64,000 nt of DNA, taken from positions 1 through 64,000 of the IMG/VR virus record IMGVR_UViG_3300025915_000014; one strand, given 5' to 3'. The first letter of the stretch is position 1. The number at the start of each line of letters is the position of its first letter. Source of the stretch: a virus. Its lineage: Duplodnaviria > Caudoviricetes. The notes beneath the pieces were generated by a model. The model searched no databases, had not been told where the DNA came from, and was given only the letters and a program-made list of their open reading frames with translations. Below, piece after piece: positions 1-64,000 of this stretch. A program made the position numbers and the translations under genes.

Positions 1-93
1 ATCAGGTCGCGGCGTTCCAGGAGTCACGGCCGGGGCTGCCGCAGCGCGCAGCGGTGCCGGTCGAGGAGGGCTGAGGTTCCTCCCCGACCACCC

Positions 94-131
94 TTGCAGG
101 GTGCGCGCCGGGCGCGCAAGCTGGTCGTATG
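94..131 (+). promoter_or_regulatory. Leaderless promoter with palindromic operator in spacer
   Basis: TTGCAG(94-99)-17 bp-CAAGCT(117-122)-6 bp-ATG(129); palindrome GCGCGCCGGGCGCGC at 103-117. Confidence 0.75.
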
Positions 132-794
132 ACGCACACCGCCACCACCACGCCCCTTGCCTGCCCCAACTGCGGCTCCACCCTGGTCGCCCGGGTCCGC
201 TCGAACCGCACCGGCCGCGACTACCTCGCCGACTTCGACAAGGGCCAGCCCGCCCCCTGGCTGCCGCACTTCAAGCACTGCCGCCCCGCCGAGCGGGCCG
301 CCATCATCGCCCTCGCGCAGAGCTTCGGCCTGGTCAAGGCCGTCGAACTGTTCGCCAACCTGCGCCAGTTCGACTCCATGCACCTGGTCGGCGAGACCAC
401 CCGCCTGGTCGACGAGGGTGTCTTCGCCACCGACGGCAAGCACTTCTGGCTGACCGGCGACGCCCCCGCGGTGCCCGCCGCCGCCCCCCAGGCCCGCGCC
501 GCCGCCGCCATCGAGGCCGGGTACTACCTGCTCGACGGGCGGGTCTACAAGGTCCAGATCAGCAAGAGCAACGACAAGCCCTACGCGAAGATTCTCAACA
601 CCGAGGGCCGGTTCGACTACGCGCCGCGCGCCGTCCGCGACCTGCGCCCCGAGCACCAGGTGACGCTGGAGCAGGCCCGCGAGTGGGGCCGGATCAACGG
701 CCGGTGCATGATCTGCGCCGCCGAGCTCACCAACCCGGAGAGCATCGAGTACGGGATCGGGCCGGTCTGCCGGAAGCGGCTCGCGCCTCGGTAG
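129..794 (+). CDS. DUF6011-like zinc-binding domain protein
   Basis: C-terminal GRCMICAAELTNPESIEYGIGPVC motif; N-terminal CPNC. Confidence 0.8.
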   Translation: MTHTATTTPLACPNCGSTLVARVRSNRTGRDYLADFDKGQPAPWLPHFKHCRPAERAAIIALAQSFGLVKAVELFANLRQFDSMHLVGETTRLVDEGVFATDGKHFWLTGDAPAVPAAAPQARAAAAIEAGYYLLDGRVYKVQISKSNDKPYAKILNTEGRFDYAPRAVRDLRPEHQVTLEQAREWGRINGRCMICAAELTNPESIEYGIGPVCRKRLAPR

Positions 795-801
795 CATCCG
801 C

Positions 802-832
802 GGCGGCCCCGGGCTCGACTCCCGGGGCCGCC
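802..832 (+). terminator. GC-rich hairpin (probable terminator)
   Basis: Perfect 12-bp stem GGCGGCCCCGGG/CCCGGGGCCGCC, 7-nt loop, just after stop at 794. Confidence 0.7.
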
Positions 833-841
833 ACCCGGCCT

Positions 842-870
842 ACGCGCCCGGCGCGCATTGGGGCTACGCT
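842..870 (+). promoter_or_regulatory. Palindromic operator plus -10 box
   Basis: ACGCGCCCGGCGCGC at 842-856 (1 mismatch); TACGCT at 865-870; ATG at 878. Confidence 0.65.
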
Positions 871-877
871 GCGGGGT

Positions 878-1594
878 ATGCACACCACCATCGAGACCTG
901 GCGCCACCCGAGCGGGCGCGTCGTCACACTCATCGGCACCATCCACATCGGCCACCAGAGCTACTACGACCGCATCGGCGTCGTCGTCGGCGACCTCGAA
1001 CGCCGCGGCGCCGCAGTCCACCACGAAGGCATCCAGCAGCCCCCGCCGGACACGGCCATGACCCCCGACGAGGCCGCCGCGCTCGCGAAGCTGCACACCG
1101 CCCCGGCCTACGCCTGGCTGGCCGACCTGCTCGGGCTGACCGTGCAACGCATCCCCGGCCACCACGACGGCTGGGTCAACACCGATCTCGACGCGCTCAC
1201 GTTCCTGCGCGCCCTGCCCAACCGGGACCGGCTGCTGCGCCTGTTCGACGACGTCGACCGGCTACAGACCGACCTGAACGACGCCTCGGCGCCGCCGTGG
1301 GCGACGACGTTCCTGCGCCGCGCGGCCCGGGTGATGACCAGCCCGATGGGGCGGCGCCTCCTGCGGATCACCAGGCGCCGCGACCCGAACGAGGCCGTGA
1401 TCCTGGGCATGCGCAACACGATGGCGCTGGCCGCTCTCGACGACACCACCGGCGACGTGGTCGCCATCTGGGGGGCCGGGCACCTGCCGGGCATCGGGCA
1501 CGGCCTGTCCCAGCGCGGCTACACGCGCACCGATCGGCAACAGATCACCGCCCACGGGGGCAGCACCCGCGCCCTGGTCGAGACCCCGGTCTAA
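878..1594 (+). CDS. TraB/GumN (TIKI)-family metalloprotease-like protein
   Basis: LIGTIH, HHE, RN and GAGH motifs in family order; true start ATG 878 (upstream part of ORF 101..1594 is shadow). Confidence 0.7.
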   Translation: MHTTIETWRHPSGRVVTLIGTIHIGHQSYYDRIGVVVGDLERRGAAVHHEGIQQPPPDTAMTPDEAAALAKLHTAPAYAWLADLLGLTVQRIPGHHDGWVNTDLDALTFLRALPNRDRLLRLFDDVDRLQTDLNDASAPPWATTFLRRAARVMTSPMGRRLLRITRRRDPNEAVILGMRNTMALAALDDTTGDVVAIWGAGHLPGIGHGLSQRGYTRTDRQQITAHGGSTRALVETPV

Positions 1595-2001
1595 GGCGTG
1601 TCATCCGGCGGCCCGAAGTCGCCGGTCACGCTGTCCACGAACCACGCCGGGCCGGGCTCCTCGTCCAGCGCCCACAGCGGCGGCAGCTCCTCCGCGGTGG
1701 CGTTGCGGGAGGTCCGGTCCGGCGGGCCCAGTGCGGTGACCCGCGGGCCCGCCGCCCGGATCTCCTCGAACGTCGGCATCAGCCCGCACGCGAAGATCGT
1801 GTAGTAGGACACCACCGCCACGCCCTTGACTCCGGGATGCTCGGCCACCGCCGCGATGGTGATCGCCCGGTAGTGCTCCAGCGCGTACTCCACCGGCAGT
1901 GTGTCCTCGTCGCGCCGCGGGATCGTCAGAGCAGTGGTCTCGTCGGTGTCGATCTGCTGGCCGTGTCGGGTGCCGCCGAGCAGCAGCCGCCACGCCATCA
2001 C
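1591..2001 (-). CDS. hypothetical protein
   Basis: GTGA overlap with upstream gene; phage-like composition. Confidence 0.55.
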   Translation of the reverse strand: MMAWRLLLGGTRHGQQIDTDETTALTIPRRDEDTLPVEYALEHYRAITIAAVAEHPGVKGVAVVSYYTIFACGLMPTFEEIRAAGPRVTALGPPDRTSRNATAEELPPLWALDEEPGPAWFVDSVTGDFGPPDDTP

Positions 2002-2237
2002 GGCACCTGCGGGATCGGGGAGATCGAGATGGTGCCACCCATCACGCGCCCGGCCGGGTTCTCCACGGCGTCGCAGATCTGCTGGGCGTGCTCCTGCGCG
2101 GCGTCGACCGTGCACGGTCCACACAGGAGTGCCGATTGGACGGTGGTCCCGGCCGCGGTGATCTGCACGATGGCGCGCACCGGCTGCCCGTGGTGGTGGT
2201 CGCCGTCGCAGAAGGCGCGGCCCTGGCGGTCAATCAC
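1998..2237 (-). CDS. hypothetical protein (Cys/His-rich)
   Basis: ORF with CDGDHHH and CGPC, coupled to downstream ORF. Confidence 0.55.
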   Translation of the reverse strand: MIDRQGRAFCDGDHHHGQPVRAIVQITAAGTTVQSALLCGPCTVDAAQEHAQQICDAVENPAGRVMGGTISISPIPQVP

Positions 2238-2269
2238 GGGCCCGTTCTAGCAGCGGGCACCGACAAGGT

Positions 2270-2782
2270 TCACCAGTGGTGCGCGACGTCCAGCACGAGC
2301 CGCGAGTGGGTGCCAGGGCCCGGCAGGGTGAACACCCGGAACGGCAGCCGCGCCCGCAGGCCGACACCGAAGCTGGTCACGCCCTCGAAGCTGCCCGCGT
2401 AGGTGATCGAGCGCAGGGTGGCGAACCCGGCCACGGACGGGCGCGGCGGGGTGCCGGTGGCGGGGTCGCGGACGGTGAGCTGGATGCGGGCGCCGCCGGG
2501 GGTGGGCACCACCAGTCCGCTCGCGATGCCGGTCACCTGCGCGACGTAGGCGGCGTGGTAGCCGCCGGGGATCGGCCCGCCAAGGTCGATCACGACGCGG
2601 TCGTAGCAGGGGCTCGGCCCGGCGCGCACATCGAGCACGGGCGCGGCGGAGGAGCCCATCGCATCGCGAGGCAGTGAACCCCAACCGCCGATGCACGTAG
2701 CCGCCGATGCGGCCGGGATCGCAACCACCATGAGCGCGGCGGTCAGGGCGAGCAGGATGAGGGTGAGAAGGGTTCGGCGCAC
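2270..2782 (-). CDS. Secreted AMIN-like domain protein
   Basis: Signal peptide (ASA-A); DVRAG..CYDRVVIDL, SFEG..FGVGL, PFRVFTL..RLVLDVAH motifs typical of actinobacterial AMIN-like proteins. Confidence 0.75.
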   Translation of the reverse strand: MRRTLLTLILLALTAALMVVAIPAASAATCIGGWGSLPRDAMGSSAAPVLDVRAGPSPCYDRVVIDLGGPIPGGYHAAYVAQVTGIASGLVVPTPGGARIQLTVRDPATGTPPRPSVAGFATLRSITYAGSFEGVTSFGVGLRARLPFRVFTLPGPGTHSRLVLDVAHHW

Positions 2783-2888
2783 AGTGGCCTCCGGGCTATA
2801 TGGGTGACACCCGGTAGGACGTATCGCGTGGGGTTCGGTTGCCCGCCCGGTCTGTCCGATTCTCCGCCGGGGTTGACGAATCGGAAGA

Positions 2889-3098
2889 TCAAGTGAGGGG
2901 TGCATCCCGGTCGATCGCGGCGACGATGCGTTCGGCAAGGTCGATCATCTCCGCGGCGGTCGGCGTCGTCTCATGCCCCCACTCGAACAGCGGCAGGCGA
3001 AGGTCGGCGTTCCACTCCGCGCTCGGCGCGATGACGTCGAGCACCGCGGCCACCCGCGGATCGGTCACGGCCCGATATGCCGCGTCCTCGTCGTTCAT
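2889..3098 (-). CDS. hypothetical protein
   Basis: ATGA overlap with rusA stop. Confidence 0.6.
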   Translation of the reverse strand: MNDEDAAYRAVTDPRVAAVLDVIAPSAEWNADLRLPLFEWGHETTPTAAEMIDLAERIVAAIDRDAPLT

Positions 3099-3685
3099 CG
3101 CGGCGCCTTGTGCCGCACCGGTGGGCGGAAGCCGCGCCACTGGTCGGGGACCGGCACCGCAGCCCGCACGATGATCTCGCAGCCGGACTCCTCGCCGGGC
3201 CGGGCGAACCGCTTCCCGGAGTCCGGCCAACCCAGCGGGCCGACCACGAGCCGATCGTCGACCCACACCTTCGCGTCGGTCAGCGCGTCCTCCAGGGCGC
3301 GCAGCAGGTGGCTCCAGTCGCCGGTGCGGGAGCCGACCGGCCAGTCGCCCCCGCGGGCGGTCGTCCACGCCGGGAGCAGGAACATCGCGCCGATCAGCAC
3401 CGGCACGTCACACGGGTCCACCGTCCACGCCTGCTTGGCGATTTTGGTGATCTGCTTGCGCCACGGCCCGAGCGCCTTGGATGAGGACTCGACCAGCCGG
3501 TACTTCCCGGTCGGCACCTGGTGTCCCCGCGGGCCCTTCATGACCGGGATCATGTTCTTGGAGCCCTGCGGGGCGGGCACCCCGGGCACCCAGCAGCGCC
3601 ATTCCCAGCGGTGCCCCGGGGTCATCACCTGCGGCGGGCAGGACAGGTCGAGCCCGTCCAGGTCCAGCGGCAGCGGCTCGGTCAC
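3095..3685 (-). CDS. rusA: RusA-like Holliday junction resolvase
   Basis: VPGVPAPQGSK, WRKQI, D..HLLRALEDALT..VWVDDRLVV motifs. Confidence 0.85.
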   Translation of the reverse strand: MTEPLPLDLDGLDLSCPPQVMTPGHRWEWRCWVPGVPAPQGSKNMIPVMKGPRGHQVPTGKYRLVESSSKALGPWRKQITKIAKQAWTVDPCDVPVLIGAMFLLPAWTTARGGDWPVGSRTGDWSHLLRALEDALTDAKVWVDDRLVVGPLGWPDSGKRFARPGEESGCEIIVRAAVPVPDQWRGFRPPVRHKAPR

Positions 3686-4065
3686 GCCCGGCTCCGCCGC
3701 GTGTAGGTCTTCTTCGGGCGGGTCGTCGCGGGCCTGGTCGTCCACTTCTCGGCGTCCGGGCAGCTCAGCCGGTGGTGCAGGCGCAGCCGGTGACCCTCCG
3801 CCACGGACGCCTGCCGGGCGCCCTTGGTGCCGAGCACGGACACGATCAGGCCCCACGTGTCGTGGTGCCAGAGCAGCGCGTTGCCGTGCTCGTCGTCCGG
3901 CTCGTAGTCCAGCGGCATCGGCACCGCGTCGTGCTTGGGCTCCGTCTTCGCCCAGACGATCAACCCCTTGCAGTAGTTGCAGCGCTGCTTGGTGATCTGC
4001 GCGGCGCGTTCGGCGCGCTCAGCGCTGCGATTGACTGGGGCGCTGGGGGTGTGAGGGGTGGTCAC
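3682..4065 (-). CDS. Conserved actinophage hypothetical protein (zinc-binding)
   Basis: CNYC..LIVW..T..MPLD..P...GN and H..SCP pattern. Confidence 0.75.
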   Translation of the reverse strand: MTTPHTPSAPVNRSAERAERAAQITKQRCNYCKGLIVWAKTEPKHDAVPMPLDYEPDDEHGNALLWHHDTWGLIVSVLGTKGARQASVAEGHRLRLHHRLSCPDAEKWTTRPATTRPKKTYTRRSRA

Positions 4066-4717
4066 TGGGGTCTCCGGTCTCCGTGGTGGTGGTCGCGGTC
4101 GTGGTGGGGCAGGTGCAGGTTGGCGGAGCGGTCGTGGTGGTCGCTGCGGTGGGGGACTCCTGCGGCGCCGGTGGCGCCGTGGGCGCCCGCGGTGTGCGCG
4201 CCGGGGCGTCGCTGCGCGGGCGGCCCCCCGCGGGCGCCTGCGGGGCCGCCACGGGCCCTACAGCGGCCGTTTGAGGGGCCAGGGCGGGGGCCGACGGGGG
4301 GCGCGGGGCCGCCGCGGGGGCGGAAACGCCCTGAGTTGCCCTCTGCGCCTTCACCACGGGGGGTCTGGTGGGTACCGGCGCGGGGGGCCTTGTTCGCCGC
4401 ACAGGCGCGCTCGTGGCCGCCGTGGCGGGCCTTCGCGGCCCGGTAGCCCTCCCCCCGGTGCGCCGGGCGGCCGGGGTGGGCGGTGCGGCGGTGTCCGGGC
4501 CGACCGACACCACCGGGCTCGTGCCCGGCGTCATCAGCGTCTCCGAGGGCGCCGCGGGCCCGGAGATGTCCGGCACCGGCACGGTCGTGAGCGGCTGCGT
4601 GAGCAGCGCCGGACCGGACGCGATGAACGCCGCCAGCGCCACGCCGACGATCAGCACCGCCCACAGCCAGGGGCGGCGGTACAACGGGGGCGCGGCGCGG
4701 TGCCGGGCTTTGCTCAC
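4019..4717 (-). CDS. Membrane-anchored Pro/Ala/Thr-rich protein
   Basis: MSKARHR leader, one TM (WLWAVLIVGVALAAFIA), long PAT-rich tail; GTGA overlap at start; 47-nt overlap with next gene. Confidence 0.65.
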   Translation of the reverse strand: MSKARHRAAPPLYRRPWLWAVLIVGVALAAFIASGPALLTQPLTTVPVPDISGPAAPSETLMTPGTSPVVSVGPDTAAPPTPAARRTGGRATGPRRPATAATSAPVRRTRPPAPVPTRPPVVKAQRATQGVSAPAAAPRPPSAPALAPQTAAVGPVAAPQAPAGGRPRSDAPARTPRAPTAPPAPQESPTAATTTTAPPTCTCPTTTATTTTETGDPSDHPSHPQRPSQSQR

Positions 4718-4878
4718 GGCGGCCGGGACACGAAGAACGCGTCAAGCGCCTCGCGGAGGTCCTCCTCGTCGGGGCAGGGAACACCGGTCTCCTCCGTGCA
4801 GGGGTGGTTCTTCACGTACTCCAGGGCGCGGCGGGCGAGCTGCCACGCCACGTCGACCCGGTCCGTGGTGTCGGTCAT
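4714..4878 (-). CDS. hypothetical protein
   Basis: Small ORF in chain of 4-nt overlaps. Confidence 0.6.
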   Translation of the reverse strand: MTDTTDRVDVAWQLARRALEYVKNHPCTEETGVPCPDEEDLREALDAFFVSRPP

Positions 4879-5084
4879 GGTGGGCAGCCGTAGCGGGTGC
4901 GCCGCACCAGCGCGAGCGCCATCAGCAGCTCGGGGTCCTCCGCGATCAGGTCGACGAGGTGTTCGCAGGCCAGATCGAGGGCGGGCGCCGCGCACGCCTC
5001 GGCGACCGGGCCGCGGAGCCGGTGCGCCGCGGTGGCGAGCGCGTCGGCGAGGCTCAGCGCCTCGGCGGTGACCGGGGCGCTCAC
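4875..5084 (-). CDS. hypothetical protein
   Basis: GTGA overlap chain. Confidence 0.6.
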   Translation of the reverse strand: MSAPVTAEALSLADALATAAHRLRGPVAEACAAPALDLACEHLVDLIAEDPELLMALALVRRTRYGCPP

Positions 5085-5371
5085 GACCCGCTCCCGACGG
5101 CCAGCGGCGTCCCGTTGGCTAACTCCGGCCACGACTGCGCCGGGGACGGTTCGAGCAGGTTCATCTCCCGCAGCCGGGCGTCCATCTCGGCGACGCCGTC
5201 GAGGTAGCCGCGCTCGTAGGCCTCCGCGGTGCCCCACTGGTGGCAGGTCTCCCCCCAGGTGACCAGCCGGGCCCGCAGGTCCGGGTCGGACACCCCGTGC
5301 AGGATGCCGCGCAGCTCCCCGGCCAGCTCCCGCGGCAGGTACCGGGCGGCGCCCGGATCGGGGCCGGTCAC
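5081..5371 (-). CDS. hypothetical protein
   Basis: GTGA overlap chain. Confidence 0.65.
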   Translation of the reverse strand: MTGPDPGAARYLPRELAGELRGILHGVSDPDLRARLVTWGETCHQWGTAEAYERGYLDGVAEMDARLREMNLLEPSPAQSWPELANGTPLAVGSGS

Positions 5372-5682
5372 CGCGCGCTCCGGGCGATCACGGCGTCCAG
5401 GTCGATGGACGCGGCGTAGTCGCGCACGTAGGCGACGGCCAGCGCGTGCGCCCGGGTGACCACCGCGGCCCAGCGGAGTTCTTCCTCGCCGTCGCGCTGC
5501 ACCCGCGGCTCGGGGATGCCCCAGCGCGCGGCCACGGGGGTCTGTTCGGCGGCGTCGGCGATGGCGGCCCAGAGCGCGGCGAACTGGCCGTGTTGGCGGG
5601 CCGCGAGGTCGGCGGCCTCGCGCAGGTCGGAGATGGTGCGTTCCCGCGAGGGAAGTTCGGGGTCACGGTGTTGGCGGCTCAT
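5368..5682 (-). CDS. hypothetical protein
   Basis: GAGGAGG SD upstream of ATG. Confidence 0.7.
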   Translation of the reverse strand: MSRQHRDPELPSRERTISDLREAADLAARQHGQFAALWAAIADAAEQTPVAARWGIPEPRVQRDGEEELRWAAVVTRAHALAVAYVRDYAASIDLDAVIARSAR

Positions 5683-6271
5683 GGTCGGCCTCCTCTGTGG
5701 TGGTATGCGCGCCCGACCCTACTCGCTCCTCTTGTGGATCACAACCTGGGTTGCGTTGCGGATGTGAGCACACCACATCCGGCACATCCCGCCGGATCCC
5801 ACGCTCATCGCACACCGCGCACCCGTCGATCGCCGCCCAGTTCGGCTTGCGCCAGCCCGCCCGCTGCTCGGCCACCAGCGGGTCATCGTGCGGCTCCGGC
5901 ACCGTCATCCGCCGCGTCTGAAGCTCCACGAACTCCGCGATGGCGGCCAGCCGCACCTCCGCCGTGGCATCCGGCTCCCGCACCGCCTCCAGCTCCGCCT
6001 GCTGGTCGGCGAACGCCCGCGGGAACTTCCGGTTCTCGCGGATCACCTCGGCCACCGCGCCCGGAAGGATCTGCGCCCCGAACGCGCCGGTATGCCGCCC
6101 GGCCATCTCCGCCACCGCCGCCGTCGCCTCGTCCGCCCGCCACCGGTTGCTGTTCGCCACCGCCCGCCAGATCACCCGATCCGGGGCGCCCCGCGGATGC
6201 CCATCCGACGCCGACACCAACGCGACCAAATCCTGAATCGCAGCCTCGGACCATTCACAGAACTGCATCAT
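5663..6271 (-). CDS. Rep-associated protein (helicase loader-like position, C-terminal Zn finger)
   Basis: Directly downstream of Rep with ATGA overlap; CAVCDERG..VCSH. Confidence 0.6.
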   Translation of the reverse strand: MMQFCEWSEAAIQDLVALVSASDGHPRGAPDRVIWRAVANSNRWRADEATAAVAEMAGRHTGAFGAQILPGAVAEVIRENRKFPRAFADQQAELEAVREPDATAEVRLAAIAEFVELQTRRMTVPEPHDDPLVAEQRAGWRKPNWAAIDGCAVCDERGIRRDVPDVVCSHPQRNPGCDPQEERVGSGAHTTTEEADHEPPTP

Positions 6272-7515
6272 CGCTCCTCGATTGCCAGATGGGGCCGCGG
6301 CTGCGGCAGCGCATTATCGGCACCGGCATTGGCGAGCATTTCCGCCAACCCCGGACCGGCCGCATCGGCGCGACCCGACAATGTCGCCGCGACCGCTTTC
6401 TCCGCCCGAGATCTCGGCGTGCCTTTGTTCGCCTCGCCGAAGGTGAACGACGCCAGGAGGTGCGGGCTGCACCCTTTATCGGCGCAGGCGCGGATTCCGG
6501 CCCGGATCGGCGCCGGGGCGACGCCCTCGCTGAGCAGCTCCGCGACCGCCACTTGCCAGCGGGTGCGCTCGCGCCCGACCGGCGGCACCACCCACGATCG
6601 AACCTCGTCGGCCATGATCTGCTCCGCCTCGGCGAGCGCGGCCTCGGCGGCCACCGCGGCGGCCGAGCGCGCGGCGCGCTCCGGGTCGGGCTCGGGCTCG
6701 AACGGCAGCGGCGGCGGCTTCGGGACGGACCGGAGGTTGGACCGGGCTCCGGTGGTCGTCGGCTCAACCGGCCTGGAGGAGGAGCGGGCGGGGGCGGCCT
6801 CGCGCGTGCACGTGTGCGTGGGTGTGTGCGCGGGCGCGTGCGCCTGCGCAGGCGCGACCCGCCCTAAAGATGAGTTATCCAGATCTGAGAGACGGGGAAC
6901 AGACTCCCCCACCCCCACCCCCACCCCCGGGCCTTCAACGATCCCTTCCGTGAACCCTTCCGTAGAAGGATTCGGTGAAGGGTTCTCTGAAGGGTTCACG
7001 GAAGGGTTCAGCGAACCCTTCCCCGCGGGCCCGTCGGGCGGGGTGTAGCCGGGATCGAGTTCGGCCGCGCACACGTGCGGGTCCGGGTAGTGGAACAGCC
7101 GCCCGCGGGTCGTCATCCGCGGCGGCAGCGGCGGCGGCAGCTTCCACAGCTCCACCGCCAGCTCGTGTCTGAGCAGCGCGGACCGGGTCAGCAGCGCCGA
7201 GCGCAGCGCCGAGCGCAGCACGTTCGGCTGGATCGCCACGTTGTCGTTGCGGATGTAGGTCCGCACCAACAACTCGATGCCGTCGATGATCACGAAGCGG
7301 CGCTTGCACAGCTCGTCCAGCGCGCGGCGGGCGTCCTCCCGCGTCATGCCGGAATCGGCCGCCCATTCATCGGCCGGTATCCGCACCACCCCCGCTTTGT
7401 TGATTGCCTCATCAAGCAGGATGGTGTGGTACATCAAGCGCGCTAGGGGCGGAGTATCCTCATGTCCCCCCTTGCGCCACATGTCTAGTTGCATCCGCGC
7501 ATGGCGTGTCACCAC
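6268..7515 (-). CDS. Replication initiator protein (N-terminal winged HTH)
   Basis: LMY..LL.....AGV......WA.......ARRALDEL....FV..D...LLVRTYIRND....PN pattern of actinophage initiators; internal iteron block. Confidence 0.75.
   Translation of the reverse strand: MVTRHARMQLDMWRKGGHEDTPPLARLMYHTILLDEAINKAGVVRIPADEWAADSGMTREDARRALDELCKRRFVIIDGIELLVRTYIRNDNVAIQPNVLRSALRSALLTRSALLRHELAVELWKLPPPLPPRMTTRGRLFHYPDPHVCAAELDPGYTPPDGPAGKGSLNPSVNPSENPSPNPSTEGFTEGIVEGPGVGVGVGESVPRLSDLDNSSLGRVAPAQAHAPAHTPTHTCTREAAPARSSSRPVEPTTTGARSNLRSVPKPPPLPFEPEPDPERAARSAAAVAAEAALAEAEQIMADEVRSWVVPPVGRERTRWQVAVAELLSEGVAPAPIRAGIRACADKGCSPHLLASFTFGEANKGTPRSRAEKAVAATLSGRADAAGPGLAEMLANAGADNALPQPRPHLAIEER
6940..7021. repeat. 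Iteron-like 9-bp repeats (GAAGGGTTC / GAACCCTTC) inside rep gene
   Basis: Copies at 6940, 6952 (inverted), 6965, 6977, 6989, 7001 (direct, 12-bp period) and 7013 (inverted). Confidence 0.7.
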
Positions 7516-7863
7516 GATTCGCCCCCGTTAGCCCGAAGCGGTGGGCGAGACGGATGTGGGTTAAGCCGTCCGGCGGCGGCGTTCACCGCAACGGCCATCC
7601 GCGTCGTGCTAGCCTCCGTCTTGGACACGTTCGGCCCTTCTGGACGGCCACCAGAAGAAGTGACGTGCGGGCGGCCGTCACGTGTTCAGCAGAAATACGG
7701 ATGGTTACACCGGTGGGCGCGGACCCCGCGCAAGCCGGTGGGGGACCCCGGGCGGGGGTATCCCCTGCCGGGGCACTATGCCGCGGGTCCGCGCCACCGC
7801 CAACCTCCGATCGGCCAGAATCGTCCGGCGGGGACGAGCGGCGCCCCCCACCGGACGAGCGGC

Positions 7864-8295
7864 CTACTTGTCCGGCCCGGCGGCGGCATCCGGCGGGTAC
7901 GCGATCTCCGTCACGACGCCGTCGCTCACCTGCACCGCGAACAACGCATCCTCGGTGGTCTGCCGGGTGTGCAGCGTCGAGTGTTTGCCGACATACACGT
8001 CGTGATCACGATCCTCCGGGTACTTGGAGACCAACTTCTCGATCACCGTGATGACCGATCCGCGGTCATCTTTCGGCGCCACCGTCAAGGTCAGCGTGAG
8101 GGCACCCTTCGGGCCCGACACCTTGCCGTCGTCGTTCACCGTCGTGTGCGTGATCACCGCGTCCACGATGGTGGCCAGCCGCTCGGCCGCCTCCTCCACG
8201 GTGCGGCCCTCGCGCAGCCCGGCCAGCATGCAGACGAACGAGCGGGCCTCGACGGTCAGCTTGTCCCAGTCCCGGTCCGGGATCTGATCAGTCAT
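7864..8295 (-). CDS. Conserved hypothetical protein downstream of recT
   Basis: L..LREG.T.EE...L...V.AV....G..G.LTLTL.V.P pattern; ATGA overlap; SD AGGAG. Confidence 0.75.
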   Translation of the reverse strand: MTDQIPDRDWDKLTVEARSFVCMLAGLREGRTVEEAAERLATIVDAVITHTTVNDDGKVSGPKGALTLTLTVAPKDDRGSVITVIEKLVSKYPEDRDHDVYVGKHSTLHTRQTTEDALFAVQVSDGVVTEIAYPPDAAAGPDK

Positions 8296-9734
8296 GTCTC
8301 CTCCTTCTCGGCGGCCTTGCGCCGCCGGGCGCTGGGTCGCTTGGCGTCCTCGTGCTCACGGCGCGCGGTCGCGACCTGATCCCAGATCGGGCTGTCCTCG
8401 GCGGGCAGCAACGCGAGCACGGTGGTCTGCCGCGCCTCCTCACCCTCGGCGCGCATCTCCCGCAGCCGCAGCACCGCGCCGACGAGTTGCTCGTCGGTGA
8501 ACCCGCTCAGCGAGCCCGGCACGGGTGTAACACCCGCCAACGCCGCCGCGACAACCAGACACGCCTCATCGCCACCGGTGCCGCACTGGTGCATGACGGC
8601 CATGAACTCGCGGATGACCGCCTGACGCTGCGGCGCGGCTGCGGAAGCTGGGGGGTCCTCCGCAGCCGCGCTTGGGGCCGGACCCTCCTCGTCCGGGGCT
8701 GCGCCCTCCGCCGCCGGGGTCGAATCCGCCCGCTCGTCCTCCGGCGGTGCGGCCTTCGTGACGTTGATCGTCTCCCGCTCGGCGTCCTCGGCGACCGCGG
8801 ACTCGTCGACCACCGCGTCGCTGTCCCACACCGTGACCTCGTCCGGGCGGTCCCCGACGATGGCGTCCCGGTTCCTCGGGTTCAGATCCATCCGCACCGT
8901 CGAGTCCCCGGCCACCGCCAGCTCAAGATCCGCGGACATCGGCACATACTTGGCGCAGGCCAGCCACTCGGTCTTGTGCGCCATGGGCTCGAAGAAGTCC
9001 CGCCACGGGCCGACGATGATCGGCCGCCCGGCCATCGGATGATCGTCCGGGTAGCGCTTGACCGGGCCGCGCTTGCCTTTGATCCACTCATACTCGCGGG
9101 CCATCGCGTAGGAGTCGCGGTGGTCCTCCATCTCCTCATGGGTGCGGAAGTGGAACACCTGCCCGCCGCGGACCATGTTGACCACGCAGTAGTAGCCGAC
9201 CGGCCGCCCGCGCCCACCAAGCTCCGGGTTGTACTGCGGGCGGTGCACGATCTCCTCGCGGGTGCCGTACTCCACGCTCCACTCGTCGGCCATGCAGATC
9301 GTGCGGGCCCGCACGTCGCGCAGCGCCCCGGCGTTGTAGGCGAGCTTCGTGTAGCCCTTGTAGCCGATCACCGTGGTGGCCTCCATCCGCCGGTTGCGGG
9401 TGGACCACATCGGTATCAGCCAGCCGTGCCCGAGCGGGGTGGCGACCCGCAGGCCAAGCTGCGCGAAGTTCATCAACCCGCCCAGCACGGTGGCCTGCGC
9501 GCACTCGGCCAGCTTCGGGGTGCGCCGGATCAGCGTGGTCGCATCGCGGACGAGCTGGTCGGCGGTGGCGCCGCGGATGTTGCCGATCGCGATGGCGTAC
9601 TGCGGCTCCATCTCGCGCACGGCCGCGAGCAGCGCCTTGGTGGGGCCCTCTACCGCCACGGTGCCGTTGCCACCTCCCCCCGTCTGGTTGCCTTGCCTGC
9701 CTTCGCGGACACGCCTGCGCAGTTCCTCAGCCAT
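8292..9734 (-). CDS. recT: RecT-family single-strand annealing protein
   Basis: LGGLMNFAQLGL...LGHGWLIP...IGYKGYTKLA; M.HKT motif; acidic C-terminal tail. Confidence 0.9.
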   Translation of the reverse strand: MAEELRRRVREGRQGNQTGGGGNGTVAVEGPTKALLAAVREMEPQYAIAIGNIRGATADQLVRDATTLIRRTPKLAECAQATVLGGLMNFAQLGLRVATPLGHGWLIPMWSTRNRRMEATTVIGYKGYTKLAYNAGALRDVRARTICMADEWSVEYGTREEIVHRPQYNPELGGRGRPVGYYCVVNMVRGGQVFHFRTHEEMEDHRDSYAMAREYEWIKGKRGPVKRYPDDHPMAGRPIIVGPWRDFFEPMAHKTEWLACAKYVPMSADLELAVAGDSTVRMDLNPRNRDAIVGDRPDEVTVWDSDAVVDESAVAEDAERETINVTKAAPPEDERADSTPAAEGAAPDEEGPAPSAAAEDPPASAAAPQRQAVIREFMAVMHQCGTGGDEACLVVAAALAGVTPVPGSLSGFTDEQLVGAVLRLREMRAEGEEARQTTVLALLPAEDSPIWDQVATARREHEDAKRPSARRRKAAEKEET

Positions 9735-10911
9735 CGGCCCGGTCCCTTCCTGTGGTGGTGGTCTTGAAGTTCTTGATCAGGAGTACGCGGGTGCGGTACT
9801 CGGTGAACAGCTCCGGGAAGGCCTCGGCGAAGGCATCCTCGTCGAACACCTCCTCCTTGCGCAGGTACGGCACGGTCTCGTCCGGGTGATCCGCGCGCAG
9901 GGCGGACAGCCGCAGCTTGCCGGTGTGCCGCCAGGTGGCGACCGGATCCCCGTCCGCGTCGCGCAGCTCCTCGCGGTCGGCGATCAGCGACCGGGCCAGG
10001 TTCTTGCCCTCGGATCCGGCCTTCACGTAGGTCTGTGCGGCGGCCTCCTGCCGCTTGGCGGCCCGGATGAACTCCGCGGCGTCGTCGCCCGCCGTCGCGT
10101 GCGTGCCCGCGTGCGCGTACGGGTAGCGGCGCACCAGGTAGGCCTCACACGCCGCGCCGCCGTCGGGCGGCGGCCGGTCCGCGGTGAGCACGTAGTCGCG
10201 CCAGAACTCCTCGGTGACCTCGACAATGTCCTTGATCAGTTCGTCGTCGCGGGCGACGTAGCGCAGCGCGAGCCGCTGCCCCCCGATCAGGCAGGCCACG
10301 TGCATCCCGTCGAAGCCGAGCACGGCCATCGTGGTCTGGCATTGCAGCTCCGCGTGGTCGGGCATCTGGCCGTCGGACCACTCGCTGCCCAGCCACTCGT
10401 TGCACGTCTTGCCCTCGTAGCCCTCGGGCAGTCCGTACCCGTCTGCCGCAGGCCACGTCACCCGTCCGGCCGCGTCCATTGTGTGCACGATGCCGTCCGG
10501 GTTGACCACCAGCCACGGCCAGCGGACCGAGCGGAAGGTGCCCGGCTTGATGATGCGCAGCCCCAGGCGGCGGGCGGCGACGCGGCGCACGGTCGGTTCG
10601 TGCTCGGTTCCCCAGAACGCGGCCTCGGCGTTGGGCATGGCGTCGTCGAAGAAGTCGACCACCGGGATGAGGCCGAGCTTCTCCTCCCACACCTCCATGC
10701 GCGCCTTGCGGCCGAGCCCGAGCAGCGCCGAGACGTCGCTCGCGCCGATCCCGGTGACCCGTGTCGCCCGCCACCTCGCGGGGTCGGTTTGGTCGCAGCC
10801 GGGGGGCAGGATCTCCAGCGCGTCCTTGTCCCACACCCCCGGGTGGGAGCGCGGGAAGCCGTCGGGCCAGGGCCAGCCGGTGGGTGCCGCCCAGTAGTCG
10901 TGATCGCCCAT
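9727..10911 (-). CDS. YqaJ-like (RecE/lambda-exo family) exonuclease
   Basis: WRATRVTGIGASDV, WG.EHEP, NPDG, EGKT, QCQ motifs; adjacent to recT. Confidence 0.9.
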   Translation of the reverse strand: MGDHDYWAAPTGWPWPDGFPRSHPGVWDKDALEILPPGCDQTDPARWRATRVTGIGASDVSALLGLGRKARMEVWEEKLGLIPVVDFFDDAMPNAEAAFWGTEHEPTVRRVAARRLGLRIIKPGTFRSVRWPWLVVNPDGIVHTMDAAGRVTWPAADGYGLPEGYEGKTCNEWLGSEWSDGQMPDHAELQCQTTMAVLGFDGMHVACLIGGQRLALRYVARDDELIKDIVEVTEEFWRDYVLTADRPPPDGGAACEAYLVRRYPYAHAGTHATAGDDAAEFIRAAKRQEAAAQTYVKAGSEGKNLARSLIADREELRDADGDPVATWRHTGKLRLSALRADHPDETVPYLRKEEVFDEDAFAEAFPELFTEYRTRVLLIKNFKTTTTGRDRADG

Positions 10912-10913
10912 AT

Positions 10914-11099
10914 CTACGCCGCCATCCGTCCGGTGCCACGACGCGAGCCGTGATGTGCTGGACGGGCCGGGCGTCCCCGCGCCGCGCGGGCGTTGGCGCG
11001 GGGAGTCCGGTCCAGTCCGCCGTCACTATCGCGCCGAGCACCGACAGTTGTGGCCGCGACCAGCGGTGTGACCAGCGGATCCGTGCGGTATCGTGGCAT
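10914..11099 (-). CDS. hypothetical protein
   Basis: Short ORF filling the gap between HTH gene and exonuclease. Confidence 0.4.
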   Translation of the reverse strand: MPRYRTDPLVTPLVAATTVGARRDSDGGLDRTPRANARAARGRPARPAHHGSRRGTGRMAA

Positions 11100-11210
11100 C
11101 GCTCATCCCTGTCTGTGGTGGGTAGCGGTCCAGCTCCGTGGTGGGAGCGGTTACGCAAAGAGGGCGGGTCCGGGGGCGTCACGGCGTTCGGGCCCGTCCT
11201 TCTCCGATCT

Positions 11211-11582
11211 TCATGTCGGCGGGTTGTCCGACAGCTCCCAGCCCTCATCGACGAGCGCCGCGGTGAGCCCGACCGCGGCGGCCAGCTCCGTGTCCGGGGT
11301 GTCGGCGAGCACCACCAGCTCCGAGTAGGGGGCGAGCGGGAACAGCACGGCGAGCCCGTGCAGCATCCGCACCGAGGGCGCGGACGGGTTGTCCGGGCGC
11401 AGCGCGCGGGACAGCGAGCTCTTGTCGACGCCGATGCGGGCGGCGAGCTGCTCGGTGGTGAGGATGCTCGCGCCCCATTTGAGGGCGAGCACGAGCGCCC
11501 GGTTGAGCCGCACCGGGGGGTCGGGTTGCCGCGGGTTGCCGGTCACGGGGGCCGCCTCGGATTCGGTCGTGGTCATAGTCAC
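11211..11582 (-). CDS. XRE-family helix-turn-helix regulator
   Basis: TTEQLAARIGVDKSSLSRAL HTH; TAGCGT -10 seven nt before GTG 11582 (alternative ATG 11576). Confidence 0.8.
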   Translation of the reverse strand: MTMTTTESEAAPVTGNPRQPDPPVRLNRALVLALKWGASILTTEQLAARIGVDKSSLSRALRPDNPSAPSVRMLHGLAVLFPLAPYSELVVLADTPDTELAAAVGLTAALVDEGWELSDNPPT

Positions 11583-11615
11583 GCCGCGCACGCTACTACC
11601 GCCCGGGGGCGGGTA

Positions 11616-11631
11616 CGCAACGGCAGTTGCG
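11616..11631. promoter_or_regulatory. Inverted repeat CGCAAC-GGCA-GTTGCG between divergent genes
   Basis: Lies between divergent leaderless starts (11582 minus, 11650 plus; TAAGGT -10 at 11637-11642). Confidence 0.55.
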
Positions 11632-11649
11632 GTGGGTAAGGTGCCCCGC

Positions 11650-11970
11650 ATGCCGAAAACCGCCCACAAGCGGAGGCCGGGGCAGCCGCCACCGTCCCGG
11701 TTCCGCGCCTACACCCTGACCGCCCTCGGATACGCCGTCACCGACGACCCCCACCGTTGGAGGAAGCCCCGCAGGATGAGCGCCGTGACTGACTTCCAGA
11801 AAGAGTTCGCCCGCGTCAACCTGCTCCTGGAGGAAGCGCTTTTGACCCTGACCCGCGCTGGCTACAGCGTGAGCGAGGCCGCGCTGGAGGTGGCCGACCG
11901 GGTCGATGTGGTGACCGCCACCGTGCACGCCCGGCTCGCCGTCGAGCGCAAGGCGCGGGAGAGCCGATGA
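11650..11970 (+). CDS. hypothetical protein (first rightward gene of divergent switch)
   Basis: TAAGGT-7 nt-ATG; alternative start 11776. Confidence 0.6.
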   Translation: MPKTAHKRRPGQPPPSRFRAYTLTALGYAVTDDPHRWRKPRRMSAVTDFQKEFARVNLLLEEALLTLTRAGYSVSEAALEVADRVDVVTATVHARLAVERKARESR

Positions 11971-12131
11971 CCAGGCCGATGCGGGTCGAGATGACCCTTC
12001 AGTGCGGCGACCCCGACGACGAGGACGTGCGCAACACCACAGGGCTCACCGACGCCGCCTACAACCGGCTCTACGACGCCATCACCGACGCCGGGTTTGA
12101 GTGGGTCACCGGCCCGGACCGTGTCGAATGA
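11967..12131 (+). CDS. hypothetical protein (54 aa)
   Basis: MTRPMRVEMTLQCGDPDDED...; ATGA overlaps at both ends; not in supplied ORF track. Confidence 0.65.
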   Translation: MTRPMRVEMTLQCGDPDDEDVRNTTGLTDAAYNRLYDAITDAGFEWVTGPDRVE

Positions 12132-12385
12132 GCCACCCCTGCCCCGGCGGATGCGGCGAGACCGTGCCGGATGCCATGCTGTCGTGCCGCCCGGACTGGT
12201 ACTGGCTACCACCCGGGGTGCGCAGCGAGGTGTGGGCGACCAAGTCGATGCACATCACCCAGCCGCGGCGCATGGCGGCGCTGGCCGCCGCGGTGCAGTT
12301 CTACGTCGACAAGGGCCGCACCCCACCACCCGAGTGGATGGTCATCGTCGACGAGCTATCCCACCAGGAGAAAGAAGGAACATGA
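12128..12385 (+). CDS. Conserved Cys/His hypothetical protein
   Basis: HPCPGGCG..VP....C...W..LP pattern. Confidence 0.7.
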   Translation: MSHPCPGGCGETVPDAMLSCRPDWYWLPPGVRSEVWATKSMHITQPRRMAALAAAVQFYVDKGRTPPPEWMVIVDELSHQEKEGT

Positions 12386-12870
12386 TCCGACTCAACATCG
12401 CTGCGGTGCGCCGCTGCGTGGCCGACGCCCTCCCCGATGGCGCCCTCTACGACAGCGAGCGGGCGCCGGGCGTGGTGCGGCTGCGGCTGCACTCGAAGGC
12501 CGCCCGGGACGCCGTCGTGCTCGCAGTGGCCGCGGGTGGCTACTACGTGGCCGACGACCCGCGCGGGGAGCACCGGCTGCTGGTGGCGCTGGAGAATCGG
12601 CACGCCGAGCTGGCCGCGATGACCGTCCGCGAGACCCTGATGCCTGCGCCCGCGGCGCCCGAGCCCGCGCCAGAGCCCGCGCCGCAGCGGGAGCCGATCC
12701 GGGCGCGCGAGGTGCGCCCGCAGAACGTCATCCACTGGATGGGTGAGCCGGTCACGGTGCACTCCGTCGGCAGCCACGACGGGATGATCGTGCTCGGCGT
12801 GCCGGGGCGGACACTGCGCACGGCCCCGTCAACGCCGATGTGGCGGGAGCTGGTCGTCGCCGGGGGCTGA
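12382..12870 (+). CDS. hypothetical protein
   Basis: SD AAGAAGG, ATGA overlap. Confidence 0.65.
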   Translation: MIRLNIAAVRRCVADALPDGALYDSERAPGVVRLRLHSKAARDAVVLAVAAGGYYVADDPRGEHRLLVALENRHAELAAMTVRETLMPAPAAPEPAPEPAPQREPIRAREVRPQNVIHWMGEPVTVHSVGSHDGMIVLGVPGRTLRTAPSTPMWRELVVAGG

Positions 12871-12887
12871 GCCCGGGGACGACGAAC

Positions 12888-12923
12888 GCGGGGCGGCTCC
12901 GAGGGCACTCGGGGCCGCCCCGC
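12888..12923. terminator. Bidirectional hairpin terminator
   Basis: 16-bp stem with one G-U, 4-nt loop, between convergent genes. Confidence 0.7.
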
Positions 12924-12948
12924 CTATCGTGGGCGTGCCTAGCGGGGG

Positions 12949-13143
12949 CTAGAGCGCGCCCAGGTCGTCGAACTCGCCCGCCTTGGCTCCGGTCAGGAAG
13001 GCGGCGATTTCGGCCCGGGTGAAGACGACGATGGGGCCGTCGGGCTGGCGGGAGTTGCGCACCCCGACGTGCCCGTCGCCCATCGCGGCCATCTCGACAC
13101 AGCTGCCGGATGGGTTGCTTGCGGTGGCCTTGCGCCAGATCAT
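12949..13143 (-). CDS. DUF397 domain protein
   Basis: WRKATASNPSGSCVEMA..GVRNSRQPDGP.VVFT.AE.AAFL.GAKAGEFD; SD GAGGAG. Confidence 0.9.
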   Translation of the reverse strand: MIWRKATASNPSGSCVEMAAMGDGHVGVRNSRQPDGPIVVFTRAEIAAFLTGAKAGEFDDLGAL

Positions 13144-13182
13144 GCGGTCTCCTCGTCTCCGTGGCGGGACCTTGGACGGTAC

Positions 13183-13197
13183 GCGCGCCGGGCGCGC
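13183..13197. promoter_or_regulatory. Palindromic operator between divergent genes
   Basis: Perfect GCGCGCCGGGCGCGC; TACGCT -10 at 13216-13221, ATG 13228. Confidence 0.7.
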
Positions 13198-13227
13198 GGC
13201 GCCACTGGGAAGGGCTACGCTGGGCCT

Positions 13228-13581
13228 ATGCGCGCCAACCGCCCGGACGCCGCGGACGCCGCCCCCTGCCGCTGCGGCTGCATCGCCGAGCTGCACGACC
13301 ACTACCGGCCCGGCACCGACTGCGGCCGCTGCGGGAACGCCGTCTGTGAGGTGTACCGGCCGGTGGATGCGCCCGCCTGGCGCGAGCCACCGATGAGCCC
13401 CGCCGAGCAGGTCTTCCAGGAGGTGGGGGCCCGCCCCGAGGGCATGCCGGATCCGCGGGAGGTGGTGGCGGAGAACGTCGCGCGGGCCCGCGATGAACAG
13501 GCCCGCACGCACCGGGCGGCCCAGGCCGTGATCAAGCAGCGGGAGGAAGCGGCGGCGGCGAGCCCCGCCGAGACCGTGTGA
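13228..13581 (+). CDS. hypothetical protein with N-terminal Cys/His cluster
   Basis: CRCG...H.H....CGRCG..C..Y; leaderless start. Confidence 0.7.
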   Translation: MRANRPDAADAAPCRCGCIAELHDHYRPGTDCGRCGNAVCEVYRPVDAPAWREPPMSPAEQVFQEVGARPEGMPDPREVVAENVARARDEQARTHRAAQAVIKQREEAAAASPAETV

Positions 13582-13769
13582 CAAGATCCGACCCGACGCG
13601 CCGCCACCCGGGGAGGTCGTTGGGTGTCCTATCGGCGTCGTCGGGTCGGGCGGGGGAGGGGCGCCGCGCCGTGTGGGGGGAAGACTCGACGTCGGCTCCC
13701 CGGGAGCCCCCGGCGCGCACGGTACCCCTACGCCCGTTCTGCCCGGATGAGGTTCGCCCCCGACACGGC

Positions 13770-13798
13770 TTGCCCTTTGCGCGCCCGGCGCGCAAGCT
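13770..13798 (+). promoter_or_regulatory. Promoter with palindromic operator in spacer
   Basis: TTGCCC(13770-75)-17 bp-CAAGCT(13793-98); 19-bp palindrome TTGCGCGCCCGGCGCGCAA 13777-13795. Confidence 0.75.
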
Positions 13799-13835
13799 GG
13801 GAGCCGTATAGCCCGCCCACCACAGGAGAAACCCC

Positions 13836-14189
13836 ATGACCACCGCCACCCGGGCACCAGCCCCGACCGACGACCATCAGAACTGGCCCGTACCCGCGCC
13901 CAGGTGGAGCCCCGACGAGAAGACCACCATCGCGCTGCGGATCACCGAGGACGAGGCCATCCGTCGATGGGCCGAGCTGCTGCGCGATTACATCGTGCAG
14001 AGCATTGTCGGTCCCCTCCGGTTCCTACCTCTCGACGAGGTCCGCCGCGACGTGTTCAAAAACGCGCGGCCCCTCCCCTGCCCCACCGCTCTGCGTGACC
14101 GAGCCCAGCTCTACTGCGCGCTGCACTTCCGCGATGAGGTGCTCTGCGACGGGGTCAACTGGTATCGGCTCACGGTGCAAGTGAGCTGA
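13836..14189 (+). CDS. hypothetical protein
   Basis: SD AGGAG; ORF track. Confidence 0.7.
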   Translation: MTTATRAPAPTDDHQNWPVPAPRWSPDEKTTIALRITEDEAIRRWAELLRDYIVQSIVGPLRFLPLDEVRRDVFKNARPLPCPTALRDRAQLYCALHFRDEVLCDGVNWYRLTVQVS

Positions 14190-14191
14190 TC

Positions 14192-14419
14192 ATGGCCGCG
14201 GAGAAGCGGGAGCCGCCCACGACGATGCTCACTGCGACCGAGGCGCTCGCCTGGATAGCGACCCACGGCCACGACGACCGCATCAACGCGGGCCTCGAAT
14301 ACATGATCGGCGCGGGCTGGATGGATACCGGCCTCGACGAGGACGGCGAGCTGGTGTTCCGGCTCACCCCCTACGGCGAGCAGGAGCGCGCCAAGCTACT
14401 CGCCCGACACGACAACTAG
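14192..14419 (+). CDS. hypothetical protein
   Basis: Follows previous gene by 2 nt; ends at terminator. Confidence 0.7.
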   Translation: MAAEKREPPTTMLTATEALAWIATHGHDDRINAGLEYMIGAGWMDTGLDEDGELVFRLTPYGEQERAKLLARHDN

Positions 14420-14460
14420 GGGCGCGCCGCCGGGTCCCCGATGACCCCGGCGGCGCGCCC
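14420..14460. terminator. Bidirectional hairpin terminator
   Basis: 15-bp perfect stem GGGCGCGCCGCCGGG/CCCGGCGGCGCGCCC between convergent operons. Confidence 0.75.
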
Positions 14461-14495
14461 GGCGGCGGTGGGTCCGCTCCCCAGCGACCCTCCCG

Positions 14496-15386
14496 CTAGC
14501 TCCTGCGCGGATTGCACACCCGGCAGCCCCGCAGCCCGGCCGCCACCGCATCCGCATACGTCGCGTACCCGACATCGCGCGCCTTACCCTTGTGCGTGTC
14601 GTGGAACACGCGACTGCCGTGCTCGGCGAAGTAGCGGGCGGACTCGGGCTCGACGATCGGGGGCGCGTCGAAGTGGTCCCGCATCACCACCGACTCGCCG
14701 CTACGCGCCAGTAGCTTAGCCAGCGTCGCGTCCTGCACGAACGCGCACCCGGTGCCCAGGCCGAGCTGCGGCACCCCCACCCCCCAGCGGCCCCAGGACT
14801 GCACCATCCAGCAGCCCGGCCCCCACGTGTGGTGGTTCTTGACCCGCGCCGCGAGCACCCAGAAGTGGCCGCCCGCGGTCGCCCCCGTCGCGGTCAGCAG
14901 CCCATCGTTGTCCGGGCGGAACATGCCCTCCAACCAGTCCGTGCCCAGGCAGATCGGGCCGACGTTGACCAGCGACGCGATGGTGTCGTCCAGGCCGATG
15001 TTCCACACATAGCCGGTGATCAGCTTGTCGACCTTCGCCGCGCGCATCGTCGCCGCCACCGTCGCGCCGCCGTCGAAGTGGTGCCCCGCCGCCACATCGG
15101 TCTGCACGTTGCGCAGATACCGCTGGTGCGCGAACGCCGCGTTCATCCCCGGCACCTGCACCGGGCCGAGCGCGTACTCATGGGCGGAGCCGAACCCCGT
15201 GCACTCCGGGCTGTTGCCCTGATCGAGCGGGAACTGCCCGGATGTGGGCATCGGCCAGTACCGGTCCTGATCCTGGAGCGGTCGGGTGTTGAGCAGGGCC
15301 CGCGCCCGGTACTCGAGATTTTGCGGGTCGTGCTCGGTGAAGCGGCGGCCCAGCCGCGGATCCATGGGTGCTGTCGGCGTGCTCAT
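14496..15386 (-). CDS. Papain-like (C1) cysteine peptidase with C-terminal Ada-type Zn-binding-like module
   Basis: DQG..PECTGF (Q,C), GGHFW (H), QSWG; C-terminal SRVFH...A.AAGLRGCRVCNP; ATGA overlap with holin. Confidence 0.75.
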   Translation of the reverse strand: MSTPTAPMDPRLGRRFTEHDPQNLEYRARALLNTRPLQDQDRYWPMPTSGQFPLDQGNSPECTGFGSAHEYALGPVQVPGMNAAFAHQRYLRNVQTDVAAGHHFDGGATVAATMRAAKVDKLITGYVWNIGLDDTIASLVNVGPICLGTDWLEGMFRPDNDGLLTATGATAGGHFWVLAARVKNHHTWGPGCWMVQSWGRWGVGVPQLGLGTGCAFVQDATLAKLLARSGESVVMRDHFDAPPIVEPESARYFAEHGSRVFHDTHKGKARDVGYATYADAVAAGLRGCRVCNPRRS

Positions 15387-15997
15387 CCGCGCATCCCCGT
15401 CCCTTCCTCGGTCGGCGGGGGGCCCGCCGGTTCCACGTACCACATCGGGTTGGCGGGCCGCTGCGGCGTCGGCGGCGGGGGCGGCTGGCGCGGCGGGGGG
15501 GCGGCGCCGGGCGGCGGGATGCGCTGGAAGGGCCGCGTCAGTGGTTCGGCGGGCGGCGGGCCGGTGGCCGGGTATGACCCGCTGGGGTTGGCGGCGACCA
15601 GCTCGGCGACGGTGCGTTTGGGTTCCTTCGGTGGTGGCAGCGCGTCGGACCGGTTGCCGTCCTCGTCGACCGACGCGGTGATCTGGGTGCGCAGGAACGC
15701 GGCCACCAGCAGCGACAGGGTCGAGGAGACGGCGGTCTCGGCGGCGGCGGACAGGTGCCAGCCGTAGAAGGTCGCCAGCGCGATGACCGCCGAGCCCAGG
15801 CCGAGGATGGCGGGGGCGAGGCGTTCCTTCGCGGCCAGCGCGGCGAGCACCACCCCGGCGACGGCGACGGTGACCGCGTTCCACACCGCCTGCTGCTCGT
15901 CGGAGAGCCTGCCCCACACCAGCAGCAGCGTTTGCACCGTGGGCGCCAGCACGCCCGAGACGATGAGCGCGGGCTCGCGTAGGGCGTTCCAGGTCAC
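15383..15997 (-). CDS. Holin
   Basis: Several TM helices, S.EQQA.WNA motif, Pro-rich tail; directly after endolysin. Confidence 0.8.
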   Translation of the reverse strand: MTWNALREPALIVSGVLAPTVQTLLLVWGRLSDEQQAVWNAVTVAVAGVVLAALAAKERLAPAILGLGSAVIALATFYGWHLSAAAETAVSSTLSLLVAAFLRTQITASVDEDGNRSDALPPPKEPKRTVAELVAANPSGSYPATGPPPAEPLTRPFQRIPPPGAAPPPRQPPPPPTPQRPANPMWYVEPAGPPPTEEGTGMRG

Positions 15998-16003
15998 GGG
16001 CCG

Positions 16004-17005
16004 CTATGCCCCGTGGGCGCCGCGGGTGTCCGCGCCGGGAACGATCGTGCCGTGCAGCTCGAACCCGGCGGCGGCGACGGCCTCGCGCAGCACCTGCTCG
16101 ACCAGCGCGGGGTCCACCCCGCCAGCCCCGCCCGCGTGCTGCGCGGCGGTGAGCACCCCGGCGAGCGCCTTGAGGATGTCCTCATGCTTCTGGTTGGCCC
16201 GCCGCAGGTAGTCGACGATCGTCAGCCGCTCGTTGGAGCCGCCCGCGAACGTCTGCCAACCCTGGTGGTCCTTCGGGCCGTCGCCGGTGACGAGCTGGAA
16301 GTTCAGGGTGCGCAGCAGGCCCAGCACTTCGGCCTGCTCGCCATCGGTCAGTGCCATGAGGAACCCCCCCGGTGTTGGTGTGGTGCCGCCGTCGGTCGAT
16401 CCGAACAGGGCGGCGAGTTCGGCGCGGCTGCCGCGGAACGCGTTGGCATCCACCCGCATCCCTGCCACGGTGGCGCCGTCGGTGAACTGCAACATGACCG
16501 GCGTCATCCCGCCGTAGGCGTCCCAGAACGCGGCCGGTGTCTTCGCGTAGAGCTGCTGCGGGGTGCCGCCGGTGGTGTAGTAGCGGGCCTTCCACAGCGG
16601 CGGCAGCCCGGTCAGGGCCGGGCGCCCGATCTCGGTCCAGTAGAACGGCGGGCAGTAGGTGAGCACGACCCGCATTCCGGCGGCCCGGAACGCGGCGAGG
16701 GTGGCGCGGAGCTGGTTGATGTTCCCGCCGCCGCGTTCGTGATCCAACGCGACCGGCACGTTCTTGTCCCCGAGCCAGCCCGCGCAGTTGCGCGCCTGCG
16801 CCCCCGGATCCTCGGTCGTGACGTAGTGGTATCCGGCGACGAGCAGGCCCGCGGCCCGGCCCTCGTCCCGGTTCCGCGGCCACCGCGAGTCCCGCATCCC
16901 CGCACCCTGGCTGATCTTCGCGATGAGGAAGTCCATGCCCTCGGCGCGCGCCCGCCGCAGGTCGATCGCGCCCTGGTAGTGCGACACGTCAGGCCCGTAG
17001 ATCAC
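16004..17005 (-). CDS. Endolysin, GH25 muramidase
   Basis: GPDVSHYQG, K.SQG, GYHY, ALDHE, LW.ARY, QFT, VD.N motifs. Confidence 0.92.
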   Translation of the reverse strand: MIYGPDVSHYQGAIDLRRARAEGMDFLIAKISQGAGMRDSRWPRNRDEGRAAGLLVAGYHYVTTEDPGAQARNCAGWLGDKNVPVALDHERGGGNINQLRATLAAFRAAGMRVVLTYCPPFYWTEIGRPALTGLPPLWKARYYTTGGTPQQLYAKTPAAFWDAYGGMTPVMLQFTDGATVAGMRVDANAFRGSRAELAALFGSTDGGTTPTPGGFLMALTDGEQAEVLGLLRTLNFQLVTGDGPKDHQGWQTFAGGSNERLTIVDYLRRANQKHEDILKALAGVLTAAQHAGGAGGVDPALVEQVLREAVAAAGFELHGTIVPGADTRGAHGA

Positions 17006-17358
17006 GCCGTTCCCCCTCCGTCGACGTCCGGGTCAGTGTCCCCAGGCGGATCGGCCGCCTGCTGTAGGCGACCCCGGCGCGCCGCATCGGACAGGAACTC
17101 GATCTGCCTCCGTAGCTCGGCGATCTGTGACCGGCAGCGTTCCTCGTCCTCGGTGCGGGCCGTGCGCAGCGCCGCGACGTCGGCCCGCCACGACTCCACC
17201 TGCTGGTCGCGGGCGGCGATTTGGACCTTGATGTCCTCCACCTCGGCGGCCCGGTCCGCGGCCCGCCGGTGCGCCGCCGCCGATGTCCACGCCCCGATGA
17301 GCCCGAGCACCCCGGTGAGCACCACACCCAGGAAGGTGATCCACCCGGCCGGGGTCAC
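17002..17358 (-). CDS. Lysis-region membrane protein (TM + coiled coil)
   Basis: N-terminal TM then heptad-rich helix; GTGA overlaps. Confidence 0.75.
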   Translation of the reverse strand: MTPAGWITFLGVVLTGVLGLIGAWTSAAAHRRAADRAAEVEDIKVQIAARDQQVESWRADVAALRTARTEDEERCRSQIAELRRQIEFLSDAARRGRLQQAADPPGDTDPDVDGGGTA

Positions 17359-17774
17359 GGCGGGTCCTCCCACCCGGCGGCGACGAGCAGGCCCAGGGCC
17401 AGCCCGGCGTAGATGGCGCACAGCCCCCACAGTCCCGGCGAGTCGGTGGTCACCCAGTCCAGCACCGAGGCGACCGACCACCACGACCACAGCGCCACCG
17501 CGAGGCCGAAGTGGAACCCGTCGGGTATCCGCCGCGGGATGCCGGTCAGCAGCACGACCCCGATGGCAATCCACACCAGACCCCAGGCGGGCACCGGGAA
17601 CCGGAACAGCTCGTGACTCGCCGCGGGCCACCAGATGGCCGTGTCGGCGGGCGTGGTGGCCAGGGCCGCGCCGTAGATGATGTCGACGGCGGCGGCGAGC
17701 GCCAGCATCGCGCCCCGGCGGCCGACCCACATGCGCAGCCGCACCGACCACTGCGGCTCGAACCTGCTCGGCAT
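17355..17774 (-). CDS. Lysis-region multi-pass membrane protein
   Basis: About 4 hydrophobic segments. Confidence 0.75.
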   Translation of the reverse strand: MPSRFEPQWSVRLRMWVGRRGAMLALAAAVDIIYGAALATTPADTAIWWPAASHELFRFPVPAWGLVWIAIGVVLLTGIPRRIPDGFHFGLAVALWSWWSVASVLDWVTTDSPGLWGLCAIYAGLALGLLVAAGWEDPP

Positions 17775-17795
17775 CCCCCCACCCCCCCCGGGGTT

Positions 17796-18893
17796 TCAGC
17801 AGCCCGTCGATCTGAACGACACGTGCACGTGGTCGTAGTGGTTGGCGGTGATCGAGCCGCGGTCCTCCATCGGCTGCCACCCGCGGCCGTCGTTGTAGCG
17901 CTGCCGCCAGATCACGTACGTGACCCCGAGCTCCACCCGGTGCGCGAGGACGTAGTCCGCGAGCTGGTCACCGATGCCGGGCATCAGGAGGTCCAGGGCG
18001 AGGCCTTTGGGGTGGTCGGATCCGGCGGTGCCGCGGGAGCCGCGGCCGAGCACCTTCGCGGGCGGGATGTGGAAGTGGACCATCAGCAGCCGTCCGGCGC
18101 GGGACACCCACGGCAGGGTTCCGGCGAGTGCGGTGACGGCTCCGCAGCCGGGGTTGACCGCCGCGGGCTTCGGGGGTGTCAGCTTGGGGGTCACGCGCGC
18201 GGGCGCGGGCGCGGGCGCGGGTGTGCGCGCAGGCGCGTGTGTAGGCGCGGGCGCGCGCGTGGACGCAGGCGCGCGCGTGGGCGGAGGGGTGGTGGTCGTT
18301 GTGGGGGCTGGCTTCGTCGTCGTAGGGGCCGCCCGCGGGGACGGCGTAGGAGGGGCTGTGGTGGCCGTGTGCGGCGCGGCCCGGTGCGCAGGCGTGCGCG
18401 TAGGCGGCGGCGTCGTGCGGCGCGTGTGCGTCACACGGGGCGGCGCGTGGTGCCTGCGGTGCCGGTAGTGCCGGTGCCGGTCCGGGTGCCGCTTCGGCGA
18501 GGGCCGGGCGAGCAACCGGGGCGGGCGCGGGTAGGGCGGCGCCGAGGTGGTGGCGTGCGTCGCCGCGGGGGTCTGCGGCGCCTCCGCGGGCGCCAGCACG
18601 TACCGCTCCTCGGGTGGGGTGACGGTGCCCGACCGCGGCAGGTCCGCCGCGACGAACACGACCGCGAGGACGGCGACCACGAAGCCGGTGATCAGGGTTC
18701 GGCCCCAACGGATCCGCTGCGGCGGGCGGCGCCGGTGCCGCCCGCGGGGGGTGCGCGGCGGTCGTACCGGCACCCGATGAGCCGGGGCCCGTCGAATGTG
18801 GACCGGGGCGAACGTCATCGTGGGGGTGTCCGCGAGCGGATCCCACTCCTGTTCGGCGAGGACGCCCGGCAGGGACACGTGCACGGTCGGCAT
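17796..18893 (-). CDS. Membrane-anchored/secreted M15-like (LAS) metallopeptidase-domain protein
   Basis: TM, long PAT/H-rich linker, C-terminal SDHP.G.ALD...YVIW...HYDHVHVSF; SD GAAGGAGG. Confidence 0.75.
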   Translation of the reverse strand: MPTVHVSLPGVLAEQEWDPLADTPTMTFAPVHIRRAPAHRVPVRPPRTPRGRHRRRPPQRIRWGRTLITGFVVAVLAVVFVAADLPRSGTVTPPEERYVLAPAEAPQTPAATHATTSAPPYPRPPRLLARPSPKRHPDRHRHYRHRRHHAPPRVTHTRRTTPPPTRTPAHRAAPHTATTAPPTPSPRAAPTTTKPAPTTTTTPPPTRAPASTRAPAPTHAPARTPAPAPAPARVTPKLTPPKPAAVNPGCGAVTALAGTLPWVSRAGRLLMVHFHIPPAKVLGRGSRGTAGSDHPKGLALDLLMPGIGDQLADYVLAHRVELGVTYVIWRQRYNDGRGWQPMEDRGSITANHYDHVHVSFRSTGC

Positions 18894-18967
18894 CCGGTCC
18901 CCCCTCCTTCCCGCCGAAGGTAAACGGCCGGGAAGGTGGATCTCCGGGGGCGCGCCGCAACGAGTTC

Positions 18968-18991
18968 GGCCCCCGCCGGATGGCGGGGGCC
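18968..18991 (-). terminator. Hairpin terminator
   Basis: GGCCCCCGCC-GGAT-GGCGGGGGCC. Confidence 0.6.
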
Positions 18992-19006
18992 GTGGGACCG
19001 GGGGGC

Positions 19007-19171
19007 TCAGCCGTACATCTCGGCGGCCAGCTCGCGCAGCCGCTCGACGAGGGCGGCGTCGGCCTGGGTGGGCACCCAGGGGAGTACCTGCACCGGCTGC
19101 CCGGCGGCGTTGGTGGTGCGCCCGAAGACGCGGAGCTGGGGGGCGGGGGCCTGGGGCGTGGTAGCAACCAT
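19007..19171 (-). CDS. hypothetical protein (leaderless, own promoter)
   Basis: ATG 19171 six nt after CATACT -10. Confidence 0.65.
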   Translation of the reverse strand: MVATTPQAPAPQLRVFGRTTNAAGQPVQVLPWVPTQADAALVERLRELAAEMYG

Positions 19172-19177
19172 GCCACC

Positions 19178-19207
19178 AGTATGCGCGCCGGGCGCGCGAG
19201 ACTGCAA
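19178..19207 (-). promoter_or_regulatory. Promoter with palindromic operator in spacer
   Basis: Minus strand TTGCAG-18 bp-CATACT; palindrome at 19183-19197. Confidence 0.75.
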
Positions 19208-19208
19208 G

Positions 19209-19406
19209 CTAGTCGCCCGGTTCGCGGGCCTTCTCCAACGTCGCCACCCGCTCGGTCAGCTCGGTGATCTGCCGTTGCGCCTGCGTCGCGACCGCCTGCC
19301 ACTTCGCGGCCTCCAGGTTCGCCGCGCCGACCTGTTGCGCGTGCAGCGCCTGCAAGTACACGAGCAGCTCCTGCCAGTCGAGCTGCATCCCGTTCGGTGC
19401 GCTCAC
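19209..19406 (-). CDS. Small coiled-coil protein after tail fibre
   Basis: Coiled-coil composition; GTGA overlap. Confidence 0.7.
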   Translation of the reverse strand: MSAPNGMQLDWQELLVYLQALHAQQVGAANLEAAKWQAVATQAQRQITELTERVATLEKAREPGD

Positions 19407-19696
19407 AGCACGCCCGCGAGTTGCTTGGCGAACGCCCGGAAGTCCTGCGCGGTGGGCAACGCCTGCTCACCGCGGTAGATGGCGGCCAGCTTCGCCAGAT
19501 CACTGAACGCCGACTTGAGCACGGCCACATCCCCGCTCGTGTAGTTGATCGGGGCCGCGGTCAGGTCCGTGTCCGGGGTGGCGTCCAGGAAGGCCTTGAA
19601 GGCGACGATCTGATCGAACAGGTTGCGCACCCCCACCGCGAGCGCCCCCGACCGGTCGTCGATGTCGGCGCGGGTCTTCGGATACCCGACGGCCAT
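19403..19696 (-). CDS. Tail-region hypothetical protein
   Basis: SD AGGAGG; follows tail fibre. Confidence 0.75.
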   Translation of the reverse strand: MAVGYPKTRADIDDRSGALAVGVRNLFDQIVAFKAFLDATPDTDLTAAPINYTSGDVAVLKSAFSDLAKLAAIYRGEQALPTAQDFRAFAKQLAGVL

Positions 19697-19704
19697 GCTT
19701 CCTC

Positions 19705-22050
19705 CTAGGCGATCTTGGCGCGCTTGCCGGACGCGAACAGCGCATAGACGGAGCCCGCGTCCACGTACAAGGTGGCGCCGGTGGTCGGCGGCGGCGGCGG
19801 CGTCGCCAGCTCCGGTATCCACTTGGGACCGTTGACCGCCTTGTCGATGCGGTCGTGCACGTCGCTCTGGCCCTGCCACAGCAGCGTCACCAGACCGTCC
19901 AGGGAGATGCCGAGCGACTCAGGTTCCCCGGGCAGGATCGGCCCGATGTTGTGCTGCACCACCTCCGGCACGTCCTCGGCGATCAGCCCGAACTGTGTCG
20001 GGGCCTCCCGCGGGCCGCGCTTGAGGGTGCCGTCGCTGTAGTAGACGGGGCCCTCGTCGCCGATGTTCTTCTGGAAGTAGCACGCCTTGGCGGCGCGCAC
20101 CGCCTGCCGCGGGTCGAGATCCTGCGCCGGGGTGATGTTGCGCTTGATCGTCTGGCTGGACGAGGAGACGACCGTGCCGTCATAGACGACCGACCACACC
20201 CCGAGGTCCTTGCGCTGGGTCACGTTGTTGCCCACGATCCAGAACCGTTCGTTCAGCCCGGACCCGGCGATGTCGGCGAAGGTCACCCCGATGTTGTTGT
20301 TGACCGCCGCGAAGTGCGCCTCGTCGTGCCCGGACCCACCCGAGCGCGAGTTGTTGTAGTAGAGCAACGTATCGCTGATCATGCTCGTGCCGTGCGTGAC
20401 CATGAACCGGAAGCCCGGGTCGGAGCCCTGGTCGACGTCGGCCATCATGTCGAACTGGTAGCCGCGGATCCGCCCGGCCGTGGACGAGGCGCCGGACGAG
20501 ACGAAGATGTCGGTCTTGATCGTGGCGAAGAGGTTCGTCGGGTCGGCGTAGATGAGCGAGGCGTAGTCCTCGCGGGCGATGCAGATCCCGCGCAGCGTGC
20601 CGCTCGACGCGCCGTACATCATTATTCCGGCGTAGTTGCCGCTCGACACGATCGAGTCGATCGAGGCGTACTGGGAGCCGGTGCTCGGGTAAAACCGCAC
20701 GGTGTCCGGGTTGTTGCCGCCCGGGTTCATCACGATCCGGGTCCCGGACAGCGCGGTCTGGACGCTGCCGATGGCCAGGAAGTCGCCGGTGGCGCTGTTC
20801 AGCCACAGCGTCCGGTTGCCGGAGCCGTCGAAGCCCTGCAAGCCCGCGGTGGGGTGCAGCTCCACGCGGGCCCCGGTCAGGGTTCCGGCGATGACCCGCG
20901 ATGCCACCACCAGATCGGCTTGCAGCTTGGAGGCGGTGACCGAGCCCGCGGCTATCTGCCCGGCGGTGACCGAGTTGGCGGCCAGCTCCGCGGTGTTCAC
21001 CGCCAACGCGAGGATCTCCCGGGAGGTGACCGCGTCGGCGGCGATGGTCCCGGCGGACACGGCGTCGGCGGCGATCGTCCCGGCCTGCACCGCCCCCGTG
21101 GCGATCTTCCCGGCGATCACGGATCCTGCGGCCAGCTCGGTGGCGCCGATGGAGGTCGCGGCCACCTCGCGGGCGGTCACCGCATCGGCGGCGATCTTCC
21201 CGGCACTGACGGAGTCGGTGGCGAGCGACGTCGACTGCACCGCCCCCGCGATGATCTTCGGGGTGCTGATGGAGCCGTCCGCTATCTGCGTGGTGGTGAC
21301 CGCCCCGGCCGCGAGCTTCGCGGTCGTCACCGCGTTGGCCGCGAGCTGCGTGGCCGTCACCGCATTGGCCGCGATCTTCGTGACGTCGATCGCGTTGACC
21401 GCCACCTTGGCCGTCGCCACCGCCCCGTCGGCGATCTTCAACGTGCTGATCGCGCCGTCCAGGATGTCCTGCCCCACCACCTGCGACGGGGTCGCCGGGC
21501 CGCCCTGCAAGGAGGTGGTCGAGGTGGAGCGCGTGCCGGTGCCGGTGTTCGCCGCGGGCTCCGCCGCGTTCGTGGCGATCAGCACCGCGTAGTAGGGGGC
21601 GCTGGTGTCCAGCGGCGCCACCGGGATGGACCCGGAGTCGGGCAGGGTGCCCTGGAAGTTGGTGGGGCCCGGGATGAAGTTCGCCGTGCCCGAGAGGTAC
21701 ACCTCGACGTTTTTGAAGTTGGCCGGTCTGTCGGCGGTGGAGAACGTGCCGTTCCACGACACGACGATGCCGGAGTTGATCGGCGCCAGGTCCGGGGTGT
21801 TCGGGCGCGGCGGCGGGCTCGCGTTCTGGTAGGTGAGGCCGGTGGTGCCGTCGTCCTGCACCCCGACGATCCCGGTCAGCACCCCGTTCGCGTCCCGGAT
21901 CGGCATCGTCCCCATGATCGTGGTGGAGCCGAGCTGCGCGGTGCGGAGCTGCTCGTACAGCGCCGTGATGTCCCCGTCGATCGAGGCCAGCCGGTCGGCG
22001 AGGCGGCGCTCCGCGGGCGAGGGCAGCACCCGGTAGGCGGGGGTGGTCAT
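19705..22050 (-). CDS. Tail fibre/spike with 10-aa repeats and C-terminal S74-like chaperone
   Basis: About 17 (I/L)AAxAVTxxx repeats; C-terminal SS..IKRNI...FGLIAEDV. Confidence 0.85.
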   Translation of the reverse strand: MTTPAYRVLPSPAERRLADRLASIDGDITALYEQLRTAQLGSTTIMGTMPIRDANGVLTGIVGVQDDGTTGLTYQNASPPPRPNTPDLAPINSGIVVSWNGTFSTADRPANFKNVEVYLSGTANFIPGPTNFQGTLPDSGSIPVAPLDTSAPYYAVLIATNAAEPAANTGTGTRSTSTTSLQGGPATPSQVVGQDILDGAISTLKIADGAVATAKVAVNAIDVTKIAANAVTATQLAANAVTTAKLAAGAVTTTQIADGSISTPKIIAGAVQSTSLATDSVSAGKIAADAVTAREVAATSIGATELAAGSVIAGKIATGAVQAGTIAADAVSAGTIAADAVTSREILALAVNTAELAANSVTAGQIAAGSVTASKLQADLVVASRVIAGTLTGARVELHPTAGLQGFDGSGNRTLWLNSATGDFLAIGSVQTALSGTRIVMNPGGNNPDTVRFYPSTGSQYASIDSIVSSGNYAGIMMYGASSGTLRGICIAREDYASLIYADPTNLFATIKTDIFVSSGASSTAGRIRGYQFDMMADVDQGSDPGFRFMVTHGTSMISDTLLYYNNSRSGGSGHDEAHFAAVNNNIGVTFADIAGSGLNERFWIVGNNVTQRKDLGVWSVVYDGTVVSSSSQTIKRNITPAQDLDPRQAVRAAKACYFQKNIGDEGPVYYSDGTLKRGPREAPTQFGLIAEDVPEVVQHNIGPILPGEPESLGISLDGLVTLLWQGQSDVHDRIDKAVNGPKWIPELATPPPPPTTGATLYVDAGSVYALFASGKRAKIA

Positions 22051-22076
22051 GCGCTCATCATGGGCACTCGCCGCCG

Positions 22077-25000
22077 CTAGTTCCCGAACCCCGACCGGCG
22101 CGTCAGCGTCAACGCCGCCACCCCGGTATCCGGGTCGTACTCGATGGTGATGATCCGATGCCACTGGGCGAACGCCCCGTAGTAGGGCAGCCGCACCCGC
22201 GGCAGGATCTCATCGCCGCACGCGAACGTCCCCCACGGCGCGTTGGGGTGCCGCACGTTCACGGCGATCTGCGCTATCTCCTCGATGGCGGCCAGCCGCA
22301 GCGCGACCTCCATCGCGGCCCGCGACGTCGCCGACTTCGCCGTCATGATCCGCTGGTCGGTGACGACGGTCGGCATCCGCAGCCGGTCCGCGATGGTGGT
22401 CCCCGAGTAGCCGATGATCGAATCAACGCCGGTGCCCGCCCCCTTCACATACGCCGAATCCGCGTACTGATCGTCGGGTTCCTCGAAGGCGCCAACCTCG
22501 AAGATGTTCTCCCCCTGGGTGAAGTTCAGCGCCGGGCGGCGCACCCCGAGCTGCGGGGACTGGCAGGTGATCCGATGCCACACCACGTTCTTGGTCGCCG
22601 GGTCGGCGTAGCCGCACTCCTCGATGTAGTCGAACGGGGTGTCGGTGCCCAACCTGTCGATGATCTGCCCGATGGCGGGCAGCTCGAAGCCGCGGATGAA
22701 GTAGGGCCCGTCGGCGTTGAAGATGTCCTTGATCGCCTTGTCGCTCTCCGCGGCCACGTACTTGTCCAGGAACGCCTCCTGCAACGCCCGGCCCTGACCC
22801 AGCCCGCCCTGGGCGAGGAAGTCGTTCATCAGGCTCTGATGCCAGGTGTTGACCTCGTCGGGCATCCCCGGCCACGACCAATCGCCGTTGACGAACTCGT
22901 TGGTCTTGAGCTTGGCGGAGATCTCCGCCGCGGCCCGCGGCCGGTCCGGGAGCTGCGGGGTGCTGGTCGGCGCCACCGGCGGATCCCCGATCAGCACCCC
23001 GGACGCCCCGGCCACGGTGAGCCCGAGGTTGCCGCGCGGGAATGACTGGATGTGCTCCCACAGCTTGCGCACCACGTCGATCGGGTCGACCTGCACCCCG
23101 ACGTAGTCGGTGACGTACGGGATGCGCGCCGCGTACGCGGACGGCCCGACCGCGGTGATGCTCATGGTGCCGTCCTCTTCGGTGGAGGGCGGCATCAGGA
23201 TTCCCGACGCGCGCACGTCCCCGCCCTGCTCCACGTGCAGCCAGGTGCCCCACGGCGGCAGCGCCACCAGCAGCTCCCCCAGCTCGGCGTTCTCCGGGGC
23301 GATCGAGCCGCTGATGGCGTTCGGGCCGGACAGCCGGTAGGTGAGCTTGAGCCCGTCGATCGGGAGCTCGCGGTGCACCCACGTGTTGCCGATGATGGTC
23401 TGCGCCATCACCCGCACCCCGCTGGACACGATGATCGGCGGGATGCCGCGCGCCGACGGGGCGGAGCGGGTGCCGATGATCCCGACGGTGATCGGCCGGA
23501 TGATCAGGCCCACCTTGGCGGGGGAGAACGCGGTGCCGCCGCCGAACGCCGACCCGACGACCATGCCGACCGCGACGGTGCCCAGCGGCACCACGTGCGA
23601 CACCGTCACCGGGTTGATCACGACACCGACGGCGGGCGGCGCGCCCAGGGTGATCCGGCGTTGCAGATCGAGCGGCTGGATGAGCAGCCCGATCGGGACC
23701 GGGATGGTGCCGATGCTGTGCGACACCAGGACCTTGGCGCCGCCCGCCGCCCCGGAGGGGGCCGCGGTGCCGGTCTTCGGGTTCGCCCGACCGACCGCCT
23801 TCGCCCCGCCCGGTGCGCCCCGCGGCACACCCGCGCCCGTCTTGGTGCTGACGTGCGTGATGACCTTGCCGCCGCCCGGGGCGCCGCGCGCTGCCGCCGT
23901 GCCGGTCTTGAGGATCGGCGGGACGTAGGCCTGGTCGAGCTTGAGGAAGACGATCGTCGCGATGGCGGACCCGGACGATCCGGTGCTGGTGTCGGTCTTG
24001 TTGTAGGCGCCCGCCTTCAAGTAGCAGTTGGTCGGCTCGGTGAAGCTGGCCGCGGTGTAGCTGAACTGGGGCGTGCTGGGCAGGTTCGAGGCCGGGCCGA
24101 CGCAGCCGTAGATGTTGACGTTGCCGCCGGTGATCTCGATCCGGGTGGTGATCAGATCGGTGGTGCTGATCGAGGTGAGCAGGTTCCCGACGCTGGGCCC
24201 GTTGACGAACAGCCGCACCCGGGACGGGCTGGCGTCGTAGTCGACGGTGATGTAGATGGGCGGGGTGCCGCCGGTGGCATGGATCTGCCCGATGATCATT
24301 ACCTTTTGCGGGGCGGATCCGCCGACAATGCTCGTCGGGTCGTAGTAGGCGGAGACGGTCTGCTGGCGGCTGGTGGTCGCCATGTCCCACGCCGAACGGG
24401 TCTGGCTCCCGATGACGCCGTCCCACTCGCGGAACTCGTCACGGACCCCGGTGGAGCCGCTTGTCGTGGCGCCGTTGACGGGCGCGGTGAGCACCAGCCG
24501 GTTCGAGCCGTCCAGGTAGAAGTAGGTGGGGTCCTGGTAGCTGTTCAGCGCCGGTTGGACGATCTCGTCGGCGTCCGGGTGCGGGGTCGCGATGTCGACC
24601 GGGATGGTGAGGCTGTAGTTGCTGATGCCGAACACCGCGCCCGGCGCCTTGGTCACGACCTTGCCGCCGCCCGGCGCGCCCCGCGCCGCGGACGTGCCCG
24701 TCTTGGTGTACGTCGTCCCGGACGGCGGCAGGTACGGCACCGCCACCGTGATCGACACCCACTGCTCGGCGGTGCCCAGGCTGACCGCGCCCGGGGTGAA
24801 CGACGACACCGCGGTATAGCCGCGCTCCTGCGTGTTCGTCGCCGCCGACTGCGTCGTCGTCGGGTTCTGCGTGGTGACGTTGGAGAACCCCGACGCGGTC
24901 CCGAACGACTGCGTGGTCCCCGTCGACGAGTCGGTGAAGGAGCACAGCACGCACAGGTAGTCCCCGGTGCCGCCGGACGGGCTGATCGCCGTCGGGGTCG

Positions 25001-25355
25001 TCGACGAGGCCGAGCCGCCGTTGGCGTCGGTCTCCTCCGGTGTGTTCCCGCTCTGAATGGAGATCGAGATGTGGGTGGACTGCTCCGCGGTCGAGGTGTT
25101 GACCGTGAGCGCGTCGGAGCCGGTGGCCCGCTTCCACAGCACGGAGCCGGTGTGGTTGGTGGTGGCGCCCTGCGGGATCGAGGCGAGGATCGCCCAGCCG
25201 GTGGAGGAGGTGGAGACCGTGGCCGTCGCGGTGTCGCTGGCGAACGCGACCAGCAGCAGATCACCGGCCACCGTGGTGGGCAGCGTGATCGGGTGCGTGG
25301 TCGAGTCGGAGGTCTGCGAGCCTTGCGCGCGTGCGCGGACGGTGGCCAGGGTCAC
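22077..25355 (-). CDS. Minor tail protein: beta-rich N-terminus + PL7 lyase-like domain + hub-like C-terminus
   Basis: PL7 motifs RDEFRE, QIH, YLKAGAY; KTGT..GAPGG repeats; C-terminal half from MAQTIIG (23408) resembles actinophage minor tail/hub proteins. Confidence 0.8.
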   Translation of the reverse strand: MTLATVRARAQGSQTSDSTTHPITLPTTVAGDLLLVAFASDTATATVSTSSTGWAILASIPQGATTNHTGSVLWKRATGSDALTVNTSTAEQSTHISISIQSGNTPEETDANGGSASSTTPTAISPSGGTGDYLCVLCSFTDSSTGTTQSFGTASGFSNVTTQNPTTTQSAATNTQERGYTAVSSFTPGAVSLGTAEQWVSITVAVPYLPPSGTTYTKTGTSAARGAPGGGKVVTKAPGAVFGISNYSLTIPVDIATPHPDADEIVQPALNSYQDPTYFYLDGSNRLVLTAPVNGATTSGSTGVRDEFREWDGVIGSQTRSAWDMATTSRQQTVSAYYDPTSIVGGSAPQKVMIIGQIHATGGTPPIYITVDYDASPSRVRLFVNGPSVGNLLTSISTTDLITTRIEITGGNVNIYGCVGPASNLPSTPQFSYTAASFTEPTNCYLKAGAYNKTDTSTGSSGSAIATIVFLKLDQAYVPPILKTGTAAARGAPGGGKVITHVSTKTGAGVPRGAPGGAKAVGRANPKTGTAAPSGAAGGAKVLVSHSIGTIPVPIGLLIQPLDLQRRITLGAPPAVGVVINPVTVSHVVPLGTVAVGMVVGSAFGGGTAFSPAKVGLIIRPITVGIIGTRSAPSARGIPPIIVSSGVRVMAQTIIGNTWVHRELPIDGLKLTYRLSGPNAISGSIAPENAELGELLVALPPWGTWLHVEQGGDVRASGILMPPSTEEDGTMSITAVGPSAYAARIPYVTDYVGVQVDPIDVVRKLWEHIQSFPRGNLGLTVAGASGVLIGDPPVAPTSTPQLPDRPRAAAEISAKLKTNEFVNGDWSWPGMPDEVNTWHQSLMNDFLAQGGLGQGRALQEAFLDKYVAAESDKAIKDIFNADGPYFIRGFELPAIGQIIDRLGTDTPFDYIEECGYADPATKNVVWHRITCQSPQLGVRRPALNFTQGENIFEVGAFEEPDDQYADSAYVKGAGTGVDSIIGYSGTTIADRLRMPTVVTDQRIMTAKSATSRAAMEVALRLAAIEEIAQIAVNVRHPNAPWGTFACGDEILPRVRLPYYGAFAQWHRIITIEYDPDTGVAALTLTRRSGFGN

Positions 25356-25368
25356 GGGGGGCCCGGCC

Positions 25369-25842
25369 CTAGACGGTGGCCTTGTAGACGAACAGACCGG
25401 AGGCGTTGACGGTGAGCACGAGCGTGGTGCCGTCGGTGGTGGCGGCGATGTCGCAGTAGAACAGCGGAAGCCGGGTGGTGTCGGTCGAGCTGCCCGGGGC
25501 CGGGTCGTAGAAGAACACCGCCCGCGCCAAGGTGTTGTTCGCCGCCCCGCCAGCGTTCGTCCAGGTGATCGTCACATCCGAGGAGGCGGACACCTGATCG
25601 GCGGTGTTGTCGATCGTCACCGCCGGGTTCGTGAGCGTCTTGCGCGCGTAGTTGGTGAAGGTGGCCTCGTCCGCGGTGCCCGCCCAGAGCGCGGTCAGGG
25701 TGGTGTAGTCCACGACCGCCCCGTCGGCCGGGTTCCCGGCCGCCTGCATGAGCGCCACCTGGATGTCGGGGGCCCCGCCCGCGGCCTGCTCCCAGTAGTA
25801 CTGGAGCTTCCCCTTGTAGGCGTTCGCCGCCACATTCCCCAT
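25369..25842 (-). CDS. Virion structural protein (E..YAR-motif family)
   Basis: DEATFTNYARKTL; beta-rich; within tail operon. Confidence 0.75.
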   Translation of the reverse strand: MGNVAANAYKGKLQYYWEQAAGGAPDIQVALMQAAGNPADGAVVDYTTLTALWAGTADEATFTNYARKTLTNPAVTIDNTADQVSASSDVTITWTNAGGAANNTLARAVFFYDPAPGSSTDTTRLPLFYCDIAATTDGTTLVLTVNASGLFVYKATV

Positions 25843-25853
25843 GACGCCGCCCC

Positions 25854-26906
25854 CTAGTACGGGTACCGCTTGAAGTTGATGAACAGGTTCAGATAGACCC
25901 CGTTCCTGGTCCCGAGGTCCCCGAGGTGCAGCGCCGGGTTGAGCATGTGCACCTGCGCCTGCCAGGGCTGCACGGTGCCGCGCATGGACGACGGGATGCT
26001 CCAGGTGCCGCCGAGCGGGATGACGAACTGCTGCGGACCCGGCCCGGCCGCCTGATCCGCGGACACGTTCTCATCCCACATGATCGTCGGCGTGGTGTTG
26101 CCGGTGCCGGAGCCGACCCGGAACCGGAACTCGCCCCAGGTGTCGTTGTTGTACTGCGGGTTGAAGGTTCCGAAGATGTCGCACTCGACCGCCCAGTCGG
26201 GGATGGGCACCGAGAACACCCCGCCCGCGGGCCAGTCGGTGAATGCGGTCGTGTTGTGGCTAAACGTGGTGACCGTCGGGAAATGGATTGAGTTTGTATA
26301 TATCTGGCTGGCGATCGGCGGCGGTGACGTGGGGGGCAGCGTGTCGTCGATGATCCGCTTGCCGGAGAGGTCCACCAGGGAGCGCAGGTCGGTGATGTCC
26401 GCGGCCTGCACGATCGAGCTGTTGGTGCGCTTGATCCGCGCCAGGGTGAGCGCCGTCCAGGTGTTGTTCCAGCTCGTGACGTCGGTGATGTTCGTCGGGG
26501 TGACGCCCTCGATGACCCGCGCCTGCCAGTAGGGCCCGCCGACCGGGTCCGCCGGGATCGGCCACGACCCGGTGCCCACCCCGCCCGCGTACGGGTTCTC
26601 CACCCGCAGGATCACCAGGTCCGTACGGGATGCCCCCGGGGTGGGTGTGACCGGCAGGGTGAGCTGCGAGTCGAACTTGTCCGCGTAGGCCTCGAACGCG
26701 ATAGCCGTCGCCCTGGAGTTGATCACGAAGCCGCCGGGGTCGACGGTCACGAACGCGCCCGGGGTGCCGAGCGCGGACACCTTGCACGACGCCGAGGTGA
26801 TCACGCCCTGCTGTCCGCGGGCGGCCATCCACGCCTGGAAGCGCGCGGTCTTGGGGCTATGCCGTGCGTCCTGGTCGATGTACCAGGGAACCCCGCCGGT
26901 GGTCAT
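25854..26906 (-). CDS. Minor tail / baseplate upper protein
   Basis: Position after Dit; RTDLVILRVENP motif. Confidence 0.75.
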   Translation of the reverse strand: MTTGGVPWYIDQDARHSPKTARFQAWMAARGQQGVITSASCKVSALGTPGAFVTVDPGGFVINSRATAIAFEAYADKFDSQLTLPVTPTPGASRTDLVILRVENPYAGGVGTGSWPIPADPVGGPYWQARVIEGVTPTNITDVTSWNNTWTALTLARIKRTNSSIVQAADITDLRSLVDLSGKRIIDDTLPPTSPPPIASQIYTNSIHFPTVTTFSHNTTAFTDWPAGGVFSVPIPDWAVECDIFGTFNPQYNNDTWGEFRFRVGSGTGNTTPTIMWDENVSADQAAGPGPQQFVIPLGGTWSIPSSMRGTVQPWQAQVHMLNPALHLGDLGTRNGVYLNLFINFKRYPY

Positions 26907-26979
26907 GCTCTCACCCCTCCGATCACCCGCGCGATCACGATGCCAGACAGACGCCGCCGCGCCGGGACGCCACGCGCGC

Positions 26980-27867
26980 TCACAGCGACGACCTCGCGGT
27001 CCGCCAGAACACGTCCACCCGCGATGTGCCGGTCGAGTCCAACCCGGACAGCAGCACCTCTTGGCCGCCCGGCGACACCCGCATGTCCGCCAGCCACGCG
27101 GACGCCCCGGTCAGATACCCGGCGAGGTTCGCCCCGTCGGACTGCCGCCGCACCCGGCGCGACCACGGCTGCGGATCCACCAGCACCGAGTCCCCCTTGG
27201 CGATCTTCAACCCGAGCTGGTACCAGAACGCGCCCGGCACCTCCACCCGCGGCTGATCAATCGGCCCGTACACGCGGGTCGCCAACCACGCCGGGCGGTA
27301 CCCGTCGATCTCGAACCCGCGGCTGCCCGAGCCGTTCCCGGAGGCGTACAGCGGCCCGATCAGCGGCCCGACCAGCCCGCCCGTGTCGTCGGGCACCAGC
27401 GCCGTCGAATCCGAGTACTCCGCGTCCGAGTAGACGTGCGGGGTGATCGTCTGGAACTGGGCGGCGACCGGGATGAACCCGACGTGCACGTTCTCCAGGG
27501 TCGCGGGCGTGCACGCGCGCCCGCGCCCGAACACCCGCCGCTGCTCCCCCGTGTCGTGCAGCCGGTAGGAGAACACCTGGTAGGCCTGCGGAATCAGGCG
27601 CGTGTTGTCACCCATGAACGCATCCGTGAGCTGCGCCAGCAGCTCCAGCGCGTCCCCCTCGCCCGCACCCAAAATCTCGAGCTCGATGTTCAGGGTGCGC
27701 CCGCCCAGCCGGTCGATGCCCATGAGCTGCCCGTCCTCGCGCGGCATCGGCTTGTCCTGCACGAGCAGCTCCGGGTAGGCCAGGTCGAGCTTCGTGATGT
27801 CGATGGCGGTGCCGTAGCCGAACACGAAGTCATCCACGGCGGCCTGGTCCTCACCCAACGCGGGCAT
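26980..27867 (-). CDS. Distal tail (Dit-like) protein
   Basis: Directly after tape measure; P..DG...G.D..GGRT pattern. Confidence 0.8.
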   Translation of the reverse strand: MPALGEDQAAVDDFVFGYGTAIDITKLDLAYPELLVQDKPMPREDGQLMGIDRLGGRTLNIELEILGAGEGDALELLAQLTDAFMGDNTRLIPQAYQVFSYRLHDTGEQRRVFGRGRACTPATLENVHVGFIPVAAQFQTITPHVYSDAEYSDSTALVPDDTGGLVGPLIGPLYASGNGSGSRGFEIDGYRPAWLATRVYGPIDQPRVEVPGAFWYQLGLKIAKGDSVLVDPQPWSRRVRRQSDGANLAGYLTGASAWLADMRVSPGGQEVLLSGLDSTGTSRVDVFWRTARSSL

Positions 27868-27870
27868 CGC

Positions 27871-30800
27871 TCACCTCCCGTACCGTCCCGCCATGCGCCG
27901 CAGCCGGGCCTGGTGCATGGCGGTCTGGATGATGCGTTCCGCGGTCGCGTAGGGGGATGTGGTGACGTTCACGGTGAGGCCGGGGTCGCCGCCCATCCCG
28001 GCCGCCGCCATCAGCTCACTGCTGCGGCCGGGCCGGGTCAGCGGCAGCACCATCTCCGGGCCGGACTCGCCGAGCAGCCCGAACGTGGGGCGGGTGATGA
28101 TGCCGCCGTTGCCGTACCAGCCGTGGGCGCGGTGGAACGCCAGGGCCGCGTTCGGGTCGCCGTACTTGGTCTTGATGTAGTTGAGGCCCCACGCGGTCTG
28201 CCCGGCCACGGTCGGCTCGATCGGGCCGTGCAAGGAGGTCATCTTCTGGAACAGCCCGCGGGCGGAGCTGGTCTTGTTGGCCGCGTTCGGGTCCCAGTTC
28301 GACTCCAGGCGGATGATCTCGGCGAGGGAGTTCCATTCGCCGTCGGAGCCCCACCCGTAGCCCGCGGCCAGGCGTTGCACGGTGGCCTGCACCTCACCGC
28401 CCGGGATGTTCATCGGCGCCCCGCCGCCGCCGCCGTCCCCGCCGATGTGCCAGCGCTGGGTGAAGTACGGGTTCGTGGCGCCCCACGCGGCCGGGGTGCC
28501 GACCTGCACCCCGTGGCCGTGCCCGGACGACTCCACGTTGACGCCCAGCAGCGTGCCCGCCATGTGATCGTTCGGCTTGTTCCCGACTTGCAGCCCCGGG
28601 CCGAGCCCCGACAGGAACCCCGCCCACGGCATCGAGGCGGTGGTGCCGCGCCGCGAGTTCGGCGGCCGACCCTGCATCACGTTGAGGATCCCCGAGATGA
28701 ACCCGGAGCAGTCCCACGACGGGTTGCCGACCCCGCCCCACTGGTAGGGCTTGCCCTGCTGGGTGCGCGCCCAGTCCAGGGCGGCCTGCGCGTTCGCACC
28801 GCCGGAGAAGAGGTCGATGAGCTGCTTGGAGATGGCGATGACCATCGGCATCGCCGCCGCCGCCACCCGCAGCCCGGCGCCCAGCGACGCCGCCTCCGGG
28901 ATGTCCTTGAGCGGCTGATAGCCGCCGAGGAACAACCCGCCCCCGGCGAAGTGCTGCTCGGCGAAGGGCCGCATGACGTCGTTGACGCTGCGCCCGCTCG
29001 CGTGCATATCGGAGACGGCGTGGATGCCGCCCATGGCGGCGGAGGTGTTGGCCTTCTTGATGTAGTCGACCCCGACGGCGCGGGCCCACTCGGGGCGCAT
29101 GATGGCCTCGCCGCCGGACAGGTGCAGCACCCCGCCCGTGGGGGAGACGAAGGTGTGCACGTCCCGGCCGGGGGTGAACCCGGGCAGCGTCCCCCCGGTG
29201 TCGTAGCCGACGCCGGTCAGCCCCCCCGGCCCCATCTTGATCACGCCGCCGAGGGCGCCGCCGTGCGCGATGCGAACCAAGTCCGGGCCGCCGATGGCAC
29301 CGAAGTTGGTCATCTCGCCCATCTTCCCGTTGACGGTGATCCACACCGTCTTGTCGGGAAGGCCGGTGATCTGCGCGGCCATGTCCAGCAGCGCCTGCTT
29401 GACCGGGCCGTTCGCCTTGTCCGCGAGGCGTTGCAGCTCGTCCTTCTGCGCCTGCGCCTTCACCCCCGCGCTCGCGTGCGCGCCGCCGAGGTTGTCGAAG
29501 TTGGTCTTGGCGTCCAGCAACGCCCCGTGCAGGGGCCCGGTCACCTGGGCCGCGAGTTCGCCGAGCTTGTCCTTCTGGAGACCGGCTTGCAGCGTCGCGG
29601 TGTTCGACGCCGCCTTGGACACGTCGATGCCGTTCGCCATGTCCAGCAGCGCCTGCCGGGTCGGGCCGGTGGCCGCCGCCGCCAGCCGCAGCAGCTCATC
29701 CTTCTGCGCCTTCGCGGCCAGCTCGTCGCCGTTCGCCGCGCCCGCCGCGTCGGCGTCCGCCTTGGCCTTGTCCCCGGCCGCGCGGGCGACGTCGATGTCC
29801 GCCTTCTCGACGTCCCGGAACGCCCGCTCGGCTTCGGTGGACGCCGCCCCGTGATCGGCGACCGCCTTGGCCGCGGCGTCCTGCGCGTCCTTGAGTCGAT
29901 CAAGCGAGTCCTTGTAGGCAAGATCCTTGTCGACGATGTCGTTCTCGGCCCGCCACAGATCGAGAACCCGGTCGGTGTGGGTCTTGGTCGCGTCGGCGAC
30001 ATCCTTCTGCGCCGTCTTGAGATCTTCGCTGGCCTTCTGGAGCCGTTGGGAGGCGTCGATGGCCTGCGGCGACTTGTCGCCGTAGTCGCGCACGGCCAGG
30101 GTGTAGTTCTCCTGCTCGCGCCGCACGGTCGCGGTGGCGGCTTGCAGCGGCGGCATCTGGGCGATCTGCGCATCCATCGCCCCGAGCAGGTTCTTGATCG
30201 CTTCGGCGTGGGTGTCGGCCGCGGTGGCGGCGGTGTTGGTCTGCCCGGTGAGGTCGCCGATGCCGCGGCCGACCACCTCTCCTTCGCCGCCCAGCTCCTG
30301 CATGACGTTCGTCTGGTTTTGCAGGGCCGAAGATTCCTTGTCCACCGCCGCGGTCAGCGACAGCGACCCGTCCAGCACCGACTGCGCCAGCGCGTCGGAC
30401 TTGTCCTTCATCTGGTCGTACAAGACCATCAGCCCGACGACCGCGGCCCCGACGATCGGCAGGTACTTCCCGACCGAACCCAGCGCGGAGGTGAGCCGCC
30501 CCGAGGCCGTCTCCGACACACCGATGCTGGTCGCGAACCGCCCGAGGGTGACCCCGAGCGCGGTCACGGAGGCACCCACCACCTGGAAGCCCTTGAAGGC
30601 GAGCACGGCCGCGGTGACGGCCGGGCCGATCGGCCCGACGTTGTTCACGATGGCGATCGCGGCGGTCACGATGCCCTGCAACGGGGCCTGCAAGGTGTTC
30701 GCCTCGTCGGCCAGCGACTTGAGGGTCTTCCCGGCCAACTCGGTGATCACCGGTATCAGCGGCGCCACCACGGACGCGATATTGGAGAGCGCCGTGGCCG

Positions 30801-32679
30801 TCGCCTGCAACCCGCCGGTGTCCCCCGCGACCTTCAACGCGTTGAGGAGCTGTACCGCCAGCTCCTTCACCCCGGGCAGCAGGTTGTCGATGGTGTCGTT
30901 GATCGTCTTGAAGAACGAGGCCACCCCCGCCTGCCCGACGGGGGTCTTGAGCAGCTTGTCCAGCTCGCCGGTGATCTTCTCGACGTTGCTGAGGAAGTCG
31001 CCGCCGGACTGACCGGCCGCCTTGAAGACGGACACCAGGATGCCGCCGACGTTCCCGGCGATCTTCCCGAGCTGCTCGGTCCTGTCGACCGCAAGCTGCA
31101 TCCACTGCTGGAGCTGCCCGGTCTCCCTGGCATGATCCACGAACTCGCGGACCTTGGCGGTGGCGTTCGCGAACCCCTGCGCCAGGCCCGGCAGGAACCC
31201 GGACCCGACCGTCGCCAGATCGGTGAAGACCGCGACCACGTCGGTGACCGCGCTTCCCAGGAACCCGGTGCTCTTGGTGGTGTTGTCGAAGATCGCGGCG
31301 ATGTCGCGGCCGGTGGACGCCTTCGCGAAGAAGTCCCCGAGGGACTTCGCGACCCCGTTGAGCGACCCGGCCAGCCCGGTCATCCCGGTGTGCAGCACCG
31401 GGAGTTCCGTCGCCCCGAGCCGCTTGACGGTGTCGGACAGCCCCGCGAACAGGCGTTGCTGCACATCGACTTGCAGCGAGTCCCAGGCGGGTTTGAGCCC
31501 GCGCACCGCCAGCACCGTGTCCCGGGCGCTGGGCGCCAGCTTCGCCATCGCCTGCGCGAGCTGATCCGACGCCTTCGATCCGGTGGTCGCGGTCTGCTGG
31601 AGGGCCTGCGCCAACTGCCGCTGCGCATCCGAGACCTGCCGGGCCCCGTCGACCTGGGCCTGCTTGAGACCCTCCTGCGCGCTCTGCACCGAGCGGTTCG
31701 CGTCCTGCACGCCGCGCTGGGCCTGCACGACCTGCTTGCTGCCTTCGACCCCGGCGGCGTTGGCCTCTTGGGAGGCCTGCTGCACGTCCTTGTAGCGGTC
31801 GTGCGCCTCGGCCAACGCCTGGCTGGCCTCTTTGACCCCGAGCTCGGCCTCCCGTAGATCGAGCCCTTGCAGGCCCTTCGCGTGCGCCTCCGCGAGGTGC
31901 TGCTGCGCCCGTTCCAGGGCGATCTGCGCGGCCTCCTCCGAGATGGCCGCCCCGGACAGCGACAGCTTGAGATCTTCGAGGTCGGCCTTGGCCTGCTTGC
32001 GGGCCTGGTTGAGGTTCTCCTGCGCGTACTGGGCCTGCCGCTGGGCCTGCGCGAGGGTGTCCTCCGCGCCCGCCACCCGCCGGTTCGCCGTCTCCTGCGC
32101 GACCGCCAGACCTTCCTGCGCGGATCGGATCCGCTCGGCGATCTGGAGGCGCTGCGCCCCGGTCTGCGCCGCGGTGTCCGCCGCCGCCTTGTCCGCGGCA
32201 CCCATGGCCTTGAAGACCTCGGGGATGCCGGTCAGGCCGACCTTGAGCGTGGCGGCGACCGCGCCCGCCGCCGCCATCCCACCGGCCGCGACCCCCAGCA
32301 GCCCGGACAGGTCGGCGGCGGCCTGCGCGGCACTGATCAGGGTCGGGGCGAGCGCGACGATCCCCGCGGGCATCCGGAACGCCGCCAGGTTGCCCAACAG
32401 GCCGGTGATCTCCCGGAGCCGGTCACCTGCGGTGGGATCGACGTCGACCTTGGCGGTGGCGCGCTGCCCGTTGATGCGCCGCAACTGCTCCTCGACGGCC
32501 GCGAGCCGGGCCTCCGCCGCCGCGGTCTCGGCATCCACGTCGGCGCGGGCCCGGCGCCCGTCGATCCGATCAAGCCTCTCGGAGAGCCGTTCCAGCGTGC
32601 CCGCCAGGCCCTCGATGGCGGCGGCGGCGCGGGCGGTATTGGCGAGGATGTTGTAGCTCAGGTCGACCGTGCCAGCCAC
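27871..32679 (-). CDS. Tape measure protein with C-terminal NlpC/P60-like and lytic transglycosylase domains
   Basis: 1602 aa, Ala/Leu helical; GKPYQWGG...DCSG..H; ESNWDPNA.N..S.A.GLFQ...GL.YI...YG. Confidence 0.95.
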   Translation of the reverse strand: MAGTVDLSYNILANTARAAAAIEGLAGTLERLSERLDRIDGRRARADVDAETAAAEARLAAVEEQLRRINGQRATAKVDVDPTAGDRLREITGLLGNLAAFRMPAGIVALAPTLISAAQAAADLSGLLGVAAGGMAAAGAVAATLKVGLTGIPEVFKAMGAADKAAADTAAQTGAQRLQIAERIRSAQEGLAVAQETANRRVAGAEDTLAQAQRQAQYAQENLNQARKQAKADLEDLKLSLSGAAISEEAAQIALERAQQHLAEAHAKGLQGLDLREAELGVKEASQALAEAHDRYKDVQQASQEANAAGVEGSKQVVQAQRGVQDANRSVQSAQEGLKQAQVDGARQVSDAQRQLAQALQQTATTGSKASDQLAQAMAKLAPSARDTVLAVRGLKPAWDSLQVDVQQRLFAGLSDTVKRLGATELPVLHTGMTGLAGSLNGVAKSLGDFFAKASTGRDIAAIFDNTTKSTGFLGSAVTDVVAVFTDLATVGSGFLPGLAQGFANATAKVREFVDHARETGQLQQWMQLAVDRTEQLGKIAGNVGGILVSVFKAAGQSGGDFLSNVEKITGELDKLLKTPVGQAGVASFFKTINDTIDNLLPGVKELAVQLLNALKVAGDTGGLQATATALSNIASVVAPLIPVITELAGKTLKSLADEANTLQAPLQGIVTAAIAIVNNVGPIGPAVTAAVLAFKGFQVVGASVTALGVTLGRFATSIGVSETASGRLTSALGSVGKYLPIVGAAVVGLMVLYDQMKDKSDALAQSVLDGSLSLTAAVDKESSALQNQTNVMQELGGEGEVVGRGIGDLTGQTNTAATAADTHAEAIKNLLGAMDAQIAQMPPLQAATATVRREQENYTLAVRDYGDKSPQAIDASQRLQKASEDLKTAQKDVADATKTHTDRVLDLWRAENDIVDKDLAYKDSLDRLKDAQDAAAKAVADHGAASTEAERAFRDVEKADIDVARAAGDKAKADADAAGAANGDELAAKAQKDELLRLAAAATGPTRQALLDMANGIDVSKAASNTATLQAGLQKDKLGELAAQVTGPLHGALLDAKTNFDNLGGAHASAGVKAQAQKDELQRLADKANGPVKQALLDMAAQITGLPDKTVWITVNGKMGEMTNFGAIGGPDLVRIAHGGALGGVIKMGPGGLTGVGYDTGGTLPGFTPGRDVHTFVSPTGGVLHLSGGEAIMRPEWARAVGVDYIKKANTSAAMGGIHAVSDMHASGRSVNDVMRPFAEQHFAGGGLFLGGYQPLKDIPEAASLGAGLRVAAAAMPMVIAISKQLIDLFSGGANAQAALDWARTQQGKPYQWGGVGNPSWDCSGFISGILNVMQGRPPNSRRGTTASMPWAGFLSGLGPGLQVGNKPNDHMAGTLLGVNVESSGHGHGVQVGTPAAWGATNPYFTQRWHIGGDGGGGGAPMNIPGGEVQATVQRLAAGYGWGSDGEWNSLAEIIRLESNWDPNAANKTSSARGLFQKMTSLHGPIEPTVAGQTAWGLNYIKTKYGDPNAALAFHRAHGWYGNGGIITRPTFGLLGESGPEMVLPLTRPGRSSELMAAAGMGGDPGLTVNVTTSPYATAERIIQTAMHQARLRRMAGRYGR

Positions 32680-32724
32680 CGCGGGGTCACCTCCTCAACA
32701 GAGGCCCCCCGCAGGGCCTGGGCC

Positions 32725-33239
32725 TTACCGGGCTTGCGTGCGTTCCTCCTCGTCGAAGGCGTCGCATTGTCGGGCGAACTGATCGAACTCGGCGATCCGC
32801 ATCGCGTCGATCTGCCTCGGGTCCAGGTGGAACCGGAAGGCGATCGGCATCAGGTACCTCGCGACCCGACGCTCCGGGTCAGACCACGGCCCGAACACCC
32901 GGAGCAGTTCCCGCTCTATCCAGTCGTCGCCTTCTTTCCCCCCTTGGCCCGAGGAGGGCGCGTGTTGATGTCCGTGACCGGCGGCGGCTCGTCGTCCTTC
33001 ATCTCCATGTCGGCGATGTTCATGTCGTCGAAGTCGCGCCAGTGCACCGCCTCGCCCGCGCGGCGGCGGGCCAGGTAGAGCGTGAAAACCATCGCGTCGA
33101 CGTCGCCCTCTTTCATGCCGTTCGCGAAGGTCGCCAGCCCCATCCCGGTGAGCTTCTTCAGCTCCCGCGCCTCGCTCACCAGCAGCGTGTCGCCGTCGTA
33201 GGCGTACCACGGCTCGTCCGGCCCCTGCCTCACCAGCAT
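32725..33239 (-). CDS. Tail assembly chaperone, -1 frameshifted long form
   Basis: Short ORF 32916..33239 plus -1 frame continuing GKEGDDWIERELL... to stop at 32725. Confidence 0.8.
32916..33239 (-). CDS. Tail assembly chaperone, short form
   Basis: Between tail tube region and tape measure; SD GGAGGAAGG. Confidence 0.85.
   Translation of the reverse strand: MLVRQGPDEPWYAYDGDTLLVSEARELKKLTGMGLATFANGMKEGDVDAMVFTLYLARRRAGEAVHWRDFDDMNIADMEMKDDEPPPVTDINTRPPRAKGGKKATTG
32934..32940 (-). other. Programmed -1 frameshift heptamer G GGA AAG
   Basis: In-frame X XXY YYZ identical to the lambda G/T site. Confidence 0.85.
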
Positions 33240-33241
33240 CG

Positions 33242-33772
33242 TCAGTGCCTTCCTCCGTCGAGTTGCCGGGCGACCTCATCCATCGCCTCCAGGCAGGCGG
33301 CCTGGAAGTTCGCCCGATGGCTGCGCATGATCCGGTAGAACGGCGGCGGCATCTCCTGATGCACCCACGTCCACTCCTCGCGGGTCTCGTCCGCGCGCGC
33401 GTACACCGGGTGCCGCCAGCCCCGCCGGGACTCCCACGCCGCGGGCGCCCACCGCAGATCCTCGGGCAGCCGCCGCCGGTCCACGATGAACGAGATCGAC
33501 GCCTTGTTCGCCGAGGACAGGACCTGGAGCCGCACCGCCCCGGCCACCGCGGCGCGCGCCTGCACGCCCTGGCGGCGGGCCGGGGAGACGTCCGGTAGCG
33601 CCATGTAGGCGGCGCGTAGATCCGTCACTACCGGGTCGGCGGCGCGGCGCATGGTGCGGCGCATCGCGTTCTGTAGGTCCCGCGCCCCGGCCTCCTTCAA
33701 CTGCCGCGACAGGTTGCGGAAGATGTCGCCGCCGATCACCTCCAGCGAGATATCCGCCGTCGCCCGCGCCAT
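33242..33772 (-). CDS. Tail completion / HK97 gp10-like protein
   Basis: Basic helical protein after the major tail gene; RHPV motif. Confidence 0.65.
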   Translation of the reverse strand: MARATADISLEVIGGDIFRNLSRQLKEAGARDLQNAMRRTMRRAADPVVTDLRAAYMALPDVSPARRQGVQARAAVAGAVRLQVLSSANKASISFIVDRRRLPEDLRWAPAAWESRRGWRHPVYARADETREEWTWVHQEMPPPFYRIMRSHRANFQAACLEAMDEVARQLDGGRH

Positions 33773-33773
33773 G

Positions 33774-34805
33774 TCAGAAGGTGACGTCGGTGGAGACGAG
33801 CCGCACCTGCACGGGCGCGTTCGTGCCGTCGTAGTAGGCCTCGAAGTCGGTGTTCATGCTCACGATGTCGGGCCCGGACACCTGCGGGGCGGCGGTCTTG
33901 AATTTGCACGCGGGCAGCGTGATCTCCAGCAGGTCGTTGGACCCGGAGGTGGCGATCGCCGCGCCGGTCAGAATCATCTGCACGGCCGTGGTGACGTTGC
34001 CCGAGAAGGCGTCGTACAGCTCGGTCTTATTGAACTCGGCGGAGAACGACCCGGTGAGCGTCGGGATGGCGTTCTCGATCTGCTGCCCCTTGAGGCCCGC
34101 GTTGCCCAATCCGAACCGCTCGGTCGCCATCGGCGTGGTGCCGTGCACGGTCATTTGGTTGATGATCGTGGTCGGTGCGGTACCGCCCGCGATCGACACC
34201 TTGCCCGCGGTGGTGGTGGCGGTGCCGCCCAACTTGAGCTGCGCCCCGATGAACGAGAACACCCCGACCCCGGCCACGTAGGTGGGCGCGGCCAGCGCGG
34301 TCGCGGTGTCCTCGTTGCGCCCGTTGACGGTCAGGTTCAGCGACGGGATCGCGCCGTCGGACACCGAGAACTCCCACTCGGAGATCTTGCAACCGGAGTA
34401 GGTGAACGGCTTCACCGTGGCGCTCTGCGGCTCCGGGCGGCCCACCTGCACGGTCAGCCCCAACCCGCGGAAGTCGCCCGGCACGTGAACCTGCTCGTAG
34501 GCGGGCGCGGTCAACGCGGTCGGCGCGACGAGCGGCGAGCCGAGGGCGTGCTTCCACAGCAGCCCCATGCCCTTCGTGCCGTACTCCATCTGGAAGCCGC
34601 CCGCCACACTCCTGCGGGACTGGATGGTGCGCGCCGCCCGCTTGTAGCGCTGCCCCGCCCGGATACCGGCGCCATCCACGTAGGACGGTGACATGGCCAT
34701 CGTCTCGGACAGAAACTCCAGGAACAGCGTCGGCGTCGCCGACGTCCCCCACGTCGTCTCGACCCCGACGCCCAGTTGTGCGTCCAGGCCCGAACCACTA
34801 GGCAT
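33774..34805 (-). CDS. Major tail (tube) protein
   Basis: Beta-rich, LG.GVETTWGT...P start; SD GGAGGG; position. Confidence 0.85.
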   Translation of the reverse strand: MPSGSGLDAQLGVGVETTWGTSATPTLFLEFLSETMAMSPSYVDGAGIRAGQRYKRAARTIQSRRSVAGGFQMEYGTKGMGLLWKHALGSPLVAPTALTAPAYEQVHVPGDFRGLGLTVQVGRPEPQSATVKPFTYSGCKISEWEFSVSDGAIPSLNLTVNGRNEDTATALAAPTYVAGVGVFSFIGAQLKLGGTATTTAGKVSIAGGTAPTTIINQMTVHGTTPMATERFGLGNAGLKGQQIENAIPTLTGSFSAEFNKTELYDAFSGNVTTAVQMILTGAAIATSGSNDLLEITLPACKFKTAAPQVSGPDIVSMNTDFEAYYDGTNAPVQVRLVSTDVTF

Positions 34806-35085
34806 CGCTGGCCTTCCCTCCGCCGCCCTTGCGGCTGTCGGTCTTCTCTCCGACCGACCAGGACGCCTTCGGCCATGCGCGCACCTGCGGGTCCGGGTCG
34901 GCACTCTCGATGTCGGCCCCCGCAGGCCCGATCAGGTAGCGATCGTCGTTCTCGTCGAGCAGCACGCCGGGCACCGCCACGACGCCATCCGCGGCCACCG
35001 CGAATGAGCCGGGCACGCCGCTCGGCCCGAACACGTCCACATCCGCACCGCTCCGGTTGGTCAGTGTCACGGTCTCCTCGGCCAT
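34798..35085 (-). CDS. Small structural-region protein
   Basis: SD AGGAGGG; position. Confidence 0.7.
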   Translation of the reverse strand: MAEETVTLTNRSGADVDVFGPSGVPGSFAVAADGVVAVPGVLLDENDDRYLIGPAGADIESADPDPQVRAWPKASWSVGEKTDSRKGGGGKASDA

Positions 35086-35093
35086 CGCCCCTC

Positions 35094-35594
35094 CTACACG
35101 CGCGTCTCTACGTGGATGTCGAACTGGATGCGCGGCATGACCCCGCGCTCGTCATCGGTCGGAACGTAACTGGAGAAGGACCGCACGTCCGCGACCCACA
35201 CCGGTGCGCCCCCCACGGTTCCGGTGACCATGCCCATCGACGGGTCGGCCTTGATGGTCGCGGTGATGGTGAGCCAGATGTCGTACAGCCGCGCCATCGC
35301 CGCGGCCATGGCCTCGCCGTCGGTCGCCCCGGTCAGGGTGAGGATGCAGCAGCGGACGTCGAACATGTCGTTCTGCGCGCGCTGCCCGAGCGCCGCCCAG
35401 TTCTGGGTGTGCTGCACCATCTCGAAATCCCCGGCCGGGTCTCCGTCATAGCCGACGAACACCGCGTCATCCGGGTCGCCGGAGTAGATCGGTCCCAGGT
35501 AGACATCGACCGAGTCGACGTAGTCGGGGTTCGCGTCCAGGGCGGTGCGCCACAGCTCGATGAGCCGCAGCATGGCCGGGTACGCGCGCGACAT
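35094..35594 (-). CDS. Tail terminator-like protein
   Basis: Position and size, beta-rich acidic. Confidence 0.65.
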   Translation of the reverse strand: MSRAYPAMLRLIELWRTALDANPDYVDSVDVYLGPIYSGDPDDAVFVGYDGDPAGDFEMVQHTQNWAALGQRAQNDMFDVRCCILTLTGATDGEAMAAAMARLYDIWLTITATIKADPSMGMVTGTVGGAPVWVADVRSFSSYVPTDDERGVMPRIQFDIHVETRV

Positions 35595-36434
35595 TCAGCC
35601 CACCTGCGGGGCTTTGGGTGTCAGGAGCTGCACGATCCGGTACGGGATGGCGGTGCGCGCGACACGCACCTCCATGGCCGCCTCGGAGCCGCCCCCGGCG
35701 CCGCCGCCGACCCGCGGGCGTCCGCTCGCGCCCTGCCGGTTGGACCACAGCCATTGCAGCAGGTACTCGATGCCGCCGCGGGTGGACTCGCTGACCACTG
35801 CGGGCCCGGCCACGTAGGTGACGCGGATCAGCCCCCACATGGCGGCCGGGCGCGCGCAGCGCAGGATGGAGAACTGGTCGGTCCAGATAGCGGGCGGCGC
35901 CACCGCCTCGATCACCGTCTGGTCGGGCTGGAGGCGTTCCATCAGGACCGGGCGGGCCACCGGCACGTTGGTCAGCCGGACCCCCTCATGCCAGCCGTAG
36001 GTGCGCAGCACCTCGACGAACGTGCGCCGCGCGATGATCTCCCCGGAGATGCCCTCCGCGACCTCGGTGGCGCGGACGATCTCGGTGGAGATGGCCCGGT
36101 CGTGGCGGGTGTCGCTGTCGGGGATGTTCAGGATGTCCTTGCCCTCGGCCAGCGACAGGATCCCGACCGCCCCGGTGAGGCTGGCGTAGAAGCTGCCCTC
36201 GTAGGTGACCGCGGGCTGCTCGAACTGCCAGACGTAGGTGTAGGTGCCGGGCAGCTCGGGGACGTAGTCGAGCTGGTAGTGCCCGGTGACCGCGGGCGGG
36301 TTCAGCACGTCCAGGGTGGTGGTGGTGTCGTCGGGCAGGGTGAGCACGAGGCTGGCGGTGACCGCGTTCATGGGCGCCCCGGTGTCGCTGGTGACCGACG
36401 TCCCGAGCCGCACTACCTGGCCCACGCCGCTCAT
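35595..36434 (-). CDS. Head-tail adaptor (gp6-like) with extra N-terminal Ig-like domain
   Basis: LSLAEGKDILNI...HD..I motif after an ~90 aa beta-rich domain; ATGA overlap. Confidence 0.75.
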   Translation of the reverse strand: MSGVGQVVRLGTSVTSDTGAPMNAVTASLVLTLPDDTTTTLDVLNPPAVTGHYQLDYVPELPGTYTYVWQFEQPAVTYEGSFYASLTGAVGILSLAEGKDILNIPDSDTRHDRAISTEIVRATEVAEGISGEIIARRTFVEVLRTYGWHEGVRLTNVPVARPVLMERLQPDQTVIEAVAPPAIWTDQFSILRCARPAAMWGLIRVTYVAGPAVVSESTRGGIEYLLQWLWSNRQGASGRPRVGGGAGGGSEAAMEVRVARTAIPYRIVQLLTPKAPQVG

Positions 36435-39400
36435 GCGTTCCCCCCGTCCCACCAGTCCGCGTGCGCAACATCGACAGTCTGACCCACGACGCCCGCCGTG
36501 CCGGGCTGTGACGCGCCCCCGGCTGCGCCCGGTGCCTGCGCGCCCATACCGGCCGCGGCGGGCACACGCGCGGGCAGGGCGCCCGCGGCGGGGGCGGTGA
36601 CGGCGAGCGCCCCAACCCGTCCGAACTGGACGAACTCGTGCACGACCAGCGCGCCGCCGCAGCCGCCGCGGGCCACCCCGGTGCCGGTGACGCGCCGCGG
36701 GTTGACGTGCAGCCCGCCGCCGGGCGCACCGTCCGCCGCCGCGGTACCGGTACGGGGCCGCACCATCACCCGCGGCCCGGACGCGACCACGGAGGCGACC
36801 CCGCCGCCGGTCTTGGTGTGCACGGTGTGCGCGACGAAGACCTTGAGCCCGCCCGGGGCGCCCGTCGCCGCCGCGGTCCCGGTGCGCGGCCGGGTCATGC
36901 TCTCGGTGCCGCCCGCGCCGCCGCGGGCCGCCGCGGTCCCGGCCCGGTTCAGGATCGAGCCCGAGCGCCGCCCGTCCGGCGCACCAACCGCGGCGGCCGT
37001 CCCGGTCTTGGCGATGACGCCCGCAGACAGCACCACCCGGGCACCGGAGGGGGCCCCGGCGGCGGCGGCCGTCCCGGTCTTGGTGTGCACCGTCGCCCTG
37101 GCGCCACCCGGGGCGGCCTCGGCTGCGGCGGTGCCCGTCTTGCCGTGCACAGTCGACTTGGCACCGCCGGGGGCGCCCGCGGCGGCGGCCGTGCCGGACT
37201 TGAGGGCCGCGCCCGCGGACTGGACGACCTTGGCGCCGGACCCGACCGCAGCTCCGGCCGCCGTCCCGGCCTTGACGATCACCGCGGCGCTGGTGACCTG
37301 CTTGGCGCCGCCGGGCGCGCCGACCGCGGCGGCCGTGCCCAGTGCAGTGCGCACCGCCGCGGACGTGACGACCTTCGCCCCGCCGGGCGCACCGACCGCA
37401 GCGGCGGTGCCCGCCTTGACAACAGCCCCCGCGCCCTGCACGGCCTTGGCACCGCCCGCGGCGGCGGCTGCGGCCGCGGTGCCGGTACGTGGCCGCACCA
37501 TCGACTCGGTCCCGCCCGGAGCGCCCACTCCGGCCGCGGTGCCCGTCTTGGCGTGCTCAACCGTGCGGGCGCCGCCCGCGGCAGCTCCTGCGGCGCCCGT
37601 CCCGGCCTTGGTGATGGTCCCGGCCGATGTGACCGTCTTGGCGCCGCCCGGGGCCCCGACCCCGGCCGCGGTCCCGGCCTTGGTGATCGTGGTCGCCGAC
37701 GTGACCGTCTTCGCCCCGTTGGCTGCGAGCGCACCCGCGGCCGTGCCCGTCTTGGTGACCGTGAGCGCCGACGTGACGGTCTTCGTCCCGCCCGGCACGC
37801 CGACCGCGACACCTGCACCGGCCTTGAGGATCTGCCCGGCCGTCTGGACGACCTTGGCTCCGCCCGGTGCACCCACCCCGGCTGCGGTGCCCGCCTTGGT
37901 GACGACGATCGCCGAGGTGACGACCTTCGCGCCGTTCGCCGCGCATGCTCCGGCCGCGGTCCCGGTCTTGCGGTGCTCCAGGGTGCGGGCCCCGTTGGCG
38001 GCGGCGGCCGTGGCGCCAGTACCGGTCTTCTGGTGATCGGCGGTGTGCGTGCCGCCCGGCGCGCCCGCGGTTGCCGCCGTGCCCGTCTTGCGGTGCTCGG
38101 TTGTGCGGGCCCCGTTGGCCGCCGCCGCCGTGGCCGAGGTTCCCGTCTTCTGGTGGTCGACGGTGCGGGCCCCGTTGGCGGCGAGCGCCCCCGCCGCGGT
38201 GCCCGCCTTGACGATGGCCCCGGCCGACTGCACGGCCTTCGGCCCGCCCGGCGCACCGACCCCGGCCGCCGTGCCGGTCTTCGTGTAGACGGCCGCGGAG
38301 GTGACGGCCTTCGCGCCACCCGGGGCGCCCACCCCGGCACCGGCACCCGTCTTGGGATGCTCGACCGCCTTGGCGCCGTTGGCTGCGGCAGCCGACGCCC
38401 CCGTGCCGGTCTTCGGGTGCTCGACCGCCTTGGCACCGTTCGCGGCTGCCGCCGAGGCCCCGGTGCCCGCCTTGGCGTGATCCGTGGTGCGAGCACCATT
38501 GGCGGCTGCCGCCGACGCCCCGGTGCCCGTCTTGCGGTGCTCGATGGCCCTCGCGCCGCCGGGGGCGCCGACACCCGCGCCCGTCCCGGCCTTGGTGACG
38601 GACACGGCCTTGGCGCCGTTCGCCGCCGCCACACCCGCCGCCGTGCCCGTCTTGCGGTGCTCGGCCGCCTTGGCTCCGCCGGGGGCCCCGACCGCTGCGC
38701 CGGTGCCCGCCTTGGTGTACGTCGTCGCCGACGTGACCGTCTTCGGTCCGCCCGGCGCGCCCGTCGGGACCCCGGCGCCGGTCTTGCCGTGCTCCACGAC
38801 CTTCGGGCCGCCCACCGCGCCGCCGCCGACGCCGGTACCGGTCTTCGTCGACACCACCGGCGCCACACCCGCGGTGGCGGTCACCAGGGCGGCGACCCCA
38901 CCGAACTGGCTGGTCGAGCCGTTGGTCTGGGTGGGTGCTATCGCGCCCGCCCCGGAGGTGAGCCCGTAGCACCACTCGTCGGCGCTCGGGGTGAACACGA
39001 ACCCCGCCGGGGTGCCGGTGGCCGTCGGGGTGCCCGCACTGACCGAGCCCCGCCCGAAGTACAGCTCGCCCGCGCCCGCCGCCGTCACGCTCGGCCACGG
39101 CAGCGTGGTCGTGGTCGAGCTCGTCTCGGAGGTGCCCGCCGCGCCGTCCTGCGCCCAGGTGGCGGCCGTGCCGAGGGTGAACTCCTGCGGGAAGTAGCTC
39201 AGCACCTTGGCCGACATGTCCGCCGACCAGGTCGCGGTGACCGTCCCCCCGGTCACGGTGCTGGTCACGGTGCCCAGCCACACCTCATAGCAGCGGCCCC
39301 GCGCCGCCGACCCGAACCGGCCCAGGTTGGTCCAGGTGCAGCCGCCGCCGGACAGCCCGGTGACCGTGGCGGTGGCCGAGTTCGCGCGGATCCCGACCAG

Positions 39401-40963
39401 CACCGCGTTCCCAATGGCCGTAGTCGTGATCGGGAAGGTGAGCGCGGCGGTGGTGTCCGCGACCCCGGCCATGGACCCGACGGGGGTGATCCCTGCGCCG
39501 GTGACGACCTTGGCGCCGCCCATGCCGCTGCCGCCGCCGCAGCCGCCGGTCTTGATGTAGGTCGCCGTCGCGGTGGGTGGCGGGAGCACCACCTCCGCGG
39601 CGATCCACCCGTTGACGGTGATCCCGGCCGGGGTGGGGGTGACGGTGCGGGTGCCGGTCGCCCCGGCCGCCGGGATCGTCTCGACGTACACCGCGGACAT
39701 CGAGTACAGCGCCCCGGCCTGCACCTGCGTGAGCAGCGTGGCGGTCGGGTAGGCCTCGGCGGTGCCGTTGCAGTCGGTGCCGAACGTACTCAGCAGTAAC
39801 CCGTTCGCGACGCCGGTGGTCGTCGGCGCGGTCTGCGCCATCGCCGCGATGCGGGCCTGCACCGTCCACGCCGAGAACACCGCCGGGGTCCCGACGTTGT
39901 AGGTGCCCGCCTGCAACGCGACCGCGATGCCCGTCCCGTCGGAGGCGGTGGTCGAGTTGAAGGTGAACTGGGAGGCGGCGACCTCGGTGGCGGTCGCGAC
40001 AATCCCCCACGCCTTGACGCCCGGCGAGTTGTTCGCCGAGTTCGCGGCCTGCGCGGACAGCTGTCCGAACCCGGACGGCGCGGTCATGCTCGCCGGGACG
40101 TCGTCGGCGTCACCGTACTGGAGCACCAGCAGGTAGTCCCCGACCGCCAGCCCGGCCGGTTTCGGGACGGTGAACGACGGCTGCCCGGCCGCGGACTTGC
40201 TGCCGACCGCGTAGGAGCGGATGACGGGCATGACGCGGTCGTCGAACGTCCCCGGCCACGGCTTGGGCTGACTGGTCGGTCCGAGGAACAGGCCCGGCGG
40301 GAAGAACGACTGCGGCGCCGGGTTCGGGGCCGCGGCGGGCAGCACCTCGACGGCGACCAAGCCCCAGTCGTCGTTGGTGAAGGTGTAGGACATCGTGACG
40401 GTGCCGCCGGTGGACGGCGACGTGGACCCGCAGCCGTTCCCGGCACCCGAGTTGGAGTCCCCGGACTTCTGCCAGCGCAGGGTCTGCCCGGATCCGGTGG
40501 CGGTGTAGGTGGTGACCGCGCCCGACGCCATGGCGTCGATCACCAGGCCGCCGCTGGTCGTCCCGGTCACCGCCAGCGACGACGACGCCTGCACGGCACC
40601 GAAGTTCTTGAATACGGTCCCCAGCGCCCCGCCGCCGGTGACCGACACCGAGCCAGCGTTCATGGTCTTGCCGCTGGACGCCGGAGTGAGCACCACCGTG
40701 GACGCGCCCGCCGGTGGGTTGTTCAGCACGAACAGCGCCGCGAAACCACTCGTGCTGTTGGCCGAGTTCTGACGGCCCAGCAGCGTCATCGCCACGCCGC
40801 CATAGGTGGCCGTCGGGTCCGCCACGGGTGTTCCGCCGACCGCGCACGCCACGAGCACGTGGCTACAGCCCGCGCCCGCGGTGTGCGTCCAGCTCAGCGA
40901 GTTGCCGGAGAGGACGCCCGCACCTGCCGAGCTAGGGCCGACAGCATCGAAGAGGACGGCCAT
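36431..40963 (-). CDS. Large fibre-like structural protein (1510 aa) with tandem repeats
   Basis: Three beta-rich modules then about 33 K(T/A)GT..GAPGG/AANG repeats. Confidence 0.85.
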   Translation of the reverse strand: MAVLFDAVGPSSAGAGVLSGNSLSWTHTAGAGCSHVLVACAVGGTPVADPTATYGGVAMTLLGRQNSANSTSGFAALFVLNNPPAGASTVVLTPASSGKTMNAGSVSVTGGGALGTVFKNFGAVQASSSLAVTGTTSGGLVIDAMASGAVTTYTATGSGQTLRWQKSGDSNSGAGNGCGSTSPSTGGTVTMSYTFTNDDWGLVAVEVLPAAAPNPAPQSFFPPGLFLGPTSQPKPWPGTFDDRVMPVIRSYAVGSKSAAGQPSFTVPKPAGLAVGDYLLVLQYGDADDVPASMTAPSGFGQLSAQAANSANNSPGVKAWGIVATATEVAASQFTFNSTTASDGTGIAVALQAGTYNVGTPAVFSAWTVQARIAAMAQTAPTTTGVANGLLLSTFGTDCNGTAEAYPTATLLTQVQAGALYSMSAVYVETIPAAGATGTRTVTPTPAGITVNGWIAAEVVLPPPTATATYIKTGGCGGGSGMGGAKVVTGAGITPVGSMAGVADTTAALTFPITTTAIGNAVLVGIRANSATATVTGLSGGGCTWTNLGRFGSAARGRCYEVWLGTVTSTVTGGTVTATWSADMSAKVLSYFPQEFTLGTAATWAQDGAAGTSETSSTTTTLPWPSVTAAGAGELYFGRGSVSAGTPTATGTPAGFVFTPSADEWCYGLTSGAGAIAPTQTNGSTSQFGGVAALVTATAGVAPVVSTKTGTGVGGGAVGGPKVVEHGKTGAGVPTGAPGGPKTVTSATTYTKAGTGAAVGAPGGAKAAEHRKTGTAAGVAAANGAKAVSVTKAGTGAGVGAPGGARAIEHRKTGTGASAAAANGARTTDHAKAGTGASAAAANGAKAVEHPKTGTGASAAAANGAKAVEHPKTGAGAGVGAPGGAKAVTSAAVYTKTGTAAGVGAPGGPKAVQSAGAIVKAGTAAGALAANGARTVDHQKTGTSATAAAANGARTTEHRKTGTAATAGAPGGTHTADHQKTGTGATAAAANGARTLEHRKTGTAAGACAANGAKVVTSAIVVTKAGTAAGVGAPGGAKVVQTAGQILKAGAGVAVGVPGGTKTVTSALTVTKTGTAAGALAANGAKTVTSATTITKAGTAAGVGAPGGAKTVTSAGTITKAGTGAAGAAAGGARTVEHAKTGTAAGVGAPGGTESMVRPRTGTAAAAAAAGGAKAVQGAGAVVKAGTAAAVGAPGGAKVVTSAAVRTALGTAAAVGAPGGAKQVTSAAVIVKAGTAAGAAVGSGAKVVQSAGAALKSGTAAAAGAPGGAKSTVHGKTGTAAAEAAPGGARATVHTKTGTAAAAGAPSGARVVLSAGVIAKTGTAAAVGAPDGRRSGSILNRAGTAAARGGAGGTESMTRPRTGTAAATGAPGGLKVFVAHTVHTKTGGGVASVVASGPRVMVRPRTGTAAADGAPGGGLHVNPRRVTGTGVARGGCGGALVVHEFVQFGRVGALAVTAPAAGALPARVPAAAGMGAQAPGAAGGASQPGTAGVVGQTVDVAHADWWDGGNA
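36660..38850 (-). repeat. Coding tandem repeats of 60 or 72 nt (20 or 24 aa)
   Basis: e.g. KTGTGASAAAANGAKAVEHP and KAGTAAGVGAPGGAKTVTSAGTIT. Confidence 0.9.
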
Positions 40964-40983
40964 CGCTCAGCCCCCGCCCGGAT

Positions 40984-41520
40984 CTAGTTGACCAGGCGGA
41001 CGTCCAGGTAGTGGCACAGCCAACTACCGGTGGTGACGCTGGGCGTGACGCCGATCCGGACCGTGTTGTTGATCGTCGAGTCGAAGGTGAGCACCGTCGG
41101 CGCGGTCGCCGGAGCCAGGTCCGTCAACCCGGTGGTGATGTTGGATATCTCGAAACAGCCCAGGATCGACGCGGCGGTACCGGCGCCCTGCGCGCGCATC
41201 GACGCGTTGCCCTCCAGCCGCCAGGTGCGGTTGGTCTGCGACGCCTGCACGGCTATCGCGGCGGTGACCGCGATGGCCTGCCCGGCGGCGATGGCACCGG
41301 TGCCCAGGTACACCCCCATCACGAGGGTGCCGGGGGTGGCGGTGGAGGTGAAGCGGCCGAACGCGACGACCTCCATCCGGGTGGCGATCAGCAGCTGGTT
41401 GCTGCTCAGCACGATCGGCGGCGGTGGGGAGATGTCCCCGAGTGCGGCGGTGCCGGTGTACGCGGTGCCGTCCGCGATGCCGAACGGCGCAACCGCCGAC
41501 ACCCACGACTGGTTGCCCAT
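40984..41520 (-). CDS. Beta-rich structural-region protein
   Basis: Thr/Ala/Gly-rich, in head-neck cluster. Confidence 0.75.
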   Translation of the reverse strand: MGNQSWVSAVAPFGIADGTAYTGTAALGDISPPPPIVLSSNQLLIATRMEVVAFGRFTSTATPGTLVMGVYLGTGAIAAGQAIAVTAAIAVQASQTNRTWRLEGNASMRAQGAGTAASILGCFEISNITTGLTDLAPATAPTVLTFDSTINNTVRIGVTPSVTTGSWLCHYLDVRLVN

Positions 41521-41709
41521 CTATGCCACCGTGAAGGCGTCGATCAACCAGACGATGGTGACCAGGGCCAGGCCGAGCGCCACGAAGTGCACCCGGGTGT
41601 TCCAGCCGCCCGCACCGTCCGGGCGGGCGGTGCCCGCGTAGGCGCCCAGCAGGAAGCACACCAGCGCCGCGATCAGCAGCACGATCTTGATGATCTGGCC
41701 GGTGCCCAT
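41521..41709 (-). CDS. Small two-TM membrane protein
   Basis: Two hydrophobic helices; SD GAGGGGGG. Confidence 0.7.
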   Translation of the reverse strand: MGTGQIIKIVLLIAALVCFLLGAYAGTARPDGAGGWNTRVHFVALGLALVTIVWLIDAFTVA

Positions 41710-41719
41710 GGCACCCCCC

Positions 41720-42031
41720 TCAGTCGGTGATCCCGGGTACGTGCAGGCGCCCGCGCGTGTGGGGGATCTCGTCGCGGACCTGGTCCGGGTTCGCCCCCGG
41801 GTAGGCGTCCTCCGGGGTGTCCCACTCCGCCCAGCCCGCCGACCGGCGGATCAGGTTCGCCCGCCGCCAGCAGTTCCGGCAGCACGGCAGCCCCTCCCAG
41901 ACGGGCACCGAGTGCGCGTTCCCGACGAACCGGTGCCCGCAGCCGCCGCAGCGCAGCGTCGCCCACAGCGGCGCCCGGCGCCCCGGATGGATACCCGGGG
42001 CGCGCAGGGTGTGCCCGCCGAGCTGGGTCAA
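41720..42031 (-). CDS. Cys-rich hypothetical protein
   Basis: CGGC...CCRNC; overlap with upstream gene. Confidence 0.6.
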   Translation of the reverse strand: MTQLGGHTLRAPGIHPGRRAPLWATLRCGGCGHRFVGNAHSVPVWEGLPCCRNCWRRANLIRRSAGWAEWDTPEDAYPGANPDQVRDEIPHTRGRLHVPGITD

Positions 42032-42486
42032 GGCAGCAGCCCGAACGTCGGCGTCACCTTGATCACGTCACCGATCGCCATCGTCGCGACCGCGGTGACG
42101 TCGTCGAAGTTGGCGTAGAAGATCCCCTTCTCGGAGCCGTGCCCGGAGATGTCACACAGCCCGAAGAAGTTGATCGCCGTCGCGTAGGACGCGCCCGCCG
42201 CCGCGAACGACACCTGCGCCGCCCCGGTCTGGCGGCCACCCGCGGCGTTCCCGGACCCGGCGGCCTGCGCCGCCCACGACGCCGCCGCGATCGACACCCG
42301 CGCGTAGGAGGTGTAACCGGCCTCGGCGACACCCGTGTAGGTGCCCAACACCGCGGTCTGCGCCGGGACCGTGGACGCGGTCGCCCCGGTGCACAGCAGC
42401 AGATAGGTGGTGGTGACGTTCGTCCCGCCGCGCGGGAAGATCCCCAGGATGAGGTCCAGGCCCTCGTTCGGAATGACCTCAGCCAT
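42028..42486 (-). CDS. Virion structural protein (E..YAR-motif family)
   Basis: EAGYTSYARVSI; resembles 25369..25842. Confidence 0.75.
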   Translation of the reverse strand: MAEVIPNEGLDLILGIFPRGGTNVTTTYLLLCTGATASTVPAQTAVLGTYTGVAEAGYTSYARVSIAAASWAAQAAGSGNAAGGRQTGAAQVSFAAAGASYATAINFFGLCDISGHGSEKGIFYANFDDVTAVATMAIGDVIKVTPTFGLLP

Positions 42487-42706
42487 CGACCCGCTCCCAG
42501 TCCCTCGACAGTTCGACTTCGGTGAGCCCGGCCGCGACCCCCATGCCCGAGCCGTCGTCCCACTCCAGGACCAACGTCCCGTAGTGCGCGGCGTCCTGAT
42601 CGTTCGGATCGACCTGCCGCACGAACGCCACCGCATCGGGCGGGAAGATCGCGTACTGGGTCACGCCGCTGGTGTTGCGGTAGCGGTCGCCCTCTTTCAC
42701 GCTCAT
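42479..42706 (-). CDS. hypothetical protein
   Basis: ATGA overlap with rpf stop. Confidence 0.65.
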   Translation of the reverse strand: MSVKEGDRYRNTSGVTQYAIFPPDAVAFVRQVDPNDQDAAHYGTLVLEWDDGSGMGVAAGLTEVELSRDWERVDG

Positions 42707-43371
42707 CGGATCGTCAGCCTCTCCCCGGGGAAGATCAGGTTGGGACAGCCGGAGCGGTAGCCGTGAAGCTGCGCTACCCGGATGTGGTGTGCCCGCGCGA
42801 TGGAGGACAGCGTGTCCCCGGCCTTCACGCGGATCGAGGCGTGCGACAGCGCGACGGGTGCGCGCCGTGGCGCCGTGCGGGCGGCCACCACGGCGCGCGG
42901 CTTCGGCTTGACGGCGACGACCGGGGCGGGCTTGGACGCGGCGACCCCGCGAACCTGTACCGGGCCCCCCGCCCGTGCCGACCAGCAGGGCTGCGTGGCG
43001 AGCCAGGGTTGGGTGCCGCGCGCATCCAGCAGCAGCCCGGCCCGCTGGATCTGCTCCGCGGCGGTCGCGTTCAGCGGGTTCCCCGACCCGCCCACCGACC
43101 GCCACGTCGGCAGATCGAATTGGAACAACCCGAAGTGCGTGCCGTTGGACGCCTGCGGGTTGCCGCCCGACTCGCAGTGCGCGATGGCTCCCAGCACCGC
43201 GCGGTCCGCGACGGCCGCGGACGCCACATCGGTGAACGCCAGGCTGCCCGGCACCGCGAGCAGCGCCCCCCCGGCCAGCGCCACGCGCATGCGGGGACGG
43301 CCCGGCGGTGGCGGCGCCCGATGCCGCCCGACGACGGCGCGGTGCCGCCCCTCGTAGGTCCGGTCGGTCAT
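42703..43371 (-). CDS. rpf: Resuscitation-promoting factor (Rpf transglycosylase + LysM), secreted
   Basis: GRHR leader, signal peptide ..VASA-A, AIAHCESGGN...GLFQF...TW..VGG...A.AAEQ...A...G..PW..C; LysM VKAGDTLSSIA...PNLIFPGE.L. Confidence 0.9.
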   Translation of the reverse strand: MTDRTYEGRHRAVVGRHRAPPPPGRPRMRVALAGGALLAVPGSLAFTDVASAAVADRAVLGAIAHCESGGNPQASNGTHFGLFQFDLPTWRSVGGSGNPLNATAAEQIQRAGLLLDARGTQPWLATQPCWSARAGGPVQVRGVAASKPAPVVAVKPKPRAVVAARTAPRRAPVALSHASIRVKAGDTLSSIARAHHIRVAQLHGYRSGCPNLIFPGERLTIR

Positions 43372-43778
43372 GTCACCTGTCCCGATCCGGGGCCCGAGCG
43401 GAGCAGGAACACCGCGCCGATGGTGCCGCCGGTGGTGGCGCCGGTGGTGTTGATGACCGCCCGCAGCCACCGCCGGGGCAGCGTGTCGAGCGCCAGCCGG
43501 TAGGTGGCGTTGCCCTGCGGGGTGCCCAGCGCCGGGATGGATCCCTGGGTCTGCCCCGCGTAGGGCTGCCAGTTGGTCGAGCCGTCGTCGGAGTCCTGCA
43601 CGGTGATCGCATTGGATCCGTCGGTGACCGCCCCGGCGGACACGACGAGCATCCCCACCCGGAACGGGCCACCCCCGGCGACGGTGTCCACCGGGGTGCC
43701 GTTGACCACGCCGTTCGCCCGTACCGCGGGCGGCAGCGTCAGCCGGGCCCCGGTGTCGTCGTACATCGAGTCGCGCAC
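43368..43778 (-). CDS. Putative capsid decoration/cement protein
   Basis: Beta-rich, VQDSDDGSTNW, RWLRAV pattern; near capsid gene. Confidence 0.7.
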   Translation of the reverse strand: MRDSMYDDTGARLTLPPAVRANGVVNGTPVDTVAGGGPFRVGMLVVSAGAVTDGSNAITVQDSDDGSTNWQPYAGQTQGSIPALGTPQGNATYRLALDTLPRRWLRAVINTTGATTGGTIGAVFLLRSGPGSGQVT

Positions 43779-43779
43779 G

Positions 43780-44130
43780 TCAGACCTCGCTCGCGCTGGT
43801 GGCGGCCGGGGCCGCCGCCGGTGTGGGTGGAGGAGCGGCCCCGGCCCCCGACTTGCTGCGCGGCGGTGTCGCCCGCGCCATGCTGCGCCGCTCACCAGGC
43901 GCGGCCGTGGCCGTCTCGCTGGCCCCCGCGTAGGAGGCCAGCGGACGGCGGATGACGGACGAGTCACGCACCAGCAACGGCCGGAACATGTCCGGGAAGC
44001 GGACCACGATCTCATCGGTGGCCGGGAAGACGTCCCCCGGCCCGACCGCGTAGGGCACCAGCCCGTCACGGTCCAACGAGCAGGAGAAAGCCTGCTTGGC
44101 CTGCATCATCACCGGCGCCTCGCCCGCCAT
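43780..44130 (-). CDS. hypothetical protein (post-capsid)
   Basis: ORF track; start could be 44109. Confidence 0.65.
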   Translation of the reverse strand: MAGEAPVMMQAKQAFSCSLDRDGLVPYAVGPGDVFPATDEIVVRFPDMFRPLLVRDSSVIRRPLASYAGASETATAAPGERRSMARATPPRSKSGAGAAPPPTPAAAPAATSASEV

Positions 44131-44145
44131 CCGCCTAGATCACCA

Positions 44146-44535
44146 TCACTCGTCTTCGTCGCCGCGACCGAGCTGCCCGGTCGAGCGCATGCCAACCGGT
44201 TCCCCCGGTCCGCGCGCGGTCGCCTCCTCGAACTCTGCGGAGTTGTCCTCGGCGTGCTCGGCGAAGTGCCCGACCTCCGGGCCCGCGAACTGCTGCGGCT
44301 TGAGCGGTCCCGGCGCCTGCGGGCGCTGGTCCCCGGTGCGGTTGTCCAGCCGCGGGTCCACCCCGAGCGCCTCCAGCTCGGCCGCCGCCTCGGGCGTGGT
44401 GCCCGCCGCGCGCCGCTTGGCGTCCAGTGCGGCACCCGATAGCGCGCCGCCGGACTTGCCGCTCGACTTCGAGGTCGCCGGGGTGCTCGCCGGAGGCTTG
44501 GTCGTGCCCGTGCTGCTGGTGCTGCTTTCGCTCAT
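44146..44535 (-). CDS. Low-complexity hypothetical protein
   Basis: SD AGGAGG after capsid stop. Confidence 0.7.
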   Translation of the reverse strand: MSESSTSSTGTTKPPASTPATSKSSGKSGGALSGAALDAKRRAAGTTPEAAAELEALGVDPRLDNRTGDQRPQAPGPLKPQQFAGPEVGHFAEHAEDNSAEFEEATARGPGEPVGMRSTGQLGRGDEDE

Positions 44536-44543
44536 CAGTCCTC

Positions 44544-46277
44544 CTAGGCCTTGAGCATGCGGAAACCGGCGTCGTTGATCGAGTCGGCGCCGTGGCGGAC
44601 GTACGCGAGCCAGCCGCGCTGCCCGGTGGGACGACCGAACCCGGCCCCAGCAGTGGTCTGCTGGAACAGGTGAGGGATGAACTCCATCGTCATGCCGATG
44701 CGGTCGGCGATGACGTAGTTGGAGAAGTCACCGAAGATCATGACGTAGTCGGTGCCCGCGGCGATGGTGCCGTCCATGTCCTCGGCCTCATATGCGGGCC
44801 GGTTGAGCAGCCGCTGCGGCCGGTCCCCGGCCAGCGCACCCCACAGCTCGTAGGTGGTGCCGAACGCGCGGATCATGTTGTAGATGAGGTTGTTCGCCAG
44901 CCAGGAGGCGTTGCGCCGGTACCGGGCAGGCAGCGAACCGTGGATCTTGTAGACGTCGGCGAGGGCGAGCGCGGTATCCGAGGCCGTGGTGACCTCGCTC
45001 GCGCCGCCGGTCAGCGCGGCCACGATCCCCGTCGGCATCGCCACGCCAGAGCCGATGGCGAACGCCGAAGACTCCAGAATGTCCTTGCCCTCGGCCATCA
45101 GCATCGCCACATCGGCGGTCACGTTCGCCGCGTCCTGGATCGCCTCCAGGGAGATCGGCACGAAGCCCTGCGCCTTGTAGATCGGGATATTCGGGCTCGC
45201 GAACGTGGTGGAGTCGTCGGAGACCTGGCTGGCCTCCGCGTCGTAGCTCCACGCCACTGCACCCGAGGAGATCCCGTTCCACACGTCGCCGATCGCGACG
45301 ACCTGCCGGGCCGCCTGCCGGATCTCGTTCACTGATCCATTCGCTGTAAGCACCACGGTTGGATCAAGCTGGAACGGCACCAAATATCCACCGGCCGAGT
45401 CGGTCAGGGACATCGCGCGGGTCTGCCGGGCCACATGCGACACCGTCGCCATGGCCTCGCGCTCGGCGACGGACAGGTTCGCGACCCGGTCGCCGCCCTT
45501 GAAGACCTTGCACCAACCCCGCAGGTAATCGGGCTGGCTCAGGGCCAGCATGAAGCGGGCCAGGTTGCCGTCCTCGTCATCCCACCGCTCGATGATCTGC
45601 GTGGAGGCCTGCCGCACGGCGTCGGTGGTGCCCGGCAGTCGCTCGCACGCGGACAGCGCGCGGGAGTGCCACTCACGGGACACCGCATCCGGGTCCCGCC
45701 CGAACGTGCGGACCTCGTCAAAAGCCCACGGGTTGCGGTAGCGGTGATCCTCGATCGAGTCCGGCTCCATGATGACGTCGCGGTCGTACCCGACCGAGGC
45801 GTCGTGGTTGCCGCGCCCGGGGCGGCGGTCGAACGCGCCGCGCTCCGCCCGCAGGTACCCGGAGGCGTTCAGCCCGTCGGTGGTCTGCCGCACCGCGGCC
45901 AGGGCGGCATCCCGCTCCAGGCGGCGGCGGTGCCCATCGACCTCACCGAACTCGGTCTCCAGCTCACGGAAGTAGGCGTCATCCTGCTCGCTGGGTGTAT
46001 CGAGCTCGGCGATGGCCGCCATCTGCGTGCGCAGATCATGCAGCCGGTTGATCGCCTGGCTATGGGTGAGGGTCGGCCCGCGGCGCTGCCCATCGCCGTC
46101 CCGGTCCGGGTCGGCATTGCCGCCGCCCGCCGGGGGCGCCGGGGCGTCCACGGTGCGGTCGCCGCCAGCGATCGGGTAGATGGGTGCACCGTTGCTCCGG
46201 TAGCCGAGCACGGTGCCGGGTGCGTTCCTGATGTAGCCGGTGCCGATCGCGGTCCGGCCCTTGTCCTCCGCCGTCAT
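44544..46277 (-). CDS. Major capsid protein, HK97 fold with long N-terminal scaffold (delta) region
   Basis: GGYLVP, FGDFS.YVI.DR.G, R.G.D motifs; N-terminal coiled coil. Confidence 0.93.
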   Translation of the reverse strand: MTAEDKGRTAIGTGYIRNAPGTVLGYRSNGAPIYPIAGGDRTVDAPAPPAGGGNADPDRDGDGQRRGPTLTHSQAINRLHDLRTQMAAIAELDTPSEQDDAYFRELETEFGEVDGHRRRLERDAALAAVRQTTDGLNASGYLRAERGAFDRRPGRGNHDASVGYDRDVIMEPDSIEDHRYRNPWAFDEVRTFGRDPDAVSREWHSRALSACERLPGTTDAVRQASTQIIERWDDEDGNLARFMLALSQPDYLRGWCKVFKGGDRVANLSVAEREAMATVSHVARQTRAMSLTDSAGGYLVPFQLDPTVVLTANGSVNEIRQAARQVVAIGDVWNGISSGAVAWSYDAEASQVSDDSTTFASPNIPIYKAQGFVPISLEAIQDAANVTADVAMLMAEGKDILESSAFAIGSGVAMPTGIVAALTGGASEVTTASDTALALADVYKIHGSLPARYRRNASWLANNLIYNMIRAFGTTYELWGALAGDRPQRLLNRPAYEAEDMDGTIAAGTDYVMIFGDFSNYVIADRIGMTMEFIPHLFQQTTAGAGFGRPTGQRGWLAYVRHGADSINDAGFRMLKA

Positions 46278-46323
46278 CGGCGTCTCTCCCGCGTACTAGG
46301 AGGGCACCCCCTCCGCGGAAGCG

Positions 46324-47499
46324 CTAGGGGGATGTGGGCAAGGCCAGGGTTCGATCGAGCACGCACCGGTAGCGGCTGCGCAGGTCGTCGCGTCGCTCAT
46401 AGGGATTGGCCGGACGACGCTCGCCCGTTCCCGTGGCCTGATCGCGAGTGCTGCCCGGCCGGTCTGCGGTGCGGTCCGGCTCGGCGCCCCGTGGGGGAGT
46501 GGCGTCCGAGTGGTCCGCGGCCGGTGGTCCGGTGGTCGGCGGCTCGTGCGTGTGGACGGCCGTAGCGTGGTCCACGCGGGAATTATGCACCGGTTCGATC
46601 AGCGAGCCAGCCATGCGGGCCAGCTCGGCGCGTCCCAGCGGCGCGAACCGGTCCGCCGGGTGCTGCGGCGGCGGGGTGCCGACCCCGGTAGCGCGGGCCA
46701 GCTCCGCATCGAGCAGCGCGATGACGTGCCCGGCGTCGCGCTGCTGCGCGAGCGCCGCCAAGTCGATGATCATGCGGGAGCCGTCGGTGCTGCGCGCGCC
46801 CACATCGGTGTCCTTGTAGGCGGGCCAGACGACGGGCCCGGCCTCGGTGACGCGCACCTCGATCAGGTCGCGGCGCAGCGGGAACTGGTCTTCGGAGCCC
46901 TCCTCCCAGAACAGCAGATTGAACAGCTCGTGATCGTCCTTGATCTCCCGGCCGGTGGCGTCCCACCACTTCTCCTTCATCACCGAGAACCGGAAGCTCA
47001 TCCCGGACACGTCGCCGCCGCGGATGGCCTGCGCGAACGGGGCGACCAACCAGTTGTCGGTCATCCGCCCGCGCGACCACGACCCGACCTCGTCCTCCTT
47101 CGCCTCCGTCCACCGCCCCAGCGGCAGCGACCCGAGCAGCGGATGGCGGCCGTGGTCGAACTGCATCTTGGGGGTGCCCTCGCGCAATGTCTTCTTGGTC
47201 GCACCAGGAAGCACTTGCTCGGTGAAATCTCCCTCCCAGCTCTTGATCTCGGTGAGGCTGTTGAAGACCGTCCAGTGCCCCTCGATGGTCAGCCCGTCGT
47301 TGACCTCACCGTCCGCGGCCGGGGTCATCCGCACCTGCTGATCGACGGTGCGGGACAGATCGGTGCGCACCGGGCGCCCGGCCAGCAGGGACCGCAGCGC
47401 ATGGTCCGGGCAGCCGTCCATCACCAACTCTGGATCACGTCCAGTCTGGCGGAGCCGGTCGGTCAGCTCGGTCACGGACATCAGCGCTGTGGTCATCAC
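46324..47499 (-). CDS. Prohead maturation protease (HK97/S78 family)
   Basis: IEGH..VFN, F.EQV.PGA, FDHG...LG, GMSFRF, EV...GPV.WPAY.DT. Confidence 0.9.
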   Translation of the reverse strand: MMTTALMSVTELTDRLRQTGRDPELVMDGCPDHALRSLLAGRPVRTDLSRTVDQQVRMTPAADGEVNDGLTIEGHWTVFNSLTEIKSWEGDFTEQVLPGATKKTLREGTPKMQFDHGRHPLLGSLPLGRWTEAKEDEVGSWSRGRMTDNWLVAPFAQAIRGGDVSGMSFRFSVMKEKWWDATGREIKDDHELFNLLFWEEGSEDQFPLRRDLIEVRVTEAGPVVWPAYKDTDVGARSTDGSRMIIDLAALAQQRDAGHVIALLDAELARATGVGTPPPQHPADRFAPLGRAELARMAGSLIEPVHNSRVDHATAVHTHEPPTTGPPAADHSDATPPRGAEPDRTADRPGSTRDQATGTGERRPANPYERRDDLRSRYRCVLDRTLALPTSP

Positions 47500-49046
47500 G
47501 ACCCCTTCCCGTTAAGCGCCAGGCGCGGATGCGGGTGCATACCGGAGACGTGCAGCAGCCGGTCGACGCCGTCGAGCGTGCCGGTCTCGGGCAGCGTCTC
47601 CTCCGCGTGCTCGCCGGTGGGGGCGGCGTCCTTCGTGGCGGGCTTGCCGCCGTTGGTTGCGGGCTTCGGCGCCGGGGTGGGCGCGGTCGGCGGCGGCCCC
47701 CCGATCGGCTGGAGCTGCACCGAGACCAGGCCGGTGGGGACCAGCAGCGTGGCGTCCTCCGCGACCGCGGCCTCCACCGCGCTCTCCGGGGTGAACCCCG
47801 CCGTGATGTAGATATTGATGATGGAGGCGCGGGCCTGCTCGACCGCCGCGCGGGCCTGCGCCTCGTCCCGCAGGAACGCGACCTCCCGGGTGTCGTACCA
47901 GAGCTTCGCGTCATTCCCCGGCGGCGGCACCAGCGGTTGCAGCGACCCGCACACATTCCCCCACAGGCTCGCCATGGTGATGTCCCCGAAGCGGCGCATG
48001 GCCTGCGCATAGTTGGAGTACGTCGCCTGGGACAGGCCCTCGGAGAGACCGACGATGACCGGGGGCACCCCGGCGCGGGCCGCCATCCGGGTCTCCCCGC
48101 GGCCCTGGATCTTCTCGAAGTCGATCTGGTGGAGCTGCGCGCCGATCACCTTCACGTCCGCGCCGCCGCCCAGGTACAGCGTCTTGTAGGCGTTCTCCAC
48201 GCCGCGATGGTCGAGATCCATGGCCGCTTTGAACTCGCGGAACTGTCCCGGGGTGACCGCATCCGACAGCGCGACGGAGATGTTCGGGGTGGCCGCGTTC
48301 TCGAAGAACTTCGTCTTGTGCCGCTCCATCGCCTTGTCGTTGACGATCTCCCGGACGACCGCGGTCAGCCAGGACTGCCCGCGGTAGGTCGCGAGCGGGT
48401 CGGGGTCGGGCGCGAAGTGCGCCACCTCCGACACATCCAGCAGCGCGATGTCCTCCGGCGCGCACAGCTCGATGCCGCCGTCGTGATACGTGTAGCCGAC
48501 CCGCCGCCAGCCCAGCCGCCCGCCCGTCGGGTGCTCGATCGGCATCAGCATGATCTGCACCCAGTCGGGGCGCAGCCGCAGCAGCTCCGGGCCGAGCGGT
48601 CCGATGCTGCGGGTGATGTAGGAGTTCCCGGCCAGGTCGACGTCCTGCATCATCCGCATCAGCAGGTCTTGGGTGGTGCCGCCCGGCCACGGGTTCTCCA
48701 GCAGCGCCAGGTTCGGCATCCCGAACAGCCCGGAGCCGCGGCCGTTGCGCTGCCGCTGGAACGCGAACCCGACCAGGGAGAACGCCAGCACCCGCACCCC
48801 GGTGATCGCCGCGATGGCGCCGTCGCCGTCGTAGAGCTGCCGGGCGTAGCCCTCGAACGAGTGCAGCACCCGCTCCGCCGGTTCCTTCTGCCACTGCACC
48901 TGCCCGGGGGAGAACCCCCAGTTGTAGGCGGCGTCGCTGTAGAGGTTCCCCAGGGTGAGCGCGAAGTCGTCGACGGTCGTGATGTCGCGTTCCGGCTCGG
49001 GCGCGGGCCGCAGCCGCGACACCATCTCCGCAACGAGGGAGGGCAT
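47496..49046 (-). CDS. Portal protein (HK97-like)
   Basis: LE.PWPG, GNSYI, L.LLRPD, VAHF, GQSW, FFEN.ATP. Confidence 0.9.
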   Translation of the reverse strand: MPSLVAEMVSRLRPAPEPERDITTVDDFALTLGNLYSDAAYNWGFSPGQVQWQKEPAERVLHSFEGYARQLYDGDGAIAAITGVRVLAFSLVGFAFQRQRNGRGSGLFGMPNLALLENPWPGGTTQDLLMRMMQDVDLAGNSYITRSIGPLGPELLRLRPDWVQIMLMPIEHPTGGRLGWRRVGYTYHDGGIELCAPEDIALLDVSEVAHFAPDPDPLATYRGQSWLTAVVREIVNDKAMERHKTKFFENAATPNISVALSDAVTPGQFREFKAAMDLDHRGVENAYKTLYLGGGADVKVIGAQLHQIDFEKIQGRGETRMAARAGVPPVIVGLSEGLSQATYSNYAQAMRRFGDITMASLWGNVCGSLQPLVPPPGNDAKLWYDTREVAFLRDEAQARAAVEQARASIINIYITAGFTPESAVEAAVAEDATLLVPTGLVSVQLQPIGGPPPTAPTPAPKPATNGGKPATKDAAPTGEHAEETLPETGTLDGVDRLLHVSGMHPHPRLALNGKGS

Positions 49047-49291
49047 CAGCCCGCCCGCTCGTCAGGCGTCCGCGCCTGCTGCACCCACGGCGGGCGGCGC
49101 GGCTTCTCCCCGGCGTCGGGTCGTTGGACATCGATGCCCAACGCGGCCACGGCCATCACCAGCACCCCCAGCACGATCACGCCCCAGCCCACGCCGAACA
49201 CCAGCGCGACCCCGCACCCGGTGATAGTCGCACCCAACAGCACTGCAACCACGGCAACGGCGCGCGGTGAGATCAGCCGTACTCCGCCCAT
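49046..49291 (-). CDS. Small membrane protein between TerL and portal
   Basis: Two hydrophobic segments. Confidence 0.65.
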   Translation of the reverse strand: MGGVRLISPRAVAVVAVLLGATITGCGVALVFGVGWGVIVLGVLVMAVAALGIDVQRPDAGEKPRRPPWVQQARTPDERAG

Positions 49292-50979
49292 GCCTGCCCA
49301 CCCTGCTCGATGCCGTGCAGTCGGAAACCGTGCAGCGCGAGGGTAACGGCGATCAACGTCGTGATGTCCGCAGTCGAGGAGCGCTGGTCCCACGCCCACG
49401 ATTCCGACAGCGGCCGGGTGCCCGCCTCGCGCACCGCGTCGTTGAGCGGCTGCTGTCCACAGTGGCGGAGCCGGTCGGCCTCCACCGAGACGTCCGCGAC
49501 GATCTCCCCGCACGACGCCGCGTACTCCCGCGCCGACACCTCGCGCAGCCCGCCGTACGCCGAGCGGCGCGCCTTCCACCGCGGCAGCGGACCCGAATCC
49601 TCATCCTCCGGGTCCGGCGAGACCAGGTCCGCGATGAGCGCCCCGGCCGGGGACGCCGGGTTCAGCAGCACCACGCACACGTGATACCGCGCGCACAGAT
49701 CGAGGATCCGCGGCACCACCCACGCCGTCCCCCCACCCGGACGATGGTCGGTGACCTTGATGTGGAACCGGCCGTCCTCCTCACGCCGCCCCGCGGACGC
49801 GATGGCCGCCGTCCGCCCATCCAGGGACACCTCGACCCCGAGCGCGATGCACGTCCCCGGCCGCGAACCGGGGTCGCCGATCGCGACCCACCGGTCGTAG
49901 TCGATGCGGTTGGCATCCGCGTCCAGGTCCGGCCAGAACCCGATCCCCAAACGTTCGACCAGGAACGTGCGCAGCCCCATCGCCCGGAACTCGCGACGGA
50001 TGCGGCGCTCCTTGAGCCGGAACCCGACCCCGGCGTTCGCCGCGCACCACTGCTGCGGATCCCCGGCCAGGGCCCGCACCTCCTCCACCGACCGATCCAA
50101 CGCCTGGGAGATCTTGTCCTCGTCGGCCTGCCATTCCAGCCAGGCCAGCCCGCCCCGGTCCTCATCGACCTCCGCGCCCGGCGGCGCCGGGGCCTCAGAG
50201 ATCTCCGCGAGCGCGCGGGCCCGCACCCGCGCCAGCGTCACCCCCCACTGGTGCACGTCCTTGTCGACCGCCGAGCTGGTGTACCAGAGCTGCGGGTTCG
50301 GCACCGCGCTCAGCGTCGGCAACTGTGCGCCGACCACGGTCTCCGGCAGGTTGAAGGCCTCATCCCAGATCACCAGGTCGGCGGTGAAGCCACGCCCGGA
50401 ACCGGTGGTGCGCGCCACGAACCGCAGGCGGCACACCTTCCCGCCGGTGCGCTGCCAGGCCGCCGGGCCCGAGATGATGACCCGCGTCGGTTTGAGCTCG
50501 ATGCCCTCGTTGCCGTGCGCGGACTGGAAGCCGTTGGAGGCGACGCGGCGCAGCATCCAGCCGCAGCCCTCGATCCGGTTCTTGATCCGCCGGTAGGCCT
50601 CGGTGCTGGTTTTGAACTCGTGCGCGGAGTGGAGGATCAGCTCCTCCTCGAACAGGTAGAGCCCGCCCAGCTCCCGGGCTTCGAGGATGGCGCCCTTCCC
50701 GTTCTGGCGGCTGATCAGCAGCCCGACCTCGAACGCCGACCATTCCCAGTCGTCCTCATCCTCCGGGGACGGCTGCTCCCACAGCGCGCACTCCAGGGTG
50801 AACTCCTGCCAGGGGTCGAGGAACAACCCGGCGCCCGCGCAGAGGTCCACCACCTCCGGGCCGGAGGTGCGGAGCCGGTCAGTCTCCGGCGGGAGCAGGA
50901 GGCGTTGCGGACGCTGTAGCCCGAAGCGCTGCGGCCCGCGCGGCCTCGCGCCCCTTCGCTCGACGGTCGGCAAGCTCAT
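49273..50979 (-). CDS. terL: Terminase large subunit
   Basis: Walker A SRQNGKG, HSAHEFKTS, Walker B VIWDEA, nuclease C-terminus. Confidence 0.95.
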   Translation of the reverse strand: MSLPTVERRGARPRGPQRFGLQRPQRLLLPPETDRLRTSGPEVVDLCAGAGLFLDPWQEFTLECALWEQPSPEDEDDWEWSAFEVGLLISRQNGKGAILEARELGGLYLFEEELILHSAHEFKTSTEAYRRIKNRIEGCGWMLRRVASNGFQSAHGNEGIELKPTRVIISGPAAWQRTGGKVCRLRFVARTTGSGRGFTADLVIWDEAFNLPETVVGAQLPTLSAVPNPQLWYTSSAVDKDVHQWGVTLARVRARALAEISEAPAPPGAEVDEDRGGLAWLEWQADEDKISQALDRSVEEVRALAGDPQQWCAANAGVGFRLKERRIRREFRAMGLRTFLVERLGIGFWPDLDADANRIDYDRWVAIGDPGSRPGTCIALGVEVSLDGRTAAIASAGRREEDGRFHIKVTDHRPGGGTAWVVPRILDLCARYHVCVVLLNPASPAGALIADLVSPDPEDEDSGPLPRWKARRSAYGGLREVSAREYAASCGEIVADVSVEADRLRHCGQQPLNDAVREAGTRPLSESWAWDQRSSTADITTLIAVTLALHGFRLHGIEQGGQAWAEYG

Positions 50980-51409
50980 CGGCCACGTCCTCCGGGCCCT
51001 CATCGATCTGCGCCGCCGCGGCCCGCGTGTTCAATCCGTGCAGGTCACGCTGCCCGGCCATCGCACGCAGCACGATCACCGCCGCAGCCTCCGAGCCCTG
51101 GATGGCCCGAAGCAACCACGTCTGGATGAGCCGCTCGAACCGGTCGTCCATCAGCGCGCGTCGCTCGGTGACGGTAAGGGGATCCTCCCGGTCGGTGCCA
51201 CGGACACGCTGGGCATGCGCCAGGTACGCGGCGCGGGCGGCGGAGGCGTTCGAGTACAGCGTCGGCGCCACCCCGGTCGGGTCCGGCATCCGCGCGATCT
51301 GATCGAAGTTCAGCCCGCCCTGCGTCTTGAGCACGTAGGCGCGCTCCTGGCATTCCTCGGTCTGCCCCCGGCTGCGGCGGTGCCGCCGCGGGCGCGCCTC
51401 ACCCCCCAT
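50879..51409 (-). CDS. terS: Terminase small subunit
   Basis: HTH GLNFDQIA, VIVLRAM..QRDLHGL, DELADRR; immediately upstream of terL. Confidence 0.7.
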   Translation of the reverse strand: MGGEARPRRHRRSRGQTEECQERAYVLKTQGGLNFDQIARMPDPTGVAPTLYSNASAARAAYLAHAQRVRGTDREDPLTVTERRALMDDRFERLIQTWLLRAIQGSEAAAVIVLRAMAGQRDLHGLNTRAAAAQIDEGPEDVADELADRRAKGREAARAAALRATASATPPAPAGD

Positions 51410-51614
51410 GGCCGTTGCCCTTGATCTCCCGCTGCTCCAGTACGGCCACCCCCGACACCCCCGAGACGATGGTGAAGGCCACGCCGGGGAAGCGGGCCTG
51501 CAACCCCTCCACGATCTTGATCCGCTCGGCGTCGGACCAGCGGTCATCCGGGCAGGTCAGCAGCACCCGATCCCCCGGTCGCACCTGCATGGCGTGGAAG
51601 ACGCGCTCCATCAT
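51399..51614 (-). CDS. hypothetical protein
   Basis: ATGA overlap. Confidence 0.65.
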   Translation of the reverse strand: MMERVFHAMQVRPGDRVLLTCPDDRWSDAERIKIVEGLQARFPGVAFTIVSGVSGVAVLEQREIKGNGHGG

Positions 51615-51958
51615 GGCGGCCACTTCAGACTGCTCGGGAGTCGGGAGGCGCCGTTCGCCGCCGCCAACTCCTGGTGCGCCGCCGTCGCGAGCTGCTCGGC
51701 GACCTCGCGGACGGTCGCCCGCACCGTGGACTCGGTGACCTCATTCAGCGGCAGCACCTTGGCCAGCCCGATGTTGCGCCCGAGGTGCGCGAGCGACGGG
51801 ATCGCCAGGTAGACGAGCACTGCGAGGTGGGGATCCGGCACGATCGGATGCGCGCAGATCGACGCGGCGAACTGGCAGCGGGTCTCCGGCAGCGCCGAGC
51901 CCAGCTCATCGGCCGCCCAGATCAGCAGCGCCCCCGGCAGCGCCTCGTGATCAACCAT
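51611..51958 (-). CDS. hypothetical protein
   Basis: ORF track. Confidence 0.55.
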   Translation of the reverse strand: MVDHEALPGALLIWAADELGSALPETRCQFAASICAHPIVPDPHLAVLVYLAIPSLAHLGRNIGLAKVLPLNEVTESTVRATVREVAEQLATAAHQELAAANGASRLPSSLKWPP

Positions 51959-52071
51959 GGTGGCCGCCTGCGAACCCGCCGAGCCCCGCGTGTCCTGCCT
52001 GCCCCCGCGCCCGTATCAACAGATCGCCCCCGCCCGCATCGGCCCCGCGCCCATGCTGGCACGCTGCGCGC

Positions 52072-52290
52072 ATGACGACGCCATCGCGCGCCGCGTTGCT
52101 CTGGGAGATCGAGCGGCTGCGCCGGGACCGGAACACGTGGGAGCTGGTCGCGCTGGCCGGGCTGATCACGAAGCTGGATGCGGCGACGGCGGCGCGGGTC
52201 GGTGATCGCATGCGGGAGATCGTGTTCGGAAAGGTGGGGGGCGATCCGCGCGCCGCTACTAGCACCGGGCTGGCGCTGCGCCCGGACTAG
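52072..52290 (+). CDS. hypothetical protein
   Basis: CACGCT-6 nt-ATG leaderless arrangement. Confidence 0.6.
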   Translation: MTTPSRAALLWEIERLRRDRNTWELVALAGLITKLDAATAARVGDRMREIVFGKVGGDPRAATSTGLALRPD

Positions 52291-52293
52291 AAC

Positions 52294-52315
52294 CCGCGCC
52301 GGGCGCGCGTACCTT
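52294..52315 (+). promoter_or_regulatory. Palindromic operator plus -10 box
   Basis: CCGCGCCGGGCGCGC 52294-52308 (1 mismatch); TACCTT 52310-15; GTG 52323. Confidence 0.65.
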
Positions 52316-52322
52316 CCTCGTC

Positions 52323-52808
52323 GTGATCCCCGTCCGGTTGACGATCGAGGACTACGACCGCGCCGTCGCCGTCGGGATGCGCCGCATGGTCACCAGCCAA
52401 CGGCGCGGCGACAACCACGCCTCCACCTACCAGCGCACCTGGCTGGAACGCACCCGGGAGGAAACCATCGGGGCCTGCGGGGAGCTGGCGTTCTGCAAGG
52501 CCTACGACATCGCCTGGCCCGAATCCGTCGACACCTTCCACCACATCCCCGACGTCGCCGGGGTCGAGATCCGGGCCTGCCACCGCGACGGCGCCTGCCT
52601 CATCATCCGCGACAACGACGACGACGACCGCTGGTACTACCTGATCACCGGCGAGCCCCCGGAGATGATGATCCGCGGCTGCATCCGCGGGCGGGACGCG
52701 AAGCGGGATGCGTGGGTGCGTGATCCGCATGGGCATCGCCGCGCATGGTTCGTGCCGCAAGAAGCGCTGCATGCCGTGGCCGCGCGCAACGGGGGCCGGG
52801 AGCAGTGA
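52323..52808 (+). CDS. PD-(D/E)XK nuclease-like hypothetical protein
   Basis: GACGELA...PDV.GVEIR pattern. Confidence 0.6.
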   Translation: MIPVRLTIEDYDRAVAVGMRRMVTSQRRGDNHASTYQRTWLERTREETIGACGELAFCKAYDIAWPESVDTFHHIPDVAGVEIRACHRDGACLIIRDNDDDDRWYYLITGEPPEMMIRGCIRGRDAKRDAWVRDPHGHRRAWFVPQEALHAVAARNGGREQ

Positions 52809-53059
52809 TCGACGCCGATCAGGAGTGTCCGCGCTGCGGCGACCCCGGGCCGCCGCACACCGTGACGGTCGCGCTCAACCCCGACGCGCCGATCTGGGAC
52901 ACGTTCCGGGTGACGCTCTGGCAGTGCCGGGTGTGCCTGCATCGCTACTCGCGGGCCGCGGTCATCGCCGCCCGCCGCCGCGAGGCCATCGCCGCCGGGC
53001 CCCCGTTCGTGTCCGCGCGTGCGGTACGCACCGCCCGGCCCTCGCCGCGCTACCTGTAG
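52805..53059 (+). CDS. Zinc-ribbon hypothetical protein
   Basis: CPRC...CRVC; GTGA overlap. Confidence 0.6.
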   Translation: MIDADQECPRCGDPGPPHTVTVALNPDAPIWDTFRVTLWQCRVCLHRYSRAAVIAARRREAIAAGPPFVSARAVRTARPSPRYL

Positions 53060-53290
53060 AGCCTGCGCGAGGGACGGAGGGCGGGTCCGCACATACCACC
53101 GCGAGAGGCGGAGGGCGGACCCTGGGTATCGCGCGGCCGATTCCCGGCGTCCGGGGGGGGAACTTACGGCGAGGGTCGGGTCGCCCCCCTCCCCCCCCGC
53201 TCGATCGGACCCTCCCCCCCCAGGGAGGGCCTTTGACCTGCGACTATACCATCCTGTAGATCCACTTGTGATCGTTCCACTGTGGACTGG

Positions 53291-53599
53291 CTAGGGATCT
53301 TCGTCTGTGATCCACATGGTCATGTCTGGGCCACCATCCCAGAACGGCTTGGTTCCTTTCTGGATGTTGTGGATCAGATGAGCAGGTTCGAGATTCTCAT
53401 CTGCATAAGGATCACCACCATTAGCTATAGCTGATGTGTGATCAACGGAGAAGGACCAAGGATCTGGATGCTTGATCGTCAGGTCTATGGGAGCAGCGCA
53501 TAGCGTGCAGATCATGGGACGTCGCGCTCGCACACGTGCGACAGCACAACGCCAACGATGTCCGCTGCGTACTGGTGGGTCAGGGGACGCACGCACCAT
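53291..53599 (-). CDS. HNH endonuclease (packaging-associated position)
   Basis: C..C..PID...DP.S.SVDH....GG......NL..AH..HN..KG; low GC. Confidence 0.85.
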   Translation of the reverse strand: MVRASPDPPVRSGHRWRCAVARVRARRPMICTLCAAPIDLTIKHPDPWSFSVDHTSAIANGGDPYADENLEPAHLIHNIQKGTKPFWDGGPDMTMWITDEDP

Positions 53600-53976
53600 G
53601 GGACACCACATCCACATGTCGGGTAGGTGATCTAGCTGCTAGAGCGTATGTGCGTGGGTGGGGTGGCTGCGTGCGTGTGCGTGGGTACGTGCGTGTGGGC
53701 GTGTGTGTGCGTGTGTGGGCGTGGTAGCGCTGGGCTATAGGGCTGGCGCTAGTGGCTGCGCTACACCCACACACGCCCACACACGCCCAACGTCCCTATG
53801 CGCTGGTACGGCACGCCTGCACCCGACACCACGCACCCAGCACCCAGCACCCATGCCCATGCACCCTGGACGCTTGGGCAGGCAGGGGTGCAGGCGAGGG
53901 GACTGCCTGGCGTACCGAAGGAGGGCGGCCGTCAAGGCGGGCCCTTGGTGTGCTGGCCCTTGGTGCTGGGCCCGGT

Positions 53977-54082
53977 AGATACACCGGCCCGCTACTTGAG
54001 TAGCGCTACTTCTATCGCCCCGCGGAGATACACGGGCCCGCGGCTGATGGGGAGGGGGAGATACACGCCCCCGGAGATACAC
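53977..54082 (+). repeat. Four AGATACAC direct repeats
   Basis: At 53977, 54026, 54059, 54075. Confidence 0.75.
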
Positions 54083-54105
54083 GCCTGCCGGGCCCACGTC
54101 GACTG

Positions 54106-54133
54106 GCGCGCCGGGCGCGCACCCGGCTAAACT
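54106..54133 (+). promoter_or_regulatory. Palindromic operator plus -10 box
   Basis: Perfect palindrome 54106-54120; TAAACT 54128-33. Confidence 0.65.
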
Positions 54134-54185
54134 GGGCGTCTACCAGGGGAAACGCCCCCGGACGAAGATCCATCGGAGATCCACT

Positions 54186-54521
54186 ATGAGCGCCAAGTCC
54201 CTCGCCGCCAAGGCCACCGTCCCCACCGTCATCCTCGGCGGTGCGGGCCTCTACCTGATCCACTACATCATCGGGCAGGTGCACTGGGCCGTCGGGCACA
54301 TGATGGCCCTCATGATCATACTGTCGATGCTGGCCGGGGTGGTGATCGTCGTCCGCCGGGCCCGCACCGCCATCCGCGACCTGCACACCGAGGAGGCGCC
54401 GCCGCGCGAGCCGCTGCCGCGACCCAACCCGGCCATCGACTACGCGCGCATCGTCGAGGAGTGGACGCCGAGCAACATCGACGCCGAGTACGAGCGGGTG
54501 ATGAAGGCGGCCCGCCGCTGA
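54186..54521 (+). CDS. Membrane protein
   Basis: Two TM segments. Confidence 0.75.
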   Translation: MSAKSLAAKATVPTVILGGAGLYLIHYIIGQVHWAVGHMMALMIILSMLAGVVIVVRRARTAIRDLHTEEAPPREPLPRPNPAIDYARIVEEWTPSNIDAEYERVMKAARR

Positions 54522-54535
54522 CCACCGACTCGCAG

Positions 54536-54568
54536 GGGGCCCGGCCGCACGCCACGCGGCCGGGCCCC
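54536..54568 (+). terminator. Hairpin terminator
   Basis: 13-bp perfect stem, 7-nt loop, followed by TT. Confidence 0.7.
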
Positions 54569-54604
54569 TTCGGTTCCAGGGTACGAGCCGCGACCATCGC
54601 AGGC

Positions 54605-54760
54605 GTGAGGCTCCTGCGCTGGCTCGGCCGCACCGTGCTGGCGGTGATCTGGCTGGCCGCGTGGTTCGTCTTCCTGACGATCTTCTTCCTGGCGTGGGAG
54701 CTGCTGCCCATCTGGTGGCCGCACGTCCTGCCCTACATCCAGCCGCTGCTACCGCGGTAG
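54605..54760 (+). CDS. Small membrane protein
   Basis: MRLLRWLGRTVLAVIWLAAWFVFLTIFFLAWELL... Confidence 0.6.
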   Translation: MRLLRWLGRTVLAVIWLAAWFVFLTIFFLAWELLPIWWPHVLPYIQPLLPR

Positions 54761-54817
54761 GCCTTGCTACGGTGGGCGCGCATGCCCACCGCAGGGAGGC
54801 AGGGATGGAGGCGGCCG

Positions 54818-55090
54818 ATGCTGGACGTGTCCGCGTACACCGGGGCGATCTCGATGGGCGCCTGCTACGAAGCCGAGACCGGCGCCACCCTCTCCGTGGA
54901 GATTTTCGAGGCCGACCAGCGGATCCGTGTCGACGCGCAGGTGCTGGGCACGATCCTCTCCGCGGGATCGCCTTGGGCCTCCTTGTCCGCGCGGCTGCTG
55001 CGGCTCGACGACGGCACCCGCACCGTGATCTACAAGCTCGACGGTTTCGACGAGGAGTCCGGCACCTTCTACTTCTCGTGGGTGGACTGA
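54818..55090 (+). CDS. hypothetical protein
   Basis: SD GGAGG then ATG 54818. Confidence 0.7.
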   Translation: MLDVSAYTGAISMGACYEAETGATLSVEIFEADQRIRVDAQVLGTILSAGSPWASLSARLLRLDDGTRTVIYKLDGFDEESGTFYFSWVD

Positions 55091-55578
55091 TGGCTGAGTA
55101 CGGCCCGGTATGGCGCGTGTATCTCGATCACCTGTGGGACAAGTTCGCCTCGACCCCGCACGACCCCACCGGGGAGGAGCTGGCGGTCTCGCTGGCGGAG
55201 GTGCGGAAGCTGGAGTTGATCGTCCCGGCGACCGCGGAGGTGATCGCCGACTCCGAGATGCGGTGGCGCGAACAAACCGCGGCGGAGCGCGCGGACTACG
55301 CGGTGCGCGCGGCCGAGCGGCGCGGGCTGCTGCGGCACCGTCTCGCCCGCCATGAGGAGATCGTCGAAGCGGGCGGCATCGTCGGGAAGGTCGCGGCGAT
55401 GCACGGCCCCCACTTCGGGTACGCCACCGACCATCCGCCGGTGACACCGCGGTACACCACCCCGCACTGCGAGGGCTGCGAGTTCGCCGGGTACGAGGCG
55501 GAGGCCCCGGACTGGCCGTGCGAAACGTGGTGCGTGATCGAGGAGGCGACCCGGGCCCGTGATCCTGGCGTCGTGTAA
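55090..55578 (+). CDS. hypothetical protein with C-terminal H...CxxC...WPC.T motif
   Basis: TGATG overlap. Confidence 0.7.
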   Translation: MAEYGPVWRVYLDHLWDKFASTPHDPTGEELAVSLAEVRKLELIVPATAEVIADSEMRWREQTAAERADYAVRAAERRGLLRHRLARHEEIVEAGGIVGKVAAMHGPHFGYATDHPPVTPRYTTPHCEGCEFAGYEAEAPDWPCETWCVIEEATRARDPGVV

Positions 55579-55732
55579 CGGTGCGCCCGCCGCGCTCGGG
55601 CTGGGTCTGTTCCTCGTCGTGCTGGCGTTGTCGATGCTCGCCTGGATCGTGCTCGACGAGGCCGGGATCGGGTGCGCCGTGCTGCTGCTGCTGATCCTGT
55701 TTGTGTTCGTGCATGGCGTGCTCGGATGCTGA
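55559..55732 (+). CDS. Small two-TM membrane protein
   Basis: MILASCNGAPAALGLGLFLVVLALSMLAWIV...; GAGGAGG upstream; not in ORF track. Confidence 0.55.
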   Translation: MILASCNGAPAALGLGLFLVVLALSMLAWIVLDEAGIGCAVLLLLILFVFVHGVLGC

Positions 55733-55745
55733 CCGCGAGGAGGCC

Positions 55746-55886
55746 GTGATGTTGGTCGGTTGGGTCGTCGAGGTGCAGCCCGGGTGGGAGGTCCACGTTG
55801 CCGCCGAGTTCGACGATGACGATGACGCCCTGTCGTTCGCGACCCGCGTCCGGGCGATCTTGGACGCGCTTCGCGAGGAGGAGTGA
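55746..55886 (+). CDS. Small acidic hypothetical protein
   Basis: SD GAGGAGG. Confidence 0.6.
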   Translation: MMLVGWVVEVQPGWEVHVAAEFDDDDDALSFATRVRAILDALREEE

Positions 55887-55990
55887 TGCCGGGTTGGGTG
55901 TGGCTGCTGATCGGGATCGTGCTCGGCGGGGTCGGGGTGATGATCTGGGGCTTCGTCTGGGTGCTGCGCAACAACCCGTGGGGGCAGTGA
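55886..55990 (+). CDS. Small membrane peptide (34 aa)
   Basis: MPGWVWLLIGIVLGGVGVMIWGFVWVLRNNPWGQ; TGATG overlaps both ends. Confidence 0.6.
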   Translation: MPGWVWLLIGIVLGGVGVMIWGFVWVLRNNPWGQ

Positions 55991-56166
55991 TGAGCCGCCG
56001 CTTCCCCCACCAGATGATCTGCCCCGACTGTGATCTGCTGGTGTTCGGCAACCGGCACACCGGCATGCTGCGGGCCCACCGGCGGCAGGCCATCGACGCC
56101 GGGCGACCGCACGCGGCGTGCGTGAAGCGCGAGCGGCTGGTCCGCAACTTCCGGCGCGGCCGATGA
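55990..56166 (+). CDS. hypothetical protein (CPDC...H...C)
   Basis: TGATG overlap. Confidence 0.6.
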   Translation: MSRRFPHQMICPDCDLLVFGNRHTGMLRAHRRQAIDAGRPHAACVKRERLVRNFRRGR

Positions 56167-56188
56167 CCCGCCGGATCCGCCGGGTGGC

Positions 56189-56395
56189 GTGGCGCCGGGA
56201 GTGGATCACCCGATGATCGTCGAGGAGTGGAAGATCACACTGATGGACGGCACGACCGAGGAGGTCACTGGTGAGCTGCGGATCAATGACGGTGTCCTGT
56301 GGATCACAGACCGGAACCCGGGTTACAACATCATCCATGGTCAGGTGGCCTATCCGCTCACGTCGGTGGTGAAGTGGGAAAAGATCACCCGATGA
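56189..56395 (+). CDS. hypothetical protein
   Basis: ORF track; beta-rich. Confidence 0.65.
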   Translation: MAPGVDHPMIVEEWKITLMDGTTEEVTGELRINDGVLWITDRNPGYNIIHGQVAYPLTSVVKWEKITR

Positions 56396-56450
56396 TTTCT
56401 AGTGGATCTGGCAGCAGGTTGGATCGGCACATGGCCGAGGCACATCACCG

Positions 56451-56576
56451 GTGACCGGGCTCGCCGTGTTCTCCGTCGGCATCGCCGCCGTCGCGCTCGT
56501 GTTCATCTGGTACCGCGACGAGCTGATCTCCACCGCGCGGACCGCCGCCCGCATGATCCGAAGGAGACGAGGATGA
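56451..56576 (+). CDS. Small membrane peptide
   Basis: MTGLAVFSVGIAAVALVFIWYRDEL...; ATGA overlap. Confidence 0.5.
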   Translation: MTGLAVFSVGIAAVALVFIWYRDELISTARTAARMIRRRRG

Positions 56577-57007
56577 GCCGCCGCCAGGCCAGCATCGCGT
56601 TGCGCCGCCCCTGCCTGCTGTCGGTGGAGACGTCGCACCCCCGCTACGCCGAGCGCGACCCATCCGGATACAAGATCGTGCTCACCGTCGACACGGGCTA
56701 CGGCTGAATTGAGAACGACTACGGCGGGCCGGTCTGGCACGTCTCGGTTTCGGCCCGTGTGCCCTACGTGGGCCGCACGATGTGCGAGGGGCGGGCGCTG
56801 GCCGCGCTCCTCGGGTTGGGCGCCGTGCGGGCCGGTGAGTGGCGCGAGTGGACGGGCGTTGCGTTCCACATCCGCCGCCGGTTGGCCGTGGGGGAGGCCC
56901 GCGGGCTGGAGATCCGCGATATCCGCGGCACCGACGAAGCGCGGCGGCGGGCCCTCGCGATGGGCCCCCTGATGTTCGAGATGGCGAAGCGGATCGGAGA
57001 GGTGTGA
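56573..57007 (+). pseudogene. ORF interrupted by one in-frame TGA (56705-56707)
   Basis: Same frame reads ..LTVDTGYG*IENDYGGPVWHVSVS.. through to 57007; SD AGGAG at start. Confidence 0.55.
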
Positions 57008-57096
57008 GCCTCCTCAAGGCGTGCGCGTTGATCGCCGTGTGGGCGGTGTGCGTGGTGGTGTTGGTCGGCGCCCTGGTGTTGGCCGCGGTGCGGTAG
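57004..57096 (+). CDS. Small membrane peptide (30 aa)
   Basis: GTGA overlap; hydrophobic. Confidence 0.5.
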   Translation: MSLLKACALIAVWAVCVVVLVGALVLAAVR

Positions 57097-57104
57097 AAGA
57101 CGCG

Positions 57105-57130
57105 GCAGCCCCCGCCGTGGCGGGGGCTGC
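57105..57130. terminator. Bidirectional hairpin terminator
   Basis: GCAGCCCCCGCC-GT-GGCGGGGGCTGC between convergent genes. Confidence 0.7.
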
Positions 57131-57140
57131 GCGGGCCCGG

Positions 57141-57515
57141 TCAGAAGGCGGCCAGGAAGGCGGCTGGGTCGAGGAACCGCTTGAAGGTGCGCAGGGTGTC
57201 CAGGGCGGCGCGGCGGGTCTGCTCCTGTACGGCCATGTCGACCAGGGCGGAGCCGCGGGAGGTGTCGCTGAGCACGCGGGCCAGGGCGTCGCCCAGGGCC
57301 TCGGCCCCACCCTTGCGGGCGACCCGCAGGAACCGGAGGGTGGCCTCGGCCTGCAAGCCGTCCTCGGCGCTCCACCGCAGGAAGTCGCTGACGGGGCGGG
57401 CGGCGAAGGAGTCGCGGGCGGCGTCGAGGGTGCGCTGGGTGGTGCGCTCGGTGAAGTCCACGGTGAGGGCGAAGTCGTCGGTGGTGGTGGGGGCGGTGGC
57501 GGCGGTCGTTGTCAT
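57141..57515 (-). CDS. hypothetical protein (leaderless)
   Basis: ATG six nt after CAACGT -10. Confidence 0.75.
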   Translation of the reverse strand: MTTTAATAPTTTDDFALTVDFTERTTQRTLDAARDSFAARPVSDFLRWSAEDGLQAEATLRFLRVARKGGAEALGDALARVLSDTSRGSALVDMAVQEQTRRAALDTLRTFKRFLDPAAFLAAF

Positions 57516-57521
57516 ACCTCA

Positions 57522-57571
57522 ACGTTGCGCGCCGGGCGCGCAGACTTCAAGATGTTCGAGCAAGATTCTTC
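57522..57571 (-). promoter_or_regulatory. Promoter cassette with palindromic operator
   Basis: Minus strand TTGAAG-17 bp-CAACGT; palindrome 57527-57541; upstream 15-mer shared with 57915-57929. Confidence 0.75.
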
Positions 57572-57589
57572 TCGCCCCCCGACAACACG

Positions 57590-57625
57590 GGCCGGGCCCT
57601 CGTCGCGTCTAACGAGGGCCCGGCC
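57590..57625 (-). terminator. Hairpin terminator
   Basis: 14-bp perfect stem, 8-nt loop, after stop at 57663. Confidence 0.65.
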
Positions 57626-57662
57626 GCGGGGTGCCTACCACTAGGCAGGTGCAGGCTACCCG

Positions 57663-57872
57663 TCAGATGCCGGTCAGCAGGTCGGTGGTCATCCAGGACT
57701 CCGCCGGGCGGCCGAAGTGCTGCTCGGTCCACTCGACGAACGCCTGCCCGGTCTTGGTCGCGCGCACCTGCCCGGTCCGGCCGCTGATGTTGTGGGTGAC
57801 CCGCTGGCCAACGGTGGGGGTCCAGATCGGTCCGTGTCCGGGGCAGGCGGTGGGGGTGGCGGTTGCGCTCAT
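57663..57872 (-). CDS. Small SH3/KOW-like hypothetical protein (leaderless)
   Basis: VGQRVTH..GRTGQV....VEW. Confidence 0.7.
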   Translation of the reverse strand: MSATATPTACPGHGPIWTPTVGQRVTHNISGRTGQVRATKTGQAFVEWTEQHFGRPAESWMTTDLLTGI

Positions 57873-57878
57873 GACAAC

Positions 57879-57929
57879 AGCTTGCGCGCCGGGCGCGCGC
57901 GCTTCAAGGAGTTCCGAGCAAGATTCTTC
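57879..57929 (-). promoter_or_regulatory. Promoter cassette with palindromic operator
   Basis: Minus strand TTGAAG-17 bp-CAAGCT-6 bp-ATG; palindrome 57884-57898. Confidence 0.75.
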
Positions 57930-58113
57930 ATTCCTCGGTGGGCTGCTCCTCGCCCTCGATGACGAGGGCCTGGATCCAGGCGGGCAGCTCCTCGAACGTG
58001 TCGCACCCGTCCGCCTCGTTGCCCAGCCGTTCCCGCTTCGCCAGCGGCAGCCGCCCGACGGGGAGCATGTGCAGCGCGAACGCGATGCGTGCCGACAACT
58101 CGGGGGTCATCAC
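57928..58113 (-). CDS. hypothetical protein
   Basis: GTGA overlap; SD AGGAGG. Confidence 0.65.
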   Translation of the reverse strand: MMTPELSARIAFALHMLPVGRLPLAKRERLGNEADGCDTFEELPAWIQALVIEGEEQPTEE

Positions 58114-58865
58114 GCCGCCTCCTGCACAACCAGCGCGGTCCGATTGAAGACCACGTAGTACTTATCGAGGTTCAGCGCGTCATAGCCGAGCAGCGTCGCC
58201 ACCTTCCCCGGATCATCGCCCACCATCGCCTTGACCTCGTCGGGCAGATCCTTGGTCGCCGCCCGCAGGTCCGCGTACTCGGCGATGCGCGCATCCGGTT
58301 TGAGCGCCATGGACAGCACGCCGCTCTCGTCGCTGTGGGCGTACTCGATCGCATTCGACTTCTCGACGTCGGTGTAGATGCCGTTGCCGAACAGGCCCAG
58401 CCCGGCGAACGCCTCGTCGCCGCTGCGGAAGCCCTCGGCGAACTCCGCGCCCGTGGTGCCCGCGTCGGCGTGCAGTCCGCGGTACACCCGGATGTGATCG
58501 TCGCCGAGCGCGTTGAAGTCGGCGGCGGACACCACGGTCGGCTTCCCGTCGAAGCCCTGCTGGCGCCACATCTCGGCGAGGCGGGGATCGCTGCGGTTCT
58601 CCTCGCGCGGATGCTCCATGACCTTTGCGATGTCGGCGCCGGTCCAGTGTGCGGCGCTGGTCCGCCCGGCCGCGTGGTAGTGCCCGCCGACACCGCTGAA
58701 GCCGACGTCGGTCCACTGCCCGTGCGGATCACGCGGCTGGTGGGGATTGAACTCGGGCCTACCGCGGCCGATGGGGCGGTCGCTGATCGCCGCGTACTGG
58801 GCGCGGATGCGTTCCCGACGCGCCCACAGTGCCCGCAGGTCCGCCAAGGTTGCCGGGGTTGTCAT
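58110..58865 (-). CDS. ADP-ribosyltransferase-like domain protein with N-terminal PRDxxGxW motif
   Basis: FNPHQPRDPHGQWT; RVYRG; FGNGIYT...AIEYA; GYDAL; YVVFNRTAL. Confidence 0.65.
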   Translation of the reverse strand: MTTPATLADLRALWARRERIRAQYAAISDRPIGRGRPEFNPHQPRDPHGQWTDVGFSGVGGHYHAAGRTSAAHWTGADIAKVMEHPREENRSDPRLAEMWRQQGFDGKPTVVSAADFNALGDDHIRVYRGLHADAGTTGAEFAEGFRSGDEAFAGLGLFGNGIYTDVEKSNAIEYAHSDESGVLSMALKPDARIAEYADLRAATKDLPDEVKAMVGDDPGKVATLLGYDALNLDKYYVVFNRTALVVQEAA

Positions 58866-58887
58866 CGCCGCCGTCCTCCCCACTCAG

Positions 58888-60462
58888 TCACTCGATGTCG
58901 AGCGCTCCCTCATCGTCATCCCCGGCCGGATCCGGCAGGTCGATCTGCTCATCGAGCTGGTTACGGGCCGCCGCCGCCCGACCATCCCCCTTCACGAAGA
59001 TCAGCACCGTCTGGTGGGTGTGCACCGCCTTCCGCGACGCCGTGAACTGCCGGTTCGCCGCCATCGCCGCCGAGCCCACCATGTTGACCAAGATGTGCTC
59101 GGCGTAGAAGTCCAGCCCCAGCTTCCCCATGACCCCGATGGTGTCCGGTACGAAGCCGTAGTAGGCGCCGTGCCCCCGCCTCGACCTGACCTCCCCGACC
59201 GTGAGCACCGCGAACGAATCATCGGCGAGCATCGCCACCGCCGCCGCGAGACACGCCCGGAAGCCCTTGAGGAACGCCGGATACGCCATCGTCGACAGGT
59301 CCGCCGGATCGTCCGAGTACACCTCCAGGTCCGCGTACGGCGGGCACGTGAACAGCAGGTCCGCGCGCGGCGGCGCCGGGTCGAAGTTGCCGCGCAGATC
59401 CCGCGAGTCCCCGCCCACCCAGACCGGCGGCGGCGCGTCCCCCGCCAGATGACCACCGGCGCCGATGGTCGCCCATTGGGCGTGGTTGGCCTCCACCTGC
59501 TCCGCGCGCAGCTCGCCCCCGAAGTAGCGGCGGCCCAGCGCGGCGGCCACCACCCCGCGCACGCTGCCGCCCGCGAACGGGTCGATGACCACCCCGCCGG
59601 GCGGGCAGTACCAGCGGTACACCAGCTCGCACAACACCGGGTCGAAGATGCTGGTGCCCGACGTGATCGCCGAATCCGGGGCGTCGTAGTAGCGGCGCAC
59701 ATACTCCGCCGTCCCCAGCTCCCGCCCGAGCTCGGCCTCCTTCGCGGTCTTCTTGTCGTAGAAGTCGGGGTCGCGGCGCTCCGCGGAGTTGAAGACGATG
59801 CCGCGCCCGTCCTCGGTGCCCCGCCCCACCTCGGATGTGATGCCCAGCGCCAGCCACGACTTCTTCCGGGCCTGCCAGTAGCCCTGCCGGGTGTCGAGCA
59901 CCGTGAACGGCGGCACCCCGAACCGCTCCTGAAGGTTCACCGGCTCCGCCCGCGGTGAGCCCGTGCCGTCGCCCCAGTCCTCGCCGCCGAGCCGTTCCAG
60001 CTCCGCGGACAGGTCCGCGAGATCGTCGGTGGTATAGCCGATGATGTCCACCAGCTCGGCGTCCGCCTTCGCCACCGCCTCCAGGATGGCGACCAGCCCG
60101 CCCGGGTCGTCCCAGCCCCCGATCTCCGACAGCCGGTTGAGCGCCACCAGGGCGGCTTCGGCGTCCACATCCGAGCGGGACGCCCAGCCGCGGGTGACCG
60201 GCCAGTACCAGTCCTCCCCGCGTAGCTCGACACCCTCCGGCGGGGACTGGCCCGCCTCCATCATCGCGATCAGCCCGTCGAGGCGGCCGTGCCCGGCGAC
60301 CAACCTGCCGGTGCGCTCGTCCAGCACGCCGGGGTCCATGAAGCCGAACCGGTCCATGGCGCGCTCGATGCGGTCGCCGTCGTGGCCCTTCGGGTTGCGG
60401 GGCGCCCGCACCATCGACTTGATCGACATGTATTCGGTGCGGAGCAGCAGCGGGGTCGACAT
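58888..60462 (-). CDS. ParB-like N-terminal domain fused to amino-DNA methyltransferase
   Basis: RNP..H, FGF..P, LVAGHGRL; DPFAGGS (motif I), TCPPY (motif IV). Confidence 0.85.
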   Translation of the reverse strand: MSTPLLLRTEYMSIKSMVRAPRNPKGHDGDRIERAMDRFGFMDPGVLDERTGRLVAGHGRLDGLIAMMEAGQSPPEGVELRGEDWYWPVTRGWASRSDVDAEAALVALNRLSEIGGWDDPGGLVAILEAVAKADAELVDIIGYTTDDLADLSAELERLGGEDWGDGTGSPRAEPVNLQERFGVPPFTVLDTRQGYWQARKKSWLALGITSEVGRGTEDGRGIVFNSAERRDPDFYDKKTAKEAELGRELGTAEYVRRYYDAPDSAITSGTSIFDPVLCELVYRWYCPPGGVVIDPFAGGSVRGVVAAALGRRYFGGELRAEQVEANHAQWATIGAGGHLAGDAPPPVWVGGDSRDLRGNFDPAPPRADLLFTCPPYADLEVYSDDPADLSTMAYPAFLKGFRACLAAAVAMLADDSFAVLTVGEVRSRRGHGAYYGFVPDTIGVMGKLGLDFYAEHILVNMVGSAAMAANRQFTASRKAVHTHQTVLIFVKGDGRAAAARNQLDEQIDLPDPAGDDDEGALDIE

Positions 60463-60540
60463 CCGCCCACCTCAGCACGCCCCCGGATACACACCGGTAG
60501 CCGCGGCCCGGCGTGTCTCCCCGGGTGCGACCATGCGGCC

Positions 60541-60702
60541 GTGCCGTTCTACTCCAAGGCCCAGTGGCGCTGGGCCTTCGCGAACCACAAGAGCTGGGCG
60601 CACAAGTCCGCCCACCACACCAAGGGCGGCCCCAAGGTGCGCTACCGGCGGCTGCCGCGACGTTCGGCCCGCAGCGGCGGCCGTGGCCGACGTCGCCGCT
60701 AG
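60541..60702 (+). CDS. Small very basic protein
   Basis: MPFYSKAQWRWAFANHKSWAHKSAHHTK...RRRR. Confidence 0.65.
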   Translation: MPFYSKAQWRWAFANHKSWAHKSAHHTKGGPKVRYRRLPRRSARSGGRGRRRR

Positions 60703-60844
60703 CCGTGCGCACCGGCCTGGACGAACCCCCCGCCCGACAGCGGGCGCTCGACCGTTTGCTGCCCGCCCCGCTGATGCTCGGGTTCCTGATCTTCGCGTTG
60801 CGCGTCGTCGACCTGGTGATCAAAGCCCGGGTTACCCTCCGCGC

Positions 60845-61387
60845 GTGCCGTTCGACCCACCCGCCGCCCCCATTGCGGTCGCCCGGGTCGACGACACCAC
60901 CTGGCGATTGCTGAGCCCTATCACCTACTACGGCAGCAGCGAGGCGTGGTCTGTCCCGTCTGGATTCCTCACCGACTTCGCCTCCGCCCCGCGAGTCACC
61001 GCGTGGCTCGTGCCCCGGACCGGCGCCTACACCGCCGCGGCGGTCGTGCACGACTGGCTCTGCTCCGTCGCGGTCGTCGAGGGCTGGATCTCCCCGTCCG
61101 ATGCCGACGGGGTGTTCAGGCGGATCCTCGGCGAGCAAGGTGTCCGCCCCGTTCTGCGCTGGTGCATGTGGAGCGGAGTCAGATGGGGAGCGCTGCTCAA
61201 TCGCACCCGCCGCCCGGGCTGGTGGCACGACGCCCCGAAGGTGATCCTGGTGTCGCTGGTGGCGGCACCGCTGCTCCTCCCCGCCGGGATCGGGGTCGGG
61301 TTCGGCTGGCTCTGCTACCGGATCGCTGAGTGGTTGGGGTCGGCGATCGCGGAGTTCCGGCAGGACAAGGAGGACCGGCATGGCTAA
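60845..61387 (+). CDS. DUF1353 domain protein
   Basis: VPSGFLTDFASAP, AAVVHDWL, ADGVF, W.GVR; TACCCT -10 six nt upstream. Confidence 0.85.
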   Translation: MPFDPPAAPIAVARVDDTTWRLLSPITYYGSSEAWSVPSGFLTDFASAPRVTAWLVPRTGAYTAAAVVHDWLCSVAVVEGWISPSDADGVFRRILGEQGVRPVLRWCMWSGVRWGALLNRTRRPGWWHDAPKVILVSLVAAPLLLPAGIGVGFGWLCYRIAEWLGSAIAEFRQDKEDRHG

Positions 61388-61547
61388 GCCGCGGTTAGGC
61401 AGCGGGAAGCGGTTCGCCGCGCTGCGCCGGAAGGGTCTCAGCCCGGCATTGGCTGCGCACATCGGCCGGAAGAAGCACGGGGCCGCGAAGATGGCGAAGA
61501 TGTCCGCGGCCGGGCGGAAGCGGGCCGCGCGGCGCCGCAAGGGGTAG
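61380..61547 (+). CDS. Small very basic protein
   Basis: MAKPRLGSGKRFAALRRKGLSPALAAHIGRKKHG...; SD AGGAGG; not in ORF track. Confidence 0.7.
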   Translation: MAKPRLGSGKRFAALRRKGLSPALAAHIGRKKHGAAKMAKMSAAGRKRAARRRKG

Positions 61548-61612
61548 CGCTCGCTGCTCGGGGCGCGCGTCGTAACCTCCGGCGTGGCCTGCATGCCGCA
61601 AAGATCCTTCGC

Positions 61613-61810
61613 ATGGGCGAGGAGATCCGGTGGATGACCATTCCGGACATTGCGAGGTGCTGTCGCGTCTCGCCGAGAACGGTGGAGGGTTGGCGGCTCC
61701 GCGGCAAGGGCCCGCCGTTCTTCCGGGTCGTGGGGCGCGTGGTGTGCGACCGTCGGGACTTCGAGATATGGCTGGAGGGGTGCCGACGACGCGACGACGA
61801 CGCTGAGTAA
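61613..61810 (+). CDS. Excisionase/AlpA-like helix-turn-helix protein
   Basis: MTIPDIARCCRVSPRTVEGWRLRGKGPPF.RV.GRV. Confidence 0.8.
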   Translation: MGEEIRWMTIPDIARCCRVSPRTVEGWRLRGKGPPFFRVVGRVVCDRRDFEIWLEGCRRRDDDAE

Positions 61811-61830
61811 CACCGACGTTGGACGGAGCT

Positions 61831-61964
61831 GCGTAGTGCCGCGTAGCGCTGCGTAGTGATTATCAACAACTAGCTTTCACCGGCTATAACCAGACCGCAC
61901 CCGATGTCACCGAGCGTCACGATCCCCGGAGCGGGTCGGCGTAGCGGCGCGTATCGCCGCGTAG
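61831..61964 (+). repeat. Two triplets of 10-bp-phased GCGTA(G/T) repeats flanking an AT-rich segment
   Basis: GCGTAG at 61831, 61841, 61851; GCGTAG/GCGTAT/GCGTAG at 61939, 61949, 61959. Confidence 0.75.
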
Positions 61965-62087
61965 CTGACCTGCGACATTGTCGGTGGGGGGGTGTAGCGT
62001 CCGGGTTCGCGATCACCAGCCGTAACTGTTCGAGCGACCCGGGGGCCGGAATCCCCCGGGTCGTCACCCGAAACATTGGAGGGACCA

Positions 62088-62909
62088 ATGTCCTTGAAGA
62101 GCGTAGATGACCCTGATCCTGGGAGCATTCAGAAGCAAGCCCAGACCGCCCACCAGCTACGCGCCGCCCGACAGCTACGCGCCACCCCGCAGCGGGCCAC
62201 TCGTCGCCGCTGCCCGAAGTGCGGCGTATTCCTGGCGCTCACCCAGCACGGCCGGATGTGGGAGCACCCGCGGCCCATCGGGAGCTGCCCCGGACGCGAA
62301 TCTGTCGACCACGCGCACCGCAAGGACATGATCCAAGATGCCGCGCGGGCAGTCGGCGGATGCCAGGCCGAGCAGGAGGTGCAAGATCGGGTCGCCAACC
62401 GATGGCAAGGCGACGTCGTGGTCATGCGCCCGGACGGACGGCTCATCGATTTCGAGCCGCAGGTCTCGGATATCACCGCCCGCGACGCGGACGACCGTCG
62501 GCGGCGCATCGAGAGTTCGCGGGTCGAGCTGTGCTGGGTGATCTCGCGAGAGTGGTCGGGGTTGGCCGGGCATCCCCGCGTACTCACCGACGAGACTCCG
62601 CCGTACGTGGTGCGCAAGCACGTCGATCTGTTCGACGGGAAGTGGTGGGGCCACGAGCCGAAGTGTGATCTTTCCGGGTTCGTGGCCCGCCTCTGCCTCG
62701 ACGAGCTGCGGTGGCTGGACAATCGGCCGTTCGGGATGGGCCCTGCGTGGGTGTCCGCGGCGGACATGATGCGCGCGCTACAGCTCGCAACCCTGGACGC
62801 GGGCATGGCTACGCAGCTCCAACTCGATCTGGGCTTAGGTCCGTCATGGGCGGAGGTCTACGAGCTGCACTACGAGTGGATGGAGCACGAGCGACGGAAG
62901 GATCGCTAG
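62088..62909 (+). CDS. CoiA-like PD-(D/E)XK nuclease with zinc ribbon
   Basis: CPKC..H..C; ES.DH...K; AE.E; GDVVV; FE.Q.S.IT. Confidence 0.65.
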   Translation: MSLKSVDDPDPGSIQKQAQTAHQLRAARQLRATPQRATRRRCPKCGVFLALTQHGRMWEHPRPIGSCPGRESVDHAHRKDMIQDAARAVGGCQAEQEVQDRVANRWQGDVVVMRPDGRLIDFEPQVSDITARDADDRRRRIESSRVELCWVISREWSGLAGHPRVLTDETPPYVVRKHVDLFDGKWWGHEPKCDLSGFVARLCLDELRWLDNRPFGMGPAWVSAADMMRALQLATLDAGMATQLQLDLGLGPSWAEVYELHYEWMEHERRKDR

Positions 62910-62966
62910 GCCGCGCGGCCTAGCGGGTTGCGCGGTAGGGGGTGGAGCGCCCCCTGGTACAGACGG

Positions 62967-62998
62967 CGCAGCCCCCGCCGTGGGGGGCGGGGGCTGCG
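62967..62998. terminator. Bidirectional hairpin terminator
   Basis: CGCAGCCCCCGCC...GGCGGGGGCTGCG between convergent genes. Confidence 0.7.
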
Positions 62999-63011
62999 GT
63001 CGGTCATCCGG

Positions 63012-63527
63012 TCACTTCTTCGCGGCGGTCCAGTCGATGCCGACGATCTGGGCGTACTTGCCGACGTCGGACTTCTTGATCACGAGCAGGGTGTGCCCGG
63101 TGACGCCGACCATGCGGTAGCCCGCGTCGCCGATTTCGCCGTCCGGGGTCTTGGTGATCAGTACGTAGCCGGAGGCGTAGCCGGTCCCGTCGGCCTGGTA
63201 GGTGCCCGGGGTGATCGTGTAGGCGCCGCCGGGCTTGGCGGTGATCTCGTAGGTGCCCTCCGTGTAGACGCCGCTCGGGGCCGGGTCCGCGGGTGCCGGT
63301 GCAGGTGCGGGCGCGGGGGCCGGGGCGGGCGCCGGGTCCAGGACCACGCCGTGGCCGTCGGGGTCGCCCGGCTGCGGGCTGAATGCTCCGGGTGCCGGGG
63401 CCGGGGCGGGTGCGGCGACGGCCGCGGGGGTGGGGGTGGAGGCTCCGGCGGCTCCGGTGCCGCAGCCTGCGACGAAGGTGACGAGGAAGGCGGCGCCGAG
63501 CAGGCCGCCCTTGACGATCTTGTTCAT
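63012..63527 (-). CDS. Lipoprotein
   Basis: Signal with lipobox FVAG-C, PA-rich linker; SD AGGAG. Confidence 0.8.
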   Translation of the reverse strand: MNKIVKGGLLGAAFLVTFVAGCGTGAAGASTPTPAAVAAPAPAPAPGAFSPQPGDPDGHGVVLDPAPAPAPAPAPAPAPADPAPSGVYTEGTYEITAKPGGAYTITPGTYQADGTGYASGYVLITKTPDGEIGDAGYRMVGVTGHTLLVIKKSDVGKYAQIVGIDWTAAKK

Positions 63528-63588
63528 GGTGTCTCCTGTGGTGGGTGCGTGGCCGGGGCTGTTCCCCGGCGTGGTTCACGTGCCCCCA

Positions 63589-63618
63589 GGAGTACGCGCC
63601 CGGCGCGCATCTCTGCCA
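63589..63618 (-). promoter_or_regulatory. Promoter with palindromic operator in spacer
   Basis: Palindrome 63594-63608 (1 mismatch); minus strand TGGCAG-18 bp-TACTCC (imperfect -10). Confidence 0.55.
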
Positions 63619-63671
63619 GCAGTCAGGCTCCCTTGTCGCCCGCTCGGCCGCTGCATCGGTACCGTCCACCC

Positions 63672-64000
63672 GTGCGCACCCCGGGCGAATGGCTGGACGG
63701 CTTCCTCGCCCTGCCCGCCAGCGTCCGCACCGTGTCCGCCCAACTCGAAGCACTCGCCGCCCAATTGCGTGAAATGGAGCAGAGGATGACCGCCGCCGAG
63801 TCCGCCGCCTGGGACAAGTTCTCCGCCGACCTCGCCTCCGTCCGTGACGGCTGGGCCGCCAAGGACGCGCAGATAGCGGTGCTGCAAGCCGCGCTCGCCG
63901 ACGCGGGCACGCAGGCGCAGGCGCAGGTCGCCGCCGCTCTGGAGCAGGACGCCGCCTTCGACGCCGTGAAGATCACGCAGGCGGATGCGGCGCTCGCGTC
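63672..64000 (+). CDS. Coiled-coil protein, truncated by window end
   Basis: TACCGT-6 nt-GTG; open frame MRTPGEWLDGFLALP... to the end. Confidence 0.6.
   Translation, partial: MRTPGEWLDGFLALPASVRTVSAQLEALAAQLREMEQRMTAAESAAWDKFSADLASVRDGWAAKDAQIAVLQAALADAGTQAQAQVAAALEQDAAFDAVKITQADAALA

Follow-up and report, generated by a model that had tools for sequence, protein, structure and literature searches.

What is a gene for a stand-alone, Rpf-type protein with a predicted export signal doing in the late structural gene string of an actinophage? The question is raised by the first 64,000 nucleotides (hereafter the window) of the virus record IMGVR_UViG_3300025915_000014, an 82.5 kb contig with a GC content of 72% that is ~91% complete. 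An earlier note on this DNA had read the gene as a late-expressed 'wake-up' factor for dormant neighbouring cells, or else as a protein that decorates the virion. The source is an uncultivated soil actinomycete phage; public contigs that match the stretch come from soil, rhizosphere and mine DNA only, no RNA run is among the public runs listed, and comparison of four public runs yielded low-depth fragments of the stretch. The nearest named capsid relatives are in prophages of Micromonospora and Actinoplanes, which are sporulating genera, and this is a weak lead towards a host of the Actinoplanes/Micromonospora type. A prophage or lysogenic-conversion reading was set aside on the finding of no tyrosine or serine integrase in the ~91% complete record and no tRNA within the window, which falls short of proof.

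Architecture and family of the Rpf-LysM protein

The ATG at 43371 is preferred over an alternative upstream GTG at 43470 as the start of the gene because the homologues share the same M..GRHR beginning (Table 1). In the product (P0001) GRHR occurs twice, at residues 8-11 and 15-18, and is followed by a Gly- and Ala-rich hydrophobic core (residues 30-46) and by A-S-A at about residues 50-52, which together form the predicted signal peptide. The mean Kyte-Doolittle value of the core is 1.8 over 15 residues, and neither a Tat signal (twin-arginine motif) nor a lipobox was seen by eye in P0001.

The catalytic domain matches the Pfam family PF06737 (Transglycosylase-like, Rpf) over residues 55-124 (E = 1.1e-13, 52 bits against a cut-off of 27), and a PDB sequence search with P0001 returned RpfE (4cge; E = 1.7e-9), followed by RpfC and RpfB. 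The catalytic Glu67 lies within a CESGG motif (residues 66-70) that aligns with that of RpfE and RpfC. Cys66, Glu67, Ser68 and Gly70 are invariant among the 17 aligned sequences of alignment A1, in which the second cysteine, Cys129, is retained across the phage-clade homologues; as judged from the sequence, Cys66 and Cys129 could form the Rpf-type disulfide. The AF2 model has pLDDT values of >90 in the Rpf domain and of about 90 in the LysM domain. Its best Foldseek matches are RpfC and RpfE (TM-scores of 0.75-0.84, r.m.s.d. of 1.3-2.2 Å), with LysM-fold matches at TM-scores of 0.65-0.77. The LysM domain, the sole one in the 82.5 kb record, gives a partial Pfam match (PF01476) over residues 181-202 and model positions 2-23 (E = 3.4e-7, 30.5 bits against 20.9), and the LysM domain of MltD (1e0g) aligns with residues 179-221 in the PDB sequence search (E = 0.003).

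Taken together, the domain model, the fold, the catalytic glutamate, the cysteine pair and the predicted export signal place P0001 in the Rpf family, and the complete RpfA-like architecture that had been noticed earlier (leader, predicted signal peptide, CESGG glutamate, second cysteine and LysM) is borne out by sequence, Pfam, PDB search and fold. The protein is very probably an exported, wall-bound glycosidase of the Rpf type. Its active-site neighbourhood has diverged, with GNPxASNGxHFGLFQFD in the phage clade against GNWxxNTGNGYYGGLQF in canonical Rpfs (alignment A1).

Table 1. Features of the Rpf-LysM gene, its surroundings and the other wall enzymes of the window
Feature	Position	Strand	Evidence or remark
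Rpf-LysM gene (P0001, 222 aa)	42703..43371, stop codon included	-	ORF without internal stops, Pfam, PDB search, fold model
Leader (two GRHR motifs) and predicted signal peptide	43213..43371	-	Sequence; conserved in alignment A1; hydrophobic core and A-x-A in 54/54 clade members
Rpf lysozyme-like catalytic domain, aa 55-136	42964..43209	-	Pfam PF06737; RpfE/RpfC/RpfB PDB matches; fold TM 0.75-0.84
Pro/Lys/Ala/Val-rich linker, aa 137-177	42841..42963	-	Low model confidence; length variable among homologues
Divergent LysM peptidoglycan-binding domain, aa 178-222	42706..42840	-	Pfam above cut-off, MltD LysM match, beta-alpha-alpha-beta model
Upstream gene, 136 aa, all-beta	43368..43778	-	Stop overlaps Rpf start; phrog_5707 (function unassigned), possibly Bbp16-like cement
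Downstream acidic gene, 75 aa	42479..42706	-	Start overlaps Rpf stop; no family match; adjoins Rpf in L002 and L003
Head-tail connector protein, 116 aa	43780..44130	-	phrog_9538, 1.8e-10; upstream edge of variable cargo region
HK97-type major capsid protein	44544..46277	-	PF05065, 1e-35; phrog_10
Gp80-like (fibre-associated) protein, 152 aa	42028..42486	-	PF23140, 1.5e-6
62-aa protein with two hydrophobic stretches	41521..41709	-	No family match; 82% identical in L002
Fibre-like Gly/Ala/Thr-repeat protein, 1510 aa	36431..40963	-	Same variable region as the Rpf gene
Head-tail adaptor, 279 aa	35595..36434	-	phrog_442, 2.2e-8; downstream edge of variable cargo region
Tape measure protein (entry enzyme)	27871..32679	-	Short NlpC/P60 and SLT motifs
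Canonical GH25 endolysin, 333 aa	16004..17005	-	PF01183, 1.5e-17; phrog_3084, 2.5e-56
Holin, 204 aa	15383..15997	-	phrog_9752, 4.5e-10; weak Phage_holin_9 match

Genomic setting and phage ancestry of the gene

Translational coupling to both neighbours, as the earlier note had it, can be read directly from two ATGA overlaps. The stop codon of the upstream neighbour (43368-43370) lies over the Rpf ATG (43369-43371), and the Rpf stop codon (42703-42705) lies over the ATG of the next gene (42704-42706). Across 36-52 kb no promoter- or terminator-like site was found on the strand of the gene string, which runs uninterrupted from terminase to tail; the placement in a late structural gene string is thereby confirmed, and the protein is probably produced late because of this position. 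Host-type regulation of the gene was considered and rejected, since the window holds no Rfam family, including the ydaO-type riboswitch that is known upstream of host rpfA.

The description of this region as a head operon with a cement-like gene upstream of Rpf needs to be narrowed. The Rpf gene does stand among head and neck genes, but by its sequence context it belongs to a variable cargo region between the connector, which is similar to Gordonia phage Madeline gp7, and the head-tail adaptor, and is no head gene in the functional sense. A relative with 63% capsid identity and a related head module (L079) is without the Rpf-LysM gene, and for this reason we take the gene to be accessory cargo rather than a structural gene. 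The upstream 136-residue protein (63-78% identity in the relatives L002 and L003) is possibly a Bbp16-like capsid cement protein, a lead that comes from its ESM-Atlas look-alike clusters, in one of which 13% of the members carry Bbp16, the cement protein family of BPP-1; however, it has no Pfam match, its PHROG match (phrog_5707) is of unknown function and its AF2 model (pLDDT 51) is too poor for use. A Gp80-like gene is found near Rpf in the unrelated phages L005 and L076 also, and a segment of the 1510-residue fibre-like protein has 29-32% identity to the large fibre proteins that adjoin Rpf in L005, L007 and L008.

Outside this lineage, the gene of this subfamily usually lies at the junction of tail-fibre and lysis genes in the contexts that were examined. 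It follows an r1t-type holin gene by 86 bp in L011 and is one gene past the holin in L078; in these contexts Amidase_2 and NlpC/P60 lie 3-4 kb upstream. Downstream of the gene in L077 come a homologue of the holin of this window, at 1.8 kb, and an Amidase_2 lysin, at 3 kb. An NlpC/P60 gene is coupled to Rpf in L005, L007 and L008, where a GH25 lysin is found about 5 kb off. The phage BRock has gp44 (signal peptide and NlpC/P60), gp43 (signal peptide, Rpf and LysM) and the endolysin gp40 within 2 kb. Wherever a lysin could be identified in the sequenced flank of an examined phage, it came in addition to the Rpf. Linkage of the Rpf gene to lysis genes is seen only in these relatives, the distance in the present window being 26 kb. 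The context in other lineages points to lysis or wall conditioning at least as much as to a wake-up role, although it counts against the lysis reading that unrelated accessory genes, too, commonly insert at the tail-fibre/lysis junction.

In a phylogeny with cellular Rpfs, a comparison that the earlier note had suggested, the phage proteins separate into a clade of their own (54 members, SH-aLRT 96). Apart from the Rpfs of cultured phages such as BRock, which lie outside it, the clade takes in all the phage-context proteins, whereas the 12 proteins drawn from large cellular contigs all fall elsewhere; where the context of members was examined it was phage DNA in ten of ten. A hydrophobic core and A-x-A precede the Rpf domain in 54/54 members, 39 of which have a GRHR-type leader. 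A search of genomes from 185,579 species gave no close copy of P0001, the best cellular matches reach no more than 38% identity over the full length, and the GC content of the Rpf gene follows that of its own phage from 44 to 75%. Recent capture from a host is rejected in view of the lack of a close cellular copy together with the matched GC content, and the GC tracking indicates long residence in phages. The gene shows conserved synteny and is under purifying selection, with dN/dS values of 0.37-0.49 against orthologues and six population variants of which four are synonymous and two conservative.

Possible roles of a predicted exported wall enzyme

Rpf-LysM is not the entry enzyme of this phage because the tape measure protein has muralytic motifs of its own, and it is not the main exit enzyme because a GH25 endolysin and a holin are present. 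Its predicted signal peptide, and the 26 kb between its gene and those of the holin and the GH25 endolysin, set the protein apart from canonical holin-dependent endolysins. A secretory endolysin would combine a cleavable Sec signal, a muralytic domain and a place in the lysis cassette; the first two are predicted for P0001, and the third is seen in the relatives L011, L077 and L078 and not in this window. Virion-associated hydrolases are not matched by a stand-alone protein with an export signal, the gene for which is missing in L079 and is outside the head genes in other lineages.

In our judgement the chances are about even that the protein serves as an exported accessory enzyme which loosens or conditions the wall from outside. 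The pre-protein would be exported via Sec and its signal peptide cut after A-x-A; the mature enzyme of roughly 170 residues would fold outside the membrane, where the two cysteines could form the Rpf disulfide. The LysM domain would then hold it on peptidoglycan and the Rpf domain, through Glu67, would cleave the MurNAc-GlcNAc backbone. The infected cell would be acted on first, with Rpf-LysM helping the endolysin to open a thick or non-growing wall, and after the burst the enzyme would act on neighbouring cells. PF06737 domains are known as catalytic domains of Lysin A proteins (PMC3314691), and tape-measure motifs of this type aid the infection of stationary-phase cells (PMC1796659). Against a helper in lysis, a complete holin-endolysin pair is already present, so that the need for one is not obvious, and the phage Grayson has its stand-alone Rpf, which belongs to a different clade, in a region of nucleotide-metabolism genes and not of lysis genes. 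Cellular Rpfs, moreover, have weak muralytic activity, and cells that secrete them during growth do not lyse.

Once secreted or released, Rpf-LysM might instead, by itself or together with an endopeptidase, free muropeptides or remodel the walls of dormant cells or spores nearby, leading to growth or germination and so to hosts for the progeny. Its architecture of Rpf plus LysM is that of Micrococcus luteus Rpf and Streptomyces RpfA (PMC11356341), and in M. luteus Rpf the catalytic glutamate, and the linker plus LysM (deleted together), are needed for resuscitation (PMC12090717); P0001 retains both Glu and LysM, and the export signal is conserved in the clade. A third role is plausible for a phage that already encodes entry and exit enzymes, and this is a soil phage with its nearest named capsid relatives in Micromonospora and Actinoplanes prophages. 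The NlpC/P60-Rpf pairs of relatives mirror RipA-RpfB, the joint product of which revives dormant mycobacteria (PMC11356341), and host rpf genes are induced in infection by Rhodococcus phage WC1, where the authors suggest that dormancy is prevented (PMC10986025). However, resuscitation activity is not simply transferable to a catalytic domain that has diverged from canonical Rpfs, the recurrent position beside holin, endolysin or fibre genes suits a lytic role at least equally, and LysM would tend to retain the enzyme on the wall debris of its producer. We consider such a wake-up role, which is argued by analogy, to be unlikely, and the broader proposal that a widespread, phage-specific clade of exported Rpf-LysM proteins lets soil actinophages manipulate dormancy, with enzyme freed at the burst opening a refractory seed bank, to be doubtful. 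Export together with retention on the producer's own wall would also fit an enzyme that keeps the wall turnover and growth signalling of the infected cell going, so that a slow or starving host avoids dormancy before the phage finishes. The transcriptome of the WC1 infection, in which host rpf genes are up-regulated throughout (PMC10986025), and the position of the Grayson Rpf among early or metabolic genes are consistent with such an effect, but a gene in the late structural string would leave little time for it before lysis, and we regard it as decidedly unlikely.

Flanked by connector genes, close to a Gp80-like gene (fibre-associated) and a possibly cement-like one, and coupled to both neighbours, the Rpf gene could encode a capsid or neck decoration or an ejected protein that digests the wall at entry. 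The cleavable signal peptide predicted in all 54 clade members would, however, send the protein out of the cytoplasm, the site of virion assembly; other lineages have the gene outside their head genes, L079 with its similar head module is without it, and the tape measure already supplies muralytic motifs. The decoration of the virion that had been offered as an alternative is therefore very unlikely. A main endolysin of the secretory or SAR type would be exported early and would become active on collapse of the membrane potential, brought about by a small membrane protein such as the 62-residue one encoded at 41521-41709. The Gly/Ala-rich hydrophobic core of P0001 would suit this, as would the place of that small two-helix protein 1 kb downstream (82% conserved in L002) and the relatives in which Rpf directly follows a holin. 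Such a role is nevertheless very unlikely in view of the strong GH25 endolysin (phrog_3084, 2.5e-56) with an adjoining holin and of the additional lysin present beside Rpf in all examined contexts whose sequenced flank has a recognizable one; further, the conserved A-x-A argues for cleavage over signal-anchor release and the 62-residue protein matches no holin family.

Relation to known Rpf proteins and phage lysins

P0001 shares with M. luteus Rpf and S. coelicolor RpfA a signal peptide, an Rpf domain with the glutamate and two cysteines, a low-complexity linker and a C-terminal LysM domain, and RpfA is of 244 residues against 222 (PMC11356341). A GRHR-type leader is common to P0001 and cellular actinobacterial homologues. 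P0001 differs from M. luteus Rpf and RpfA in being phage-encoded, in its separate clade, in its FGLFQFD site, in an identity of at most 38% to the cellular proteins found and in having neither a riboswitch nor a promoter of its own, and resuscitation would be ascribed to it by analogy only. The same catalytic family is found in motif 3 of the tape measure of the mycobacteriophage TM4, which is tied experimentally to stationary-phase infection (PMC1796659). That motif is inside a virion protein, has no signal peptide and acts at entry, whereas P0001 is stand-alone, predicted to be exported and equipped with LysM; the tape measure of the present phage has muralytic motifs (NlpC/P60 and SLT) other than the Rpf-like motif of TM4. 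In some Lysin A proteins of cluster A mycobacteriophages, such as Hammer gp13, the central domain is likewise PF06737, which serves there in actinophage host lysis (PMC3314691). Lysin A has three domains, with an N-terminal peptidase and a C-terminal wall-binding domain (PMC3314691), and is not known to carry a signal peptide, in contrast to the single catalytic domain and predicted export of P0001, which occurs in a genome that also encodes a GH25 endolysin.

The closest functional analogues, which are experimentally tractable, are the Rpfs of the BRock group (BRock gp43 and GiJojo gp174, from Streptomyces phages) and of Grayson (gp46, from a Rhodococcus phage). These are likewise stand-alone phage Rpfs with a signal peptide, and in the BRock group with LysM and an adjoining secreted NlpC/P60 protein. 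They are nevertheless of the canonical cellular type, with 30-33% identity to P0001 and other genomic contexts, and represent an independent acquisition because they fall outside the 54-member phage clade. Their GenBank annotations do not go beyond transglycosylase, hydrolase or hypothetical. Lys44 of the Oenococcus phage fOg44 is reportedly a Sec-exported endolysin; its N-terminal signal peptide is cleavable, and the enzyme gets to the wall before the holin acts. Exported endolysins of this type are, as far as is known, the only endolysin of their phage and lie in the lysis cassette, whereas P0001 accompanies a canonical holin-endolysin pair that is 26 kb off. The GenBank phage matches to BRock gp43 are mostly tape measures. 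The view that phage Rpf motifs are known mainly inside tape measures is incomplete in the light of cluster A Lysin A (PMC3314691), BRock gp43, GiJojo gp174 and Grayson gp46; stand-alone secreted Rpfs of cultured phages were thus already on record. A full-text literature search, with subscription journals outside its scope, did not turn up a publication on any such protein.

Soil actinobacteria are mostly dormant cells or spores, which are poor phage hosts, and how soil phages cope is largely an open question. A conserved phage copy, predicted to be exported, of the sole protein family that is known to end actinobacterial dormancy offers a testable handle on it, and the BRock and Grayson groups make experiments feasible. 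Phage Rpf enzymes could be tried as tools to cultivate recalcitrant soil actinomycetes. Should Rpf-LysM turn out to do no more than assist lysis, actinophages would still have a third class of wall enzyme in addition to tape-measure motifs and endolysins, and the finding would suggest that phages copy the RipA-Rpf pairing of their hosts.

Anatomy and conservation of Rpf-LysM

The Rpf-LysM gene is real, intact and conserved. Its product (P0001) has the RpfA-like architecture proposed in the earlier note (GRHR leader, signal peptide, CESGG glutamate, second cysteine and LysM). In a sequence search of solved structures, RpfE, RpfC and RpfB of M. tuberculosis came closest (E 1.7e-9 to 1e-3), with the LysM of MltD matching the C-terminal tail. 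The AlphaFold model, based on 17 homologues, has a pLDDT of >90 across the Rpf domain and of ~90 across LysM, and the predicted fold aligns with RpfC and RpfE with TM 0.75-0.84 (r.m.s.d. of 1.3-2.2 Å). The catalytic glutamate, E67 of CESGG, and Cys66 are invariant across the alignment, and the second cysteine, C129, is retained among the aligned phage-clade homologues. Coupling to both neighbours, also claimed previously, is borne out by two ATGA overlaps: the stop of the upstream 136-aa gene (43368-43370) falls within the Rpf ATG and the ATG of the downstream gene (42704-42706) overlaps the Rpf stop. The dN/dS against orthologues is 0.37-0.49, with similar values for neighbouring genes, and six variants in soil metagenome contigs comprise four synonymous and two conservative changes; as judged from these comparisons, the gene is under purifying selection.

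Features of Rpf-LysM, of the minus-strand gene run of the window (numbered in order) and of coupled gene pairs in other phages
Feature	Position	Details
1 Terminase, portal, protease, HK97-type capsid		
2 129-aa protein		
3 Head-tail connector	43780-44130	phrog_9538
4 136-aa protein		
5 Rpf-LysM gene	42703-43371	minus; open frame, 222 codons
Leader	aa 8-11, aa 15-18	two GRHR motifs
Hydrophobic core	aa 30-46	17 residues, rich in Ala/Gly/Leu
Signal-peptidase-type site	after hydrophobic core	A-S-A
Rpf domain	between A-S-A site and linker	Pfam PF06737, E 1.1e-13, 52 bits (cut-off 27)
Linker	Rpf domain to LysM	Pro/Lys/Ala/Val
LysM	C-terminal	Pfam, 30.5 bits (cut-off 20.9), partial match
6 75-aa protein		
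7 Gp80-like protein		
8 Cys-rich 103-aa protein	41720-42031	CGGCG...CCRNC
9 62-aa protein	within 40984-41709	two hydrophobic helices
10 178-aa protein	within 40984-41709	
11 1510-aa repeat fibre-like protein	36431-40963	
12 Head-tail adaptor	35595-36434	phrog_442
13 Tail tube, tape measure, tail and fibre genes		
Tape measure	27871-32679	minus; 1602 aa
1092-aa tail protein	22077-25355	minus; alginate-lyase PF08787 domain aa 243-463, E 3.9e-19
14 (last) GH25 endolysin and holin		
Variable stretch, connector to adaptor	35595-44130	minus; compare 7128-15754 of L079
NlpC/P60 + Rpf-LysM coupled pair	L007 5051-6591	
NlpC/P60 + Rpf-LysM coupled pair	L008 5183-6702	
NlpC/P60 + Rpf-LysM coupled pair	L005 7264-8714	
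NlpC/P60 + Rpf-LysM coupled pair	L014 4377-5459	Streptomyces phage BRock

Rpf-LysM lies in a variable cargo region

The source virus record (82.5 kb, 71.7% GC, ~91% complete) contains no detectable integrase, and no tRNA was found in the window. Rpf-LysM lies within the minus-strand run from terminase through tail genes, along which no promoter- or terminator-like sites were found. The placement in a head operon described in the earlier note stands as to position, but not as to the nature of the gene. Local order around Rpf is kept in three related phages (L002, L003/L006 and the contig of the homologue P0130), with capsid proteins 77-87% identical; the Rpf of L002 is 68% identical to P0001 and that of L003/L006 52%. 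The best homologues of P0001 are on metagenomic contigs in every case. The more distant L079 (capsid 63% identical) has the terminase-to-capsid and adaptor genes in common with the window, but other genes in the stretch that separates them, and it lacks Rpf; Rpf-LysM thus sits in a variable cargo region flanked by connector genes. In the lineage of the window the cargo comprises Rpf, the Gp80-like gene, small genes and the 1510-aa protein; in L079 the place is taken by a 1794-aa protein together with small genes that are not related to these. From this genome comparison, Rpf-LysM is an accessory gene, not a structural one.

Other features of the region are recorded here. An alginate-lyase domain (PF08787), as carried by the 1092-aa tail protein of the window, is an uncommon finding among phages of high-GC actinomycetes; the 1794-aa neck-region protein of L079 weakly matches this family and shares 35% identity with the first 200 residues of the tail protein. 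The 103-aa protein, conserved at 69-74% in L002/L003 and with no family match, may bind zinc. The strand of 40984-41709 is ambiguous between a plus-strand ORF (41030-41641, GC3 0.95) and the two minus-strand ORFs; the minus strand is favoured for the 62-aa part because this protein is 82% identical in L002, and the 178-aa ORF has no counterpart in L002 or L003. The Gly/Ala/Thr-repeat 1510-aa protein has no match in Pfam or PHROG. A segment of ~180 residues (aa 509-684) resembles, at 29-32% identity, large fibre-like proteins whose genes adjoin Rpf in L005, L007 and L008, which are unrelated phages of low GC. Logan contigs of 24 metagenome runs from soil, rhizosphere and mines (24 study codes) include near-identical, low-depth fragments of 41500-46300, and the phage or its close kin seems widespread in soils.

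The tape measure has short matches to NlpC/P60 (aa 1309-1335, 23.7 bits, barely above the cut-off) and to SLT (aa 1446-1482), motifs that would form the virion-borne wall enzyme and that differ in type from the Rpf motif of mycobacteriophage tape measures. With these motifs for entry, and the GH25 endolysin and holin as a canonical pair for exit, the phage is already equipped for both steps. Rpf-LysM adds a third wall enzyme, encoded 26 kb away from the lysis cassette.

Secreted Rpf proteins in phages

In an Rpf-domain tree of 122 proteins, P0001 falls within a 54-member clade (SH-aLRT 96) that contains all proteins verified as phage-DNA-borne and none of the 12 from large cellular contigs (e.g. 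Kribbella, Actinomycetospora). All ten members examined in contig context lie among phage genes, and no member of the clade is on a contig of more than 97 kb. A scan of one genome per species (185,579 species) found no close cellular copy of P0001, the best full-length match being 38% identical. A hydrophobic core and A-x-A motif precede the Rpf domain in every member, and 39 have a GRHR-type leader. The host phages span 52-72% GC and the GC of the Rpf gene tracks each of them, which points to a long-standing presence in phages and not to a recent capture. The Rpf gene is also 0.5-4.5 points higher in GC than its locus (41-72%) in every phage examined (the window, L002, L003, L005, L007, L008, L011, L012, BRock, L076-L078 and a further Rpf-bearing locus, L016).

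Outside the lineage of the window, clade Rpf genes usually lie at the tail-fibre/lysis junction. Rpf is 86 bp past an r1t-type holin in L011 and one gene after the holin in L078, both with Amidase_2 and NlpC/P60 3-4 kb upstream; in L077 it precedes a LysM-polysaccharide lyase, a homologue of the window holin and an Amidase_2 lysin; and in L012, L076 and the contig of the homologue P0017 it follows tail fibres. In L005, L007 and L008 (52-54% GC) it is directly 3' of an NlpC/P60 gene, with start/stop overlap in L007 and L008 and a GH25 lysin ~5 kb away. A Gp80-like gene and a fibre protein with a segment common to the 1510-aa protein recur nearby, and every phage whose sequenced flank shows an identifiable lysin has it besides Rpf. 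The coupled pairs, found in these three metagenomic phages and in BRock, suggest a phage copy of the host RipA-Rpf partnership.

In TM4, the Rpf motif of the tape measure promotes the infection of cells in stationary phase (PMC1796659), and in some cluster A Lysin A proteins Rpf is the central domain (PMC3314691). A tblastn search with BRock gp43 matched 183 of 50,697 phage records, mostly mycobacteriophage tape measures. The view that phage Rpf motifs occur mainly in tape measures holds for most of these records, but Lysin A and stand-alone proteins must be added. Cultured phages supply the stand-alone kind. In BRock, gp43 combines a canonical Rpf domain with LysM and a signal peptide, and it lies after gp44 (signal peptide and NlpC/P60) and 1 kb from the endolysin, both signal peptides being read from translation. 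GiJojo has the same arrangement, while Rhodococcus phage Grayson encodes gp46 (signal peptide and Rpf domain) among nucleotide-metabolism genes. In the tree these three lie among cellular Rpfs of the canonical type, so phages have gained secreted Rpfs at least twice. A full-text literature search found no study of a stand-alone phage Rpf; one transcriptome study reports that host rpf is induced in the course of infection by Rhodococcus phage WC1, and its authors speculate that this prevents dormancy (PMC10986025). The protein described here is a stand-alone, predicted exported phage enzyme with its own phage clade and an unusual head-neck cargo placement.

Proposed mechanism and role

Judging by the protein anatomy and by established knowledge of this family (PMC11356341, PMC12090717), it is highly probable that Rpf-LysM would be exported via Sec, lose its signal peptide, fold oxidatively outside the membrane and bind peptidoglycan through LysM, its Glu-dependent Rpf domain cutting the glycan backbone. 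For the biological role, we give about an even chance to an accessory wall-loosening enzyme, which would support the endolysin where walls are thick or not growing and, after the burst, would condition neighbouring walls. Wall loosening is favoured because exit or entry is the task of most wall hydrolases in phages, because the subfamily recurs by holin, lysin, NlpC/P60 and fibre genes, and because association with the virion, as the decoration suggested in the earlier note, is unlikely given the conserved, predicted cleavable signal and the pattern of gene gain and loss.

The claim that Rpf-LysM wakes other, dormant cells is attractive, and both it and an autocrine anti-dormancy function fit the architecture equally well and are consistent with a phage that already has its entry and exit enzymes. 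RipA-RpfB breaks down the wall in synergy and also sets free the reviving muropeptide (PMC11356341), so the pairing of NlpC/P60 with Rpf is expected whether the enzyme helps lysis or acts on dormancy. We nevertheless regard the waking of other cells as doubtful and the autocrine function as quite improbable. As this type of gene is already present in cultured phages, the question of its role is testable.
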